From assembly GCF_013214175.1 (NCBI RefSeq), contig NZ_JABSPA010000001.1, positions 158,102 through 222,101 on the forward strand: DNA of 64,000 nucleotides. The letters run 5' to 3'. Below are positions 1 to 64,000 of this stretch, in pieces. Below the pieces are notes generated by a model. It ran no database searches and had not been told where the DNA came from. It worked only from the letters and a program-made list of their open reading frames with translations. The position numbers and the translations under genes are program-made. Source of the stretch: Colwellia sp. Its GTDB lineage: Bacteria; Pseudomonadota; Gammaproteobacteria; Enterobacterales; Alteromonadaceae. How positions within the stretch are numbered: the first letter of the stretch is position 1; each line of letters opens with the position of its first letter.

Positions 1-2
1 TA

Positions 3-1289
3 GTTGATCAGCATTTTGATTTACCCGCTGATTTGTTAGCGCTATTAAAGAGATTTAGTAAAGCTATGTTAGCTGAAGATGTGCAGCTTTATTACCAAAT
101 AAGTCTTAATGGCCGCAAAGATTTACCTTATGCTTTTGATGAGCAAGCCGCTTTTGATATGACTTTATTGCGCTTACTTGCTTTTAAGCCAATGCAAAAG
201 TCTCAGCTTACCAATGATTCAGTTACCGGCAACAATAGCCTGGGCAATGACGCTAGTATCAATGAGGTTAACTTCGATGATGTTGAGCTGGTAAAAGCTA
301 AAGTGCCGACAAGTGCCGTTGATTTACCTCAAACTCCAGTTGTAGTAGCTCAACCTGAGCCTGAAGTTCAAGCGACTAACGTTGAGTCTGTTGCTAGCGC
401 GGACAATGTACAACAAGAGCAATTGCATGATGAAATGCTTGCTATCGAGCAACAAGCAGTCGAACTTAAAAATAATACCGGAAACTTTTCAAGTCAAGCT
501 CCGAGCCAACAAGTTGCGGCTCAAGTACCTGTTATCCCAGAGAAAGCGCCGGTTATTCCACAGCAAGTATCATCAATACCTACTAGCAGTGAACAAAAAA
601 TCCCAACACCGTTTAGTCCAAATGTGCAAGAAGGGCAACTTAGTATTGATAGTCCAGTAGCCTCTGTGCTCGCAACGAGGAATATGCTTCGTAGTCGAAA
701 GAAAGAGTTGGAGAAGCAAGCAAAAAAGCCAAGTGACGCAGCTCTGCGTCAGTCTAGTAACCTAGATAGTAATAAAAACAGCATTAGCGAAGCACCGGTT
801 GACTCACAAGTAGCAGCAACGGAAAGTGTTGTTATAGCGCCAGAGCCAGAAGTACCCTTTCATCAAGATAATATTGATCCTGCGAAAATAACAAAAGCGA
901 ATCAAGTTGATAAGTGGGCGCATATGATTGATTCTATGCAACTTACTGCGCGTATTCGGCAACTAGCGATTCATGCAACCATTAGTGAAGATTCGACTGA
1001 TGATAATTTAATTCTTAAGTTAGATCAGGCAACTCGGCATTTATATACCGAGGTCGCTCAACAACAGTTACAAAGCTATATTTGTCAGTTTCTATCTCGG
1101 CAAGTTACCGTTACCCTGGCTATTGTTGAAGAAACGGTAGCTGATCCTTATCAAATCCAAGTGCAAATTAATGACAAACGACTTGAGTATGCTAAGACTT
1201 TATTAAAAGAAGATGCTGTGGTTATCGCTTTACAAGACACTTTTCAAGCAAGTTTAAATGAAGAGAGTATCTCGCCACGGGAAAGTTAA
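3..1289 (+). CDS. dnaX: DNA polymerase III subunit gamma/tau, C-terminal part (5'-truncated by window edge)
   Basis: Frame is open from position 3. Domain III end (QLYYQISLNGRKDLPYA...FDMTLLRLLAF), low-complexity linker and tau domain V (RQLAIHA...DPYQ). Lies directly upstream of ybaB. Confidence 0.93.
   Translation, partial: VDQHFDLPADLLALLKRFSKAMLAEDVQLYYQISLNGRKDLPYAFDEQAAFDMTLLRLLAFKPMQKSQLTNDSVTGNNSLGNDASINEVNFDDVELVKAKVPTSAVDLPQTPVVVAQPEPEVQATNVESVASADNVQQEQLHDEMLAIEQQAVELKNNTGNFSSQAPSQQVAAQVPVIPEKAPVIPQQVSSIPTSSEQKIPTPFSPNVQEGQLSIDSPVASVLATRNMLRSRKKELEKQAKKPSDAALRQSSNLDSNKNSISEAPVDSQVAATESVVIAPEPEVPFHQDNIDPAKITKANQVDKWAHMIDSMQLTARIRQLAIHATISEDSTDDNLILKLDQATRHLYTEVAQQQLQSYICQFLSRQVTVTLAIVEETVADPYQIQVQINDKRLEYAKTLLKEDAVVIALQDTFQASLNEESISPRES
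710..751 (+). promoter_or_regulatory. dnaX -1 programmed ribosomal frameshift signal
   Basis: SD-like GGAG 710-713, slippery A-AAA-AAG 722-728 (GCA AAA AAG), hairpin TGACGCA-GCTC-TGCGTCA 734-751, and a -1-frame TGA at 734-736. Confidence 0.8.
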
Positions 1290-1422
1290 TTTTTCTCTTT
1301 GAAATGGGCAATGTTCTAACGGAATAAATTCATTTCATTTACGTTCAAAACTTGCTGTCTTTCAGGTAAAATAGCACAATCAAAGTATAAAATAGACAAC
1401 CTAGCAATATTGGAGAAAGAAC

Positions 1423-1749
1423 ATGATGAAAGGCGGAATGGGCAACTTAATGAAGCAAGCCCAACAAATGCAGGCCAAAATGGCTAAAGCTCAAGAAGAG
1501 CTGGCAAAAATGGAAGTTGTTGGTGAAGCCGGTGCTGGCATGGTTAAAGTAACTATGACTGGTAGCCACAGTGTGCGTCGTGTTGAGCTTGATGACAGCT
1601 TAATGGATGATGATAAAGACATGATTGAAGATTTACTTGCTGCTGCAGTAAATGATGCAGTACGTCGTGTTGAAGAGCAGAACAAAGATAAAATGGGCGC
1701 ACTTACTGGCGGTATGCAATTACCACCAGGTATGAAAATGCCGTTTTAG
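1423..1749 (+). CDS. ybaB: YbaB/EbfC nucleoid-associated protein
   Basis: [17 protein letters not shown]...EAGAGMVKV...[11 protein letters not shown]; follows dnaX. Confidence 0.96.
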
Positions 1750-1778
1750 GCTGCTTCTCTAAGCTAGCTCTTAAATAT

Positions 1779-1807
1779 AAAAGCTCAAGCATTGCTTGAG
1801 CTTTTTT
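1779..1807. terminator. Bidirectional intrinsic terminator between ybaB and glk
   Basis: AAAAGCTCAAGC-ATT-GCTTGAGCTTTT with flanking A and T tracts, between convergent genes. Confidence 0.8.
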
Positions 1808-1830
1808 GTTTTTGGCAATGCTTTTTTTTG

Positions 1831-2820
1831 TTATTGGCAAACTTGATGAAGATAAGCCGCCGCCCCGATTAAACCCGGCTGGCTTTCAGTAATAACGTAA
1901 GTAGGCGTTTGTTGGTTTAAATGAGACATACGACCTTTAGTTTCAAAGCGTGTTCTAAACTCGCTGTCTTTAACATAGTCAATAAACCTCGGCACGATAC
2001 CGCCAGCAATATAAACACCACCAAGAGAGGCTGTTGTTAAAGCGAGATTACCAGCAAAACTACCCAGTACTTTACAAAATTGAGCTAAGGCTTGCTGACA
2101 CAATGGACAGCTGCCATTTATAGCCTGTGCACTAATATCTTTCGCCGTTAACTTAGTTTCAGAGGGCGTTGATAAATCTTCACTTTTGATAACTACTAAT
2201 GCCTGATATATTTGCTCTAAGCCATAGCCAGAAAGTAGTTGTTCATAGGATACTCGTTTCTTAAACGTTTTTAAGTATTGCAATATTTGAATATCAAGCT
2301 CATCAACAGGGGCAAAATCAATATGACCGCCTTCGCCACTCAAACAATGCCAATTGTTATTGACAGGGATTAAGTTAGCAACGCCCAAGCCTGTTCCTGG
2401 TCCACAAACGGCAATAGGTTTATTTGCTATAGGTTCACCGCCACCAATCTTTACTTTTTGTCCATCTGTTAACATGGGGATCGCCATTGCAATAGCGGTG
2501 TAATCATTGATTAGCATTAATTTGTTAAGCTTTAACTCAGCTTTAAGTTCTTTTTGAGAGAACTGCCAAGGTAAATTGGTCATCGAAATTAAATCATCAT
2601 CAGCTGGACAAGCTATTGCCAGACAAGCATTGATACTGGCATTAGTCAGTTTTTTTTCTACTAGATAGTTGCGAATAACATCAATCAAACTTGGGAATTG
2701 TGCACATTGATAGCAATTGATTTCTGTGATGTTATTATTTTCGGTAATCGCTAATCTGATATTGGTACCGCCAATATCAGCAACCAGATTAATTACTTGA
2801 GTATCTTGTGAGGTCATCAT
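1831..2820 (-). CDS. glk: Glucokinase (Glk family)
   Basis: LVADIGGTNIRLA, LINDYTAIA, GPGTGLG, EGGHIDF, GGVYIAGGI motifs. Confidence 0.95.
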   Translation of the reverse strand: MMTSQDTQVINLVADIGGTNIRLAITENNNITEINCYQCAQFPSLIDVIRNYLVEKKLTNASINACLAIACPADDDLISMTNLPWQFSQKELKAELKLNKLMLINDYTAIAMAIPMLTDGQKVKIGGGEPIANKPIAVCGPGTGLGVANLIPVNNNWHCLSGEGGHIDFAPVDELDIQILQYLKTFKKRVSYEQLLSGYGLEQIYQALVVIKSEDLSTPSETKLTAKDISAQAINGSCPLCQQALAQFCKVLGSFAGNLALTTASLGGVYIAGGIVPRFIDYVKDSEFRTRFETKGRMSHLNQQTPTYVITESQPGLIGAAAYLHQVCQ

Positions 2821-2877
2821 CTTTTGTGTTACTTCTCGTTCAAAGGTATTTGTTTTTCAACTGGATCAGCAACTAGG

Positions 2878-3879
2878 CTAGGTTTTGTTAATAAGGGAAT
2901 CTCTGGTAATAAGCGTCGGTTCAAAAGAATGGGTAATTGACATATCCTTTTGTTTATAAATGTTTTTCAATACTAACTTTGCCGCCATATGGCCCATTAA
3001 ATTTACCGGATTATCTATTGTGGTCAGTTTAGGGTAGGTATGTCGTGCAAAAATAATATTATCAAAGCCTATTATTGATAGATCTTTAGGTAAGGACAGC
3101 CCTTGCTCTCTGCCATAAGTTATTGCACCCGAAGCCATCTCATCATTGGCACAAACTAAGGCGCTAAACTTCTGTTTACTATCAATGAAATATTTTAAGC
3201 CGTCACTACCACCGGTTTCTTTAAAGTCACCTTCAAAATATAGTGTGTCACTAAACGCTATATTATTATCCGCAAGTGCTCGTTTGTGACCAGCTAATCG
3301 GTCTTTTGAATCGGCTTTAAATTGTGGCCCGGCGATATAGGCAATAGCTGAGTGCCCTTGCTCTAATACTGACTGGGTTGCTAAGTAGCCGCCTAATTCA
3401 TTATCTAAGCTAATGCAGTTGTCATTTAAACCTTCAACTAATCGACTCATGAAATAAATAGGCATTTTTCCTTTGCATAAATCAATAAGGTAAGCATCAC
3501 TGACTGCCTCGACGTGTAAGATAATGGCATCACAATTTCGGCTGATCAGAAACTCAATGCCGTCCTTTTCTTTATCTTCTTCACTGTGGCCTGTGGTAAT
3601 AATTACATGTTTGCCAGCGACTCTTAATTCAGATTCTATGCCTGCCATCATTTGACCAAAGAAGGGGCCATGTAATTCTGAAACTAATATGCCAACACTA
3701 TTGCTTCTATTGGATGCTAATGATTGCGCAATAGAATTAGGGCGATAGCCTAACTCTTTCATGGCATCCTGAACTTTTTGGCGTGTTTTATCGCTGACTC
3801 GAGAGTTTTTATTTATCACCCGAGAAACGGTTGCTAAAGAAACCCCCGCCAGTTTTGAAACTTCGTATATAGTCGCCAT
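2878..3879 (-). CDS. LacI-family transcriptional regulator (probable repressor of the sugar locus)
   Basis: N-terminal HTH TIYEVSKLAGVSLATVSRVIN, YRPNSIAQSL hinge, periplasmic-binding-type core. Confidence 0.93.
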   Translation of the reverse strand: MATIYEVSKLAGVSLATVSRVINKNSRVSDKTRQKVQDAMKELGYRPNSIAQSLASNRSNSVGILVSELHGPFFGQMMAGIESELRVAGKHVIITTGHSEEDKEKDGIEFLISRNCDAIILHVEAVSDAYLIDLCKGKMPIYFMSRLVEGLNDNCISLDNELGGYLATQSVLEQGHSAIAYIAGPQFKADSKDRLAGHKRALADNNIAFSDTLYFEGDFKETGGSDGLKYFIDSKQKFSALVCANDEMASGAITYGREQGLSLPKDLSIIGFDNIIFARHTYPKLTTIDNPVNLMGHMAAKLVLKNIYKQKDMSITHSFEPTLITRDSLINKT

Positions 3880-3956
3880 GTTATTCCTAAGTTGCGCAAT
3901 GTTGTGGTAAATACTTTGAATTCTAACGATAAAATTCTAACATGTTTGCCGATATG

Positions 3957-4253
3957 TTAACTAGTAGCAGTAGTTAATTGTGCTTGTATTCTAACTACTT
4001 TCTGTTTATTAAGGTGTATTTGCGCATTACCTAAGCAACAGTAAATGAGCCTAACGCCGGTAACACAGTAAAAGATAATATTATCCCTTGTTTGGTGGCT
4101 TCTGTTTGAGCAACATCTGCCTGGTAGTTCTAGAATGCTAATAACCAGCCAGCGCGCCGCCAATAGTAACGAAAAACATCATTACCGTTTGAAAGATGAT
4201 ATTACTGGCGGTATTGCCTAAGCCATAGGCTATTTTTCTCTAACACTAATCAT
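3957..4253 (-). pseudogene. Collapsed remnant of a GPH-family (MelB-like) sugar:cation symporter
   Basis: Minus strand across frameshifts reads MISVREK/IAYGLGNTASNIIFQTVMMFF, joined directly to C-terminal GPH sequence IGGALAG..LLAF..YQADVAQTEATKQGIILSFTVLPALGSF...LNKQKVVRIQAQL*. Roughly 1 kb of the interior is missing. Confidence 0.85.
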
Positions 4254-4328
4254 TGTTACAAAGCTCACTTGTCTTCGCAGTAATTATTAACAAGGCACTT
4301 TATGTTTTAGTTACCCTGTTGGAAATTA

Positions 4329-5864
4329 TTAAGCCGTTACTAATTCTGCTCTACGTTGTATTAGTTCATTACCTATTTGTTGATTTTGTTTACAGCTTAA
4401 TGGGTAGAACATCATTAATGCTGCGCCGGCAAAAGCAAAGGCAGCGGGTATCCAACTCATCAGTAATTGCATGCCGGGCAAAGAGGCTTCGATAGTGGCT
4501 TTGTCCATACCGTCATAACCATAGCTAGCAAGAACAACTAAGACCAGTGCGCCTGCAAAACCACCACCGGTTTTTTGCACAAATGTACCCGCAGAATAGA
4601 TGAGGCCAGTTGCTCGGCGACCATTTTTCCATTCAGAGAAGTCAGCAGAGTCGCCTAACATAGTAAAAAATAACGTTGGCATCATGGCGGCAAAGAATTC
4701 AGCACTACAACCTAATATGAAAATAGCACTGATATTGCCCTGAGGTACCCAATAGAAAGCGGCGGTTAATAAACCGCTAAGCATGAGTGCGACAATAAAT
4801 AATCTGCGCTTACCTAACAGTTTTGATAAATAACCAGTACATAAGGCGCCTAAAATTGACACAAGTAATAGTGCGATGAAGTACTTACCAATCATCAGTT
4901 CATCGCCCACTTGATATTTGAAATAATAAGCAATTGTGCCGTATTTTATGCCGTTAAACATCATGGTTAAAAAGCCAATACCTAAGAGTATCAACCAAGG
5001 TTTATTGGTAAGTAGGTCAACCATATCTCTTTGAGTACCACTCATATCCTCAGAAGTATTGTTGATTAAACGCTTAATCAACAGCCACATAGAAGTCATG
5101 ATGATGACAAAGAATATGCCACTATAAATATCGCGATAATAGAAAAACAAGCTCATGGCTAATAAAGGCAAAATGATAAAAGGTAAGTTCTTACTTAAAT
5201 CAAATAGCTCTGTTTTTAAATTGCTTGATTCATCAACGACTGTTGTTACCCGTTCTTTGGTTGTGGCAAAAGTTATCACCATAAGGGCGATTAAAATACC
5301 GGCAAACATGTACATACTATATTGATAGCCTAAGGCATCATTGCCGTCGCCAAAATAGGCAACCAAGTCAGGTAAGAAACCCATCACTAGTAAACCACCA
5401 GCAAAAGCGCCAGCAAAGCGAAAGCCAGATAAACTAGTGCGCTCAGTGTCGCTTGCTGTCATTACGCCCATTAAAGCGGAGTAGGGCACATTATTTACCG
5501 TGTAGGCAAGGGTTAGACCTATATAGGTTACATAAGCGTAAATGAGTTTATTACTATCAGATAAATCAGGGGTGGTGAAACATAACACCATAAATAAGGC
5601 TAAAAAGGGCGTTGACCATAAAATCCATGGGCGAAACTTACCCCAGCGAGTATTGGTACGATCGGCAATCATGCCCATAATGATATCGGTAACGCCATCA
5701 GATAAACGCACCACTAAAAATAGCATGGCGGCTGCTGCCGCGGTTAAACCAAAAGTGTCAGTATAAAACACGGCTAAGTAAGCTAAAGCGCCGCGCCACA
5801 CTAGATTAGCTGCAGCGTCGCCCGTGGCGTAACCTACTTTTTCATAAAAGGGAATTTTAGTCAT
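4329..5864 (-). CDS. GPH-family (MFS) glycoside:cation symporter
   Basis: YEKVGYATGDAAANL, DRTNTRWGKFRPW, EWKNGRRATG motifs; many TM segments. Confidence 0.92.
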   Translation of the reverse strand: MTKIPFYEKVGYATGDAAANLVWRGALAYLAVFYTDTFGLTAAAAAMLFLVVRLSDGVTDIIMGMIADRTNTRWGKFRPWILWSTPFLALFMVLCFTTPDLSDSNKLIYAYVTYIGLTLAYTVNNVPYSALMGVMTASDTERTSLSGFRFAGAFAGGLLVMGFLPDLVAYFGDGNDALGYQYSMYMFAGILIALMVITFATTKERVTTVVDESSNLKTELFDLSKNLPFIILPLLAMSLFFYYRDIYSGIFFVIIMTSMWLLIKRLINNTSEDMSGTQRDMVDLLTNKPWLILLGIGFLTMMFNGIKYGTIAYYFKYQVGDELMIGKYFIALLLVSILGALCTGYLSKLLGKRRLFIVALMLSGLLTAAFYWVPQGNISAIFILGCSAEFFAAMMPTLFFTMLGDSADFSEWKNGRRATGLIYSAGTFVQKTGGGFAGALVLVVLASYGYDGMDKATIEASLPGMQLLMSWIPAAFAFAGAALMMFYPLSCKQNQQIGNELIQRRAELVTA

Positions 5865-5922
5865 TTGCTGTTCCTATCCTTTAGCTACAATGCTTAGCTG
5901 AAATGTTTAGTCTATCTATTCG

Positions 5923-7254
5923 TTATCTATTACTTATTAGGGCTTTATAGGCAAGGCCGCTAGCTTTAACTGTTCTTAGTTGCGACTCGTAATCGACATA
6001 AACAATGCCAAAGCGTTTTAAATAACCTTCAGCCCATTCAAAATTGTCCATTAAACTCCAGGCAAAATAGCCATCAACTTGTACGCCTTGCTCAATAGCG
6101 TCATGCACAGCATTAAGATGACTTTGGTAATAGTCTATTCTATCGGTATCATTTACAGCACCGTCGACAAGCTTATCAGCCATTGCCGCACCGTTTTCAG
6201 TGATGTAGATAGGAGGAAGTGTGAACTTTTCATTGAGTGATAGCAATAACTCGGTAAAGGCTTTTGGATAAATCTCCCAACCTATATCAGTCCTAGGCTC
6301 TGGAGCATCTATCTGTAAAAAATGCTCATCTGCATCGGCGCGATAAATTGCTCGAGTATAGAAATTCACGCCTAAAAAATTCATCGAGTGTGAGATTATT
6401 GTCATATCACCATCAAGAATTTCAGGTTGATGCTCTTTAGGTAATTGCGCCATTATTTCAGGATATTCACCGTCAAATAAAGGTTTGATATACCACTGAT
6501 TGAAATAATCATCAGCAAAAGCCGCTGCTTTTATATCTGCTAATGAATCAGACTCGGGGTAACAAGGAGTAAAGTTAAGTACTATGCCATTTAAGGTGTC
6601 AGGACTGTTTTTTTCCAATACTTGCATAGCTAAACCGTGCGCGAGTAATAAATGGTGGGCGGCTTTCTTGCCATATTGTTTACCAACAATGCCTGGAGCG
6701 TGAATGCCAGCTTCATAGCCTAAAAAGGCGCTACAGAAAGGTTCGTTCAGTGTCGCATAAGAATGAACTTTACCGGCGAATGCTTGGCTGATTTTATCGG
6801 CATATGCGGCAAATAAATAGGCAGTTTCTCTATTTAACCAGCCACCGTTATCTTCAAGGTGCTGTGGTAAATCCCAATGGTAGAGGGTAATAAACGCTTT
6901 GATATTACGGCGTTGTAGCTCATTTAATATATTAAGGTAAAAGTTAACACCATCTTGATTTAACTCACCAGATTCTGTGATGACTCGTGGCCATGATATT
7001 GATAAGCGATAAGCATCAACCCCTAACGATTCAATTAAATCAATGTCCTGCTGCCAATTGTTAAAGTGATCACAAGCGATATCGCCATTCGAGTTGTCTA
7101 CTACCTTACCCGGGGTATTGCAAAAGGTATCCCAGATACAAGGTAATCTGCTATTCGCTCCTCCCTCTATCTGAAAAGAAGCGGTGGCAACACCATAAAT
7201 GAAATCTTGTGATAACATTTTAGATTGAGCGGGTAGAGTAAGTTTAACAGTCAT
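5923..7254 (-). CDS. Cytoplasmic GH1 beta-glucosidase
   Basis: GVATASFQIEG, TLNEP (acid/base), YITENG (nucleophile), DNFEWAEG; no signal peptide. Confidence 0.95.
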   Translation of the reverse strand: MTVKLTLPAQSKMLSQDFIYGVATASFQIEGGANSRLPCIWDTFCNTPGKVVDNSNGDIACDHFNNWQQDIDLIESLGVDAYRLSISWPRVITESGELNQDGVNFYLNILNELQRRNIKAFITLYHWDLPQHLEDNGGWLNRETAYLFAAYADKISQAFAGKVHSYATLNEPFCSAFLGYEAGIHAPGIVGKQYGKKAAHHLLLAHGLAMQVLEKNSPDTLNGIVLNFTPCYPESDSLADIKAAAFADDYFNQWYIKPLFDGEYPEIMAQLPKEHQPEILDGDMTIISHSMNFLGVNFYTRAIYRADADEHFLQIDAPEPRTDIGWEIYPKAFTELLLSLNEKFTLPPIYITENGAAMADKLVDGAVNDTDRIDYYQSHLNAVHDAIEQGVQVDGYFAWSLMDNFEWAEGYLKRFGIVYVDYESQLRTVKASGLAYKALISNR

Positions 7255-7372
7255 TAACTTTATACCTATGTCTTTAAGCCAACTGAGTTTGGCGATTATC
7301 TTAATTTTATTTTTATCTAAGCAATTACATATGGAGTTGATAAAAACTCTAGTATGTTTATTAATGTAGCTA

Positions 7373-7386
7373 TGTAAGCGCTTACA
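7373..7386. promoter_or_regulatory. LacI-type operator 1, TGTAAGCGCTTACA
   Basis: Perfect 14-bp palindrome with central CG, upstream of the GH1 gene. Confidence 0.85.
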
Positions 7387-7808
7387 TTTAGATTAGTGTT
7401 TTCTTTGCTTAAGGTCAACATATTTTAGTTTGATTTAGCGGAATCATATCTAAGTGGCTGAAATATAGGTGGTTGTAGGTTTGTGGTGATGTCGTGATTC
7501 GGTAACCTATGGCTTCTAAATAACATCCTTCTTGTTTAATAATGTAACGATTAATCAAGATCCTAATGAAAGTGTTGCCATTAAGTAGTTATGCTTTATT
7601 ACCAAGCAAGCCGCTATTGATATGTACTATGTAAATTTTCCTCATAGCAGCCTTAATTATATAAGTCCTTTTAGCAATATAGCTTGCAAAAAATGCGCTT
7701 TTCAATTTTATTCTTTACTAACTTTAATAGAACTACGTACCTGATTTTTAATTATTCAAGGGATTTAAAAGCTTGAAAAATATTCCAAGGTAGTTTTAAA
7801 TACAAAAG

Positions 7809-7822
7809 TGAAAGCGCTTACA
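7809..7822. promoter_or_regulatory. LacI-type operator 2, TGAAAGCGCTTACA
   Basis: One mismatch to the palindrome, ~40 bp upstream of the glucose/galactose permease. Confidence 0.75.
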
Positions 7823-7864
7823 TTGTGAGTGCTTTATTATTTTTAAATATAATTAGGGGACATT

Positions 7865-9127
7865 ATGGCTTCATTGTCAAACACTGGTATCTCACAACAT
7901 ATGACTGATGCGACACAAGGCGCCGACTATCGCTTTGCACTAACATCATTAACTTCGTTATTTTTTATGTGGGGCTTTATTACTTGTTTAAATGATATTT
8001 TGATCCCGCATTTAAAAGGTGTTTTTGATTTATCCTACAGTCAGGCCATGTTAGTTCAGTTTTGTTTCTTTGGTGCTTACTTTCTTGTCTCACTGCCTGC
8101 AGGCGCAATAGTTAAAAAGCTGGGTTATCAAAAAGGTATTGCTTTAGGACTAGTGATAGCAGCCGTTGGTTGCTTATGTTTTTATCCAGCAGCCTCTATG
8201 CACAGCTACCCGGTTTTTTTGATGGCATTATTTATACTTGCCAGTGGCATTACCTTATTGCAAGTATCAGCTAATCCATACGTCAGTATGTTAGGCGATG
8301 CTAAAACGGCTTCATCTCGTTTAACTATGACACAAGCTTTTAATGCCTTAGGTACTACTGTCGCGCCATTCTTTGGCGCCTTGTTGATTTTAAATGAAGC
8401 AGCGGATGCACTATCTGCCCAAGCGTCAGCAGAAGCAGTACAAATGCCTTATGTTTTTCTCGCTGCCATGTTATTGGGGCTTGCCGCTATTTTTTCTTGG
8501 TTAAAATTACCTAACTTATCTCCAGTTGAAGAAGGTGAGAAAGCTCAGGATGAAGATGATGGTAGTGCGTGGCAATATCGTCACTTGGTACTTGGCGCTG
8601 TTGGTATCTTCGTTTATGTGGGTGCTGAAGTTGCCATTGGTAGCTTTTTAGTTAGTTTCTTCGCTGATCCTAATATTGCCGGTCTAGAAGAGTCACAAGC
8701 GGCAAAGTATATTGCCTATTATTGGGGCGGCGCCATGGTGGGTCGTTTTATCGGTGCAGCAGTTATGCAAAAAATTTCGGCGGGTAAAGCGCTGTGCTTT
8801 AACGCCGCACTGGCCGTTATCTTAATTTTAGTGGCTGTATTCTCATCTGGCACGCTTGCCATGGTGGCAATTTTACTGGTTGGCTTATGTAATTCAATTA
8901 TGTTCCCAACAATTTTTAGTTTAGCCATTCAAGGCTTAGGTAAACATACCAGCCAAGCTTCAGGTATTCTATGTTTAGCCATTGTTGGTGGTGCCATTAT
9001 TCCACTTTTTCAAGGATTATTAGCTGACAGTGTTGGCGTGCAGTCAGCATTTATCTTACCTATATTTTGTTATTTCTTTATTGCTTATTACGGTCTGTCT
9101 GGCAGTAAACCAAGCGTAACAGCTTAA
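7865..9127 (+). CDS. gluP: Glucose/galactose MFS permease (FucP/GluP family)
   Basis: [45 protein letters not shown] motifs. Confidence 0.88.
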
Positions 9128-9185
9128 ACTTTAAGAAAAGTGTTGTTGGGGGGCCTAGCGGCTTTTTATTCAAACGATTTTATTG

Positions 9186-9222
9186 AAAAAGCTACACTGA
9201 ACATAATCAGTGTAGCTTTTTT
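9186..9222. terminator. Bidirectional intrinsic terminator
   Basis: AAAAAGCTACACTGA-acataa-TCAGTGTAGCTTTTT between convergent genes. Confidence 0.8.
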
Positions 9223-9298
9223 GTAATCGTTGTTTGGACTAGGGCAAGGGTATATTCTCTTTAGCGCTGAATTGGTAAATAGTATGTTTATAATTGAC

Positions 9299-10807
9299 CT
9301 AAGTAAGCCGACTAAAGCTTTTGACGTAGTCTAGATGCATAGGAAGTTGTTGCACGGTATTAGTCAGGTTTGCTAAGCCATTATCCATAATGCTTTGTAC
9401 TTGCTTAGTGTCTGATATATCAACTAGGCGATCATAGTTATCGGGTTTGATGCCCATGCCTGTTAATACTGCATACCAGCTAGGCGGCGTGAATAAGTCA
9501 AACTCATTACGAAATAACCTACCTTGGTTTTTAAATAAAGCGAGCTTTTCACTGAGAGAATCTGGGATCGGCATATTTTGACAATCTCGCCAGAACTGAC
9601 TGTCAGTTCGACTGGTAGTGCAATAGTGTAAAATGATAAAGTCTCTAATGCTTAAGTACTCAATATCCATTATGCGGTTAAACTCTTTTGCGGTAGCTTG
9701 TTGACAGCGTTTATCCGGTAACATTTCAGCAAATTTAACTACACCTTTCATCATTAAATGAATGGCAGTTGATTCTAAAGGCTCTAAAAATCCAGACGAT
9801 AATCCCAGTGCTAAACAGTTGCCTTTCCATAACTCTTTTCGTTTGCCCGTAGTAAAAGAAATGAATTTAGGCTCAGTTAATGGCTTACCTGAAATATTAT
9901 TCATTAATGTCTCTAAGGCTTCTTCATCGCTACAGTATTTGTCACAAAAAACCAAGCCATTGCCGGTTCTGTGTTGTAATGGAATTCGCCATTGCCAACC
10001 AAACTCATGGGCAGTCGACTCTGTGTAAGGTACTGATGGACCGTGATTCTCAGTCTGCAAAGCAATGCTTCTATTCATGGGTAAGTAGTGTTGCCAGTCT
10101 TCAAATTCAACACCCATAGCGCCTTCAATCAAAATTGCTTTTTGCCCAGTACAATCAATAAAAAAATCACCAGTAATGGTTTGACCGTCTTTTAAGGTGA
10201 GTTGTTTGATAAAGCCGTTTTCGTGTTTTTCAATACTCTCAACATGACCTCTTAAGTGTTTTACACCGAGTTTGGTTGAAAATTCAGTTAAGTAGTTAGC
10301 TACCAGTAGAGCGTCAAAGTGCCAAGCATAAGTGGCACCATTTAAAATAGATTGTTGCTGCTGACCTTGTGCCGCGGGAGGAATAATAAATTTATTTTCT
10401 TTAGCCATCGCAATGGCAGGGGAGTAGTCAGTGTAAGTGTTTTTATTACCGTTCAGCGTTGATTTGTACCAGTGCTGGTAAAAATCCTTACCATCTATGT
10501 CTGCGCCAACACTACCAAATTGGTGCCAGTAATGTTCACCTAGAGTATTCCAGTTAGTAAATTTTATTGCCAGTTTAAATGTTGCTTGGGTTTTTTTTAC
10601 AAAGTCTTGTTCATTTATGCCTAAAAATCGCATGAACTCAACCAGTGGTGGAATCGTTGCTTCACCGACACCTATGGTCGCAACCTCTGGTGAGTCAACT
10701 AAGGTGATTTGACTGTTGGTATTTTGTAATACTCTGGCTAGGCATGCTGCTGTAGTCCAGCCGGCTGTGCCACCACCGACAATGACAATATTATTTATGC
10801 TGTCCAT
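9299..10807 (-). CDS. Tryptophan-halogenase-family flavin-dependent halogenase-like protein
   Basis: GGGTAG (FAD), ATIGVGEAT, QATFKLAI (catalytic Lys position), GWQWRIP (WxWxIP), GFLEPLES. Confidence 0.9.
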   Translation of the reverse strand: MDSINNIVIVGGGTAGWTTAACLARVLQNTNSQITLVDSPEVATIGVGEATIPPLVEFMRFLGINEQDFVKKTQATFKLAIKFTNWNTLGEHYWHQFGSVGADIDGKDFYQHWYKSTLNGNKNTYTDYSPAIAMAKENKFIIPPAAQGQQQQSILNGATYAWHFDALLVANYLTEFSTKLGVKHLRGHVESIEKHENGFIKQLTLKDGQTITGDFFIDCTGQKAILIEGAMGVEFEDWQHYLPMNRSIALQTENHGPSVPYTESTAHEFGWQWRIPLQHRTGNGLVFCDKYCSDEEALETLMNNISGKPLTEPKFISFTTGKRKELWKGNCLALGLSSGFLEPLESTAIHLMMKGVVKFAEMLPDKRCQQATAKEFNRIMDIEYLSIRDFIILHYCTTSRTDSQFWRDCQNMPIPDSLSEKLALFKNQGRLFRNEFDLFTPPSWYAVLTGMGIKPDNYDRLVDISDTKQVQSIMDNGLANLTNTVQQLPMHLDYVKSFSRLT

Positions 10808-10856
10808 AGTAAACCCTCATTAATTATCTTAGTTTTAATTATGCTGCCTGAAAAAT

Positions 10857-10891
10857 AAAAAAGACACAACGAACCAGTCGTTGTGTCTTTT
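10857..10891 (-). terminator. Intrinsic terminator between the TonB receptor and the halogenase-like gene
   Basis: Minus strand AAAAGACACAACGA-ctggt-TCGTTGTGTCTTTT followed by TTATTTTT. Confidence 0.75.
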
Positions 10892-10926
10892 AATTAGGGA
10901 GTCGTATCTATTGATAACATCATCAA

Positions 10927-13900
10927 TTAGAACCTAAACGATGCTCCAACTATGTATCTTGCTTCGCCAGATGAAAAACTTCTAAATAAGTTTTCAAATT
11001 CAGCGTAGCGAGCCTGGCTTTCACCAGTGATATTGACTGCTTCAGCCGTTAAGGTGAAGTTACCGCTAATATCATAACTAACAGAGGCGTCCCATTGTCC
11101 GTAATCAGCATAGTAGTTTGCTAATGGACGGTCAGTGCCACCAAATTGATCTGTTAAACCAGCGATAGAAATGAAGGTATTATCAGGTGATAAATACTCA
11201 TCACGCCATGAATAGGCTATACGTGCGTTAAAGCCATGGTTTTCATAGAAACCAATAACGTTATAAGCATGTTTAGAAATACCTGGCAGTGCTAAGTCTT
11301 CTTTAGTTAATGAGTCTTGATCTGTTGATGAGTCTGAATAAGTGTAGTTAATAATAAAACCTAAACCATTATCAAAGCCTTTTTGTAAGGCAAATTCAAA
11401 ACCTTGCACAGAGCCACCGTCACCATTAAAAGGACGAGTTACCCCAGCGCCAGTTTGGCCAGCATCACTACCATCGGCAACATATTCAATATTGGTTTGG
11501 CTAACAATAAATGAGTCAACATCTTTATAAAAAACACCAGTAGAAAGATAACTTAGGTCATCCATATACCATTCATAAGAGATATCAAACTGATTTGCTC
11601 TAAAAGGTTCAAGATTTGGGTTACCGGCAGAGCCTGATGAGAATACATATTGGTTTTTGTCATTACGAACAAATTCTGTACCAAAACCGCGGCCAAGATC
11701 TTGATTGCTAGGACGTGACATTACGCGGGCAATTGAGGCACGAATAATTTGTTGCTCATCTAAGTCATAACTAAAGTTAGCGCTTGGTAAAAAGTCCCAG
11801 TAATCATCAGTTTGTGAGGTTTTAGTCCAAGTTTTAAAAGTACCGTTCCAAGTATGAGTTCCCCAGTAATCATCGGTTTGTGCTGATGCTTGCGCACCTT
11901 CAACCGTTGTTTCGGTGTGTACAACACGTGCACCAATATTTAATTTATAAGGTACATCATCACCTTCAAGGTCAGCTTCTACATAAAAAGCGGTAGTTTT
12001 TACTTCAACATTCCATGATTCTAATGGCATTGAATGTAAACTAACTGGCGCACCACCGGCAACAGATGATAACCAAGCTTGTGGGTTACCCATTTTGCTC
12101 GCATCTTGAAATAATGCACTATTAACTGAACCGCCACTTGGGAACCAACCATCTACGGTAGTAGCGCGGTCTGGATTGCTAGTAAAAGTATCAATTGGCA
12201 TAGTAGAAGGTGAGCCACCCCACATTGAGCCGCCAACACCATGTAAGGCTTCAAACAAGTTTTGGCCTGATGAAGTCGTTGCATCAAACGCTGTATTACC
12301 AATAGCTGCATCAAGGTAGTAGTACATTGGACCCCAAGCTTGGTTATCACTAATACCATCACCATCGACATCACCTAAGTTGTGTCCATCAGGAGCGGGA
12401 ATACCTGCGTTATAACCATAATTAAAGCCCGGATCAAACGGCGATTGTGCGCCATTTTTGCTTAAGTTAGTTAAATAACGACCTTGAGCAAAATCAACTT
12501 CATTATTCGCATAGCGTGCACCAAATTTAATAGTTCTTAGCGCGCCAGCATCAATGTCATATTGAGCATTTAATGCTGCTGAAAATGAATCGTTTTCAGT
12601 TTTATCAGCAAAACCCCAATGAGACTTATAAAACTGATATTGAGATTCTTGCAGTGGGGCATTATTTAAAAAGGCAATATTCGGTAAACCATTACCACCA
12701 GTAAAGGTATATGAACGGTCACCGTTATCGCCAGCTACTGCATTGGGGGTAATACCACCAGAGCCATTACCACTTTCTGCATCAGCACCAATAAAACCGG
12801 CAACACCATAAGGAGAGTAGCGAGAATCGGCAAAAGCGGCTTGTTTATCTAACTTAGATTTACCAACGGTGAGGTTACCGTCAATGTTCCAATCACCAAC
12901 AAAGTAATCAAAGCTAAGTTTGAGGTTATCAGCAGTAATATCGGTAATTTCACGTGAAGCGTTATTTTCACCTGCACCTTGGTTAAACGTAGCGTTTTGA
13001 ATTACACCATTTTTATCAATGCTATAAGGTTTAGTTTCATCTAGAGCACCATCGATGGCCATAGCATATTTCTGGGCATACTCTCGGCTATCAATTTCTA
13101 GCTGATTATGAAAATAATCTAAGCCTAATTCAAAATCATCTGTTATACGCCAGCCTAATGCTAAAGTAGCACCGATACGGTCGCGGGTATATTCTCTGTC
13201 TGATTCATATTGCATGCCTGGTAAAATATAGTTTTCACCCGCTGCAGTTTGATTGTACACCCAACCTTGACGATTGATATTTTGGGCTTGATCTGAATGT
13301 ACAACCTTAGAGCTAGTTGATATTGTTGCAATTGCGGCAAAATTATCCCAGCTGTTACCTAGGGCAAGTGTGCCTGAAGGTTTCCATTGATCAGAATCTT
13401 TACCTATATCAGCTTTAATATTACCGGCAACAAAGGCTTCAGTAACACTAAAAGGAGAGCGAGTACGTAAATTTACTACGCCACCGACACCGCCTTCAAT
13501 TAATGATGCGGTTGGTGTTTTATAAACATCAACGCCACCAAGGACTTCTGAAGGAACACCCTCTAATGAGTCTTGAAATTCAGAGCGGCCTTCACCAAGT
13601 TGAAAGTATTCCATACCCGTTAAAAAACTTTCATTGTTTAGTAAGGTTAGGTTATTTGACATACCGCGAATTCTCACGGTAGTTCCTTCACCAGCATTAC
13701 GGTCAATTTGGATACCAGTTAAACGCTGAAGTGATTCGGCAATATTTTGATCGGGCATTTTACCGATATCATCAGCTGAAATTGATTCAGTAACACCGAT
13801 AGCATTACGTTTCAAATCAAGAGACTTTACTAATGAACCCCTTATACCGCGAACCTCGATAACTTCGAGATTTTCTCTTGTAGGTTGTGCTACTTCTTCT

Positions 13901-13986
13901 GCTGATATTGCCGGCAGCGCAGTTGCCCCAAGTATCAATGACAAGCTTGTTGCAATTCTTGTTTTGGTGAATGTTTTCTGAATCAT
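10927..13986 (-). CDS. TonB-dependent receptor (carbohydrate uptake type)
   Basis: Signal peptide, TonB box LEVIEVRG, plug motif DDIGKMPDQNIAESLQRLTG, GSAGNPNLEP, C-terminal YIVGASFRF. Confidence 0.95.
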   Translation of the reverse strand: MIQKTFTKTRIATSLSLILGATALPAISAEEVAQPTRENLEVIEVRGIRGSLVKSLDLKRNAIGVTESISADDIGKMPDQNIAESLQRLTGIQIDRNAGEGTTVRIRGMSNNLTLLNNESFLTGMEYFQLGEGRSEFQDSLEGVPSEVLGGVDVYKTPTASLIEGGVGGVVNLRTRSPFSVTEAFVAGNIKADIGKDSDQWKPSGTLALGNSWDNFAAIATISTSSKVVHSDQAQNINRQGWVYNQTAAGENYILPGMQYESDREYTRDRIGATLALGWRITDDFELGLDYFHNQLEIDSREYAQKYAMAIDGALDETKPYSIDKNGVIQNATFNQGAGENNASREITDITADNLKLSFDYFVGDWNIDGNLTVGKSKLDKQAAFADSRYSPYGVAGFIGADAESGNGSGGITPNAVAGDNGDRSYTFTGGNGLPNIAFLNNAPLQESQYQFYKSHWGFADKTENDSFSAALNAQYDIDAGALRTIKFGARYANNEVDFAQGRYLTNLSKNGAQSPFDPGFNYGYNAGIPAPDGHNLGDVDGDGISDNQAWGPMYYYLDAAIGNTAFDATTSSGQNLFEALHGVGGSMWGGSPSTMPIDTFTSNPDRATTVDGWFPSGGSVNSALFQDASKMGNPQAWLSSVAGGAPVSLHSMPLESWNVEVKTTAFYVEADLEGDDVPYKLNIGARVVHTETTVEGAQASAQTDDYWGTHTWNGTFKTWTKTSQTDDYWDFLPSANFSYDLDEQQIIRASIARVMSRPSNQDLGRGFGTEFVRNDKNQYVFSSGSAGNPNLEPFRANQFDISYEWYMDDLSYLSTGVFYKDVDSFIVSQTNIEYVADGSDAGQTGAGVTRPFNGDGGSVQGFEFALQKGFDNGLGFIINYTYSDSSTDQDSLTKEDLALPGISKHAYNVIGFYENHGFNARIAYSWRDEYLSPDNTFISIAGLTDQFGGTDRPLANYYADYGQWDASVSYDISGNFTLTAEAVNITGESQARYAEFENLFRSFSSGEARYIVGASFRF

Positions 13987-14032
13987 GTTACATCCTCAGT
14001 CTTAGTGGACCATTTTATAATTATCATATTAG

Positions 14033-14046
14033 TGTAAGCGCTTACA
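14033..14046. promoter_or_regulatory. LacI-type operator 3
   Basis: Perfect TGTAAGCGCTTACA upstream of the TonB receptor. Confidence 0.85.
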
Positions 14047-14108
14047 AGATGGTACAAAAAAATATATCACATCACATTGTTTTGACAAGTTGCAAACTAA
14101 AGTAACGA

Positions 14109-14122
14109 TGTAAGCGCTTACA
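14109..14122. promoter_or_regulatory. LacI-type operator 4
   Basis: Perfect TGTAAGCGCTTACA in the divergent intergenic region. Confidence 0.85.
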
Positions 14123-14318
14123 TAAAGGTAAATTAATAATAAAAGTAGGTCAATAAGTATTTCAATTTATATTAAAGTTTATACACTAAAAGTACAGTTT
14201 ATCTACAGTTCTTGATTTTAATTCTTAAGTTAAACTTGTTTTTTAACAGTTGTTTGGGTTGTTTTCGCTGTTTTTTAAATAAATTACAGGTTGAAAAGAA
14301 TACAAATGACAGTATATT

Positions 14319-14332
14319 TGTAAGCGCTTACA
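14319..14332. promoter_or_regulatory. LacI-type operator 5
   Basis: Perfect TGTAAGCGCTTACA upstream of the permease-GH94 operon. Confidence 0.85.
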
Positions 14333-14424
14333 TTGTGTGGTGTGAGATGACAGGAAATTGTAACTAGGGTCTTTGTGACTTTGATGCACAAATGTAACTT
14401 TTGGTAATAACAGCGAGCCTAATA

Positions 14425-15864
14425 ATGATAAAAAATATAAAACAACATCAACTTAATTTAGGTGAAAAGGTGGGTTACGCCTGTGGTGATGTCGCCTCAA
14501 ATTTTTATTGGCGTGTCTTTGATGTATTCCTCTTCATCTTTTATACCGATGTTTTTGGCTTATCAGCAGCTGCCGTCGGCACCATGATGTTAGTGACTCG
14601 GCTTATTGATGCCTTCTCTGATCCGCTAATGGGCGCAATCGCTGATAGAACTAATACCCGTTTTGGTAAATTTAGGCCCTATTTACTCTGGGGTATTATC
14701 CCTATGATTGCTGCAGGGGTACTTACTTTTACCGTACCTGATGTCAGTGATGGCAATAAATTAATTTGGGCTTATGGCACTTATATCTTTATGATGTTGG
14801 CATACACCTTTATAAACGTGCCTTATGGCGCCTTACTCGGTGTGGTTACCGGTGACAGTCAGCAAAGAACGACCTTAACCAGCTTTCGTTTTATTGGTGC
14901 TTTTTCTGGTGGCAGTCTTGTTGCTTATATGACGCCTGAGTTGGTAAATTACTTAGGGCAGGGTGATGAAGCACTGGGTTGGCAGCTTACTATGCTTACT
15001 TATGGTTTAGTGTCAGCCGTACTCTTTGTAATAACTTTCTTGTCTACCACTGAGCGTATCTCTCCGCCCGCACAGCAAAAAACACCGGTATTACAAGATT
15101 TAAAAGATTTGACCCGGAATTCCCCTTGGAAGATTCTTTTTGTCCTAGCACTTATTATCATGATGACTATCTCATTAAGAGGCAGCAGCGGAACTTTCTA
15201 TTTTAAATATTATGTTGAACGTCCAGATTTAATTGGCAGCTTTGCTATGGCTTACATGATTGCTTTAGCCATTGGCGCAGCGTCTACGCCACTATTAACC
15301 AAATTTATTGATAAACGTCGTTTGCTAATGATACTGATGACACTTGTCGCGGTACTGTCAGTTATTTTCTATTTTGTGCCAAAGGATAACATCACCTTGA
15401 TGTTTATTTTACAAATCATGATTGGTTTAGCATTGGGGCCAAAATCACCGTTAGTTTTTTCCATGTATGCCGATACAGCGGATTTCTCGCAATGGCGTAC
15501 TGGGCGTCGGGCCACGGCGATGATATTTTCCGCTGCTGCATTTGCACAAAAATTGGGTGGTGCCCTTGCGGGCGCTATGATTGGCTGGACGCTGGCTTCA
15601 TTAGGCTATATTGCCAATCAGGTGCAAACCGGCGCATCGGAGCAAGGTATAGTGCTATTGATGACCTTGCTACCGGCTATTTTTGCCGCCATTGCCGTGC
15701 CGGTAATTTATTTTTATCCGTTAGATGATCAGCAGTTGCAGAAGTTGCAAGGTGAGTTACAAACACGGGAAGCGTTAGCGGAGCATGAATTAGTACAGAA
15801 AAAATTAACGAAACAAGAAACCCCTAAAGCGGCTGATGAGCAAACAGGAGCCGTTAATGCCTAA
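14425..15864 (+). CDS. GPH-family (MFS) sugar:cation symporter; candidate cellobionate/cellodextrin importer
   Basis: GEKVGYACGDVASNF, DRTNTRFGKFRPY, QWRTGRRATA. ATG 14425 preferred to TTG 14401; the 3' end overlaps the GH94 start. Confidence 0.9.
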   Translation: MIKNIKQHQLNLGEKVGYACGDVASNFYWRVFDVFLFIFYTDVFGLSAAAVGTMMLVTRLIDAFSDPLMGAIADRTNTRFGKFRPYLLWGIIPMIAAGVLTFTVPDVSDGNKLIWAYGTYIFMMLAYTFINVPYGALLGVVTGDSQQRTTLTSFRFIGAFSGGSLVAYMTPELVNYLGQGDEALGWQLTMLTYGLVSAVLFVITFLSTTERISPPAQQKTPVLQDLKDLTRNSPWKILFVLALIIMMTISLRGSSGTFYFKYYVERPDLIGSFAMAYMIALAIGAASTPLLTKFIDKRRLLMILMTLVAVLSVIFYFVPKDNITLMFILQIMIGLALGPKSPLVFSMYADTADFSQWRTGRRATAMIFSAAAFAQKLGGALAGAMIGWTLASLGYIANQVQTGASEQGIVLLMTLLPAIFAAIAVPVIYFYPLDDQQLQKLQGELQTREALAEHELVQKKLTKQETPKAADEQTGAVNA

Positions 15865-18277
15865 GTTACCTATACCTATTTTTCCGTTGATTTCTATCGA
15901 TAATACAACGGGTGATGCTAGTAAAATCAAACTATCAAGCCCAACTGAATTACCTAATGCGACCGGGTTTTTATGGAATCGAGCCATGGTGATGCAAGTG
16001 AATTGTCGTGGTTATGTTAATGCACAGTTTATGCAACCCGAGCCAGCTAAATACTCTTACGCGCCAAACATGGAAGCTAAAAGTTTTATTCAACCAGAAC
16101 ATAGTTATTTTAGCCATCATCCCGGACGATTTTTTTATCTTAAAGATGAAGACAGTGGTGAAACTATTTCACTGCCTTACGAGCCAATGCGCGTTGAACT
16201 CGATAAGTTCTCTTTTGAACTCAGCCATAGTGATATTACTTGGTCCATTGAACACTTTGGTTTGCAGATAACCATTAAAGTTAATTTAACTAAAGACGAT
16301 TTAGTGGAGTGTTGGTTTTTTTCCGTGCTTAATTTAACTGAAACGGTGAGAAATATTAGCGTCTACCCATATTTTACCATTGGTTATATGTCGTGGATGA
16401 ATCAGTCAGCAACCTATAACGAGACCTTAAATGCTATTGTCGCTGATTCGGTAACACCCTATCAAAAAGTAGAAGACTACTTTAAAAATCAACAGCTAAG
16501 AGACAAAACTTTTTTCCTTAGTGATACTCGCCCAACGGCATGGCATGCTAATCAAAAGGTTTTTGAAGGTGAAGGTGGTTTGCATCAACCCGATGCTTTA
16601 AAGGCTGAGTTATTAGCAAATGTTGAAGCGCGTTATGAGACACCTGTTGCAGTAATGCAGTTTAAACAGCAGTTATTAGCTAGTGAGCGCAAAACTTTCC
16701 AATTTCTCTTTGGTCCAGCAAAAGATGAAGCTGAAATCGCGATAATTAAAGAAAAATATTTGGGCCATAGGCAACGAAGTCAAACGGAAAGATCTTATCG
16801 AGACTACATAACACAAGGCAAAGCGTGTTTAACCATTAATAGTGATAATAGTACCGGAAATAAAGGCTTTGATGATTTTGTTAATCATTGGTTACCAAGA
16901 CAGATGTTTTACCACGGCGATGTTAACCGTTTGAGTACCGACCCACAAACGCGTAATTATATTCAAGACAATATGGGCATGGCCTTTATTAATACTGAGG
17001 TTACGCGGCAAGCTTATATCTTAGCGTTATCTCAGCAAAGTATTAATGGCGCTATGCCTGAGGGGGTATTGCTACATGTCGATGCGGAACTTAAATATAT
17101 TAATCAAGTACCCCATGCCGATCATGGTGTGTGGTTGCCTATTTGTCTGTCGGTTTATTTAAATGAAACTGCTGATGTCGATTTACTCAGTGAAATGATA
17201 AGTTTTGCCGATTCAGAGCAAGAGCTATCGTTTGCCAACCATATAGAATTAGCCTTAGATTACCTCATTAATGCTACCGATGATCGAGGTTTAAGTTTTA
17301 TTGAACAAGGTGATTGGTGCGATCCGATGAATATGGTCGGTTATCAAGGTAAAGGCGTTTCTAGCTGGTTATCTTTAGCAACCGCATACGCAATAACGAC
17401 TTGGTGTGATCTTTGTGCTGAATACGATATTAATATTAGCCGACAAAAGTATGATGAATATCGATTTGCTGCCAAAGCCATTAATAGTGCGGTAAATAAA
17501 CACTTATGGCATGGTCAATGGTTTGCCCGCGGCATTACCGACAATGGACGTGTCTTTGGTACCAATGAGGACAAAGAGGGCAAGATATTCCTTAACCCGC
17601 AAAGTTGGGCCATGCTCAGTGGTGCAGCAAACGCACATCAGCAAGCCGAGATGATAGCGGCCATAACTAAGCAGTTGACTACGCCACAAGGAGTGATGAT
17701 GCTAGCGCCAAGTTATACCGCTATGGTGGAAGATATTGGCCGTATCACGCAAAAACATCCTGGGGTGTCTGAAAATGGCTCTGTTTATAATCACGCGGCA
17801 ATATTCTATATTTATGCCCTTTATCAGGCAGGGCAAAACAATCTTGCTTTTGACTTGCTCAGTAAAATGCTGCCATCCATTGAAAATGCCCAAAGAACCG
17901 GGCAATTACCTATCTATGTGCCAAATTATTATCGCGGTGCTTACCATCAGTTTCCCAAACAAGCAGGCCGCTCTAGCCACTTATTCAATACGGGCACAAT
18001 TTCTTGGTTATACCGCTGTTTAGTAGAAGAGCTGTGTGGCTTAAAAGGCTGCGCTAACGGTTTACAAGTAGCGCCCAAAATGCCGACAAGGTTAAAACAT
18101 TTATCCGGTCATCGATTATTTAGGGGAGCAACGATTGATTTTAAAATTGAGCAAAGCAGTGCTATAGAGAACATGGAAATATTACTCGATAAAAAAGTCA
18201 TCTTTGGCAATGTATTAACTGCCTTACAGTCAGGGAAAATCTATCAGCTGCAGGTGAAGGTACCGCTACATGAGTAA
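15857..18277 (+). CDS. GH94 phosphorylase, cellobionic acid phosphorylase-like
   Basis: FLWN..M.MQVNCRGY..AQFMQPEPAKY.YAPN.EAK.F.QPE..Y..HHPGRFFY segment closely follows the recalled Saccharophagus degradans cellobionic acid phosphorylase. Also GDWCDPMN (catalytic Asp), ENGSVYNHA and LFNTGT. RBS CAGGAG precedes ATG 15857; gluconokinase is next. Confidence 0.82.
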   Translation: MPKLPIPIFPLISIDNTTGDASKIKLSSPTELPNATGFLWNRAMVMQVNCRGYVNAQFMQPEPAKYSYAPNMEAKSFIQPEHSYFSHHPGRFFYLKDEDSGETISLPYEPMRVELDKFSFELSHSDITWSIEHFGLQITIKVNLTKDDLVECWFFSVLNLTETVRNISVYPYFTIGYMSWMNQSATYNETLNAIVADSVTPYQKVEDYFKNQQLRDKTFFLSDTRPTAWHANQKVFEGEGGLHQPDALKAELLANVEARYETPVAVMQFKQQLLASERKTFQFLFGPAKDEAEIAIIKEKYLGHRQRSQTERSYRDYITQGKACLTINSDNSTGNKGFDDFVNHWLPRQMFYHGDVNRLSTDPQTRNYIQDNMGMAFINTEVTRQAYILALSQQSINGAMPEGVLLHVDAELKYINQVPHADHGVWLPICLSVYLNETADVDLLSEMISFADSEQELSFANHIELALDYLINATDDRGLSFIEQGDWCDPMNMVGYQGKGVSSWLSLATAYAITTWCDLCAEYDINISRQKYDEYRFAAKAINSAVNKHLWHGQWFARGITDNGRVFGTNEDKEGKIFLNPQSWAMLSGAANAHQQAEMIAAITKQLTTPQGVMMLAPSYTAMVEDIGRITQKHPGVSENGSVYNHAAIFYIYALYQAGQNNLAFDLLSKMLPSIENAQRTGQLPIYVPNYYRGAYHQFPKQAGRSSHLFNTGTISWLYRCLVEELCGLKGCANGLQVAPKMPTRLKHLSGHRLFRGATIDFKIEQSSAIENMEILLDKKVIFGNVLTALQSGKIYQLQVKVPLHE

Positions 18278-18833
18278 CTTAGAAAACCAAGCTTTAACAC
18301 AACAAGTGCCGCATTTATTTATTGTTATGGGTGTTAGCGGTACGGGTAAATCAAGCCTAGCCCAACAAATGGCCGATGAACTTTCGTTAGTTTTTGTTGA
18401 TGCAGATGACTTTCATAGTGAGCAAGCTAAACGACATATGGCAGCCAATAAGCCATTAACAGATGAGATGAGAGCGCCTTGGCTTGCCGCGATAATAGCG
18501 GAGTTAAATGCACTACATCAGCAAGGTAAGTCCGTTGCTCTGGCGTACTCAGGTTTAAAGTCGGCGCACAGAGAACTGTTTAGAGTATTGGGTTTTCATT
18601 GTCACTTCTTCTATTTGGTTGCCAGCAAAGCGGTTATTTCTGAGCGAATTTCTAACCGTGAAAGTCACTTTTTTTCAGCTGAATTACTCGATAGCCAATT
18701 TGAAGCTATGCAGACACCTTTACTGAGCGAGCAAGATATTAGCACTATTAATATAGACCGAAATTTTTTGTCTGTTGCAAATGAAATATCTAGCCTTGCT
18801 CAATTAATTACCAGGAAAGCGAACAATGTCTAA
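18270..18833 (+). CDS. gntK: Gluconokinase (GntK/IdnK type)
   Basis: VMGVSGTGKS P-loop, DADDFHS, PLTDEMRAPWL, LLDSQF; overlaps the GH94 stop. Confidence 0.9.
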   Translation: MSNLENQALTQQVPHLFIVMGVSGTGKSSLAQQMADELSLVFVDADDFHSEQAKRHMAANKPLTDEMRAPWLAAIIAELNALHQQGKSVALAYSGLKSAHRELFRVLGFHCHFFYLVASKAVISERISNRESHFFSAELLDSQFEAMQTPLLSEQDISTINIDRNFLSVANEISSLAQLITRKANNV

Positions 18834-19575
18834 CTATTTGAAATGTATAAGTACAATACTAGCTATCTTCTCTATCAATGTGTCTGCGCTTGAAGCGTTA
18901 AAATCACCAGAAAAAATGCATATAGACGGCTTAGCAAATGAAGCTAGCTGGCAGTTAGCTACATGGCAGCCAATAGATAAGCTCATTCTTGGTATACAAC
19001 CGAGCAAAGAAGATTTTTCCGGACGATTTAAAATAATGTGGGATGAAGCGCAATTATATTTATTGGTAGAAATTACCGATGATATTTTATTTGATCAACA
19101 TGCCGATCCACGCCATTTATATTGGGATGATGATTGTTTAGAAATATTTATTGATGAAGATGGCTCAGGTGGCAATCACCAGTTTAATTTTAATGCTTTT
19201 ACTTATCATATTGCCTTGGATAATCAGGCAGTCGATATGGGCGAAAAAAATGCCGATGGCTCGGATAATTTTGTCTTGTTAAATGATCATGTAACAAGTA
19301 AGTGGCGACGCAGTGAAAAACCCCCTAATAAAGTTATCTGGGAGCTGGCGGTTCGGGTTTATGACGATAGTTTTACTATGCAAATGAAAAAGCCAGTAGC
19401 CGTTAAATTAGTTGAGGGCAAAAGCTTAGGTTTTATGTTGGCCTATTGTGATAACGATGGCAGTAAAGAGCGCGAACATTTTATCGGCTCGGTTGATATT
19501 AAAGCTATAAATGGTAATAAAAATTTAGGTTATATCACCGCTGATGTTTTTCAAAAATTGACCTTGATTAGGTAG
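18826..19575 (+). CDS. Secreted stand-alone CBM9-like (DOMON-like) sugar-binding protein
   Basis: Signal peptide; IDG.A.E..W, FKIMWDE..LYL.VEITDD, WDDDCLEIFID, LGFMLAYCDND motifs; no catalytic domain. Confidence 0.75.
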   Translation: MSNYLKCISTILAIFSINVSALEALKSPEKMHIDGLANEASWQLATWQPIDKLILGIQPSKEDFSGRFKIMWDEAQLYLLVEITDDILFDQHADPRHLYWDDDCLEIFIDEDGSGGNHQFNFNAFTYHIALDNQAVDMGEKNADGSDNFVLLNDHVTSKWRRSEKPPNKVIWELAVRVYDDSFTMQMKKPVAVKLVEGKSLGFMLAYCDNDGSKEREHFIGSVDIKAINGNKNLGYITADVFQKLTLIR

Positions 19576-19897
19576 CCTAGTCGGTAAGATTCAGTTAAAT
19601 ATTCTTGTTTTAGTGAAGTGAGCAATAAATAAATACATGTACTTACAAGTATAAATATAGGTATAGGTATACATAAAGTTGAAGGTGCAATGTTGGGCTT
19701 TTTTTGAAATATGACGAATGCCCTGATTGTAATTGCCAATGTCCCAAGTGGCTAAAAAGCCAATCACTCATAATAAGATTCATACCTGAAAAAATAATAA
19801 TTTAAGCGTTTGGCATGAACAATCTCAGAGGAAATCAAGCGAGTACAAACAAGTTAGTGTAACTGACTTTATCTATTTAAACGTACAGCTGCAGGTA

Positions 19898-20163
19898 TAT
19901 ACCCAAGCCACCTCAAGATGCAGGATTCAGCTGAAATTAGAAACGTCTTTAGGCAAGGTATTGATTAAGGAGAATAGTTATTCTATTTTCGAAGTCAATA
20001 ACGATGGATAAAGCGTTTCTAAACCAGCCATTGTGTGACGTCTGAGCAAATCACGTTCATTGTTGCGTAGTTCATTAAGGGAACAACCATTAATGAAATA
20101 CACGCCTTGAACATGAATCGCTCAGGCGTCCTGAAACGAGCATCTTGAAGTGGTTTGGGTATA
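19898..20163. mobile_element. ERIC-like miniature inverted-repeat element, copy 1 (two internal modules)
   Basis: Ends TATACCCAAGCCACCTCAAGATGC / GCATCTTGAAGTGGTTTGGGTATA, with two nested internal hairpin modules. Confidence 0.8.
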
Positions 20164-20250
20164 GACCTATTTTTGAACGACTAGATACGATAATTAGTCT
20201 AGCTAGACTTGCCAATAGTAACCATAAATATTATGGTTACTATTTATTTG

Positions 20251-20264
20251 TGTAAGCGCTTACA
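20251..20264. promoter_or_regulatory. LacI-type operator 6
   Basis: Perfect TGTAAGCGCTTACA ~80 bp upstream of the GH3 gene. Confidence 0.85.
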
Positions 20265-20345
20265 TTTTCTTGTGTTTATTTTTTATTAACGAAATAAATA
20301 TCAAATAGAAAATAGCAAAAAATAATTTTAAAAGAAGGTCTGTTC

Positions 20346-22961
20346 ATGAAAGTATCACCACAGCGTTTAATTCTTATATCACTAACACTGGCACTTAGTG
20401 CCTGTGTTAGTGAAGAGCAAGCTAGTAAGGTAGGGCAGGCAAGCACAGCATCACAAAACCAGAGCCAGCAAGAAGCTCGTCTGGCGACAGTAGAGCAAGA
20501 TGTAGAAACACTGCTGGCAATAATGACTTTGCCAGAAAAAGTCTCTTTAGCTCATGCCAGTGGTAAATTTCACATCAATGCCATTGAGCGTGTCGGTATC
20601 CCTGAAATGTGGTTATCTGATGGTCCTCATGGCGTACGTCATCAAATAGAACGTCATACTTGGGCATCGGCGGGTTGGAGCGATGACTATGCTACTTATT
20701 TACCGCATCTTACTTCAGTTGCTGCCAGTTGGGACCTTGATATGGCTCGCTTACATGGCCAAGTATTAGGGGCTGAAGCGCGCAATAGAAAAAAAGACTT
20801 TATTTTAGGCCCAGGGGTTAACTTAGCGCGCTTACCTTTATATGGCCGAAATTTTGAATACATGGGCGAAGATCCTATTTTAGCTGCCAAGTTAGTGGTA
20901 CCGCAAATTAAAGCTATTCAAGCCAATGATGTTGCCGCGACGGTTAAACATTATGCCTTAAATACGCAAGAACTAAACCGCACTGGTGTTAATGCCAAAC
21001 CAGATGAACGTACCTTAAGAGAAGTGTATTTACCTGCCTTTGAAGCGGCGGTTAAAGAGGGTGGTGTGCTTGGCATGATGGGTTCTTATAACCAATACTA
21101 TGGCACTAACGCCAATCAAAGTAAGCACTTGGTCATGGATATTTTAAAGGGTGAGTGGGGTTATCAAGGGGTACTACTTACCGATTGGCATGTCGATATT
21201 AATACCTATGATGCCGCAGTTAATGGTTTAGATCTAGAGATGGGTACTAAGGTAGATGATTATGAAGATTACTTTTTAGCTAAGCCTTTTTTAGCTATGA
21301 TTCAAGCGGGAGAAATCCCAGAATCAGTCGCTGATGAAAAGGCTAGGCGCATTTTAAGAGTGCAGTATAGTATAGGCATGTATGACGAAAACCGTTTGCC
21401 AGGCTCAAGAAATACCAAAGCACATCAAGCTGCTGCGCGCAAAATTGCCACCGAAGGTGTAGTGTTGTTAAAAAATGACATTGTCGGCGCTAAAGCGGTA
21501 TTACCTTTAGATAAAAAACAACTGAAAAATATACTAGTACTTGGTCCGAATGCCGATAAAAAGCATGGTACGGGTGGCGGCTCGTCAGAAGTTAAGTCTT
21601 TATATGAAGTGACGCCATTACAAGGTTTAAGAGAAAAGTTTGGTGAGGACGTTACTATTACTGTAATGAGAGCACGCAGTAGTGAATTAGCCGCAATTGC
21701 CAGTGATTATGTTGATAGTCGTCATTGGACCGGCACCCCGGCATGGAACATCGCTTATTTTACTGAAAAAGCCCGGATAAACTTAACCGAGCAATCTTGG
21801 ATAGTTGATTCAAAATTTAAAGCCATAGCGCCAGCTAACGCTAAAGGTGTTGTCAATACTCAACACATCACTATGGCAGCACAGATCAAACCGTTAATGA
21901 CCGGCCTGCATCAATTGAACGTGGAAACCTTGGGTGATTTTCAATTGAAAATAAATGATAATATTGTTATTGCTCACCAAGTTAGTGCTGATACAGCAAA
22001 TGAACTTAGTGCATTAGTTTATGATATCGAGTTAATAGCAGGTGAGAGTTATTCTTTCGAAATTCAATATGATGGCAGTGAACACTTCACTTTAGGTTGG
22101 AATGCACCGGGTGAATTATTTAGCAGTGAAGCTGAATATATTGCCGCAGCTAAACAAGCCGATGCAGTTATTTACTTTGGCGGTTTGAGCCATGGCGATG
22201 ACCGAGAGTCAATCGATCGACCAGATATGAAACTACCTAACTCGCAAGATGAAATTATTAGTAAGCTGATTGCCGCCAATGAAAAAACCGTGGTCTTCCT
22301 TGTTGCCGGCTCAGCCGTTGAAATGCCTTGGGCAGAGCAAGCTAAGACTATTGTTTGGGGTTGGTATGGCGGTATGGAAGCAGGCCATGCTTTTGCCGAT
22401 ATTTTAACCGGTGATGTTAACCCTAGTGGTAAAATGCCAATTACCTTGCCGGCTCATCTTGAAGATACCGCACCAATTGCCCTGAACGATTATAACGCCA
22501 AAGAAAGCTTATATACTGAAGGTGTCTTTATTGGTTATCGTTGGTTTGAACAACAAAAAATCAAACCTAGCTTCGTTTTTGGTCATGGCCTTTCATATAC
22601 CAATTTTTCTTTAACGGAAATTGCTTTATCGGCATCAAATATCACAGGGGATGAAAATATAACTGTGACTGTCTGGGTTGAAAATACCGGTAAAGTCGCT
22701 GGTGCAGAAGTTGTGCAATTATATCTGCACGACATCGAGTCTAGTGTCGACAGGCCAATAAAGGAACTGAAAGGGTTTGCCAAGGTTTATTTAGTACCTG
22801 GTGAAAGTAAACAAATTAGCATCACACTGACTAAACGTGATTTATCTTTTTGGGATGTTAACACTAATGATTGGTTAGCTGAAACTGGTCAGTTTGAAGT
22901 GCTGTTGGGGACTGCTTTAAATAATATTAAACTCAGGGCGACTTTCTCTTACCATCAGTAA
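20346..22961 (+). CDS. GH3 beta-glucosidase, predicted lipoprotein with a PA14-like insertion
   Basis: Lipobox LSAC; SDGPHGVR, GRNFEYMGEDP, VKHYALN, LLTDW (nucleophile), GGGSS; C-terminal Fn3-like EVVQLY...RPIKELKGF. Confidence 0.92.
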   Translation: MKVSPQRLILISLTLALSACVSEEQASKVGQASTASQNQSQQEARLATVEQDVETLLAIMTLPEKVSLAHASGKFHINAIERVGIPEMWLSDGPHGVRHQIERHTWASAGWSDDYATYLPHLTSVAASWDLDMARLHGQVLGAEARNRKKDFILGPGVNLARLPLYGRNFEYMGEDPILAAKLVVPQIKAIQANDVAATVKHYALNTQELNRTGVNAKPDERTLREVYLPAFEAAVKEGGVLGMMGSYNQYYGTNANQSKHLVMDILKGEWGYQGVLLTDWHVDINTYDAAVNGLDLEMGTKVDDYEDYFLAKPFLAMIQAGEIPESVADEKARRILRVQYSIGMYDENRLPGSRNTKAHQAAARKIATEGVVLLKNDIVGAKAVLPLDKKQLKNILVLGPNADKKHGTGGGSSEVKSLYEVTPLQGLREKFGEDVTITVMRARSSELAAIASDYVDSRHWTGTPAWNIAYFTEKARINLTEQSWIVDSKFKAIAPANAKGVVNTQHITMAAQIKPLMTGLHQLNVETLGDFQLKINDNIVIAHQVSADTANELSALVYDIELIAGESYSFEIQYDGSEHFTLGWNAPGELFSSEAEYIAAAKQADAVIYFGGLSHGDDRESIDRPDMKLPNSQDEIISKLIAANEKTVVFLVAGSAVEMPWAEQAKTIVWGWYGGMEAGHAFADILTGDVNPSGKMPITLPAHLEDTAPIALNDYNAKESLYTEGVFIGYRWFEQQKIKPSFVFGHGLSYTNFSLTEIALSASNITGDENITVTVWVENTGKVAGAEVVQLYLHDIESSVDRPIKELKGFAKVYLVPGESKQISITLTKRDLSFWDVNTNDWLAETGQFEVLLGTALNNIKLRATFSYHQ

Positions 22962-23166
22962 TTACTGCTGGTAATTGTTAACAATAATTACCAGAAAAAA
23001 TGTCTACTGGGCGGAAGGTTGCTGTTAATGTCAGCCTTCTTTGCCAATAAATTTCATGTTAAAGGGTATTTATTCACCACCGTAGTGTTTATTTAAGTAA
23101 GCCACTACTATTGTGCGACTAATTTTATTAAAATTAGTTTCATATATTTTAAAATAGCTGTTACCT

Positions 23167-23772
23167 ATGAAATTTAGTCCACTTGTGCAAGAGTTAATTG
23201 ATTCGCTGAAATGTTTACCTGGTGTTGGCGCTAAGTCAGCCCAACGCATGGCCTTTCAGTTACTTGAACGTAATCGACGTGGCGGCAGTAAACTTGCCAA
23301 AACTCTAGCAAAGGCGATGATTGATATTGGCCATTGCCAACAGTGTCGTAATTTTACCGAAGAAGCCTTATGTGAAATTTGCCAAAGCCCTAAGCGACAA
23401 TTATCAACTACGCTTTGTATTGTTGAGACGCCGGGTGATGTTATTGCCATAGAGCAAACCGGTGAGTTCTTTGGTAAATACTTTGTGCTGATGGGACATT
23501 TATCACCTATCGATGGCATAGGGCCGGATGATTTAGGTTTAGATATCTTAGCGAAGCAATTTTCCAGTGGTCAGTTTATTGAGGTTATTTTAGCAACTAA
23601 CCCTACGGTAGAAGGGGAGGCAACGGCACACTTTATTGCCGAGCTCGCTCAGCAATATCAAGTTAATATCTCTAGAATAGCTCACGGTGTGCCGGTAGGT
23701 GGCGAGTTAGAGTATGTTGATGGCAATACTTTATCTCATGCCTTATCAGGTAGGAAAGCTTATGAGATTTAG
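23167..23772 (+). CDS. recR: Recombination protein RecR
   Basis: [12 protein letters not shown]4 zinc finger CQQC...CEIC, Toprim [12 protein letters not shown]. Confidence 0.97.
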
Positions 23773-23862
23773 TTAATTAGCTTTAGATTATGAGCTCTAG
23801 TTTATGAGATTCTGGCTATTAATCGTTAATAAATAGCCAGAAGGCAGAACTAGAGGGAAGGT

Positions 23863-24261
23863 TTAACCGCCAGTAAACTTAACTTTAAAACCAGACTTTT
23901 CTAAAACCTGTTGTATTACGTCGCGCTTATCGCCTTGAACCTCAATGGTTTCACCAACGACTGAGCCGCCACTGCCACAGGTCTTCTTCAATTTCTTCGC
24001 TAACTCTTTAAGTGCCTTACTGTCTAAGCCTAAGCCACTGATAACAATAACACCTTTGCCTTTTCTGCCTTTAGTTTCACGTCGAACGCGAGCAAAACCA
24101 TCACTTGGTGTAACTGTTTTTTCTTTTTGTTGGCTAATGCGACCACTGTCAGTTGAATAGACTAATGAATCATCACTTGCTGGCGCCGCGTTATCACGCT
24201 CGATGGGTGCTTTACCAAATGCTGCGGCTAAATCACTTAAACTAGACAAACTATTTTTCAT
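23863..24261 (-). CDS. yciH: YciH / SUI1-family translation factor
   Basis: LVYSTDSG, RETKGRKGKGV, KKTCGSGG, IEVQGD. Confidence 0.92.
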   Translation of the reverse strand: MKNSLSSLSDLAAAFGKAPIERDNAAPASDDSLVYSTDSGRISQQKEKTVTPSDGFARVRRETKGRKGKGVIVISGLGLDSKALKELAKKLKKTCGSGGSVVGETIEVQGDKRDVIQQVLEKSGFKVKFTGG

Positions 24262-24292
24262 AACTCACTCAATACTATTAATCAGATTGGGA

Positions 24293-24562
24293 TAATACCA
24301 AATTGATTAAATTTCTCCCCAACTCAGAGCTGTACTCAATGTTCATTAACAAGGCTGATTTGTTTAGGTCTAGTCATTCTAAACCAAATAAATTTAACTA
24401 TGTTAGTGGGCATTGAGTAAGCTCCCATAGGGCGAGTTTAAAGGGTTTATATGCGGCGTTATTGATTTTGACAAGGGAATAACCATTCTCTTTAATCAAT
24501 GCCTTGCCTCTAAACCCTTTAATTCTCGCTGAGTGGGAAAGAACTTAATCAACTTGGTATTA
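24293..24562. mobile_element. ERIC-like miniature inverted-repeat element, copy 2
   Basis: Ends TAATACCAAATTGATTAA / TTAATCAACTTGGTATTA; core 24457-24509 is a near reverse complement of 19951-20003. Confidence 0.78.
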
Positions 24563-24680
24563 CTAAACAAATTTTAGATAAAAGAAAACCACGTCTTATT
24601 TGCATAAGCGTGGTTTTATTATATCAAGGCTACAACAAGCTGAAAACTGCTTGTTAGCAATATATTATTGTCTCAATATT

Positions 24681-25607
24681 TTAAAGCTTGCTTTCTAACT
24701 CAGGCAAAGCATCAAATAAATCAGCAACAATACCGTAATCTGCTACTTGGAAGATTGGTGCTTCAGGGTCTTTGTTGATTGCAACAATGACTTTGGAGTC
24801 TTTCATACCGGCTAAATGTTGAATCGCGCCACTAATACCGACAGCAATATAAAGGTCTGGTGCAACAATCTTACCTGTTTGACCAACTTGCATGTCGTTT
24901 GGTACAAAGCCAGCATCAACAGCTGCGCGTGATGCGCCAATAGCTGCGCCAAGTTTGTCGGCAATACCGTCAAGTAATTTAAAGTTCTCGCCATTTTGCA
25001 TACCGCGACCACCAGAAATTATCACAGTAGCTGCGCCTAGATCAGGTCGTTCAGAAACAGTAAACTCGTCATTGACATGGCTTGATATACCGGCATCAGT
25101 AACCGTATCTAAAGTAACAACTTCAGCATTACCATCGGTTGCTACGGCATCAAAGCCCGTAGTACGGACAGTGATAACCTTTTTGCTGTCTAAACTTTGT
25201 ACTGTGGCAATCGCGTTACCTGCATAGATAGGGCGAACAAAAGTGTCGCTACTTTCAACATCAATGATGTCAGAAATTTGCGCAACATCTAATAACGCAG
25301 CAACTCTAGGCATAAAGTTTTTGCCGGTAGTTAATGCCGTTGCTAGGATATGTTCATAATCGCTTGCTAAACCAGTGACTAATAAACTGACATTTTCAGC
25401 TAGCTGGTGCTCATAAACGGCATTGTCAGCAACTAATACTTTGCTTACGCCATTTACTTTTACTGCGGCATCAACAACATTTTGACAATTAAAGCCAGCT
25501 ACTAGCAAGGTGATATCACCACCAATTTTTTGCGCAGCGCCAACGGTTTTTAGAGTTTCAGCTTTTAACGAGCTGTTGTCGTGTTCAACAATTACTAAAA
25601 TACTCAT
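24681..25607 (-). CDS. etfA: Electron transfer flavoprotein alpha subunit
   Basis: [38 protein letters not shown]. Confidence 0.96.
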
Positions 25608-26356
25608 GAGATCACCTTGGCTTCATTTTTCAATTTTTCAACTAATTCATCAATACTTTCAACTATAACACCGGCTTTGCGCTCTGCTGGTGGAGTCACT
25701 TTTAATAATTTAGTACGTGGGCTTAAATCAATGCCAAAATCTGCCGCCGGTCTTACAACTAATGGCTTACGCTTGGCTTTCATAATATTAGGTAATGAAG
25801 CATAACGAGGTTCATTTAAACGTAAGTCTGTGGTTACAATCGCAGGTAAGTTAAGGGCAAGCGTTTGCAAACCGCCATCTACTTCACGGGTAACATTAAC
25901 TTTTTCGCCTTCAACTTTTACCACTGAAGCAAAAGTACCTTGAGGCATACCTGTTAGTGCTGCTAGCATTTGACCTGTTTGATTGTTATCGCTATCAATT
26001 GATTGCTTACCTAAAATAACAAGTTGTGGTTGCTCTTCTTCAACTACTTTTTGTAATAACTTAGCAATGTTTAATGCATCTAGGCTTTCGCTAGTTTCAA
26101 TTTGAATAGCGCGATCGGCGCCTAACGCTAATGCGGTACGCAACTGCTCTTGGCAAGACTTATCACCGATAGAAATTGCAATGACTTCTGTAGCTATACC
26201 AGCTTCTTTTAAACGTACAGCTTCTTCAACGGCAATTTCACAAAAAGGGTTTATCGCCATTTTTGTATTGGCAAGATCTACATTGGAATGGTCGGGTTTT
26301 ACTCGAACTTTGACGTTATAGTCAATAACACGTTTTATAGGAACTAATACTTTCAT
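25604..26356 (-). CDS. etfB: Electron transfer flavoprotein beta subunit
   Basis: [39 protein letters not shown]. Confidence 0.96.
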
Positions 26357-26410
26357 CGCAGCCTCTGAAAAGGTTGGTTAATTTACAATAATAGTTAAAA
26401 GATACCCTCG

Positions 26411-26428
26411 GTTGACGTCAACGTCAAC
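26411..26428. promoter_or_regulatory. LiuR-like (MerR-family) operator
   Basis: GTTGACGTCAACGTCAAC palindrome fits the recalled LiuR consensus TTKACGTnnACGTMAA; ~55 bp upstream of etfB. Confidence 0.65.
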
Positions 26429-26517
26429 GCAATCTTGGTTAAAACTTTTAAACTAAGATACAATCTATTTAAATGCTCATGTCAGTGTCTTGCTTGAGCA
26501 CTTGTAATAAGATACTA

Positions 26518-26552
26518 TCAAACACCTGTTTGAATATCAAACGCATGTTTGA
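26518..26552. promoter_or_regulatory. Two tandem PsrA-like (TetR-family) operators
   Basis: TCAAACACCTGTTTGA (26518-26533) and TCAAACGCATGTTTGA (26537-26552) fit CAAAC-N4-GTTTG; upstream of ETF-QO. Confidence 0.72.
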
Positions 26553-26602
26553 ATTTAATTACAAGCTTTTAAAATAATTATAGAATAATACTGGGAGATC
26601 TT

Positions 26603-28264
26603 ATGGAACGCGAATCGATGGAATTTGACGTAGTCATTGTTGGCGCTGGACCTGCAGGTTTATCAACTGCTTGTCGCTTAATGCAACTTGCACAAGAAAA
26701 ACAACAAGAATTAATGGTTTGTGTAGTTGAAAAAGGCTCAGAAGTGGGTGCTCACATCCTTTCTGGTGCTGTATTTGAACCTAGATCTTTAAACGAATTG
26801 TTTCCTGATTGGCAAGAAAAAAATGCACCATTAACGACTAAAGTAACAGGTGATGACATTTACTTGTTAAGTAATGACAGTTCAGGCATCAAATTACCTA
26901 ACTTTTCTGTACCAAAAACTATGCACAATGATGGTAACTATATTGTCAGTATGGGCAATGTTTGTCGCTGGTTAGCTGAGCAAGCTGAGCAACTAGGTGT
27001 TGAGATCTTTCCTGGCTTCCCTGCACAAAGTATTATTTATAATGATGATGGCAGTGTTGGCGGTATCATTACCGGTGATATGGGCTTAGATGCGAACGGT
27101 AAAGAGAAAGACTCTTTTATGCCAGGTATGGAGTTACGTGCTAAATACACTGTTTTTGCTGAAGGTTGTCGTGGTCATCTAGGTAAAGAGTTAATTGAAA
27201 AATTTAATCTTGATGAAGATAGCTCGCCACAACATTATGGTTTAGGTTTTAAAGAAATTTGGGATATTGACCCAGTCAATCATCAAGAAGGGTTAGTAGT
27301 ACATACTGCTGGCTGGCCATTAGATAAAGATACTACTGGTGGTGGTTACCTTTATCATGCGGAAAATAATCAGGTATTTGTCGGTTTAATTGTTGATTTA
27401 AATTATAGCAACCCACACCTAAGTCCTTTTGATGAATTTCAACGTTATAAACATCATCCTAAAATTAGCCAATACCTTGAAGGTGGTAAGCGTGTTTCCT
27501 ATGGTGCACGAGCTATGGCCAAAGGCGGTTTTAATTCATTACCTAAAATGACCATGCCGGGTGCATTATTAGTGGGTTGTGACGCCGGTACTATTAACTT
27601 TGCTAAAATCAAAGGTAATCATACGGCGATGAAATCTGGCATGTTAGCTGCTGAAGCTATAGCCCAAACATTGATTACAGGTGAAGGTATATCGGCTGAA
27701 GGTAAGCAAGATTTAACTAATTTCACCCAGCTTTATAAAGACTCTTGGTTATATGAAGAGTTATACAACACCCGTAACTTTGGTCCAGCTATGCATAAGT
27801 TTGGCACCATGTTAGGTGGCGCTTATAACATGGTAGATCAAAACTTCTTTGGTGGTAAATTACCGTTTAACTTTAAAGATGACAGCTTAGATTATGCTCA
27901 ATTAAAGCCAGCTGCAGATGCGCCGGTGATTCAGTATGCTAAGCCTGACAATAAATTAAGCTTTGATAAGTTATCTTCAGTATTTTTGTCAAATACTAAC
28001 CACGAAGAAGAGCAACCTTGTCACTTAAAGCTTAAAGATGCAGCTATTCCTATTCAGGTGAATTTAGCTAAATATAATGAGCCAGCACAGTTATATTGTC
28101 CTGCAGGTGTCTATGAAGTTGAAAAAACTGAGCAAGGCGACAAGTTTGTCATTAACGCGCAAAACTGTATTCACTGTAAAACCTGTGATATTAAAGACCC
28201 AAGTCAGAATATCACCTGGGTAACACCAGAAGGTACCGGTGGGCCAAACTACCCGAATATGTAA
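26603..28264 (+). CDS. ETF-ubiquinone oxidoreductase
   Basis: VIVGAGPAGL, EKGSEVGAHILSGA, YCPAGVYE and NCIHCKTCDIKDP 4Fe-4S motif; divergent from etfBA. Confidence 0.96.
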   Translation: MERESMEFDVVIVGAGPAGLSTACRLMQLAQEKQQELMVCVVEKGSEVGAHILSGAVFEPRSLNELFPDWQEKNAPLTTKVTGDDIYLLSNDSSGIKLPNFSVPKTMHNDGNYIVSMGNVCRWLAEQAEQLGVEIFPGFPAQSIIYNDDGSVGGIITGDMGLDANGKEKDSFMPGMELRAKYTVFAEGCRGHLGKELIEKFNLDEDSSPQHYGLGFKEIWDIDPVNHQEGLVVHTAGWPLDKDTTGGGYLYHAENNQVFVGLIVDLNYSNPHLSPFDEFQRYKHHPKISQYLEGGKRVSYGARAMAKGGFNSLPKMTMPGALLVGCDAGTINFAKIKGNHTAMKSGMLAAEAIAQTLITGEGISAEGKQDLTNFTQLYKDSWLYEELYNTRNFGPAMHKFGTMLGGAYNMVDQNFFGGKLPFNFKDDSLDYAQLKPAADAPVIQYAKPDNKLSFDKLSSVFLSNTNHEEEQPCHLKLKDAAIPIQVNLAKYNEPAQLYCPAGVYEVEKTEQGDKFVINAQNCIHCKTCDIKDPSQNITWVTPEGTGGPNYPNM

Positions 28265-28283
28265 TTAGTTAATTATATCGATT

Positions 28284-28320
28284 AAAGCCCCAGATACTCG
28301 TTAGAGTATCTGGGGCTTTT
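28284..28320. terminator. Intrinsic terminator after ETF-QO
   Basis: AAAGCCCCAGATACTC-gtta-GAGTATCTGGGGCTTT(T). Confidence 0.82.
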
Positions 28321-28406
28321 GCTTTTTAGCTGCTAAAAAAAAGGAGGTTATAAAGTAAGGAGTTATAAATCAAGTGGGTAATAATTTAGAGCTGTAATAG
28401 TTAGCT

Positions 28407-29207
28407 TTAATTAGATATTTCTATCAGGTTATATTTTTTTAATGCCGGTATGGCCTGATGCAGCAGCGTTTCAATTTCATCTAATTGGCTGAACTTCTGA
28501 CAAATGATAGCCGCTTTTTTATCGAGTGCTTTGGCACGTTCAGTGACTTCTAACTCTAACCCTTTACTAATGTTTTTTAAGCGTGTATCAAAGGTAGTTA
28601 TTCGTGTTTCACCACCGTAATCACTATTGTCATCGTCTGCTAGAATTGACTGACCAACCACGGCTAATATAGAGCCAATGGATGTTGAAATCATCGCTTC
28701 AATTTCTTGTTCAAATTGACCGGTTAGCATTTCATCATAATCATTTAAGTCTTGTGGGGCGATATAATAGTTATCGGCACTTTGATTGAAACGTGCGCGT
28801 ATCCGCCACTTTAACTCATCAAACTTGGCTTGTACTTTTTGCTGTGAAGCACTATTTTCACCGGTTAAGCCCGCAATCACTTCATTGACTGCTTTTAAAG
28901 CAATATCAACACCTTCAACTGCAATAGAGACTATTTCGGGTACTTGCTGGCGAATCCCAGTACTAAAGCTGCTTAATAATTGTTGCTGTTCAATAGATAA
29001 GCTGACTTCTCTACCACTAATAAAAAGTTGTTCGCTATGGTTAATTTGTACTAGGGTTTTACCTTGCTCGATAATACGGATATGTTTGGGGTCAATAATA
29101 ACCCCAAAATTTAGGTTGATAGAGCATTGCTGGGCATAGGCTTGCTGGTAAAAAGGTAAGCTAACCAAAAGCATAAAACTATATTTTAGCGTTGAGATAT
29201 TTACCAT
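28407..29207 (-). CDS. YggN/DUF2884-like exported protein
   Basis: Signal peptide, AQQCSINLNFGV, IRQQVPEIV pattern, C-terminal LDEIETLLHQAIP. Confidence 0.7.
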   Translation of the reverse strand: MVNISTLKYSFMLLVSLPFYQQAYAQQCSINLNFGVIIDPKHIRIIEQGKTLVQINHSEQLFISGREVSLSIEQQQLLSSFSTGIRQQVPEIVSIAVEGVDIALKAVNEVIAGLTGENSASQQKVQAKFDELKWRIRARFNQSADNYYIAPQDLNDYDEMLTGQFEQEIEAMISTSIGSILAVVGQSILADDDNSDYGGETRITTFDTRLKNISKGLELEVTERAKALDKKAAIICQKFSQLDEIETLLHQAIPALKKYNLIEISN

Positions 29208-29212
29208 AATCG

Positions 29213-30940
29213 TTAAGTATTCACTATCGGGTCAATAAGTATCTTTCTCTCACGATAGATCATTTTACTTGGGCCATATTCTCGGCGGGTTCTATCATTA
29301 AAGTCACCGACAATGAGCTCTACGCCATGATAAAGCTTTTCAGTTGCTTCAATATACACACTGGCCATGTACGCTTGCAAGCTATCTTCAAGGGTGCTTT
29401 TTTCATTGAGCATTTCACCCATTTTATTGGCATGATATTGGTAGGTTGGCACTATTTTGGCTATTAGCTCTGGTTTTGCTTTTTCTTTCGGCAATTTCTT
29501 TAATTTATTTATTGCCGCTTTTAATTCATTGGTTTTATCTGACTCTTCTTTGAGTAATACTTCTACTTGATGAATTTCATCTTTAAATTTCAGTATTTTG
29601 TGCTCAAAATTAACTATGGTATTACTACCAGCGGTAGCACCAATCATCCCCGCGTTTACCGAGCTGCCTGCTTTGGTATAACCGCCAATGAGTTTGCCAT
29701 TGGCTTTGTCATTGGTTCCTATCCATAGACGACCATTAATATCTAAAATACTGTGCAGTAACTGGTTTTCAATACGCACGTCTTGAGTACAGCTGATTTG
29801 TGCGTATTGGGCATATTTAGCATAAATACTGCCTTTAGCATGAATATTTACACTCATAGTAACGTCGGTAATATGAGTTTTTTCAATATCATGTTTTCGG
29901 CCAATAATGCCACCCGAAATAGTAATGTCACCACCTGAATCAAGCGTGGCTGACTCAACAAAACCGCCAACGGTAATATCACCTGAAGCTGTTACTTTCA
30001 TGCCTTCAGTAACATCGCCATCAATAATTACACTGCCAGTAAAATTGATGTTACCAGTAGCCACATTGACGTTTTTTATCTTATATATCTCATCAACTTC
30101 CATGCCATTGTTAATAAGCTTAGGTAGACCAACTTTCTCTGATACTAATATATTGTTGTTTTTCGGACTTATATTAGTCCCTTCACCTGCAACTAGCTCT
30201 ACGTCATTACCTGGCTCTGGTGATAACGGTGTCGCTGTTACCGTGTAACCTTGTATACCTTGTGTTAACGGGACTTTTTTAGCTAAAGGGTCACCAACTT
30301 TTACACAGATAATATCGCCTAGATCGCGCATGTCTACGCTACCATCTTCGCGTTTTTTGGGTTTTAGTATACGAGTTTGTGCACTTTCGACTAATGGCTT
30401 GATGATGGCATCTTTACCGTTGACTGGTACTCTTCCTGAAGCAATTTGCATATCAACTTGATTATTAGGGGCTTCTTTTGCGGCAAGTTGGGCAAGTTGT
30501 ATTAAATGCTCTTTACTAAAGCCTTTTTTTACCCCAGCTTCTTGTGCTGCGGTTAATATTGCTTTTGCCGAAAGATGTTTACCACCTTGAGCACTAGTAA
30601 TTTCAGCCTTGGCGCCCATTTCATCAGATTCTATGGTGATATTAATTTTTGCATCAACACGTTCAAGTACTTGATAACGTATGGTTCTACCGGTTTTTTT
30701 ATCTTGTAAAGGTTTGAGTACATCATTTAACTCAGCCACGGCATTTTTAACATTACCATTATTGAGTCTAAGTTTTTTAAATTCTGAGGCATCAATTAGC
30801 TCTTTGATAGTCAAAGCGGAAATAGTATCTCCGCCTTTAATGGGCTCTAACACTAAATCGATATTATTCTTATTATTACTAATTAAACTGGCTTTGGTCA
30901 TTACGGGGGCTCCCCTAACCGTTAAGTACTGCTGAGCCAA
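29213..30940 (-). CDS. DUF342 / FapA-family protein
   Basis: VDMRDLG.I..V..GD.LA.K.P...G..G.TV, TGNINFTGSV.I.GDV, beta-solenoid repeats and C-terminal coiled coil. Real start may be ATG ~30901. Confidence 0.85.
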   Translation of the reverse strand: MAQQYLTVRGAPVMTKASLISNNKNNIDLVLEPIKGGDTISALTIKELIDASEFKKLRLNNGNVKNAVAELNDVLKPLQDKKTGRTIRYQVLERVDAKINITIESDEMGAKAEITSAQGGKHLSAKAILTAAQEAGVKKGFSKEHLIQLAQLAAKEAPNNQVDMQIASGRVPVNGKDAIIKPLVESAQTRILKPKKREDGSVDMRDLGDIICVKVGDPLAKKVPLTQGIQGYTVTATPLSPEPGNDVELVAGEGTNISPKNNNILVSEKVGLPKLINNGMEVDEIYKIKNVNVATGNINFTGSVIIDGDVTEGMKVTASGDITVGGFVESATLDSGGDITISGGIIGRKHDIEKTHITDVTMSVNIHAKGSIYAKYAQYAQISCTQDVRIENQLLHSILDINGRLWIGTNDKANGKLIGGYTKAGSSVNAGMIGATAGSNTIVNFEHKILKFKDEIHQVEVLLKEESDKTNELKAAINKLKKLPKEKAKPELIAKIVPTYQYHANKMGEMLNEKSTLEDSLQAYMASVYIEATEKLYHGVELIVGDFNDRTRREYGPSKMIYRERKILIDPIVNT

Positions 30941-31020
30941 ATAACGGGTAGATGCTGTGCTTTTATTTTATAATTATCATGTGTGTGTTTGATCGAAAGC
31001 TGGCTTTATCTATAGCAAAC

Positions 31021-31347
31021 CTACATATAATGATTTTGATGGATTTTAATAAAGCTTGTGGTGCCTTCTTTAGAATAATCTATCTTATACTCAATGCCAT
31101 CAAGTGCTTGGACAAATAATAGTGTTTTCTCTTCACCAAATAATTCAGCAGAAGCAATATCAACAATATCTTGGTAAGCTTTTTTGGCAATAGAGCGTTT
31201 TGCAGGCACTTCACCCTTATAAATTCCTATGCCGCGGTGGCTGATAATAACGACAGATTTCTCGCCGTTGACAATAAGTAAATCGAATTTTTTTACTTTG
31301 TGTATTACGGTATTACGGCCGCTGGTTATAAAATTTTTCTCTATCAA
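31021..31347 (-). CDS. Hypothetical protein (108 aa)
   Basis: Clean ORF with AGGAG-like RBS upstream; family not recognised. Confidence 0.65.
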   Translation of the reverse strand: MIEKNFITSGRNTVIHKVKKFDLLIVNGEKSVVIISHRGIGIYKGEVPAKRSIAKKAYQDIVDIASAELFGEEKTLLFVQALDGIEYKIDYSKEGTTSFIKIHQNHYM

Positions 31348-31504
31348 AATAGGCTCCTAGTATTCATTTATTACTTATCTTTGCTATTAGTCCTAATATA
31401 TAAATTTTTACTAAACTAAGCAATGACTAAGCGATTAGTTATTAACTGATAATACTATTCTAGTTGATAACTTTGTGATTGTTTTATCTCTTGTTCTTGG
31501 CACC

Positions 31505-32803
31505 TTATTGCAGTGGAAAGGCTCTTTCTATGACATAGTTTGGTGTTGCCTCTACGTTTAGTAGGTATCGGCGCAGTAAGTCTAAGCCTATTGCCGCGAC
31601 AAATTGTTGAAATTGATGTCTATTATAAGGTAATAACAAACACTGAGTTTTGATATTATCAATACTACCCCAAGCTAACCAAACGGTACCCACAGGTTTA
31701 TTTTCACTGCCGCCATTTGGGCCGGCAATACCCGATACGGCAATGGCAAGATCTGCTTTCGACTTTAACAGTGCGCCTTTTGCCATGGCTATTACCACAG
31801 CTTCACTTACCGCGCCGTCTTGCTCGAAAAGGCTAGCGGGGACATCAAGCATAGCCGTTTTTATTTCGTTACTATAGGTGACATAACCCGCTTCAAAGCA
31901 TAAGGATGAGCCACTGATTTCTGTTAATTTACTGGCTATGAGTCCACCAGTACAAGACTCAGCTGTGGTGACTTTTACCTTATTCTGCTGCAGTTGATTA
32001 AGCAGGTGTTCTGCCAGAGTCTTTGGTTTACCTTGGATTTCAGCGATTAAATGCTCGCCAAGCACCTTGGTCAGTTTCTTTTGCCATAGTGGTTTTAATG
32101 CCAAACCTTGCTTGGTATTTGTGGTTAGCTTGATTTCAAGTAACGGCATTCCGGCACGAAAGCCCAGCTCTATTTCTGCGGGCCAATTGGGCAGTTGCTC
32201 ATTAATGGCTTTTTGCAAACTTGACTCACCTAAGCCAAACACCTGCAAGCGAGTAACATCTGTAGTTAAATTACTGGGTAAGTATTCAGCAATAGCTGGC
32301 ATTATTTGTTCTCTCAGCATGTTTTTTAGTTCATGAGGCACGCCGGGGGTACAGTAAATATCACACTCTTTATAACGCACGGAAAACCCCACGGCGCTGC
32401 CACTTCTATTGGCGATTATTTGGCAACCAGCAGGCAGTATCGCTTGTTTTAAGTTAGGGGCATTTAATTCAGTACCACGTTGTTGACACCAAAGGGTTAA
32501 ATGAGCAAGCGCTTGTGGGTGCTGACTTAACTCTTCCCCGATAGCAAGACTTAACGCTTGGGCGGTTAAGTCATCCACCGTAGGACCTAGGCCACCATTG
32601 ATGATTAAGATGTCGCTAGTACTTGCCATGTAGGTGATTTCACTGACAAGGAGTGCTAAATCATCAGCGATGGTTACCTTACGATTAATTTCAAGACCAA
32701 GTTCCTTTAACACTTGCGCCATCATGGCAGAGTTACTGTCGACAATGTCTCCAGTCATCAACTCATTACCGGTTAATAATAACTGTACTTTCGGGGCTGA
32801 CAT
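31505..32803 (-). CDS. cinA: CinA-like protein (MoCF domain + NMN deamidase PncC domain)
   Basis: TGNELMTG..VDSN, GGLGPTVDDLT, TPGVPHE, TAESCTGG, SGIAGP.GG...KPVGTV. Confidence 0.92.
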   Translation of the reverse strand: MSAPKVQLLLTGNELMTGDIVDSNSAMMAQVLKELGLEINRKVTIADDLALLVSEITYMASTSDILIINGGLGPTVDDLTAQALSLAIGEELSQHPQALAHLTLWCQQRGTELNAPNLKQAILPAGCQIIANRSGSAVGFSVRYKECDIYCTPGVPHELKNMLREQIMPAIAEYLPSNLTTDVTRLQVFGLGESSLQKAINEQLPNWPAEIELGFRAGMPLLEIKLTTNTKQGLALKPLWQKKLTKVLGEHLIAEIQGKPKTLAEHLLNQLQQNKVKVTTAESCTGGLIASKLTEISGSSLCFEAGYVTYSNEIKTAMLDVPASLFEQDGAVSEAVVIAMAKGALLKSKADLAIAVSGIAGPNGGSENKPVGTVWLAWGSIDNIKTQCLLLPYNRHQFQQFVAAIGLDLLRRYLLNVEATPNYVIERAFPLQ

Positions 32804-32915
32804 CTATCGCTTTCCTAACTGTAATTATTTGTCGATAAATTTAAACCTTTTTATCTCAACTTACATCTAATTTTTTTGTGAAGTCAAAAACAATATAAAA
32901 TAGAGGGAATAATTC

Positions 32916-33692
32916 ATGAGTAATAAAATTAACAACTGTTTAAAGCGTTTAGTGCTTTGTACCGCGCTTATTTTGCCTAGTTTGCAAGTATCAGCACAAG
33001 TGATTGAGGAAGTTGAACAGTCTTTTTCGGTATCAGGCCAAAGTGGTTTTAGCTTAAATAATATTAATGGCACTGTGACCATCAATAGTTGGCAGGAAAA
33101 TAGCGTAAAAGTACTGGCAAAAATTAGCGCACAAACACAAGAGTCTCGTGATGACGTGACTATTAAAATGACTCAGTTAGGTCCGAAAGTAACGGTTAGT
33201 ACAGACTATAAAGAAAAGGGTTACCGTCAACATAAACAGGCGGCTAAAGTAGATTACCAAGTATGGTTACCAGCGGAGACTAATTTAACTGATATTGAAC
33301 TTATTAACGGTAGTTTAGTGATTAAAAATATAAGCGGAGAAGTAGCGGCGCGAGTGGTTAATGGTTCAATCAATGCGACTGGTTTACGCGGTGACAGTGA
33401 AGTAAGCTCAGTTAATGGCAGCGTAAATGTTTGGTATCACCAAGATGCACATGGCATTGAAAAGATAGCCGTTGAAACTGTTAACGGCAGTATAAAATTG
33501 TACCTTCCTGAAAATATCAATGCTGACATTACGGCTGATACTATGCATGGCAGTATTAACACTACTTTTGGCTTAACAGCTAACAAGAATGGTTTTTTGG
33601 GTGTTAACCTACGCGGAAAAATTGGCAACGGCGGAGGTCAAATTAATTTAGACAGCGTTAATGGCAGTATTGAGCTGTTAAAAAGTGAATAG
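32916..33692 (+). CDS. DUF4097-like beta-strand-repeat exported protein
   Basis: Signal peptide and repeated (T/S)VNGS(I/V) units. Confidence 0.8.
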   Translation: MSNKINNCLKRLVLCTALILPSLQVSAQVIEEVEQSFSVSGQSGFSLNNINGTVTINSWQENSVKVLAKISAQTQESRDDVTIKMTQLGPKVTVSTDYKEKGYRQHKQAAKVDYQVWLPAETNLTDIELINGSLVIKNISGEVAARVVNGSINATGLRGDSEVSSVNGSVNVWYHQDAHGIEKIAVETVNGSIKLYLPENINADITADTMHGSINTTFGLTANKNGFLGVNLRGKIGNGGGQINLDSVNGSIELLKSE

Positions 33693-33879
33693 CTGTCTGT
33701 TCCTAGTTAGTTAGCAATGCATTATCGTCATTAGTGCATAAAAATAGAAATTTTTTGATATTGGCACTTTTTACCTAAATATAACCATAAGTTTGTTGAT
33801 TCAAGCTTATGGTTTTTTTATGATTAACTAATAACTTAAAGTTCTAGTTCCACATGGCAAAATTTGAGGAAAACACATA

Positions 33880-34269
33880 GTGAGTAAAAAGACTTATCCC
33901 CGGGCGTTACTTTTTGGTCGTTGGTATCGAAATGATATTGATGAGCAAGGTAATGAAACCGTTGAATATGCTCAGCTTAGCAGTGATGGCAGCTTTGAAT
34001 TTACCTTTATAACCCTTGATGAAAAGGGTGAGGTTATTGATGAAATTACCGAGCTGGGTGATTGGGGATTAGTGGCAGATATTCACTTTACCTTAACAAA
34101 AAACGAACTAATTAATGAAGAGCTCTACTCAGCAGATTTAAATAATGATGATAATTATCAAGCGTATAAGGTGCTAGGGTTGGACCATAAAACATTTCAT
34201 TACCAACATATATTAACCAATGAAGAATATATTATGAGACGGGTTGTTGATAACCTCGGTCATTGTTAG
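33880..34269 (+). CDS. Hypothetical protein (129 aa, beta-rich)
   Basis: Acidic ORF with LFGRWY and GDWG patterns, possibly lipocalin-like; family not certain. Confidence 0.65.
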   Translation: MSKKTYPRALLFGRWYRNDIDEQGNETVEYAQLSSDGSFEFTFITLDEKGEVIDEITELGDWGLVADIHFTLTKNELINEELYSADLNNDDNYQAYKVLGLDHKTFHYQHILTNEEYIMRRVVDNLGHC

Positions 34270-34332
34270 AATAATGGACAAGAATTTACTGATTTACCTA
34301 AATTAAAATCAAATAAGAATTAGAGATAGTTA

Positions 34333-35253
34333 ATGAAGCGATTAAAAGCAGCAAGTTTAATTACCGCAATAAAAACTCCTTACACTGAAAAAGGAGAAGT
34401 TTGTTTAAAAAGTTACGATTTCTTGATAAAAGAGCAAATCGCTGCTGGTGTTGATGGCATTGTCGTCGGTGGAACTACCGGTGAAGGGCATCTACTTAGC
34501 TGGGAAGAGCATTTAATGCTAATTGCTCATTGTGTACATAATTTTGGTGATAAATTAATTATTGTTGGTAATACTGGCAGTAATAATACCCGCGAAGCCA
34601 TAAAAGCTACCGAATATGGTTTTGCTATAGGGATGGATGCCGCATTACAAATTAACCCGTATTATGGCCGTACTTCTCTTAAAGGCGTAATCGAACATTT
34701 TAAAAAAGTACTCGATATTGGTCCAGCCTTTATTTATAACGTGCCAGGTAGAACGGGACAAGATTTAACGCCAGAATTCATTGAGCCTTTATCAACACAT
34801 AAAAACTTTATTGGCGTAAAAGAGTGTGCTGGTAACGATCGTATTGCCTATTATGAAAAACAAGGCATTGCTTGTTGGTCAGGTAATGATGATGAAAGTT
34901 ATGCCAGTCGTCATGAATATGGCTCCCATGGCGTGATTTCTGTAACTTCAAATATTATCCCTGGCATTATGCGCCAGCTAATGGATAAAGAGAACTTAAC
35001 GCAAACCACAGTACTTAATGACGAAGTACAAGATTTAATGAAGTGGCTATTTTGTGAGCCTAACCCGATTGCAATCAATAGCGCGTTAATGATGACAGAT
35101 GCGGTGCCTAAAAATATTCGTCTACCGTATCAAGCACTAACACTAGAGCAACGTCAGCAGGGCCTAGATATTTTAAAAACCATTGCCACTAAAGACTTAG
35201 TTGGTGATAGTTTATCGCTACTTGCAGATGACGACTTTAATTATTGTATTTAA
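34333..35253 (+). CDS. dapA: 4-hydroxy-tetrahydrodipicolinate synthase (plant-type sequence)
   Basis: GGTTGEG, NPYY, IYNVPGRTG, GVKEC (Schiff-base Lys), WLFCEPNPI. Confidence 0.9.
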   Translation: MKRLKAASLITAIKTPYTEKGEVCLKSYDFLIKEQIAAGVDGIVVGGTTGEGHLLSWEEHLMLIAHCVHNFGDKLIIVGNTGSNNTREAIKATEYGFAIGMDAALQINPYYGRTSLKGVIEHFKKVLDIGPAFIYNVPGRTGQDLTPEFIEPLSTHKNFIGVKECAGNDRIAYYEKQGIACWSGNDDESYASRHEYGSHGVISVTSNIIPGIMRQLMDKENLTQTTVLNDEVQDLMKWLFCEPNPIAINSALMMTDAVPKNIRLPYQALTLEQRQQGLDILKTIATKDLVGDSLSLLADDDFNYCI

Positions 35254-35363
35254 AATCTGCATCTAATAGCTGCATTTAAGCGCTGTATATAGAAGTTATG
35301 TGCTGGTAAACAGTTTTCAGCGCGAGACAAGCTATAAATTTAAAGCCTCAGTTCTAACGTATG

Positions 35364-36362
35364 TTACAACTGGGGCTTTAATGTTTCTGGCAATTCAAAA
35401 AGTAGTTCTTTTTCTATAGGTGGCTTATCACTTGCTGGCGTCAGCTCAATTGAAAGTGGGCAAATGAAACGCAAGCTCACTGCGCACAGTTGTAAATTAC
35501 ATGGCTCATTCTCATCTGCTATGCCATGCAATCTATCACCTACCACTGGTAGTCCAATAGTGGCGGCATGTATGCGTATTTGATGCTTTCGGCCACTGTC
35601 TATTTTGACTTTTATTAATGAACGCTTGCTAACACTGTCATAAGCCAAGCAAGTAAAAGTACTGCGGGCACTCTTGCCATCAATGTCACTGTTAATAACC
35701 TCTGGTTGTGGTCTTGCACTGTGATCGCCATGGACAATGATGTGGTAATGCTTTTCTAGTTGATGATGCTCAAACATATTCGATAATGCTCGTGCCGCCT
35801 TTTTACTGTGCGCTATAAGGATCAAGCCAGTCGCCGCTCTATCTAATCGATGGACAATAAAAGCAGGGCGTTCATCTGGTAAATTTTGCTGAGCAAAGCG
35901 AGCAATGGTGCAATGATCACTCCATTTAGAGCCCTGTGACAACATACCGTAGGGTTTATACCAGACGCTGTAATCAACTAAGTCTGCAATCAACTGAGCT
36001 TGTGGGACAGGTGTGCCGAGCACTTCACTATTGTAATAAAAATGCAGTTCATCACCAGGGAGTAATTGCTTTTTTACTCGACGTAAGCGTTGGGTTTGTT
36101 TTATATTTTTTGCTGGCGTTAACCATAAGGCACCTTTACTAATTGCCTGCTTTAACTCTGCCTTGGACAGTGCTATGCCTTGATCTATCGCATAGTTCTC
36201 AAGTAAGGTAATCGCTGTACCACTTTGCTGTTCACTCGCTTTAATATGCCATTCAAACTTGTGATATTTGAATTGAGCGCTTTGAGAGTTTTGACTGCTT
36301 TGATTATTAGACTCAAGTGAAGAGTCGGCGGACGGTATTGGCATAATTTTAATGTACAACAA
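35364..36362 (-). CDS. RluA-family RNA pseudouridine synthase
   Basis: VWYKPYG, HRLDRAATG (catalytic Asp), SGRKHQIRIH, PVVGDRL, LQLCA. True start probably the downstream MPIP ATG. Confidence 0.9.
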   Translation of the reverse strand: MLYIKIMPIPSADSSLESNNQSSQNSQSAQFKYHKFEWHIKASEQQSGTAITLLENYAIDQGIALSKAELKQAISKGALWLTPAKNIKQTQRLRRVKKQLLPGDELHFYYNSEVLGTPVPQAQLIADLVDYSVWYKPYGMLSQGSKWSDHCTIARFAQQNLPDERPAFIVHRLDRAATGLILIAHSKKAARALSNMFEHHQLEKHYHIIVHGDHSARPQPEVINSDIDGKSARSTFTCLAYDSVSKRSLIKVKIDSGRKHQIRIHAATIGLPVVGDRLHGIADENEPCNLQLCAVSLRFICPLSIELTPASDKPPIEKELLFELPETLKPQL

Positions 36363-36439
36363 GGCTGGTATGTTTATTTTACTAGGTTTATGGTCTGTGC
36401 AAAGCTAAAATAAGCCATTGATAATAATAATCTGCAAAA

Positions 36440-36799
36440 TTGCAGCAAATGAGTACTAATATGAGCCGTGATCTAACACTTTTCCCTGAAGATGAAATAG
36501 GCAACACCCTTTGGCAGATGAGCCAAGATGGTGATGACCTTAACAGCGAACGTGAAATTGAATTTTCAATGCTATTTCCTAGTCAAGAGTTAGCGCTTAA
36601 GTTTGGTCAGATATTATTAGAAAACAACCAAAAACTTTCATTTACCCCCAATGAAGCGAATGAAGATTTACCATGGGAAATTACTGCTTATCCGTATATG
36701 CCGGCAACTTATGAAAATATAACAAGTTATCAGGAGTTACTCGTTGCAGGTGCTGAACCTTTAAAAGGACAGTTTGCTGGTGTTTATTTTATCGCTTAA
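36440..36799 (+). CDS. RraB-like (RNase E regulator) domain protein
   Basis: TLWQMSQDGDDLNSEREIEF..LF pattern; acidic, ~115 aa. Confidence 0.7.
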   Translation: MQQMSTNMSRDLTLFPEDEIGNTLWQMSQDGDDLNSEREIEFSMLFPSQELALKFGQILLENNQKLSFTPNEANEDLPWEITAYPYMPATYENITSYQELLVAGAEPLKGQFAGVYFIA

Positions 36800-36856
36800 C
36801 TAGTTACTTGTTATAAGTGTACCCTTGGTTTTATTATTAGTGAGTTTTTCAAGTAT

Positions 36857-37072
36857 ATGAACATAGATCTTAAACAGTTTTCAGCGTTACAAAAAGCCAG
36901 TAAAGACTCTTTTTTTGAGCAAAAGAAATTACTTAAACAAGTAATGTTAGGTAAAACCGTACTCTGTAAAGTATGTAAACAACCACTTAAACTTCATACC
37001 CCTGAGCAAGCTGGCCCAACGGGCGTACGCTGTGTAAAAGGCTGTACTGATATATCGTTAGATTTTGTTTAA
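36857..37072 (+). CDS. Small Cys-containing hypothetical protein (possible zinc ribbon)
   Basis: CKVC...CVKGC; 71 aa. Confidence 0.7.
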   Translation: MNIDLKQFSALQKASKDSFFEQKKLLKQVMLGKTVLCKVCKQPLKLHTPEQAGPTGVRCVKGCTDISLDFV

Positions 37073-37156
37073 TTAACTTACAAAAGTTAACGTTGAGAAG
37101 TTCAACTATTTTAAATATTACTCTGTATTAATTGAAGTATGACTACGAACAAAATG

Positions 37157-37741
37157 CTAAAAGCGAAATCCAAAGTTAATGCCGTAAACATTGCCAGACT
37201 TGTGTGAGTCACTGGTATCGTAATAACGTCGAATATAAGGTGTTATTTGTATGTTTATAATGTTTAATTCAATACCCATTTCAGGATAAACAGCAAGTAC
37301 AGGCTCATCTTTACAGCCCTCAAATTCTTCTTCGTGACTGGTACAGTGTTGTGTTTTCCCAATAAAAAAACCTACACCGAGATATGGGTTTATTACCTGT
37401 CCGGTATGCACAAAGGCAAAGCCTGAAAAACCAAGGTAAAGCTCATTACTTTCATACTCGGTTGTAGTTGTATAGCCTTGAGGGTAAAAATGACCATCAG
37501 CAGAAAAGTAACTCGTTGTTTCAGCTGTTTTAGTGTTATTACCACCAGAATACAAAGTGCCACTTAGTCTCCCGCCAAACATATGTCCTTTTAAAGATAC
37601 CGATATTTCGGCACCAGAACGATCCCCTTCAGGTTCATTGAACGCACCAATAGAGAAAACAGCCTCATTTTGGTTGGCTTGAGATATAGTCGAAAAAGCG
37701 AATAAAGCCGTTAATAAATATAATTTAACTGAGTAATGCAT
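37157..37741 (-). CDS. Putative outer-membrane beta-barrel protein
   Basis: Signal peptide, INPYLGVG, C-terminal YGINFGFRF. Confidence 0.7.
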   Translation of the reverse strand: MHYSVKLYLLTALFAFSTISQANQNEAVFSIGAFNEPEGDRSGAEISVSLKGHMFGGRLSGTLYSGGNNTKTAETTSYFSADGHFYPQGYTTTTEYESNELYLGFSGFAFVHTGQVINPYLGVGFFIGKTQHCTSHEEEFEGCKDEPVLAVYPEMGIELNIINIQITPYIRRYYDTSDSHKSGNVYGINFGFRF

Positions 37742-37845
37742 AATTCCATTTCCGCATAGGTAAAATCGCTCAAAAAAGCGACTGTTTATTGTTGTGGGTT
37801 ACTTTAATTGATCGTATTCTCGTTTAAGTCATTGAATTATGCAAT

Positions 37846-37883
37846 AAAAAACCGGTAAATCTCTTAACAGAAATTTACCGGTT
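37846..37883 (-). terminator. Intrinsic terminator downstream of purL
   Basis: Minus strand AACCGGTAAAT...ATTTACCGGTTTTTT. Confidence 0.7.
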
Positions 37884-37906
37884 CTATTTGATTGTTTATT
37901 TTGCAG

Positions 37907-37988
37907 TTAGCTGTTCAAGGTTCAAAGAAGAAACACGGAGTTGACGTTAGTCAATGAGTATTTCTGATGAATAACCTTGGACAACTAG
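37907..37988. repeat. ~80-bp nested palindromic unit
   Basis: TAGCTGTTCAAGGTT ... AACCTTGGACAACTA outer arms with inner GAGTTGAC-GTTA-GTCAATGAG. Confidence 0.55.
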
Positions 37989-37996
37989 CAATAAAA

Positions 37997-40900
37997 TTAA
38001 CCTATAAAAGCACGAGCGTTACGGAACATGCGCACCCAAGGTGAATCTTCACCCCAGCTATCTGGATGCCATGAGTTAGCAACCGTTCTAAATACACGTT
38101 CAGGATGTGGCATCATAATGGTGACACGACCATCAGTAGTTGTTAATGCAGTTATACCATCAACTGAACCGTTAGGGTTAGCTGGGTATGTTTCAGTAAC
38201 GTCACCGTAGTTATTAACGAAACGCATTGATACAGTGCCTGAGTTGTTGGCAGCATCAATAGCAGTATCAGAGCTAAATTCAGCATAACCTTCACCGTGC
38301 GATACCGCGATTGGCATACGTGAACCAGCCATGCCTTTAAATAATACCGACGGACTCTCTTGAATTTCAACTAATGAGAAACGTGCTTCAAAACGTTCTG
38401 ATTTGTTTTGTACAAAGTGAGGCCAGTGCTCAGAGCCTGGGATGATGTCTTTTAAGTTTGACAACATTTGGCAACCGTTACACACACCTAGAGTGAAAGT
38501 ATCTTTACGTTCAAAGAATGTCTTAAACATTGTTCGGGCATCAGCATTAAATAATATTGATTTTGCCCAACCTTCACCAGCACCTAGAACATCACCGTAG
38601 GAGAAACCACCACAAGCAACTAAGCCGTTAAAGTCAGCTAAATCTGTACGACCCGATAAGATATCCGACATATGTACATCAACGGCAACAAAACCCGCTC
38701 GGTCAAAAGCCGCGGCCATTTCAACATGAGAGTTAACACCTTGCTCACGTAAAATAGCAATACGAGGGTTAGAGATGCCGTTAGCAGCGTTTTGTGCGTC
38801 TTTAACAATTAAATCGCTAACAATATCTTCGTTGATATCAAAGGTAAGCTCGGTGTTCAAACCTGGATCTTCAGTATCAAATTTAACATCGTGCTCTTGT
38901 TGTGCACATTCTGGATTATCACGCAGTGACTGCATTCTATAAGTCGTTTGTGCCCAAACAGTACGGTAATAAGTACGAGAGTTTTCTAAGACAACCTCAC
39001 CATCACGAGTGAAACGAATAGTATCTTCGTTGTTCAAATGACCAATATCAGTGCAGTAATCTAAAATACCGTGCTCAGCTAAAATAGTGTCGATAGCTTC
39101 AACATCGTTGGTACGAATTTGCATAACTGCGCCAAGCTCTTCATTAAACAAGGTAGCTAAATCATCACTTGCGCCGTTTGCTTCATTTGTAGTAACGAGC
39201 TTGCTGATATCAATATCAACACCGGTATGGCCGGCAAAAGCCATTTCAGTAACCGTAGTGAATAAACCACCATCTGAAATATCATGATAAGCCACCAACT
39301 TCTCAGCGCGTACAAGAGCTTGCATGGCGTTGAAGAAACCTTTTAATACTTCTGGGCTATCAACATCAGGGGTTTCATTACCAAGCTGTTTGTAAACTTG
39401 TGCTAAACATGAGCCACCTAAACGTTTCTTACCTTTAGATAAGTCGATAGCTACTAAGCGTGTCTCGCCTTTGTCGCTGCGAAGCTCAGGCGTTACTGTT
39501 TTACGAATATCCTCAACAACACCAAAAGCGGTGATGATTAATGACATAGGTGAAGTGACAGACTTGTCTATACCTTCTTCAGTCCATTGAGTACGCATCG
39601 ACATTGAGTCTTTACCTACTGGAATGGTTAAACCAAGGGCTGGACAAAGTTCTTCACCAATAGCTTTAACCGCTTCATAAAGACCAGCATCTTCACCAGG
39701 GTGACCTGCAGGAGACATCCAGTTAGCTGAAAGCTTGATACGGTTTAAATCACCAATATCAGTACCGGCAATGTTAGTTAGTGACTCTGCTACTGCTAAA
39801 CGAGCAGAAGCGCCAAAGTTTAATAAGGCAACAGGTGTACGCTCACCAAGAGACATAGCTTCACCATGGTAAGAATCAAGCGCAGATGCAGTAACACCAC
39901 AATCGGCTACTGGTACTTGCCAAGGTCCAACCATTTGGTCGCGGTTAACCATGCCTGTTACGCTGCGATCGCCGATGGTAATTAGGAAGGTTTTTTCAGC
40001 CACTGTTGGTAGACTTAAAATACGGTTAGCAGCATCAGTTAAGGTGACATTGCTTAGATCTAATGAATCACCTGCAGCTGTTGCCGTTTTAACGTCTTTA
40101 AATATTTTAGGTGTTTTACCTAATAATACTTCAAGCGGTAAATCAATCGGCGTATTAAGTTTTTCGTTGTCACTAAAGTGTGCATCAGTAACGGTTAATT
40201 GCAATTCTTCGGTGGCACGACCAACAACAGCATATGGCGCACGTTCACGGGCACATATTTGTTCAAAAACCGCTAGATTCTTGTCTGATACGGCAATAAC
40301 ATAACGTTCTTGAGATTCGTTACACCAGATTTCATGTGGCGCCATGCTGCGTTCATCATTTGGTACGTTACGAAGTTCAAATACACCACCACGGCCACCA
40401 TCAGAAACAAGTTCAGGGAAAGCATTAGATAAACCGCCAGCACCAACATCATGAATAAAGGCGATTGGATTTTCTTCACCTAGCTGCCAACACTTATCGA
40501 TAACTTCTTGGCAACGACGTTCCATTTCTGGATTTTCACGTTGTACTGAAGCAAAGTCTAAACTTTCAGCTGACTGACCTGAAGCCATTGATGAAGCAGC
40601 ACCGCCGCCTAAACCAATGTTCATTGCTGGGCCACCTAAGGCAATTAAGTTAGCGCCAACGATAATTTCACGTTTTTGTACATGTTCATCACGAATATTA
40701 CCTAAACCACCAGCAAGCATAATTGGCTTGTGATAACCACGTACCTCAACACCGTTAAACGAGTTAACTTCTTCTTCATACGTACGGAAGTAACCTAAAA
40801 TAGCCGGACGACCGAATTCATTGTTAAATGCCGCGCCACCTAATGGACCTTCCATCATGATGTCAAAAGCAGTAACAATACGGCTTGGTTTGCCAAAATC

Positions 40901-41971
40901 AGTTTCCCAAGGTTGCACAAATTCAGGAATGCGTAAGTTAGATACCGAGAAGCCCACTAAACCTGCTTTTGGTTTTGAGCCAATACCGGTTGCGCCTTCA
41001 TCACGAATTTCACCACCTGAGCCAGTTGCAGCACCAGGGTACGGAGAAATAGCGGTAGGGTGGTTATGAGTTTCAACTTTCATCAAAATTTGAATATCTT
41101 CATGGTGGTAACCATAAACATTAGTTTCAGGGTTAGGGAAGAAACGACCACCTTTATTACCGACCATTACCGCAGCGTTATCTTTATAAGCGCTAAGGAC
41201 GTAATCACCATTAATTTCGTGAGTATTACGGATCATTTTAAACAAAGATTTCTCTTGTTTAACGCCGTCAATAGTCCAGTCCGCGTTGAAAATTTTATGA
41301 CGACAATGCTCTGAGTTTGCTTGAGCAAACATGTAAAGTTCAATATCGTGTGGGTTGCGACCTAGTTTAGTGAAGTTTTCAAATAAGTAATTAACTTCAT
41401 CATCAGCTAAAGCCAAACCTAATTCTACGTTCGCTTTAACAAGTGCTTGTTTACCGCCATTTTCAATATCAATAGCGGTTAATTCACCAGGCTCACTGCT
41501 GGCAAATAACTTGCTTGCCTCTTCGAAATCATTAAAGACACTTTCCATCATACGATCATGTAATAATGCGTTTAATTGTACTTCTTGTTCTGCATTTAAC
41601 TGTGCATCATTTTCGAATGATACATAATAAGCAATACCGCGCTCTAATCGAACCACTTTAGCTAAGCCACAATTGTGCGCTATATCGGTAGACTTTGATG
41701 ACCAAGGAGAAATAGTGCCCGGACGAGGAGTCACTAATAAAAATAAGCCTGTAGGTTGATGCTCTTCAATTGTTGGGCCGTAAGTAAGTAATTGCTGTAA
41801 AACATTCTCTTCACTGGCACTTAAATCTTCATTAAGTTGAGCAAAATGGGCAAGTTCAGCATAAATATCATTTACTGGCAGCTGTAACTGTTCACATTGA
41901 GCTAATAGTTTTTTAACTCTGAACTCAGAAAGTGCTGGAGCGCCACGAAGGTTTTTAATCAACATCGTCAT
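37997..41971 (-). CDS. purL: Phosphoribosylformylglycinamidine synthase (large, single-chain)
   Basis: [40 protein letters not shown]. Confidence 0.98.
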
Positions 41972-42259
41972 AGGGTAATCACCAAATATTATGTAGGGCT
42001 TTGATTGGCTTTTACTTGCTGAATCTGCACAGTAAAAACTAACCGAAAATTTCGCGCGTATTATAGTTGAAATTAACGCTTTTGTTAACGGAAAAAGTCA
42101 AGTAAAAACTTAACACTAGTGTCAGGTAAAAAGTACTTGGCTAATAGAACAATACACGACACAATTGAGGTCATGACTAAACATTTATATTTTCCAATAA
42201 AAGCTAAACTCTTTACTAACTTAGCTAGTAAGTTAAAGAGCAAATTAAAGGGTAAGCTA

Positions 42260-43777
42260 ATGACTAAGTTTATCTCTTTGCTCTTATTTATTTTTGCCAC
42301 TCTTTTATTAAGTGGCTGTGATAAAAAAAATGACTCTTCAAGTTTATCTCGTATTTTAGCTCGAGGTTATATCAATGTTGGCACAATCTTCGGACCAACA
42401 AATTATTACACCACAGCCAATGGCTTTGCTGGTTTTGAATATGAATTAGCAAAAAAGTATGCTGACTCGCTTAATGTCGAATTGCGCATTATCCCAAGTT
42501 ATAGCCTTAACGAACTTTTCATCAAGTTAAATACCGGTGAGGTTGACTTGTTGGCTGCTAGTTTGTCAAAAACTGAAAAGCGCCTACAGCGTTTTCGCTT
42601 TGCACCGAGTTATGAAACTATCAGCCAGAAATTAGTCTTTAAGCAAGGTAATATCAGGCCGAGAAAAGTGGCTGACTTAGCGGGTAAGTTAATGGTTACC
42701 ACGGGGTCAAGTTATGTGGAAAACCTTGAGAAGCTAAAGCTAACCCATAGCGAACTCACTTGGCAAGAAACCATTGAATTTGATAGCGAAGAGCTTTTGG
42801 CTAAAGTACTCAGTGGTGAAATAGATTATACCGTGATTGACAGTAATAACTTAGCCATTAACCGCAGTTATTACCCTGAGATAAGTATTGGTTTTAGTAT
42901 TAAAAAGCCAGAGCCTTTAGCTTGGATGGTCAGTAAAAACAGTCATGATGATATCTTAGCAAGCCTGATTGAGTTTTTTGGCATAGTGCATCACGACGGT
43001 ACTTTGCTAGCGTTAGATGACAAATATTATGGTCATATTGAACAATTTAACTATGTTGAAACCCGGACATTTATTAAAGCGGTAGCAACAACTTTACCTA
43101 AATATCAGCATTTTTTTGAGAAATATGCCCAAGAGCTCGATTGGCGTTTATTAGCGGCCATTAGTTACCAAGAATCACACTGGAATCCAACAGCACGTTC
43201 ATATACCGGTGTGCGTGGCATGATGATGTTGACGTTAGCCACAGCAAAACAAATGGGTATTAAAAGCCGTTTAGATACTGAGCAAAGTATTCGAGGCGGG
43301 GCAAAATACTTTAAGCGCATGATTGCTATGATGCCTGATAGAATACCGAGACCAGATCGTATTTGGTTTGCTTTAGCTTCTTATAATATCGGCTTTGGCC
43401 ATTTAAATGATGCAAGGATTATCACCCAACGCCAAGGTGGCGATCCTGACCGCTGGGTCGAAGTTAAAACTCGTTTGCCGTTATTGCAACAGAAAAAATA
43501 TTATAAAAATACTAAACATGGTTATGCACGTGGAGAAGAGCCTGTGCATTATGTTGACAATATTCGTCGTTATTACGACACCTTAAGCTGGTTAGATAAT
43601 AAATCCAAAGAGCAAGCCAAAGAAGATGCTATCGCATTAGAGCGCCAACAAGCGTTAGAACTACAAGAACATTTACCCGAAACATTACCCTCTGAAAGTC
43701 AATCACAGGACAGTATTACTCCTGTAAAATCTGAACCAAAATCTGATAAAGAAGCACAAGCAATTTCAGCCAAATAA
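42260..43777 (+). CDS. mltF: Membrane-bound lytic murein transglycosylase F
   Basis: N-terminal SBP_bac_3 domain (GFEYELA) plus SLT domain ([25 protein letters not shown]); divergent from purL. Start taken at ATG 42260. Confidence 0.95.
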
Positions 43778-44220
43778 AACACGATTCGCAGCTAGATTGT
43801 AAGTGTTTATGTAATAGTTAGCAGCCTAACGCTAAACGTACTTATTGACGTTTTTTATGCTGTTATATTGTATAAAAATATTGAGAGTTGCTGCTTTTCT
43901 TTACACTATTCAATTCCAATGCATATTCGTTAAATATCATTGTAATTAATACAATTTATTTATCATCTACTAACATGACAAGCTTTATTTAAATAATGAT
44001 ATTGTCAGTTATTTTTACACAATCATTTCAGAGCCAATGGAATTTACTGGCACGTATTTATAAACTATTGATTCATTTCTAGTTAACAGGCAGATAAATA
44101 ACAGGTCTTGAATATGCATGAAATACATTCAGATATAAACCTAAATACTTAGCAGTTGTGGTGTGCTTGGCCTTTTGCCATTGCACGCCTTGTTAGGCTC
44201 AATAGTATAGGATTTTTGTT

Positions 44221-44613
44221 ATGAATATTCTAAAATTGATGTCACTTGTTCTCTTCCTTTTATTCGCTGTAAATGCCAATTCAACTCAGTATAAGTTTGT
44301 TGCCGGCGATAATAGTTTTTCCACTAAGGTATGTGTGCTAGCTGGCTCTGATGACAAGGCGAGATTGAGTAGGTCGAAAGGCTATCCTAACGATAGTGGT
44401 AGACTTATCGCCAATACCGTTAGGTGTAATGACATGACCATTGCTAGCTTTGCTAAAAAATACCAGGCGATGAATACGTTTAAATACTTGAACGGACTGA
44501 CAAAGTTGAGCCTGAGGGAATACGATACTAGTGTTGAAATACAAGACGTAACAACTGCGGTTAATGATAATAGCGATGTTGTTAAGGTTATTTATGTACG
44601 TTCAGCTAAATAG
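44221..44613 (+). CDS. DUF3718-like exported protein
   Basis: Signal peptide; TKVC...VRCNDMTIASFAKKYQA pattern. Confidence 0.7.
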   Translation: MNILKLMSLVLFLLFAVNANSTQYKFVAGDNSFSTKVCVLAGSDDKARLSRSKGYPNDSGRLIANTVRCNDMTIASFAKKYQAMNTFKYLNGLTKLSLREYDTSVEIQDVTTAVNDNSDVVKVIYVRSAK

Positions 44614-44779
44614 AGTTACAGAGAAGAGCTTTAACCGTAGAGGCAAGTCTATTAGCTTAGGGCTAATTTTCTTGCTTTGTTATATCAGATATTATTAACC
44701 TACTGAATTAGAATAGCTATTCTATAAACATTGCCAACTATTTAAATCATTGTTCGTTAGAGACCTTCACATTGTCTTA

Positions 44780-44817
44780 CTAGGCTTTGCTAGGTATTGC
44801 TAGGTATTGCTAGGTAT
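44780..44817. repeat. 10-bp tandem repeat (CTAGGTATTG, ~3.8 copies)
   Basis: ctaggctttg-ctaggtattg-ctaggtattg-ctaggtat. Confidence 0.85.
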
Positions 44818-44852
44818 GACGGTAAATAATAACAGCATTATCAATACCTTTA

Positions 44853-44886
44853 CTGTCATAAAACTGTCATTTCACCAAGCTATAGT
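44853..44886 (+). promoter_or_regulatory. PhoB box with -10 element
   Basis: CTGTCATAAAACTGTCAT (44853-44870) matches the Pho-box consensus; TATAGT lies 10 nt downstream (44881-44886). Confidence 0.82.
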
Positions 44887-44928
44887 CGATGGGTAATTAA
44901 AAATAATCTTACCTAGAGTGATAATAAA

Positions 44929-45078
44929 ATGAAAAGAACCTTAAAGAATAATCAACGAAGAAAACAATTAAACCGCCAACATCATAAAATGACCTCGCGT
45001 AGACAGTCTCACTTTAATCAAGTCATGAATGAAGTTGTTGAGCAAGCCACTGATCCGCTTAGTTATCCGCTTAGTTAG
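44929..45078 (+). CDS. Unannotated 49-aa basic small protein
   Basis: MKRTLKNNQRRKQLNRQHHKMTSRRQSHFNQVMNEVVEQATDPLSYPLS*, directly downstream of the Pho-box promoter; below the ORF-track cut-off. Confidence 0.55.
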   Translation: MKRTLKNNQRRKQLNRQHHKMTSRRQSHFNQVMNEVVEQATDPLSYPLS

Positions 45079-45253
45079 GAATTCAATAGTATTTAATTCA
45101 CTACTCTGACAAAGGCTCTAACTAGTACATTTTTATTGAACTAGCTAATAACTGTAGTTTCATCGAGTATTATTAAGTTTGCTTGCTTATCAATAAGTTG
45201 AACTTTCTCAACTGCTCTTATCTAATGCACCTTTTAGCCTGTGCTCTAATATA

Positions 45254-45601
45254 CTAGCTAATAATTATTGCGGTTTCATCAAGGTTATTTGTTTGCTTAT
45301 CAATTAACTGAAATTGATTAAAGCCAATAGTGATCACATCATCATGGTTGAGTTTTTCACGCGACACCTTGTTGCCATTTAATTCAATACCGTTAGTACT
45401 GGCAAGATCTTCTAAATAAGTGATCAATTGACCATCAATAAATGGGTCTGGCTCGGTGATTAAACGTGCATGTTTTGAACTGACTGCGGCATCATTAATT
45501 TGAATGTCATTACTACTTGCACGGCCGATAGATAAATATCCTTCAACAAGTTGCCATTTATTAATAATTACATCTTCAACACTTAAGGCTAAATAAGCCA
45601 T
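45254..45601 (-). CDS. Stand-alone FHA-domain protein
   Basis: IGRASSND, VSSKHA, DLASTNG, DDVITIG signature. Confidence 0.92.
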   Translation of the reverse strand: MAYLALSVEDVIINKWQLVEGYLSIGRASSNDIQINDAAVSSKHARLITEPDPFIDGQLITYLEDLASTNGIELNGNKVSREKLNHDDVITIGFNQFQLIDKQTNNLDETAIIIS

Positions 45602-45665
45602 ATAAACTCCTAATTTAATTATTATTATTATTCTTATTCTTATTTATATTTATTTTTATTTTTAG

Positions 45666-46406
45666 TTAATTGCTTACACGGATTAAGCCTACCGTAAGGT
45701 TATCCCTACTATTTTGGGCTAAGGCTCGGTACACCATGTCATGACAAACATCTTTATTCTCAGAGTACACTGATAAATAGTGGTTAATTTCTTGTTCAGT
45801 TAAATAATCATGTAAACCATCGGTTGATAACATAATGGTATCACCACTTTTTATTGCAATTGTTGCTGTATCAACGGCTATTTTTTCTCGAACGCCAATT
45901 GCTTGCGATAGTAGATTTTTGGTATTGGAATTTTTAGCGGTTTCTGCGCTTATTGCACCTCTATTCACTAATTCTTGCAGCATGGTGTGATCAACTGTTT
46001 CTTGTACTAAATTTTTATTTTTTAAACTATAAGCACGTGAGTCACCAACCCAGCCTAGATAGCAGTTATTATTTTCTATTACTATTAATACGCCTGTAGT
46101 GCCCATGCCTTGCTGGTCACTAGTACTGCTTGCTTGGTTTAGAATTGCTATATTTGCTGCATTAAGTTGTTCTGTAATCCATGTTAGCCAATTAGCTTGG
46201 TTAGTGATGGATACTTTATCCCACTCAGATTTGATATGGTCAACTAACATTGCGCTGGCAACTTCACCGGCATTATGTCCACCCATACCGTCAGCAATTA
46301 GCATCCAAGCAACACCTAGCTCTTTATGAATGCCGTAACTTATGGCATCTTCATTATTGTCTCGAATCGCGCCCTGATGACATAGGGATTTAATGTGATA
46401 ATTCAT
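45666..46406 (-). CDS. PP2C-family Ser/Thr phosphatase (Stp1/PstP-like)
   Basis: IRDNNED, IADGMGGH, GMGTT, WVGDSRAY, STDGLHD, DNLT. Confidence 0.94.
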   Translation of the reverse strand: MNYHIKSLCHQGAIRDNNEDAISYGIHKELGVAWMLIADGMGGHNAGEVASAMLVDHIKSEWDKVSITNQANWLTWITEQLNAANIAILNQASSTSDQQGMGTTGVLIVIENNNCYLGWVGDSRAYSLKNKNLVQETVDHTMLQELVNRGAISAETAKNSNTKNLLSQAIGVREKIAVDTATIAIKSGDTIMLSTDGLHDYLTEQEINHYLSVYSENKDVCHDMVYRALAQNSRDNLTVGLIRVSN

Positions 46407-46481
46407 AGGAGTTAACTGTTAGTGCCTTTATCTTATGATGAAAAGTCGTTATTTAACGGACTAGTTAATAGCTTGTTTTTA

Positions 46482-48800
46482 TTAGAGTGCGCTGACTTTA
46501 AAGTCTCTTTTAAGCGCATTAGCAAGCGCTAGCTTAAATTCTGCCATATTTTGATATCGTTTATCTATATCTTTATGCATGGCTTTATTACATATACGCT
46601 GAGCACTTGTTGGCAACGCGGGATTTCGTTGATTGACGGCAACAGCTTTTGCTTTGGTAATTTGATAGGCGACGGTGGCGATGGACTCGCCTTCGAAAGG
46701 TAAATAGCCACAAAGTAGCTGGTAAAATGTTACCCCTAAACTGAAAATATCACTACGACCGTCAACTTTTAAACCCAATATTTGTTCTGGAGACATGTAA
46801 TAAGGGCTGCCCATAATAATACCGGTACGGGTTTTACTGTTATCACTGACGTAGGCTATGCCAAAATCCGTTACCGTGACTTTGAGTAAGTCATCATCAT
46901 AAATAATGTTGGCTGGCTTGATATCTCTATGAACAACGTTTTGCTTATGGGCATAATCTAAGGCATCGGTTATCTGTATTAATAATTGATAAACCAATGG
47001 AATAGGCAGTGTTTTCCCTGGTTGGATAAATAGTGATAAGGGCGCGCCAGTCAGTAGATCCATAGCGATATAACCTAGCTTGTTTTCTTCACCGACATCA
47101 TAAATGGTAACTATATTTGCATGACTTAAACCACCAGCAGTTTGCGCCTCTCTAAAGAACCTTTCTTTGGCTTCAGTAAATTCAGCTGAGTCAATATCAT
47201 CACTTAATTGCAGCGTTTTAATGGCAACATGCCGATTTATTTTAGGATCGACACCTTGGTAGACAATACCCATTGCGCCTTTGCCTAAGATTCCTTCCAC
47301 TTGATAGCGGCCAAAATTCTTAACGGTTAAGTGATGGTTAAGCTTGCTCTGACTTTGTAACTGATTATCAACTATCACTAAGGTTTGCTCAAAATCTTCT
47401 GCGGGCAAAGTTATGGTGCTAACGGGCGATGCTACTCGGGCACTATTGGTTGTTGTCACTGTGACATCTGTCACAGCCGGAGATGATGACTGTGCTATTT
47501 TTACTTGCTTGTTGGTTAATGATTTAGCCTTATCAACCATGGTGGCGAGTGACGCACTAGGTAAGTGCTCTGTTCGATAATTAAGAGCCGATAAAAATAA
47601 GTTATATTCCCTTTGATAAGCTAAAAGTAATAACCATGAGCCCGCCAGTACAAGCACAACGGGAAGTACCTCAAGCCATTGTTGCTGCTTAAACATAAAA
47701 TATTGAATGATAAATAACACTAAGCTGTAACTCACTATGCCTATTAGCTGTTGCTTAATATGCAGGTGGCGTATGAACCAAGCTAAAATTAAAGCGACAG
47801 CCGCCAAAGCCCAACATAATAAAACAGTGCTTAAGTTTTGCGATAAATAATCACCTAAAATTAATTTGTTAACTAAAGGTAGCACCATTTTTTGATGGCC
47901 ATAATTATCATCTATGATAATTATGGCCTTATATTGCCTTGGTGAAAAAATAGCAGAATCTAAGGCGTTTTGCTGCTCAATAAACTGCTTTACCGAAGTA
48001 TGGGCAACTGCATTACTAGCAATATCTTCTGGGCTAGATAAGCGGTCTAACTTAGCGCTATTTTCCTGACTAACTTGAACCACGCTGTCAGAAGTGAATA
48101 CATCGCCAAAAAACCCTAATAATAGCTCTGCAGGAATTAGGCTATTTTCTTTGTTACTTAAGCTTAATTGCCAATTTTGATTGAGACTAAGCTCATTATT
48201 TACACTTAATTGCTTTAGAATTTCACCGGCTAAACTTAGGTATATTCCATCTTGCTGTTGCCATAATATTGGCAAGCTTTGTCGCTCATTGATTAAAAAG
48301 GGCGTAAAGACAAAGTGTTTTGAGCTGACCTTTCTGATTTTATGCTCTGCTGAGTATCTAAACCTAGCCAAGGTGCGGGCAAGTAGCGTTGGCGATTGAC
48401 TATTTAGCGCTTGTGTCGATGAGCTATTCGCGGATGCAATGATCACTTTATGATACCTAGGAGTGTTAGCTAAATAACTTTCAAGTTGGCTCATAAATAT
48501 GCTTGATGGTTTAGCAAGCAAGGTGATTTGACTTTGAGGATGAGATGACAATATTGTTGTTATTGAGTCTAGCTCGTGATCATCGAAAGAAGAATACAGG
48601 GTTAAAATTTTATTCGAGTCAAACGCTGTGTTATTCCCAGGTAAAGCTTGTACTGATGTTAGTTTAGCGAGGGTATTAATATTTAATTGGTTTACCTGGT
48701 TTAGGGCTCCATGGGCAACATACCAAAAGCTAAAACCCCAGAATAATAGAAGTAGATAAAACCAACCCGTATGATAAATGGGCAGAAGACGTTTGATCAT
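46482..48800 (-). CDS. Membrane Hanks-type Ser/Thr kinase with a periplasmic (degenerate CHASE2-like) domain
   Basis: N-terminal TM, periplasmic region, three TMs, then LGKGAMGIVY, VAIK, HRDIKPAN, DFGIA, GSPYYMSPEQ, RSDIFSLG. Confidence 0.92.
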   Translation of the reverse strand: MIKRLLPIYHTGWFYLLLLFWGFSFWYVAHGALNQVNQLNINTLAKLTSVQALPGNNTAFDSNKILTLYSSFDDHELDSITTILSSHPQSQITLLAKPSSIFMSQLESYLANTPRYHKVIIASANSSSTQALNSQSPTLLARTLARFRYSAEHKIRKVSSKHFVFTPFLINERQSLPILWQQQDGIYLSLAGEILKQLSVNNELSLNQNWQLSLSNKENSLIPAELLLGFFGDVFTSDSVVQVSQENSAKLDRLSSPEDIASNAVAHTSVKQFIEQQNALDSAIFSPRQYKAIIIIDDNYGHQKMVLPLVNKLILGDYLSQNLSTVLLCWALAAVALILAWFIRHLHIKQQLIGIVSYSLVLFIIQYFMFKQQQWLEVLPVVLVLAGSWLLLLAYQREYNLFLSALNYRTEHLPSASLATMVDKAKSLTNKQVKIAQSSSPAVTDVTVTTTNSARVASPVSTITLPAEDFEQTLVIVDNQLQSQSKLNHHLTVKNFGRYQVEGILGKGAMGIVYQGVDPKINRHVAIKTLQLSDDIDSAEFTEAKERFFREAQTAGGLSHANIVTIYDVGEENKLGYIAMDLLTGAPLSLFIQPGKTLPIPLVYQLLIQITDALDYAHKQNVVHRDIKPANIIYDDDLLKVTVTDFGIAYVSDNSKTRTGIIMGSPYYMSPEQILGLKVDGRSDIFSLGVTFYQLLCGYLPFEGESIATVAYQITKAKAVAVNQRNPALPTSAQRICNKAMHKDIDKRYQNMAEFKLALANALKRDFKVSAL

Positions 48801-48824
48801 GTGTAGTGATAACCTTTAGCTATT

Positions 48825-49092
48825 TGATACCATTCAGCATAAAGAAGTGACCACTTAGAATTACATGGGCGACATTAGAACACACAAAATGAATAGTGAT
48901 ATAGTCGTTCTATATTTCATTCATTTTGTAACGTTATCATGGTGTTCCATGTGTTCCAAAGGCGAGTTTTAAAGGCTTATATGCTACGTTATTGATTTTG
49001 ATAAAGGAATAACCATTATCTACAATCAAAGCCTTGCCTATTAGCCTTTAAATTCTCGCTACGTGAGCACTTTCTTATTCTGACTGGTATTA
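48825..49092. mobile_element. ERIC-like miniature inverted-repeat element, copy 3
   Basis: Ends TGATACCATTCAGCATAAAGAAGTG / CACTTTCTTATTCTGACTGGTATTA; 48961-49060 is closely similar to 24431-24530. Confidence 0.78.
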
Positions 49093-49239
49093 GTATTATT
49101 TTTATTTTGCTGTTGTTACACCTCTATTAATACCTTAATGTGCTTGGCATATCAAATTTAAGCGAATAAAATAACTCTAAAAAGTGGATACTCTAGCCTT
49201 CGCTAGAGCGGCTAAAAGTCATAAGTTTTTCGTTTGTTA

Positions 49240-52200
49240 TTAACTCTTGATGAGCTTTTCATTGATTACTTGTTTTAATTCTTGCTCAAGTGCTTGATAA
49301 GCTAATTGCATTGCTTGGAATAGTGTATCTATTTGAGCATACGCAGGGGGAGATGTTGTTAAATAGTGATTAAAGTTACGGGTGTGATGGAGTAGTGCGT
49401 GAGCACTTAAGTTTGCTGTCATTCCTAAAATTTTATGGCTGATTTCATGTTGCTGTTTGTTATCTTGTTGGCGAATACCTAGGGCTAACGCGCTAAGTTG
49501 TTTGGGCGCATCGTCTAAAAATAATGCGATAAGCTTGTGTTGAAACTGCTCATTGTTATTTAAACGCTTACTAAATTCATCCCTTTGCCATACTATCAGT
49601 TGCTCTTGCTCTTTAGGTAAAGGACCATCACTGTCAGCGGCTATTTTTTCTGGCACTTTAACTAGGGGCGGTAGCTCAAGTTCATTAAAGACTGCTGGGC
49701 TAATTGTTTCAGCTTCAATGACTAACTCAGCGTACTGTGTAAGCTTTTCTTTTAGTTTTACTGGATCAATGGGTTTGCTTAAGTAATCCGTCATCCCAGC
49801 GGCCAAGCACTTTTCTCTATCTCCTTTCATGGCATTGGCGGTCATAGCGATAATCGTTACCGCCTTATTTTCGTCACCTGCTTCTCCTTGTCGGATGGCT
49901 GCAGTCGCTTGATAACCATCCATTTCAGGCATTTGACAGTCCATTAAAATAATATCATATGGCGCCTTACCTTGAGTTGCTTGCCCCTTTATTGATGGAC
50001 CGTTTGCTAATTTACCTTTCGTTGATTTAAGAAAAGTTAAGGCCTCTAAACCATCAACGGCAATGTCTGGCACGATACCAAATTCAGCTAAAATATGACG
50101 AGCGACTTCTTGGTTTATACGGTTGTCTTCTACCAATAATAATCGACACTGACTTAAACTGATATGATCGTTACCTTGCTCGGAAGATTCAACACCTTTT
50201 AAGTAGTGGCGAGTGATAAGTGGCAATTTTTGTGATGAACTTGTACTTTGTGATAAACACAAGGTTAAAGTTTTAAATAAGTCTTTTGTTATGGCTGGTT
50301 TTGGGAAATAAGCTGAAAAGCCAAGATCTCTGAAGTAGTTTGCATCACCCCGAGCGGCCATAGAAGTCATCATTACCAGCTTTATCTCTTTTAAATTAGG
50401 GTTGTCTTTTACATTTTTAGCCAATGACGCACCATCCATATGGGGCATATACATATCAAAAAAGGCCATTTTTATATTTGCTTGCTCTTGATTTTTCGCA
50501 TTACTTTCAAGTAAAGCTAACGCGGCTAAGCCACTTTCGGTTTCATAAACAATTGCTCCCCAATGCTCTAATTGTGTTTTTAATACAAATCGATTAGTAG
50601 CATTATCATCAACGATTAATATGGGCACGTTATTGATATCAACATCAGGCAGCACAATTTTGGCTTGTTCACTTTTTGCTAAACTTACCGTAAATGAAAA
50701 GTTAGAGCCTTGTCCTAAAGTACTGGATACTTTTATATCACCTTGCATTAGTTGGCAGAGTTGTTTACAAATGGCGAGACCTAAGCCTGTACCTCCGTAC
50801 TTTCTGGTTGTTGATGCATCAACTTGAGTGAAGGATTGAAATAAATTGGCAATCTTATCGGCCGGTATTCCTATGCCGGTATCACGAATACTACAATGCA
50901 GGGTTAGCTGACTTTCTTCATTGTCATTAACAGCCTTCTCTTCGACTAATTTTGCCGAGATGACTATTTCACCTTGCTCGGTAAATTTAATAGCATTGCC
51001 GGTTAGATTATTAAGGATTTGTCTGAGACGTCCGGGATCGCCTTTGACATGACTCTGTTGGATGCCTCTATTATCTAAAATAATCTCAATGTTTTTTTCT
51101 TGGCTTTTTAAAGCGAGTGATTCACTAAACTCACCAAAGAGATTTCTTAGGTCGAAATCTATCACTTCTAAATCCAGTTTACCTGCCTCTACTTTAGAGA
51201 AATCCAGAATATCATTGATTAAACTCAGTAGCGCTTCGGCACTTGAATTAGCCAGCTCCACCCGATGCATTTGTTCTTCGCTTAAATCATTTCTCAGCAG
51301 TAAGCCAAGCATGCCAAGGATGCCATTCATTGGCGTACGAATTTCATGGCTCATACTGGCAAGAAATTCAGCTTTATGGCGAGCTGTATCTTCCGCTAAT
51401 TCTTTGGCGGCAATGTGCTCTTGTTCAACAGCCTTACGCTCAGTAATATCAAAGTTAACACCGGTCATTTGCACGGCGTCACCATTACTATCGAGTTTTA
51501 CTAAAGCCATTGCTTTAATGTGTTTTACTACTCCTGTGGGGGTAACGATTCTAAATTCATAATCAAAATTTTTCTTTTTTTCAATGGCATCTAAGACTGC
51601 TTGATTAGCAGAGTCGATATCTTCAGGGTGTACAGATTTTTGCCAATCAGATAAATTGCCAACAAAGTTTTGTGGCGTTGTTGCATATATTCTATGCATC
51701 CATTTATCCCAAGTCAGTTTGTCATTAGCTATATTATATTGCCAAATACCTATGCCTGCGGAGTCAGTTGCTAGGCTTACTCGCTCGTTCACTTCCATTA
51801 AGGCGCGTTGATGTTGCTCTTGCTCTAACTCGAGTAATTCTTCTTTTGAAATGTCTCGGATAATGCCAGTAAAAACTATGCCTTGTTCACTGGTGACCTT
51901 TGATATAGATAAGTGGATGGGGAATATTTCCCCTGATTTTTTCTGTGCGCGTAATTTTCTACCTATGCCCATTATATGAGCTATGCCAGTTACTTTATAT
52001 TGATTCAGGTAGTCATCATGTTTTGAGCTTTGTTGAATGGGCATTAAAGTACGAACATTTTGATTAAGCGCCTCTGCCTCGCTATAACCAAACATTTCTT
52101 GAGCCGCTTTGTTAAAAGCAATGATGTCGCCTTGTTCATTGATAGTAATAAAACCCTCCGCGGCACTGGAAAATATGGCATTTATTTGCTCTGAGCTTTG

Positions 52201-54582
52201 TTTTGCCAGTAATGCCGAGTGTTCTTGCTCACGCAGAGCAAATTGCATCTGGGTAAATAGATTATTAAAGCTACGTGCGAGCACACCAATTTCGGTGCTA
52301 CTTTGGGTGGGTAGTGTGCTTAAAGTATTAGATTGCTCATAATTTTCTAAGCTATCTGTTATTTGCTGTAATGGCGTGGCAATACGCCTAGCGGCAACGG
52401 TTGCTATGGCTAATGCAACTAAAGCTAAGGCACTACCCAGTAATAAGCTACGAATTCTAAAGGCCGCTAGCGTTTGTTCCATTTCAGTACTGTCTTTTAG
52501 TACCAATAAGTTAAGTTGATGAATGTTATCAAAGCGATTTAAATTGACTTGCTGATAATGGCCTAGAAACTTATGGTCATCAATAGTGACACTCTCCATC
52601 CTATATTCGGTTAATTTCTCATTAATCACAGGTGCTAACTCAGGAAATTCATCTTGTATTAAATAACGCTGTGCTAGGTTGAAACCAAAGGTTTTACTAT
52701 TGTCAGGGTGTGAAACAAAGTCGCCCTCTTCATTGGTTAAGTAAAAAGATAATTGGCTTAACTCTCTGGTTTTAAGTTGGCTAATAAAGTCGCCAAAATT
52801 TATATTAACGATGATAAGGCCAAATATATCACCTGTGCTTGGATGGTAAATAGGTGTTGCTACTCGTAAGACCGGTTTATGAGGTTTTTCAATTTTACCG
52901 TAGTTCTTAGCAAGCTCTATTTTGGAGAAATATACTTGGCCAGGGTCTTTATTTATAGTGGCTTTAAAATATGGACTAGTGGATTTCTGCTGTAAACGAG
53001 ACTTTGGTATAACGATACTTTGGCTATCATTGCGGACATTAATTAATTCTTGGCCGTTATTAGCGATACCTATGTAACGGATTTGATAATAGAATTCTTT
53101 ATTAATGAGGAATTCACTGAAGGTTTGCTCAATTCGTCTTTTCCACAATCGGTAGTTATGATCATCACTACTTTCAAAAGACTCAAGCATCCCTTGCACT
53201 CCAGGAGAACGACTCAAAAATAAGATGTCAGAATTGGCTTGGCTGTAAAGTTGTTCAATCATAGGTTCAACAAGGTTACTTTCAATAGCCACTTCATTGC
53301 TGGTTTGTTGAGTTAACAAGCGCTCAGTTTCGAAATAGAATAAAAAGCTTACCAAAGTGCTAACACTTAATACCAAAATAAAAGCGGCAATAGGTATTTG
53401 CATGCTAATAGAGTATCGAGCATGACCAACCTCTAACAACTTGTTTTTCAATAGTGCATCGTTAGTTAAATTTTTCAGCGAAGTCATATTTTCTTGTGAA
53501 CTAGTTCGCGCTTCTTGGCTCAGTTTATTTATAGAGGTTACTTTTAAATCAAGAAGTAAGCCAATAAAAGCACAACCGTAAGCCAGTATTTTCAAGCTAT
53601 GGGCAATATTAAAGTGATTATCAAACAATGCCGTTGAACCAAAGGCCATATGAATTTGTGTGGTGACCTCGGGGATAACACTAAGTAATAAGCCATATTT
53701 GGCTAAGGTGGGAAATTGCTTATATAAGTTGATAAATAAGCTGCCGGCAAAGATAAATAAACCTAAGGGTAAGACATCATAAGGACGAGTGATCAGAGCA
53801 TTTTTAAACATTGTTTGCGGTAAGCTGGTGCTATTCGCGGCAATATGAACTAAGACATAAGCTAGGGTGATAAAGCAAAGGCCGATAATGAGTATTGCTC
53901 GATAATCCTTTTTACTCTTTGCTTGTGCATATTCAATACTATTTTTGTCAGCTTTGTCAGCTTTGTCAGCTTTGTCAGCTTTGTCAGCTTTGTCAGCTTT
54001 GTCAGCTTTGTCAGCTTGCCGCTGCCTTGCGTAAAGCATAAAAGATATCAGGGTACCGGTTATCATAATACAAGCATTAAATATCCGTGATAAAGCCCAA
54101 GTAAAAGGAATGAAATCGGTATTTGCTGCTTGTGCTGAAATAATACGAGTGGCGGCTAACGTGTGAAAGGCATCGACTGAGCCAGCACAAAAAATTGCCA
54201 TGCCCATTATAGGGATAGCAACATCACGATGGATACGGTAATGCACCAATGCCAGAATAAAAGTAAGTAAAGCTAAAACTACCGCAGACCATTCTAGTAA
54301 TGTGTGATGAAGCGCTCCGGCAAGGGCATTAAACAAGTTGTTTGCTTCAATCGCTTGATTAGGTTTTAAGGCGGTGATGTTGGAAGAGAAGTCGAGGCCC
54401 AATAAATTGAGTAGGCTAGGTAGTAAACACAATACCAGCACTATAACTAAGAAGCTTTTTTTCTTGCTATCAAAAAATGTGGTGTTAGTGATTGGATTAG
54501 TTACTTTTTGACCTGATCTTTCTTTTGAATTACGTGCAAAATAAGCCGACATAGGGGTTCTTCCATGAGCCATATACTGCAT
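49240..54582 (-). CDS. Hybrid sensor histidine kinase (MASE3-like TM domain, dCache-like, HAMP, 2xPAS, HisKA/HATPase, 2xREC, HPt)
   Basis: VDAFHTL and WALSR membrane motifs; EFLASMSHEIRTPMNG; GGTGLGL; two REC domains (FFDMYMP, LMDCQMP); C-terminal HPt with SHKILG. Confidence 0.92.
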   Translation of the reverse strand: MQYMAHGRTPMSAYFARNSKERSGQKVTNPITNTTFFDSKKKSFLVIVLVLCLLPSLLNLLGLDFSSNITALKPNQAIEANNLFNALAGALHHTLLEWSAVVLALLTFILALVHYRIHRDVAIPIMGMAIFCAGSVDAFHTLAATRIISAQAANTDFIPFTWALSRIFNACIMITGTLISFMLYARQRQADKADKADKADKADKADKADKADKNSIEYAQAKSKKDYRAILIIGLCFITLAYVLVHIAANSTSLPQTMFKNALITRPYDVLPLGLFIFAGSLFINLYKQFPTLAKYGLLLSVIPEVTTQIHMAFGSTALFDNHFNIAHSLKILAYGCAFIGLLLDLKVTSINKLSQEARTSSQENMTSLKNLTNDALLKNKLLEVGHARYSISMQIPIAAFILVLSVSTLVSFLFYFETERLLTQQTSNEVAIESNLVEPMIEQLYSQANSDILFLSRSPGVQGMLESFESSDDHNYRLWKRRIEQTFSEFLINKEFYYQIRYIGIANNGQELINVRNDSQSIVIPKSRLQQKSTSPYFKATINKDPGQVYFSKIELAKNYGKIEKPHKPVLRVATPIYHPSTGDIFGLIIVNINFGDFISQLKTRELSQLSFYLTNEEGDFVSHPDNSKTFGFNLAQRYLIQDEFPELAPVINEKLTEYRMESVTIDDHKFLGHYQQVNLNRFDNIHQLNLLVLKDSTEMEQTLAAFRIRSLLLGSALALVALAIATVAARRIATPLQQITDSLENYEQSNTLSTLPTQSSTEIGVLARSFNNLFTQMQFALREQEHSALLAKQSSEQINAIFSSAAEGFITINEQGDIIAFNKAAQEMFGYSEAEALNQNVRTLMPIQQSSKHDDYLNQYKVTGIAHIMGIGRKLRAQKKSGEIFPIHLSISKVTSEQGIVFTGIIRDISKEELLELEQEQHQRALMEVNERVSLATDSAGIGIWQYNIANDKLTWDKWMHRIYATTPQNFVGNLSDWQKSVHPEDIDSANQAVLDAIEKKKNFDYEFRIVTPTGVVKHIKAMALVKLDSNGDAVQMTGVNFDITERKAVEQEHIAAKELAEDTARHKAEFLASMSHEIRTPMNGILGMLGLLLRNDLSEEQMHRVELANSSAEALLSLINDILDFSKVEAGKLDLEVIDFDLRNLFGEFSESLALKSQEKNIEIILDNRGIQQSHVKGDPGRLRQILNNLTGNAIKFTEQGEIVISAKLVEEKAVNDNEESQLTLHCSIRDTGIGIPADKIANLFQSFTQVDASTTRKYGGTGLGLAICKQLCQLMQGDIKVSSTLGQGSNFSFTVSLAKSEQAKIVLPDVDINNVPILIVDDNATNRFVLKTQLEHWGAIVYETESGLAALALLESNAKNQEQANIKMAFFDMYMPHMDGASLAKNVKDNPNLKEIKLVMMTSMAARGDANYFRDLGFSAYFPKPAITKDLFKTLTLCLSQSTSSSQKLPLITRHYLKGVESSEQGNDHISLSQCRLLLVEDNRINQEVARHILAEFGIVPDIAVDGLEALTFLKSTKGKLANGPSIKGQATQGKAPYDIILMDCQMPEMDGYQATAAIRQGEAGDENKAVTIIAMTANAMKGDREKCLAAGMTDYLSKPIDPVKLKEKLTQYAELVIEAETISPAVFNELELPPLVKVPEKIAADSDGPLPKEQEQLIVWQRDEFSKRLNNNEQFQHKLIALFLDDAPKQLSALALGIRQQDNKQQHEISHKILGMTANLSAHALLHHTRNFNHYLTTSPPAYAQIDTLFQAMQLAYQALEQELKQVINEKLIKS
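53944..54015. repeat. In-frame 9-bp tandem repeat x8 encoding (ADK)8
   Basis: (TTTGTCAGC)8, perfect, inside the histidine kinase gene. Confidence 0.97.
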
Positions 54583-54739
54583 GATGAGCTTATTAGTTTG
54601 TTAATTTCTTAATCATGAGAAAATGAGAGAAATTAACAAAACTAAATAAGAGGAATACTTATAAGTTAGCACAGGGTTGAATATTCGCCATCAATTAGCG
54701 GCTATTTCTAGTGGCAAGTTTTTTCGGCGATATTTATTA

Positions 54740-55288
54740 TTAAAGAGCGGCTTTATTGGCGGCTTGTTTAGCTTGTTTTTTTTCTTTTCTACGTCGTTTA
54801 AAAAAAGCAGATAGCAGTTGGCTACAGTCTTCTTGCATTATATCTGAGCTTATTTCCAACTGGTGATTTAGCTGTGGATTATTGACTAGGTTAAAAGCAC
54901 TACCTGCGGCGCCAGTCTTAAGGTCACTGCAGGCATAGACTAAGCGCTTTATTCTACTATGAACTAATAAGCCAGCACACATAGGGCAGGGCTCAAGCGT
55001 TACGTATAAAGTACAGTCTAGTAGTCGGTAATTATTAAGATATTCTCCCGCTTGCCTAATAGCATTCATTTCCGCATGGCTTGACGGATCGTTAAGCATA
55101 ATAGACTGATTAAAGCCTTCAGCAATAATCTTGCCTTGATGCACTACCACAGCACCTACCGGAATTTCATCATGTAGCTCAGCTTGCTGAGCTAGCTCGA
55201 AGGCCCTTTGCATAAACGTTAAATCAAGCTGGCGTTGTTGCTCAGGGCTTTGTGTTGACAGCGAGTTTGATGGCGGTGTTAGTGTCAT
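54740..55288 (-). CDS. tadA: tRNA-specific adenosine deaminase
   Basis: EIPVGAV, HAE, TLEPCPMC, FFKRRR. Confidence 0.96.
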   Translation of the reverse strand: MTLTPPSNSLSTQSPEQQRQLDLTFMQRAFELAQQAELHDEIPVGAVVVHQGKIIAEGFNQSIMLNDPSSHAEMNAIRQAGEYLNNYRLLDCTLYVTLEPCPMCAGLLVHSRIKRLVYACSDLKTGAAGSAFNLVNNPQLNHQLEISSDIMQEDCSQLLSAFFKRRRKEKKQAKQAANKAAL

Positions 55289-56442
55289 AAGAAAATTTCC
55301 AACAGGTCATTTAGATATCTTTGTCCTGTTGTCGTGACCAGCCAATATTCTTCATTGTCTCGCGTTTCAAAAGCCATGAGTTTCTTTTGCTGAGCTTCTT
55401 TAAGTAGCGGCAGTACGGAGCTGATTGTGAGCCCTGTGCTTTTTTGAAATTGCTCGACACTAAAAGCACGATGTAGCCTTAACTGGTTCATCATAAACTC
55501 AAATGGGCGGTCACTGTTATCGACTTCTGATAATTGATCTAAGTAATCGCGACTTTCATCCAAATAGCCTTTAGGGTGCTTAACCTTAACCGTACGCATT
55601 ATTTTTTGTGTACGGCTATCGGAAATTTTTCCGTGGGCGCCACAGCCAATACCAAGGTAGTCGCCATATTGCCAGTAATTTATATTATGCTGGCATTGGT
55701 AACCTGGCTTAGCATAGGCTGAAATCTCATATTGGATATAACCCGCTTCTTTAAGTAGTTCTACACCCCTATCTTGGATGTCCCACAAAACATCATCCAC
55801 GGGTAATTTCGGTGGCTTAGAGTGGAAAATAGTATTAGGTTCAATCGTTAACTGATACCAAGAAATATGATGAGGGTTAAGACTAATGGCGATTTTTAAA
55901 TCGTCTAAGGCATTCTCCAAAGACTGGTTAGGTAAACCATGCATTAAGTCTAAATTAAAACTGGTCACTCCGCTATCTGTGGCTAGTTTTGCCGCAGTTT
56001 GGGCTTGATTACTATCATGGATACGTCCTAGTTTTATCAACTTATCAGATGCAAAACTTTGTACACCAATAGACAGTCGCGTTACACCCGCATTGTAAAA
56101 GCCAATAAACTTGTCGGCTTCAACGGTGCCGGGGTTGGCTTCTAAGGTGATTTCAATATCTGCTTTATGGTCAAAGCGACTCAGCACCTGTGTTAGTAAG
56201 CTTTTAATTGATGCCGCTGAAAATAAACTCGGTGTTCCGCCACCAATAAATATTGAGTGTAACGGGCGATCGTTTAAGGCAAAACGGTTAATATCGGCAT
56301 CTAAATCGGCAATTAAAGCGCTGACATAATCCTGTTCTGGAATAGCGCTTTTAACGGCATGGGAATTAAAATCACAATAAGGGCATTTTTCCACACACCA
56401 TGGAATATGGATGTATAGTGAAAGTGGCTGGTTTTCTAACAT
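55285..56442 (-). CDS. hemW: Radical SAM heme chaperone HemW (YggW)
   Basis: SLYIHIPWCVEKCPYCDF, GGGTPS, YEISAY, HNINYW. Confidence 0.94.
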   Translation of the reverse strand: MLENQPLSLYIHIPWCVEKCPYCDFNSHAVKSAIPEQDYVSALIADLDADINRFALNDRPLHSIFIGGGTPSLFSAASIKSLLTQVLSRFDHKADIEITLEANPGTVEADKFIGFYNAGVTRLSIGVQSFASDKLIKLGRIHDSNQAQTAAKLATDSGVTSFNLDLMHGLPNQSLENALDDLKIAISLNPHHISWYQLTIEPNTIFHSKPPKLPVDDVLWDIQDRGVELLKEAGYIQYEISAYAKPGYQCQHNINYWQYGDYLGIGCGAHGKISDSRTQKIMRTVKVKHPKGYLDESRDYLDQLSEVDNSDRPFEFMMNQLRLHRAFSVEQFQKSTGLTISSVLPLLKEAQQKKLMAFETRDNEEYWLVTTTGQRYLNDLLEIFL

Positions 56443-56479
56443 ATTTAACTACCTAACATAAACACAGGTTTTAAAAAAT

Positions 56480-57091
56480 TTACTTTGCAGCAAGATTAAG
56501 TTTTTCAACCAATTTTGCTAATGCTTGACCACGATGACTGCGTTGGTTCTTTACATCTCGTGTTAATTGCGCGGAGGACATTTGTAAATCGTTTTGCCAA
56601 AACACCGGATCATAACCAAAGCCTTGCTCACCTTGTTTACTTCTTGAAATAGTACCTTGCCAAACACCATGGCAAATAAGTGGTGTTGGATCATTTTCAT
56701 GTTTCATATAAACCAAAACACAATGAAAGCGTGCCGTTCGTTGCTCATCCGGGGTATTGGCTAAAGCGGCGAGTAACTTGTTGGTATTATCATCATCGGT
56801 TAGTTGACCTTGGGTGATGTCGGCAGCGTAACGCGCAGAATAAACACCCGGTGCACCATTTAAGGCATCAACTTCTAAACCAGAATCATCGGCAATAGCA
56901 GGTAAACCCGTAATTTTTGCCGCATGACGGGCTTTAATAATGGCATTCTCGACAAAGGTAGTGCCTGTTTCTGCAACTTCTGGTACATCAAATTCACTTT
57001 GCGGAACTACTTCAAGACCTTGCTCAGCCAATAAGTGTGCTAACTCTTTAACTTTTCCTTGATTTCCTGTGGCTAATACTACTTTTGACAT
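56480..57091 (-). CDS. rdgB: XTP/dITP diphosphatase
   Basis: [32 protein letters not shown]. Confidence 0.96.
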
Positions 57092-57183
57092 GATGTTTAC
57101 CTGTGGCTATTGCGAGTTTTATGGATGATGTTTTTAAGGCGCTATTCTACCTTATACTGGCCTGTATCGCTAAAATTAAGGCT

Positions 57184-57213
57184 AAAAAAAAGAGCTGTAA
57201 AAAGCTCTTTTTT
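57184..57213. terminator. Intrinsic terminator-like hairpin
   Basis: AAAAAAAAGAGC-tgtaaaaa-GCTCTTTTTT. Confidence 0.65.
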
Positions 57214-57237
57214 AATAACTAGTTAGGTTATTTTATC

Positions 57238-57678
57238 TTAATCAACATAGAATTTTTGTGAAAATTTTAATTGCTGTTTTTCTTTACCATCATTAATCAT
57301 AATATCAAAATGAAGGGTTTCTTCATTGTGATAGCTTACTTGGGCGAGATAATAAATAGCCTTACCTTCTTTGACTTCTTTAAAGTCTAAGTCTTTAAAT
57401 TGCCCTAGGTTGTTTTTAGCTTTACCGGTAATACTCACTGATTTAGCGGGTGTGCCTTTCTGGCTATTGTCTAATACCGAAATATTGATTAAACCATTGT
57501 ATCGGCTGCGGGTAATACCATAGACCTTAGCTATCTCAGGGGTGAAAAAGGTTGAACCAATAGCCATGTAATGTACATTCATAGAGCCTAATTTTTTCAT
57601 GTTTTCAGCGCTAACACTGGTCATCACAAACAAGCTAAGGCTAAGTGCTATAAGTAGTTTGATGATTGAAGTTTTCAT
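57238..57678 (-). CDS. DUF4426-like exported protein
   Basis: Signal peptide; VHY.A..STF.TPEIAK.YGI.RS...LINISVL, AIYYLA; usual position next to yggT. Confidence 0.85.
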   Translation of the reverse strand: MKTSIIKLLIALSLSLFVMTSVSAENMKKLGSMNVHYMAIGSTFFTPEIAKVYGITRSRYNGLINISVLDNSQKGTPAKSVSITGKAKNNLGQFKDLDFKEVKEGKAIYYLAQVSYHNEETLHFDIMINDGKEKQQLKFSQKFYVD

Positions 57679-57788
57679 GTGGATCTCCCAAAAAAAGTAC
57701 TGCGGACTTAGAACTGTGCTATTACTCTCTTTTATTATAGAACAGTTCTAAAGTAAGTTAAGTTCAAAAATATAGGCAAACTGCTATT

Positions 57789-58334
57789 TTATAACGCGCC
57801 CCAATAAGGCAGTGAACTTGCCAACAATATATTGATGACATTCATCGCCAAAAACGCAACTAACATGGATAAATCTAAACCACCCATATTGGGGATTATT
57901 TTGCGAATAGGTCGTAAAAAAGGGTCGGTTAATTGGCTAATTACCATTAATGTAGCATTGTAGCCTTTTACTACCCAACTCATGATAGCCATGATGATCA
58001 TCAATACAAACAGTAAGAAGCCCGCTTGTTTTAATAACACTAATAAACCGATGTAAAACGCTAAAACACCTAAGCTTTCACCGGATAAAGCCGCCAGAGT
58101 AACAAATTTTAATGTTGCGACAATATAAGCAACAACTATGGTTGCCAGGTCTATCCCGCCGAATCCAGGAATAATTCGGCGCAGTGGTACCACTAATGGG
58201 TTACTTACTTTGACAATGAATTGGCTTAATGGGTTATAAAAGTCAGCTTTTACCCATTGTAGCCATATGCGCATGATTAAAATCATTAACAAGGCGTCGA
58301 AGGCGAATCTAAGCAAATAAATAATTGCTTCCAT
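57789..58334 (-). CDS. yggT: YggT family membrane protein
   Basis: ADFYNPLSQF..K...P.V.PLRR, GGLDLS duplicated motif. Confidence 0.93.
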   Translation of the reverse strand: MEAIIYLLRFAFDALLMILIMRIWLQWVKADFYNPLSQFIVKVSNPLVVPLRRIIPGFGGIDLATIVVAYIVATLKFVTLAALSGESLGVLAFYIGLLVLLKQAGFLLFVLMIIMAIMSWVVKGYNATLMVISQLTDPFLRPIRKIIPNMGGLDLSMLVAFLAMNVINILLASSLPYWGAL

Positions 58335-58431
58335 TGGTTTTCCTCTAGTTAATTTTAAATTTGGTAATTAAATTTGGTAATTAAATTTTTAATAATAAGT
58401 TTCTAATTAAAAATCCTGTAAATGAAATGAA

Positions 58432-59253
58432 CTATTTAGCCATTTCTTCAGCACGAGTAATTGCTGCACCCATGGCGTTTTTCACCATTTCTTCGATACC
58501 ATCATGCTTAAATTGCTCTATTGCTGCATGGGTAGCACCACCTTTTGAAGTGACATTAGCACGCAATGTAGAGATAGCATCGTCATTATGGGCAACCATT
58601 TGTGCAGCGCCAAGGGCCGTTTGCTGTACTAACATACGACTTTCTTGGGCAGAAAAACCTAAATGTTGCGCTTGTTTCTCCATAGCTTCCATAAACAAGA
58701 AAAAATAAGCCGGAGCAGAGCCTGCAACGGCGATAATATCATTAATCTTATCTTCTGTGGCAAGCCAAATTATTTTGCCAACAGCAGTCATAAGCTTCTC
58801 GGCAATTGATTTTTGCTCTGTGCTAACTTCAGTTGAGGCATATAAACCGCTCATTCCTAAACCCAACTGTGCTGGCGTGTTAGGCATAACGCGAATCACT
58901 GGCGGCAAGTTTACCTGGCTGTTTTTTGATAGCGCTAATTGAATCTGTGCCACCGTAGTCCCAGCGGCAACAGAGATAAACAGTTTTCCGGAAATACTGA
59001 TAGCCTGACTTATTTGTCGGCAAACGTCAGTGATAAAGTGTGGTTTCACACAAAGCACAACTACATCGGCAAATTCACTGGCTTTATTATTGTCATCAGT
59101 TTGTAAAACGCCGAATTCTTGCGCAAGATTTAGTCTCTTTGCTGCAGATGGGTTAGAGACCATGATGTTTTGTGCTGCCACACCTGAGTTGACTAGGCCA
59201 ATAATAATCGCACGCGCCATGTTACCGGCACCAATAAAGGCAATTTTGTTCAT
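58432..59253 (-). CDS. proC: Pyrroline-5-carboxylate reductase
   Basis: FIGAGNMA, CVKP, RVMPNTP, GSAPAY, VTSKGGAT. Confidence 0.96.
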   Translation of the reverse strand: MNKIAFIGAGNMARAIIIGLVNSGVAAQNIMVSNPSAAKRLNLAQEFGVLQTDDNNKASEFADVVVLCVKPHFITDVCRQISQAISISGKLFISVAAGTTVAQIQLALSKNSQVNLPPVIRVMPNTPAQLGLGMSGLYASTEVSTEQKSIAEKLMTAVGKIIWLATEDKINDIIAVAGSAPAYFFLFMEAMEKQAQHLGFSAQESRMLVQQTALGAAQMVAHNDDAISTLRANVTSKGGATHAAIEQFKHDGIEEMVKNAMGAAITRAEEMAK

Positions 59254-59268
59254 AACGATGTCCTAAGG

Positions 59269-59988
59269 TTAATTTTTAACTGTTCGTTCGCCAAATATGG
59301 CGGTACCAATTCTCACCATGGTTGAACCGTGAGCCACCGCTTGTTCCAAATCATTAGACATACCTAAAGAAAGGGTATCGACACTGGGGTACTGTTTTTT
59401 CAATTGTGCAAATAATTGCTGCATTTTTTCATAGCAGGCGCTGCTGGCGTTTTTTTCAGGTACGGCCATTAAGCCACGTAAGGTGAGTTTATCACAGTTG
59501 TTGACAATTTCAGCGAGCGGAAAAATGTCATCAATAGCAACACCTGATTTTGACTCTTCATTGCTAATATTCACTTGTAAACATATGTTTAGCGGAGTAT
59601 TGTGACAATTATTATCTTGGATATGTTGATTTAAGCGCAGGGCAATTTTTTCTCTATCGACACTATGAACCCAAGAGAAATTACTGGCGATTTGTTTGGT
59701 TTTATTCGACTGAATTGGGCCAATAAAGTGCCAATTTGCCTCATTTAAGTGTGCCAGCTGGGCTATTTTTTCTATGGCTTCTTGCAGGTAATTTTCACCA
59801 AAATCATGTTGCCCGGCTAAATAGGCCTGCTCGATGAGGGCCGCTGGCTTAGTTTTACTGACTGCTAGTAGTGATACTGGCAATGATTGCTTTGACTGCT
59901 CACTAAGATGAGTTAATCGACCACTTTTCTGGCAAGCTTGCTGAATTTGCGCTTTAATTTTATCAAGATTATTTTTAATGTTTATCAT
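59269..59988 (-). CDS. yggS: YggS/PLPBP pyridoxal-phosphate homeostasis protein
   Basis: LLAVSKT, FGENYLQE, WHFIGPIQSNK, LSLGMS.D, VRIGTAIFG. Confidence 0.96.
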   Translation of the reverse strand: MINIKNNLDKIKAQIQQACQKSGRLTHLSEQSKQSLPVSLLAVSKTKPAALIEQAYLAGQHDFGENYLQEAIEKIAQLAHLNEANWHFIGPIQSNKTKQIASNFSWVHSVDREKIALRLNQHIQDNNCHNTPLNICLQVNISNEESKSGVAIDDIFPLAEIVNNCDKLTLRGLMAVPEKNASSACYEKMQQLFAQLKKQYPSVDTLSLGMSNDLEQAVAHGSTMVRIGTAIFGERTVKN

Positions 59989-60116
59989 GTGAATTTAGCG
60001 TGAACTTTTTAACTTATATTATTTTCTGGATAGTATAACCTATTAAATTATTACCGATAAAAGATAAAAACATTATTTTTTATCACCCTATTTATTACCG
60101 TATAAAAGAGGCTTTT

Positions 60117-61160
60117 ATGGATATTACCGAATTACTTGCATTTAGCGTACAGCATAACGCATCAGATTTACATTTATCAACGGGCACACCACCGTCAATT
60201 CGTGTAGATGGTGATATACGTAAACTTAATATCCCAGCTTTTGATGCAAAAGATGTTAATGCTTTAGTGTATGACATTATGAATGACCGTCAGCGCAAAG
60301 AATATGAAGAAAATTTAGAGGTGGATTTCTCCTTTGAAGTTCCAGGATTAGCGCGCTTCAGGGTGAATGCTTTTAATCAAAATCGTGGTCCAGCAGCCGT
60401 ATTTCGTACCATCCCAAGTAAGATCTTGTCACTTGACGACTTAGGTTGTCCGGAAATATTTCGGGAGATTTCCGATACCCCGCGCGGCTTAGTTTTAGTA
60501 ACTGGGCCTACCGGCTCAGGTAAGTCAACTACCTTAGCGGCCATGGTTGATTATATAAACAATACCAAACACGATCATATTCTTACCATCGAAGATCCTA
60601 TCGAGTTTGTGCACGAGAACAAAAAGTGTTTGATTAACCAGAGGGAAGTCCATCGTGATACTTTGAGTTTTTCAGCCGCATTGCGCTCTGCCTTACGTGA
60701 AGATCCCGATGTTATTCTCGTTGGTGAAATGCGTGATTTAGAAACTATTCGCTTAGCCATGACAGCAGCAGAAACGGGTCATCTAGTCTTTGGTACACTG
60801 CATACTACTTCAGCGCCAAAAACTATTGACCGTATTATTGATGTTTTTCCGGGTGAAGAAAAATCTATGGTGCGTTCTATGCTTTCTGAGTCATTACGAG
60901 CCGTTATCTCTCAAACCTTGATTAAAAAGGTTGGTGGTGGTCGTGTTGCTGCCCATGAAATAATGATTGGTGTACCCGCTATTCGAAACCTGATTCGCGA
61001 AGATAAAATAGCGCAAATGTATTCGGCTATTCAAACCGGTATGCAACACGGTATGCAAACCATGGATCAGTGTCTGCAAAACCTAGTAAATCGCGGCATG
61101 ATTACCAAACAAGATGCCATGGAAAAAGCGGTTGATAAAAATCAATTTTCAGGTTTTTAG
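60117..61160 (+). CDS. pilT: Type IV pilus retraction ATPase PilT
   Basis: MDITELL, GPTGSGKSTT, EDPIE, ALREDPD, AIRNLIRE. Confidence 0.97.
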   Translation: MDITELLAFSVQHNASDLHLSTGTPPSIRVDGDIRKLNIPAFDAKDVNALVYDIMNDRQRKEYEENLEVDFSFEVPGLARFRVNAFNQNRGPAAVFRTIPSKILSLDDLGCPEIFREISDTPRGLVLVTGPTGSGKSTTLAAMVDYINNTKHDHILTIEDPIEFVHENKKCLINQREVHRDTLSFSAALRSALREDPDVILVGEMRDLETIRLAMTAAETGHLVFGTLHTTSAPKTIDRIIDVFPGEEKSMVRSMLSESLRAVISQTLIKKVGGGRVAAHEIMIGVPAIRNLIREDKIAQMYSAIQTGMQHGMQTMDQCLQNLVNRGMITKQDAMEKAVDKNQFSGF

Positions 61161-61199
61161 AACCTAGCTTTTGCCAGTAAAAGAAATAGAGGATATTAG

Positions 61200-62327
61200 A
61201 TGAGACTTCATCAATTATTAGAAAAAATGGTAAAAAAAGACGCTTCGGATATGTTTGTTACCGCAAAAATGGCGGTGAGCGCAAAGATAAATGGTGAGTT
61301 GCAACCGATAGATGATGTGGTATTAACGGCTGAAGAGTCTTTAGAACTTGTCCATGCCGCCATGAATGAAAAGCAGCAGAAGCAATTTCATAGCGAAAAA
61401 GAATGTAACTTTGCTATTGAAATTGATGATATTGGCCGTTTTCGTATCTCTGCTTTTTGGCAAAGAGATATGGCCGGTATGGTTGCTCGTCGTATCGTCA
61501 CTGTAATACCTGATGTTGACGATTTAGGTTTACCACAGATACTTAAAGAAGTTGTTATGTCTAAGCGTGGCTTAGTACTTTTTGTTGGTGGAACCGGTAC
61601 GGGTAAATCAACCTCAATGGCATCACTGATAGGTTATCGTAACCGTAATTCCTGTGGCCATATTTTAACCATTGAAGATCCGGTGGAATTTGTCCATGAA
61701 CATGGAAAAAGTATGATCACTCAGCGTGAAGTTGGTTTAGATACCGAATCTTTTGATGCGGCACTGCAAAGTTCATTACGACAGGCGCCCGATGTTATCT
61801 TAATTGGTGAAATCCGTAACCAAGAAATTATGGAGCATGCGCTTAGTTTTGCTGAAACGGGTCACTTATGTATTGCTACGCTGCATGCTAACAATGCCAA
61901 CCAAGCCATTGATCGGATTATGCATTTAGTACCAGCGGATCAACACGGTAAATTATTATTTGATTTGGCATTAAACTTACGCGGCATTATTGCTCAACAA
62001 CTGGTACCGACAAAAGACGGCCATAGTCGTGTTGCCGCCATTGAGATTTTACTTAACTCGCCTTATATCAGTGAACTTATCAAAAAAGGTGACATCGGTA
62101 GTATTAAAGAGGTTATGGAAAAGTCGAATGAATTGGGCATGCAAACGTTCGATCAGGCGCTTTTTAATCATTACCAAAATGGTTTGATCACTTATGCTGA
62201 TGCTTTACATCACGCTGATTCACCAAATGATTTACGCTTAATGATTAAATTACGTAGTAATGATCAAGCGGGTACCGGTGGATTATCTGGGGTAACGTTA
62301 GACGGTTTTGAGCCGACAGATAGCTAG
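61200..62327 (+). CDS. pilU: Type IV pilus ATPase PilU
   Basis: GGTGTGKST, LRQAPDVI, FAETGHL, GMQTFDQAL; follows pilT. Confidence 0.96.
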   Translation: MRLHQLLEKMVKKDASDMFVTAKMAVSAKINGELQPIDDVVLTAEESLELVHAAMNEKQQKQFHSEKECNFAIEIDDIGRFRISAFWQRDMAGMVARRIVTVIPDVDDLGLPQILKEVVMSKRGLVLFVGGTGTGKSTSMASLIGYRNRNSCGHILTIEDPVEFVHEHGKSMITQREVGLDTESFDAALQSSLRQAPDVILIGEIRNQEIMEHALSFAETGHLCIATLHANNANQAIDRIMHLVPADQHGKLLFDLALNLRGIIAQQLVPTKDGHSRVAAIEILLNSPYISELIKKGDIGSIKEVMEKSNELGMQTFDQALFNHYQNGLITYADALHHADSPNDLRLMIKLRSNDQAGTGGLSGVTLDGFEPTDS

Positions 62328-62433
62328 CAACTGTTGCCTTGTTAGTTACTATTACCTGGTGAGTAGCCTTTACTGACTTGCTGGTTATAACTGAGTTTTC
62401 GGGTATAACTGAGTCGTAGGCTATAAAATTCGA

Positions 62434-62478
62434 AAGCTGATATTTACTTATTTTCAAAAGTAACTATCAGCTTTTTTT
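62434..62478 (+). terminator. Intrinsic terminator after pilU
   Basis: AAAGCTGATA ... TATCAGCTTTTTTT. Confidence 0.6.
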
Positions 62479-62488
62479 ATAGCTGAAA

Positions 62489-62652
62489 TAATACCATTTG
62501 GATTAATTAAGGTTCCAGAATTCAATGAGAATAAATTTTCAAGAACAAGGCGCTTGATTGAGCAATAGCTGGCTATTGAGATTGAAAGCAACGATGTTAT
62601 TGGAACTTTAGGCCATTTGAAAATGATCACTTAGTTAGTGCAATTGGTATAA
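62489..62652. mobile_element. ERIC-like miniature inverted-repeat element, copy 4 (single module)
   Basis: Ends TAATACCATTTGGATTAATTAAG / CTTAGTTAGTGCAATTGGTATAA; core CAAGG..TTGATT..AATAG..CTATT..CAACG. Confidence 0.7.
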
Positions 62653-62706
62653 GTATCTTTAAGAGTCTAAGTCTTATGCTGATAGGTATTAGATGTTTAT
62701 TTTAAG

Positions 62707-63258
62707 TTAATCTGTGTTCTTGCTCGGCTGTGAACTATTACCAACATAATAGTAAAGCGTCCAAGTGGTAGAAAATATGCCCGATGTTGGTACTAAATGA
62801 GTTGAGAAGCTTACCTGCTCACTATGTTTAGCGTCTTGATTAGTAAAAACTGCCTTCATGCCATCATCGTGTTTTCTTTTACTCTCTTCTAATTGCCACT
62901 CATCGCCTAAGCATTGCTGAGTGATTTTTTTTGCATTGTGGTAATAGTTTTTCGCGGTTTCTTCATCTGGCGCAATTAAGCGACAAGAATAGGAATGTTG
63001 CTTGCCTCCCCATGAAAATACTTGGCAGCTTTCACCAAAAAGCTGATATTTAGCTTTCCACATATTACTGACTCTGCCGCCCACTTTTATCTCTTTAAGT
63101 TGCTTAAAGTCATCATAATAAGCACTTTTAAGTAAGTCGAGCTTAGTACAAGGGTTCGTCAGGGGCATAATGTTGGCGGAAATTTTTGTATTTTGATTAA
63201 CACAACTTGTCAAAAAGATGCTTGAGAGGATAAGGGTACATTTTGTAATTATTTTCAT
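62707..63258 (-). CDS. Hypothetical lipoprotein
   Basis: Lipobox LTSC after a hydrophobic stretch; several Cys; family not recognised. Confidence 0.7.
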   Translation of the reverse strand: MKIITKCTLILSSIFLTSCVNQNTKISANIMPLTNPCTKLDLLKSAYYDDFKQLKEIKVGGRVSNMWKAKYQLFGESCQVFSWGGKQHSYSCRLIAPDEETAKNYYHNAKKITQQCLGDEWQLEESKRKHDDGMKAVFTNQDAKHSEQVSFSTHLVPTSGIFSTTWTLYYYVGNSSQPSKNTD

Positions 63259-63515
63259 AAAACTATATCAGCCTGACGTAAAATTTTAAGGTAAATACTT
63301 GCTATTGGTGATGGTACAGAGTTTTAACTCTTTTTCCTAGCTAAGCTAGTGGTAAAATTCACTAGTGCAAGCAATAAAAAGATAAAAAGCAACAGGGTGT
63401 TAGGGTGACTTTAACGCTATATCATAGTGAAAAGAGTTATGTTTTTAGCAAGTTAAATAGCTTAAAATAGAAACATTATTTTTCTTATTTATTACAACTC
63501 TTTAGACTAAGCCTC

Positions 63516-64000
63516 ATGATGCCTATTTCACCTTTAAGTAAAGAAACATTCGACAGTATCCAAGCCAAAATAGACCATAAAACTAAACCACTAGGCGCCT
63601 TAGGTGCACTTGAACCCTTGGCTTTACAACTCGCTTTAATTAACCAGCAAAGACGAGAAAACAACTGCAAGCTTGCTAGTGCTAGCTTATCTAACACTGT
63701 TGATGAAGCCAGTGAAAAAATAAGTATGAAAATGCCGAGCATGTTGGTTTTTGCTGGCGATCACGGCATCAATGAAGAAAAATTAAGTATTGCCCCCAGT
63801 GAAGTGACCCAGCAAATGGTAGTCAATTTTTTACAAGGCGGTGCAGCGATAAACTGCTTTTGCCAAAGTAATGAGCTTGCCTTAACTGTGATTGATTGCG
63901 GTATATTACAAGCCATTAATCAGCATGAAGTTCCTCAAGTGGTAAAGGATAAAAAGGGCGCTGTTAAGCTTATTGAGCAACGACTTGGCGCCGGTACGCA
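63516..64000 (+). CDS. cobT: Nicotinate-nucleotide:dimethylbenzimidazole phosphoribosyltransferase (3'-truncated by window edge)
   Basis: KTKPLGALG.LE, VFAGDHG, FLQGGAAIN, IDCG motifs; open to the window end and absent from the ORF track. Confidence 0.93.
   Translation, partial: MMPISPLSKETFDSIQAKIDHKTKPLGALGALEPLALQLALINQQRRENNCKLASASLSNTVDEASEKISMKMPSMLVFAGDHGINEEKLSIAPSEVTQQMVVNFLQGGAAINCFCQSNELALTVIDCGILQAINQHEVPQVVKDKKGAVKLIEQRLGAGT

What the first reader, a model, noticed from the sequence alone, without database searches (positions are those of the whole stretch)
14425..18833. Candidate cellobionate (oxidised cellodextrin) uptake-and-phosphorolysis operon
Permease, GH94 and gluconokinase genes overlap one another, implying translational coupling. 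The GH94 follows the recalled cellobionic acid phosphorylase sequence; that enzyme converts cellobionate + Pi to glucose-1-P + gluconate. The next gene phosphorylates gluconate, closing the route. The GPH permease is therefore a strong candidate bacterial aldonic-disaccharide importer, a function I do not know to be characterised in bacteria. No LPMO, cellobiose dehydrogenase or endoglucanase is in the window, so the cell may scavenge oxidised ends made by others or oxidise cellobiose with an enzyme encoded elsewhere. The hydrolytic GH1 + Glk route runs in parallel under the same operator.
Basis: partly seen in the sequence, partly recalled or inferred. Interest (0 to 1): 0.75.

Follow-up and report, generated by a model that had tools for sequence, protein, structure and literature searches.

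The report
Cellobionate uptake and phosphorolysis operon
A marine Colwellia carries a four-gene operon that most likely imports cellobionate (the acid left when cellulose is cut oxidatively), splits it with phosphate and phosphorylates the gluconate released; the enzyme type is known, but the bacterial importer has not been tested.

Summary
All three junctions are 8-nt ATGNNTAA overlaps.

- **Enzyme.** The GH94 is an orthologue of the solved Saccharophagus cellobionic acid phosphorylase (4ZLE, 1045 bits; next family 163 bits). It keeps the acid-binding Arg/Lys/Gln that cellobiose and chitobiose phosphorylases lack.
- **Importer.** In 121 genomes of the same family, the phosphorylase is in 45. 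The GPH orthologue (at least 61% identity) is in exactly those 45, always adjacent.
- **Kinase.** GntK is in 45/45 of those genomes, against 15/76 of the rest. In five genomes it shares one open frame with the GH94; I checked three as fusion ORFs.
- **This genome.** It has no other gluconokinase and no GntP gluconate permease, so the kinase most likely serves gluconate made inside the cell.
- **Control.** The operon sits in a local β-glucoside (Bgl-type) LacI regulon.
- **Source of substrate.** Unresolved. I found no cellulose LPMO, GH5 or PQQ sugar dehydrogenase, so scavenging is likely.

The enzyme and pathway logic are known. The GPH cellobionate importer is strongly predicted but untested. 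This scan found the same module earlier on other DNA (e1-5257703, e1-3517642, e1-2895468). Interest is moderate.

The parts
14291..14332 (+). Promoter-like site (TTGAAA-16-TATATT, 14291-14318) followed directly by operator copy TGTAAGCGCTTACA (14319-14332)
   Evidence: The operator abuts the -10 hexamer, the usual position for a LacI-type repressor.
14033..14122 (.). Two further exact operator copies (14033-14046, 14109-14122) in the divergent spacer, flanking the promoter-like site of the TonB receptor gene
14425..15864 (+). GPH-family (TC 2.A.2) cation symporter, the predicted cellobionate importer ('GPH1')
   Evidence: PF13347 at 324 bits; TIGR00792 at 399 bits, cut-off 231. An orthologue lies directly upstream of the GH94 in 64 of 80 related loci. 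In a 121-genome family sample it is in exactly the 45 genomes that have the GH94, always adjacent; the next-best GPH hits reach only 47% identity. It forms a clade separate from the BglT-like paralogue.
15857..18277 (+). GH94 cellobionic acid phosphorylase orthologue (an alternative ATG lies at 15836); cytoplasmic
   Evidence: 1045 bits to PDB 4ZLE (SdCBAP) over residues 28-810; the next family scores 163 bits. R636, K640 and Q217 correspond to SdCBAP R609, K613 and Q190. Cellobiose and chitobiose phosphorylases carry E/Y, L/Y or F/V at the first two positions. The motifs are conserved in 78/78 orthologues. It is the only GH94 in the genome.
18270..18833 (+). GntK/IdnK-type gluconokinase
   Evidence: TIGR01313 at 139 bits, cut-off 113.75; P-loop GVSGTGKS. 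It is the only gluconokinase in the genome. In relatives it is fused to the GH94 in ORFs of 962-1052 aa.
18826..19575 (+). Secreted stand-alone CBM9-like sugar-binding protein, the fourth operon gene
   Evidence: PF06452 at 126 bits; signal peptide. A profile hits CBM9 structures 7NWN and 1I82. The AlphaFold model (pLDDT 70.7) best matches CBM9 bound to glucose or cellobiose. The gene follows GntK in 21 related loci. It occurs in 38/45 genomes with the GH94 and 14/76 without.
10927..13986 (-). TonB-dependent outer-membrane receptor (Xanthomonas/Caulobacter carbohydrate type), divergent from the operon and in the same regulon
   Evidence: TIGR01782 at 567 bits; operators at 14033 and 14109
20251..22961 (+). 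Operator copy (20251-20264) and GH3 β-glucosidase lipoprotein (20346-22961), the likely periplasmic trimmer of oligosaccharides
   Evidence: Lipoprotein signal LTLALSAC.
1831..9127 (.). Rest of the regulon: Glk, LacI-type regulator, BglT-like GPH2, GH1 (all on the minus strand) and GluP glucose permease (plus strand), with operators at 7373 and 7809
   Evidence: The gene set matches the Shewanella Bgl pathway (PMC2996990).

Best explanation
This is a BglR-type (LacI-family) repressor-controlled operon for using cellobionate (4-O-β-D-glucosyl-D-gluconate) and perhaps slightly longer C1-oxidised cello-oligosaccharides.

Proposed route:
1. Oligosaccharides cross the outer membrane through the co-regulated TonB receptor.
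2. The GH3 lipoprotein trims them from the non-reducing end.
3. Glucose enters through GluP. Cellobiose enters through the BglT-like GPH2 and goes to GH1.
4. Cellobionate, the acidic disaccharide, enters through GPH1 as a cation symport.
5. In the cytoplasm the GH94 phosphorylase converts cellobionate + Pi to α-glucose-1-phosphate + gluconate.
6. GntK converts gluconate to 6-phosphogluconate, which enters the Entner-Doudoroff or pentose phosphate pathway.
7. The secreted CBM9-like protein probably binds β-glucan or cello-oligosaccharide ends in the envelope.

Shown by computation: the gene identities, the overlaps, the operator layout, the enzyme's discriminating residues, and the co-occurrence, adjacency and fusions.

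Inferred: the GPH1 substrate, the roles of the receptor, GH3 and CBM9-like protein, the inducer, and that the cell scavenges cellobionate made by other organisms or by abiotic oxidation.
For: **Enzyme**
- 1045 bits to SdCBAP (4ZLE), against 163 bits for chitobiose phosphorylase and about 130 bits for cellobiose phosphorylase.
- the Arg/Lys pair (GRITQKHPG) and TPYQKV are conserved. Other GH94 specificities differ at these positions.
- JGI names close homologues cellobionic acid phosphorylase.

**Coupling to gluconate**
- GntK is in 45/45 genomes with the phosphorylase and 15/76 without. It is adjacent in 40 of the 45.
- single ORFs of 962, 978 and 1052 aa carry GH94 plus GntK.
- the operon's GntK is the genome's only gluconokinase.
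- no GntP permease in a 100%-complete genome.
- Edd is present (982 bits).

**Transporter**
- the GPH1 orthologue is in exactly the same 45 of 121 genomes, always adjacent. Identity then drops from 61% or more to 47% or less.
- the same adjacency holds in Cellvibrio, Gilvimarinus, Massilia, Duganella, Rhodanobacter, Pelomonas and Shewanella.
- in Cellvibrio and Duganella the minimal cluster is GntR-type repressor + GntK + GPH + GH94 with no oxidase, so the substrate must arrive already oxidised.
- The GPH family already includes carriers of anionic glycosides such as glucuronides (UidB-type hit).

**Regulation**
-.

**Pathway precedent**
- Neurospora CBT-1 + CAP + GnK (PMC4537572).
Against: - No transport or enzyme assay exists for these proteins.
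- No positively charged residue sets GPH1 apart from its cellobiose-type paralogue, so the sequence shows no obvious carboxylate-binding signature.
- The genome shows no means of making cellobionate. Its only AA10 is GbpA-like, the chitin type. No GH5, PQQ-Gcd, GSDH or GH16 was found.
- The natural abundance of cellobionate in marine sediment is unknown.
- The list of SdCBAP specificity residues comes from my memory of Nam et al. 2015 (J Biol Chem 290:18281), which I could not open.
- I did not examine the genomic context of the two biochemically characterised bacterial enzymes (Sde_0906, XCC4077).
Confidence: 0.8

Rival explanations
1. The module acts on a related glucosyl sugar acid rather than cellobionate itself. 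Candidates are longer C1-oxidised cellodextrins, an oxidised β-1,3/1,4-glucan fragment, or a glucosyl-glucuronate. GPH1 would import that compound.
For: From memory of Nam et al. 2015, SdCBAP also accepts glucuronate as acceptor. The surrounding regulon looks like a general β-glucan/β-glucoside system (PMC2996990). The genome lacks cellulases apart from one GH9.
Against: The strict link to gluconokinase, including fusions, points to gluconate as the released aglycone. The +1 subsite residues are the same as in the cellobionate-specific enzyme.
Confidence: 0.12
2. GPH1 is just a second cellobiose/β-glucoside importer like BglT. The phosphorylase's substrate would then be made inside the cell by an unidentified cytoplasmic oxidase, for example the halogenase-like flavoprotein next to the TonB receptor.
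For: GPH1 and the BglT-like paralogue are 36-51% identical. No charge-changing residue discriminates them. A signal-less FAD protein lies in the regulon.
Against: GPH1 orthologues occur only with the phosphorylase, never without it. Minimal clusters in Cellvibrio, Massilia and Duganella contain no oxidase. Halogenase-like genes accompany TonB receptors of many specificities. An earlier follow-up (e1-3517643, not tested here) judged them to be real halogenase-type proteins.
Confidence: 0.06
3. The GH94 is a cellobiose or chitobiose phosphorylase, and the gluconokinase is adjacent by coincidence.
For: NCBI names for homologues are generic ('NdvB protein', 'GH36-type glycosyl hydrolase domain-containing protein'). 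The genome's LPMO is the chitin type.
Against: Scores to those families are about six to eight times lower than to SdCBAP. The acceptor-site residues differ from both. Co-occurrence, adjacency and fusion with GntK rule out coincidence.
Confidence: 0.02

Closest known systems
Cellobionic acid phosphorylase, GH94, EC 2.4.1.321: Saccharophagus degradans SdCBAP (Sde_0906; PDB 4ZLE/4ZLF/4ZLG/4ZLI) and Xanthomonas campestris XCC4077
   Same: Full-length homology at 1045 bits, the same two-domain architecture, and conserved GDWCDPMN, GR(I/V/L)TQK and TPYQK motifs.
   Different: The host is a psychrophile-type Colwellia from marine sediment that has no evident cellulolytic system. Here the gene is under a β-glucoside (BglR-type) operator, whereas Cellvibrio and Duganella relatives have a GntR-type repressor next to it.
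Neurospora crassa cellobionate pathway: CBT-1 transporter + CAP (NCU09425) + gluconokinase GnK (PMC4537572)
   Same: The same three-step logic: import the aldobionic acid, phosphorolyse it to glucose-1-phosphate + gluconate, then phosphorylate the gluconate.
   Different: The importer is not homologous in family. The fungal CBT-1 is a sugar-porter-type MFS protein, while GPH1 belongs to the GPH (MFS_2) family. The bacterial genes form one translationally coupled operon and are fused in some genera.
Shewanella/Alteromonadales Bgl regulon (bglA-bglT-bglR, glcP-bglAII, ompBgl; Rodionov et al. 2010, PMC2996990)
   Same: GH1, a BglT-like GPH, a LacI regulator, glucokinase, GluP, a TonB receptor and a periplasmic GH3, all behind a shared palindromic operator.
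   Different: The GPH1-GH94-GntK-CBM9 operon is an added member of the regulon that the paper does not describe.
E. coli GPH carriers UidB/GusB (glucuronides), YicJ and YagG
   Same: The same transporter family. UidB shows that the family can carry anionic glycosides (295 bits to the glucuronide transporter model, 420 bits to the YagG model).
   Different: Scores are below the equivalog cut-offs of all named models. An aldobionate substrate has not been described for the family in any paper I could search.
CBM9 modules of xylanases (T. maritima Xyn10A CBM9-2, PDB 1I82; C. kristjanssonii CBM9, 7NWO)
   Same: The same fold and Pfam family. From established knowledge, those modules bind reducing ends of glucans, cellobiose and glucose.
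   Different: Here it is a stand-alone secreted protein with no attached catalytic domain, encoded inside a cytoplasmic catabolic operon. Its ligand is unknown.

Membership tests
Cellobionic acid phosphorylase (GH94, EC 2.4.1.321) | GH94 architecture: N-terminal supersandwich domain plus (α/α)6 catalytic domain | tested here: met
   PF06165 at 75 bits and PF17167 at 197 bits
Cellobionic acid phosphorylase (GH94, EC 2.4.1.321) | Closer to characterised CBAP than to any other GH94 specificity | tested here: met
   4ZLE scores 1045 bits over residues 28-810. Chitobiose phosphorylase scores 163, cellobiose phosphorylase about 130, cellodextrin phosphorylase 49 and laminaribiose phosphorylase 43 bits.
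Cellobionic acid phosphorylase (GH94, EC 2.4.1.321) | Carboxylate-binding +1 subsite residues Arg-609, Lys-613 and Gln-190 of SdCBAP (list recalled from Nam et al. 2015; paper not readable here) | tested here: met
   The query has R636, K640 and Q217 at the aligned positions. ChBP has L/Y or F/V and CBP has E/Y at the Arg/Lys positions. GR[VIL]TQK is present in 78/78 orthologues.
Cellobionic acid phosphorylase (GH94, EC 2.4.1.321) | Reversible phosphorolysis of cellobionate to α-Glc-1-P + gluconate | not testable with these tools
   Needs an enzyme assay
GntK/IdnK-type gluconokinase | Score above the curated family threshold, and a P-loop | tested here: met
   TIGR01313 at 139.4 bits, cut-off 113.75; GVSGTGKS
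GPH cation symporter family (TC 2.A.2) | Score above the curated family threshold over the full length | tested here: met
   TIGR00792 at 398.8 bits, cut-off 231.35, residues 23-456
GPH cation symporter family (TC 2.A.2) | Equivalog-level match to a carrier of known substrate (MelB, UidB, YicJ, YagG) | tested here: not met
   All are below their cut-offs: YagG 420/610, PRK11462 315/836, UidB 295/528, MelB 213/456. Homology therefore does not assign the substrate.
Fungal CBT-1-type cellobionate transporter (sugar-porter MFS) | Membership of the Sugar_tr (PF00083) family | tested here: not met
   GPH1 matches MFS_2, MFS_1 and MFS_1_like only. It could be analogous to CBT-1 but is not a member of its family.
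CBM9 carbohydrate-binding module | Pfam CBM9_1 match and CBM9 fold | tested here: met
   PF06452 at 126.5 bits. Foldseek top hits are 7NWO and 1I82, E 1e-8 to 1e-7, TM (normalised to target) 0.61-0.69, on a model of pLDDT 70.7.
CBM9 carbohydrate-binding module | Binding of glucan or cello-oligosaccharide ends | not tested
   I did not map the ligand-contacting tryptophans; a binding assay is needed.
Alteromonadales Bgl (β-glucoside) LacI regulon | Gene set bglA(GH1)-bglT(GPH)-bglR(LacI), glcP, TonB receptor and periplasmic GH3 behind a shared palindromic operator | tested here: met
   Operator copies are confined to this locus genome-wide.

The most novel reading that the evidence does not exclude
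GPH1 defines a bacterial clade of aldobionate (cellobionate):cation symporters inside the GPH family, and would be the first bacterial importer identified for LPMO-type oxidised cellulose products. Colwellia and many other marine Alteromonadaceae that lack cellulolytic machinery would use it, together with a phosphorylase-gluconokinase pair (fused in some genera) and a secreted CBM9-like binder, to cross-feed on oxidised cellulose fragments released by other organisms.
Probability: 0.6. Interest if true: 0.6.

Novelty: new variant of a known kind. Interest (0 to 1): 0.45.

Why it matters
LPMOs and sugar oxidases turn part of cellulose into aldonic acids. How bacteria take these up is not known.
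- For E. coli the entry route of cellobionate was left open (PMC4403981).
- A 2023 review lists only the fungal CBT-1 as a cellobionate transporter (PMC10239384).

The comparative evidence here nominates one well-defined GPH clade that can be tested directly. It also gives a compact gene set (GPH + GH94 + GntK, or GPH + a natural GH94-GntK fusion) that could be moved into production strains to use cellobionate.

Ecologically, 45 of 121 sampled genomes of this marine family carry the module, and this one lacks a cellulolytic system. That suggests oxidised cellulose fragments are a shared public good in marine sediments.

Tried and rejected
- **Nam et al. 2015 (PMC4513089).** Not held, so the specificity-residue list rests on memory. 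I partly made up for this by comparing the aligned positions across PDB GH94 structures.
- **Charge signature in GPH1.** I compared 63 GPH1 with 84 BglT-like sequences. Twenty positions discriminate the clades, but none adds a positive charge. No result.
- **Single-sequence AlphaFold of the CBM9-like protein.** Failed at pLDDT 31. I repeated it with a 22-sequence alignment.
- **A home-made source of cellobionate.** No PQQ-Gcd, GSDH, GH5 or GH16. The only AA10 is GbpA-like. Two of the three GMC oxidoreductases are BetA-like.
- **The third GMC oxidoreductase.** It has a Tat-signal small subunit and is a possible periplasmic sugar dehydrogenase. It is unlinked and only loosely co-distributed with the phosphorylase: 28/45 against 19/76 by my hand tally. 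I rejected it as part of the system.
- **RNA evidence for co-transcription.** Only marine-sediment DNA runs hold the sequence.
- **Rfam scan of window 1-24000.** Nothing found.
- **Genomic context of S. degradans Sde_0906 and X. campestris XCC4077.** Neither was among the 80 loci or 120 proteins returned, so I did not examine them.

Full report
**What is there.** The window comes from a Colwellia genome (G000, 5.0 Mb, 19 contigs, 100% complete). Its closest GH94 relatives are in C. psychrerythraea GAB14E and C. marinimaniae, at 87% identity. The DNA is held by marine-sediment metagenome runs.

The gene order is as follows.

| Coordinates | Strand | Gene |
|---|---|---|
| 1831-2820 | - | Glk (glucokinase) |
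| 2878-3879 | - | LacI-type regulator |
| 4329-5864 | - | BglT-like GPH2 |
| 5923-7254 | - | GH1 |
| 7865-9127 | + | GluP |
| 9299-10807 | - | halogenase-like flavoprotein |
| 10927-13986 | - | TonB receptor |
| 14425-15864 | + | GPH1 |
| 15836/15857-18277 | + | GH94 |
| 18270-18833 | + | GntK |
| 18826-19575 | + | CBM9-like protein |
| 20346-22961 | + | GH3 lipoprotein |

recR follows (23167-23772, +).

**The observation.** It is confirmed.
- The GH94/GntK and GntK/CBM9 junctions are 8-nt overlaps, ATGAGTAA and ATGTCTAA.
- The GPH/GH94 junction overlaps by 29 nt from ATG 15836. From ATG 15857 it overlaps by 8 nt (ATGCCTAA). The second ATG has AGGAG 6 nt upstream and is the likelier start.
- So the unit has four genes, not three, and runs to 19575.
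- A promoter-like TTGAAA-16-TATATT (14291-14318) is followed directly by an exact copy of the 14-bp palindrome TGTAAGCGCTTACA.
- The palindrome occurs six times in the window (0.39 expected), in front of GH1, GluP, the TonB receptor, this operon and GH3.
- Genome-wide, all exact copies lie in this locus. The only other 1-mismatch hit sits in the atpD-atpC spacer and is probably chance.
- The left half of the locus matches the Bgl regulon reconstructed for Shewanella and other Alteromonadales. There BglT was shown by complementation to carry cellobiose (PMC2996990).

**The enzyme.** Against all PDB sequences the GH94 scores 1045 bits to 4ZLE, over residues 28-810. CAZy-based tables identify 4ZLE as Saccharophagus degradans cellobionic acid phosphorylase (PMC8950772). 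The next best scores are 163 bits (chitobiose phosphorylase) and about 130 bits (cellobiose phosphorylase).

By my recollection of Nam et al. 2015 (not readable here), Arg-609, Lys-613 and Gln-190 bind the gluconate carboxylate.
- The alignment puts R636, K640 and Q217 of the query at those positions (GRITQKHPG, TPYQKV).
- The two chitobiose phosphorylases have L/Y and F/V at the Arg/Lys positions. Cellobiose phosphorylase has E/Y.
- GR[VIL]TQK and GDWCDPMN are present in all 78 readable orthologues from Colwellia to Paenibacillus.
- It is the only GH94 in the genome.
- JGI already names close homologues 'cellobionic acid phosphorylase'. NCBI uses generic names.

**Coupling to gluconokinase.** I searched the same 121-genome sample of the family three times.

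| Feature | Genomes with the CBAP orthologue (45) | Genomes without (76) |
|---|---|---|
| GntK-type kinase present | 45 | 15 |
| GntK within about 2 kb of the GH94 | 40 | n/a |
| GPH1 orthologue (≥61% identity), always adjacent | 45 | 0 |
| CBM9-like protein present | 38 | 14 |

- In five genomes from two genera the GH94 and GntK matches share one open frame.
- I fetched three of these. They are single ORFs of 962, 978 and 1052 aa with GH94 domains at the N-terminus and a GntK domain above threshold at the C-terminus. Each is preceded by GPH1 and followed by the CBM9-like gene.
- In this genome the operon's GntK is the only gluconokinase of either type.
- No GntP-family gluconate permease was found. 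Edd is present.
- So the kinase most likely serves gluconate produced inside the cell.

**The transporter.**
- After the 45 GPH1 orthologues (606 bits or more), the next-best GPH hits fall to 47% identity and 390 bits or less.
- Among 80 loci recovered from all bacteria, 64 have GPH1 directly upstream of the GH94. These include Cellvibrio, Gilvimarinus, Massilia, Duganella, Rhodanobacter, Pelomonas and Shewanella.
- Of the 13 loci with enough upstream sequence but no GPH1, 11 are Paenibacillus or other Bacillota.
- GPH1 and the BglT-like paralogue form two clean clades. The labels came from best BLAST hits, so this is only a consistency check.
- In Cellvibrio mixtus and Duganella the cluster is a Pseudomonas-type GntR repressor (410 and 538 bits, cut-off 400), GntK, GPH1 and GH94, with no oxidase. 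The substrate must therefore arrive already oxidised.
- The phosphorylase has no signal peptide and needs phosphate, so a disaccharide-acid importer is required. GPH1 is the only candidate whose distribution fits.
- The sequence shows no carboxylate-binding signature, so the assignment rests on context, not chemistry.

**The CBM9-like protein.** It has a signal peptide, matches PF06452, and its profile finds the CBM9 modules 7NWN and 1I82. A model built with 22 orthologues (pLDDT 70.7) best matches CBM9 bound to glucose (7NWO) and cellobiose (1I82). It accompanies the phosphorylase often but not exclusively (table above). I read it as an envelope glycan-end binder of Bgl-type loci. Its ligand is open.

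**Where the cellobionate comes from.**
- The only AA10 LPMO is GbpA-like, with CBM5/12 domains: the chitin type.
- No GH5, GH16, PQQ glucose dehydrogenase or soluble aldose dehydrogenase was found.
- One GH9 with a CelD_N domain stands alone.
- A Tat-signal small subunit plus GMC flavoprotein pair (C15) could be a periplasmic sugar dehydrogenase. It is unlinked, outside the regulon and only loosely co-distributed with the phosphorylase (28/45 against 19/76 by my hand tally).
- Scavenging of externally produced cellobionate is the simplest reading, but it is an inference.

**What is known and what is new.**
- Known: the enzyme (bacterial and fungal, 2013/2015) and the transporter-phosphorylase-kinase logic (Neurospora, PMC4537572).
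- In the library I could search, no bacterial cellobionate importer has been identified. E. coli's route is stated to be unknown (PMC4403981). A 2023 review names only CBT-1 (PMC10239384). Other searches found nothing.
- Caveat: I could not read Nihira 2013 or Nam 2015, and they may mention the neighbouring genes.
- This scan has met the same module before on other DNA: e1-5257703 (a Duganella cluster, followed up with the same verdict on the transporter), e1-3517642 and e1-2895468.
- What this window adds: the perfect phyletic and positional coupling, the natural GH94-GntK fusions, the 'only gluconokinase, no gluconate permease' argument, and the capture of the module by a β-glucoside operator in a non-cellulolytic marine genus.

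**Verdict.** The locus is a new variant of a known kind and of moderate interest.

Noticed in passing
L173:1967-4855 (+), L174:2082-5018 (+), L175:1491-4649 (-): Natural fusion proteins of 962-1052 aa: a CBAP-type GH94 at the N-terminus and a GntK gluconokinase at the C-terminus. They occur in other Alteromonadaceae genomes (five genomes, two genera in the sample). Each is flanked by the GPH1 orthologue and the CBM9-like gene.
   Followed up: yes
G000:C15:276892-280493 (L172:693-4294): A small subunit with a twin-arginine signal (SRRSFLK), followed by a signal-less GMC flavoprotein (579 aa) and a 307-aa lipoprotein. This could be a periplasmic FAD sugar dehydrogenase exported by hitch-hiking. 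It is unlinked to the operon and only loosely co-distributed with the phosphorylase.
   Followed up: partly
window 20214-20244: A perfect 14-bp-stem inverted repeat (AATAGTAACCATAA ATA TTATGGTTACTATT) lies 6 nt upstream of the operator copy in front of GH3. It sits at the end of a 770-nt spacer (19576-20345) that has no ORF of 63 aa or more and no Rfam match.
   Followed up: partly
window 9299-10807 (-): A tryptophan-halogenase-family flavoprotein (PF04820, 581 bits) with no signal peptide lies directly behind the co-regulated TonB receptor. One to three such genes flank the receptor in most related Colwellia loci. Their role in sugar uptake loci is unexplained.
   Followed up: no
G000:C15:213529-215130 (L081:1411-3003): The genome's only AA10 LPMO is GbpA-like (LPMO_10 + GbpA_2 + CBM5/12), so probably chitin-active. 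It is far from the cellobionate operon.
   Followed up: partly
G000:C12:370173-371993 (L170:1333-3153, -): A lone GH9 with a CelD_N Ig-like domain (606 aa) sits between a NusG-like gene and an ion-channel gene. It is the only cellulase-family hit I found in the genome.
   Followed up: partly
L066:7455-8528, L071:6840-7925: In Cellvibrio mixtus and Duganella margarita the regulator next to the GPH-GH94 pair is a Pseudomonas-type gluconate repressor GntR (above the equivalog cut-off). The Colwellia module is under a GalR/GalS-like β-glucoside regulator instead. The same catabolic module has been rewired.
   Followed up: partly
G000:C15:358040-358053: A one-mismatch copy of the operator (TGTAAGCACTTACA) lies in the atpD-atpC spacer of the ATP synthase operon. 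It is probably chance.
   Followed up: partly
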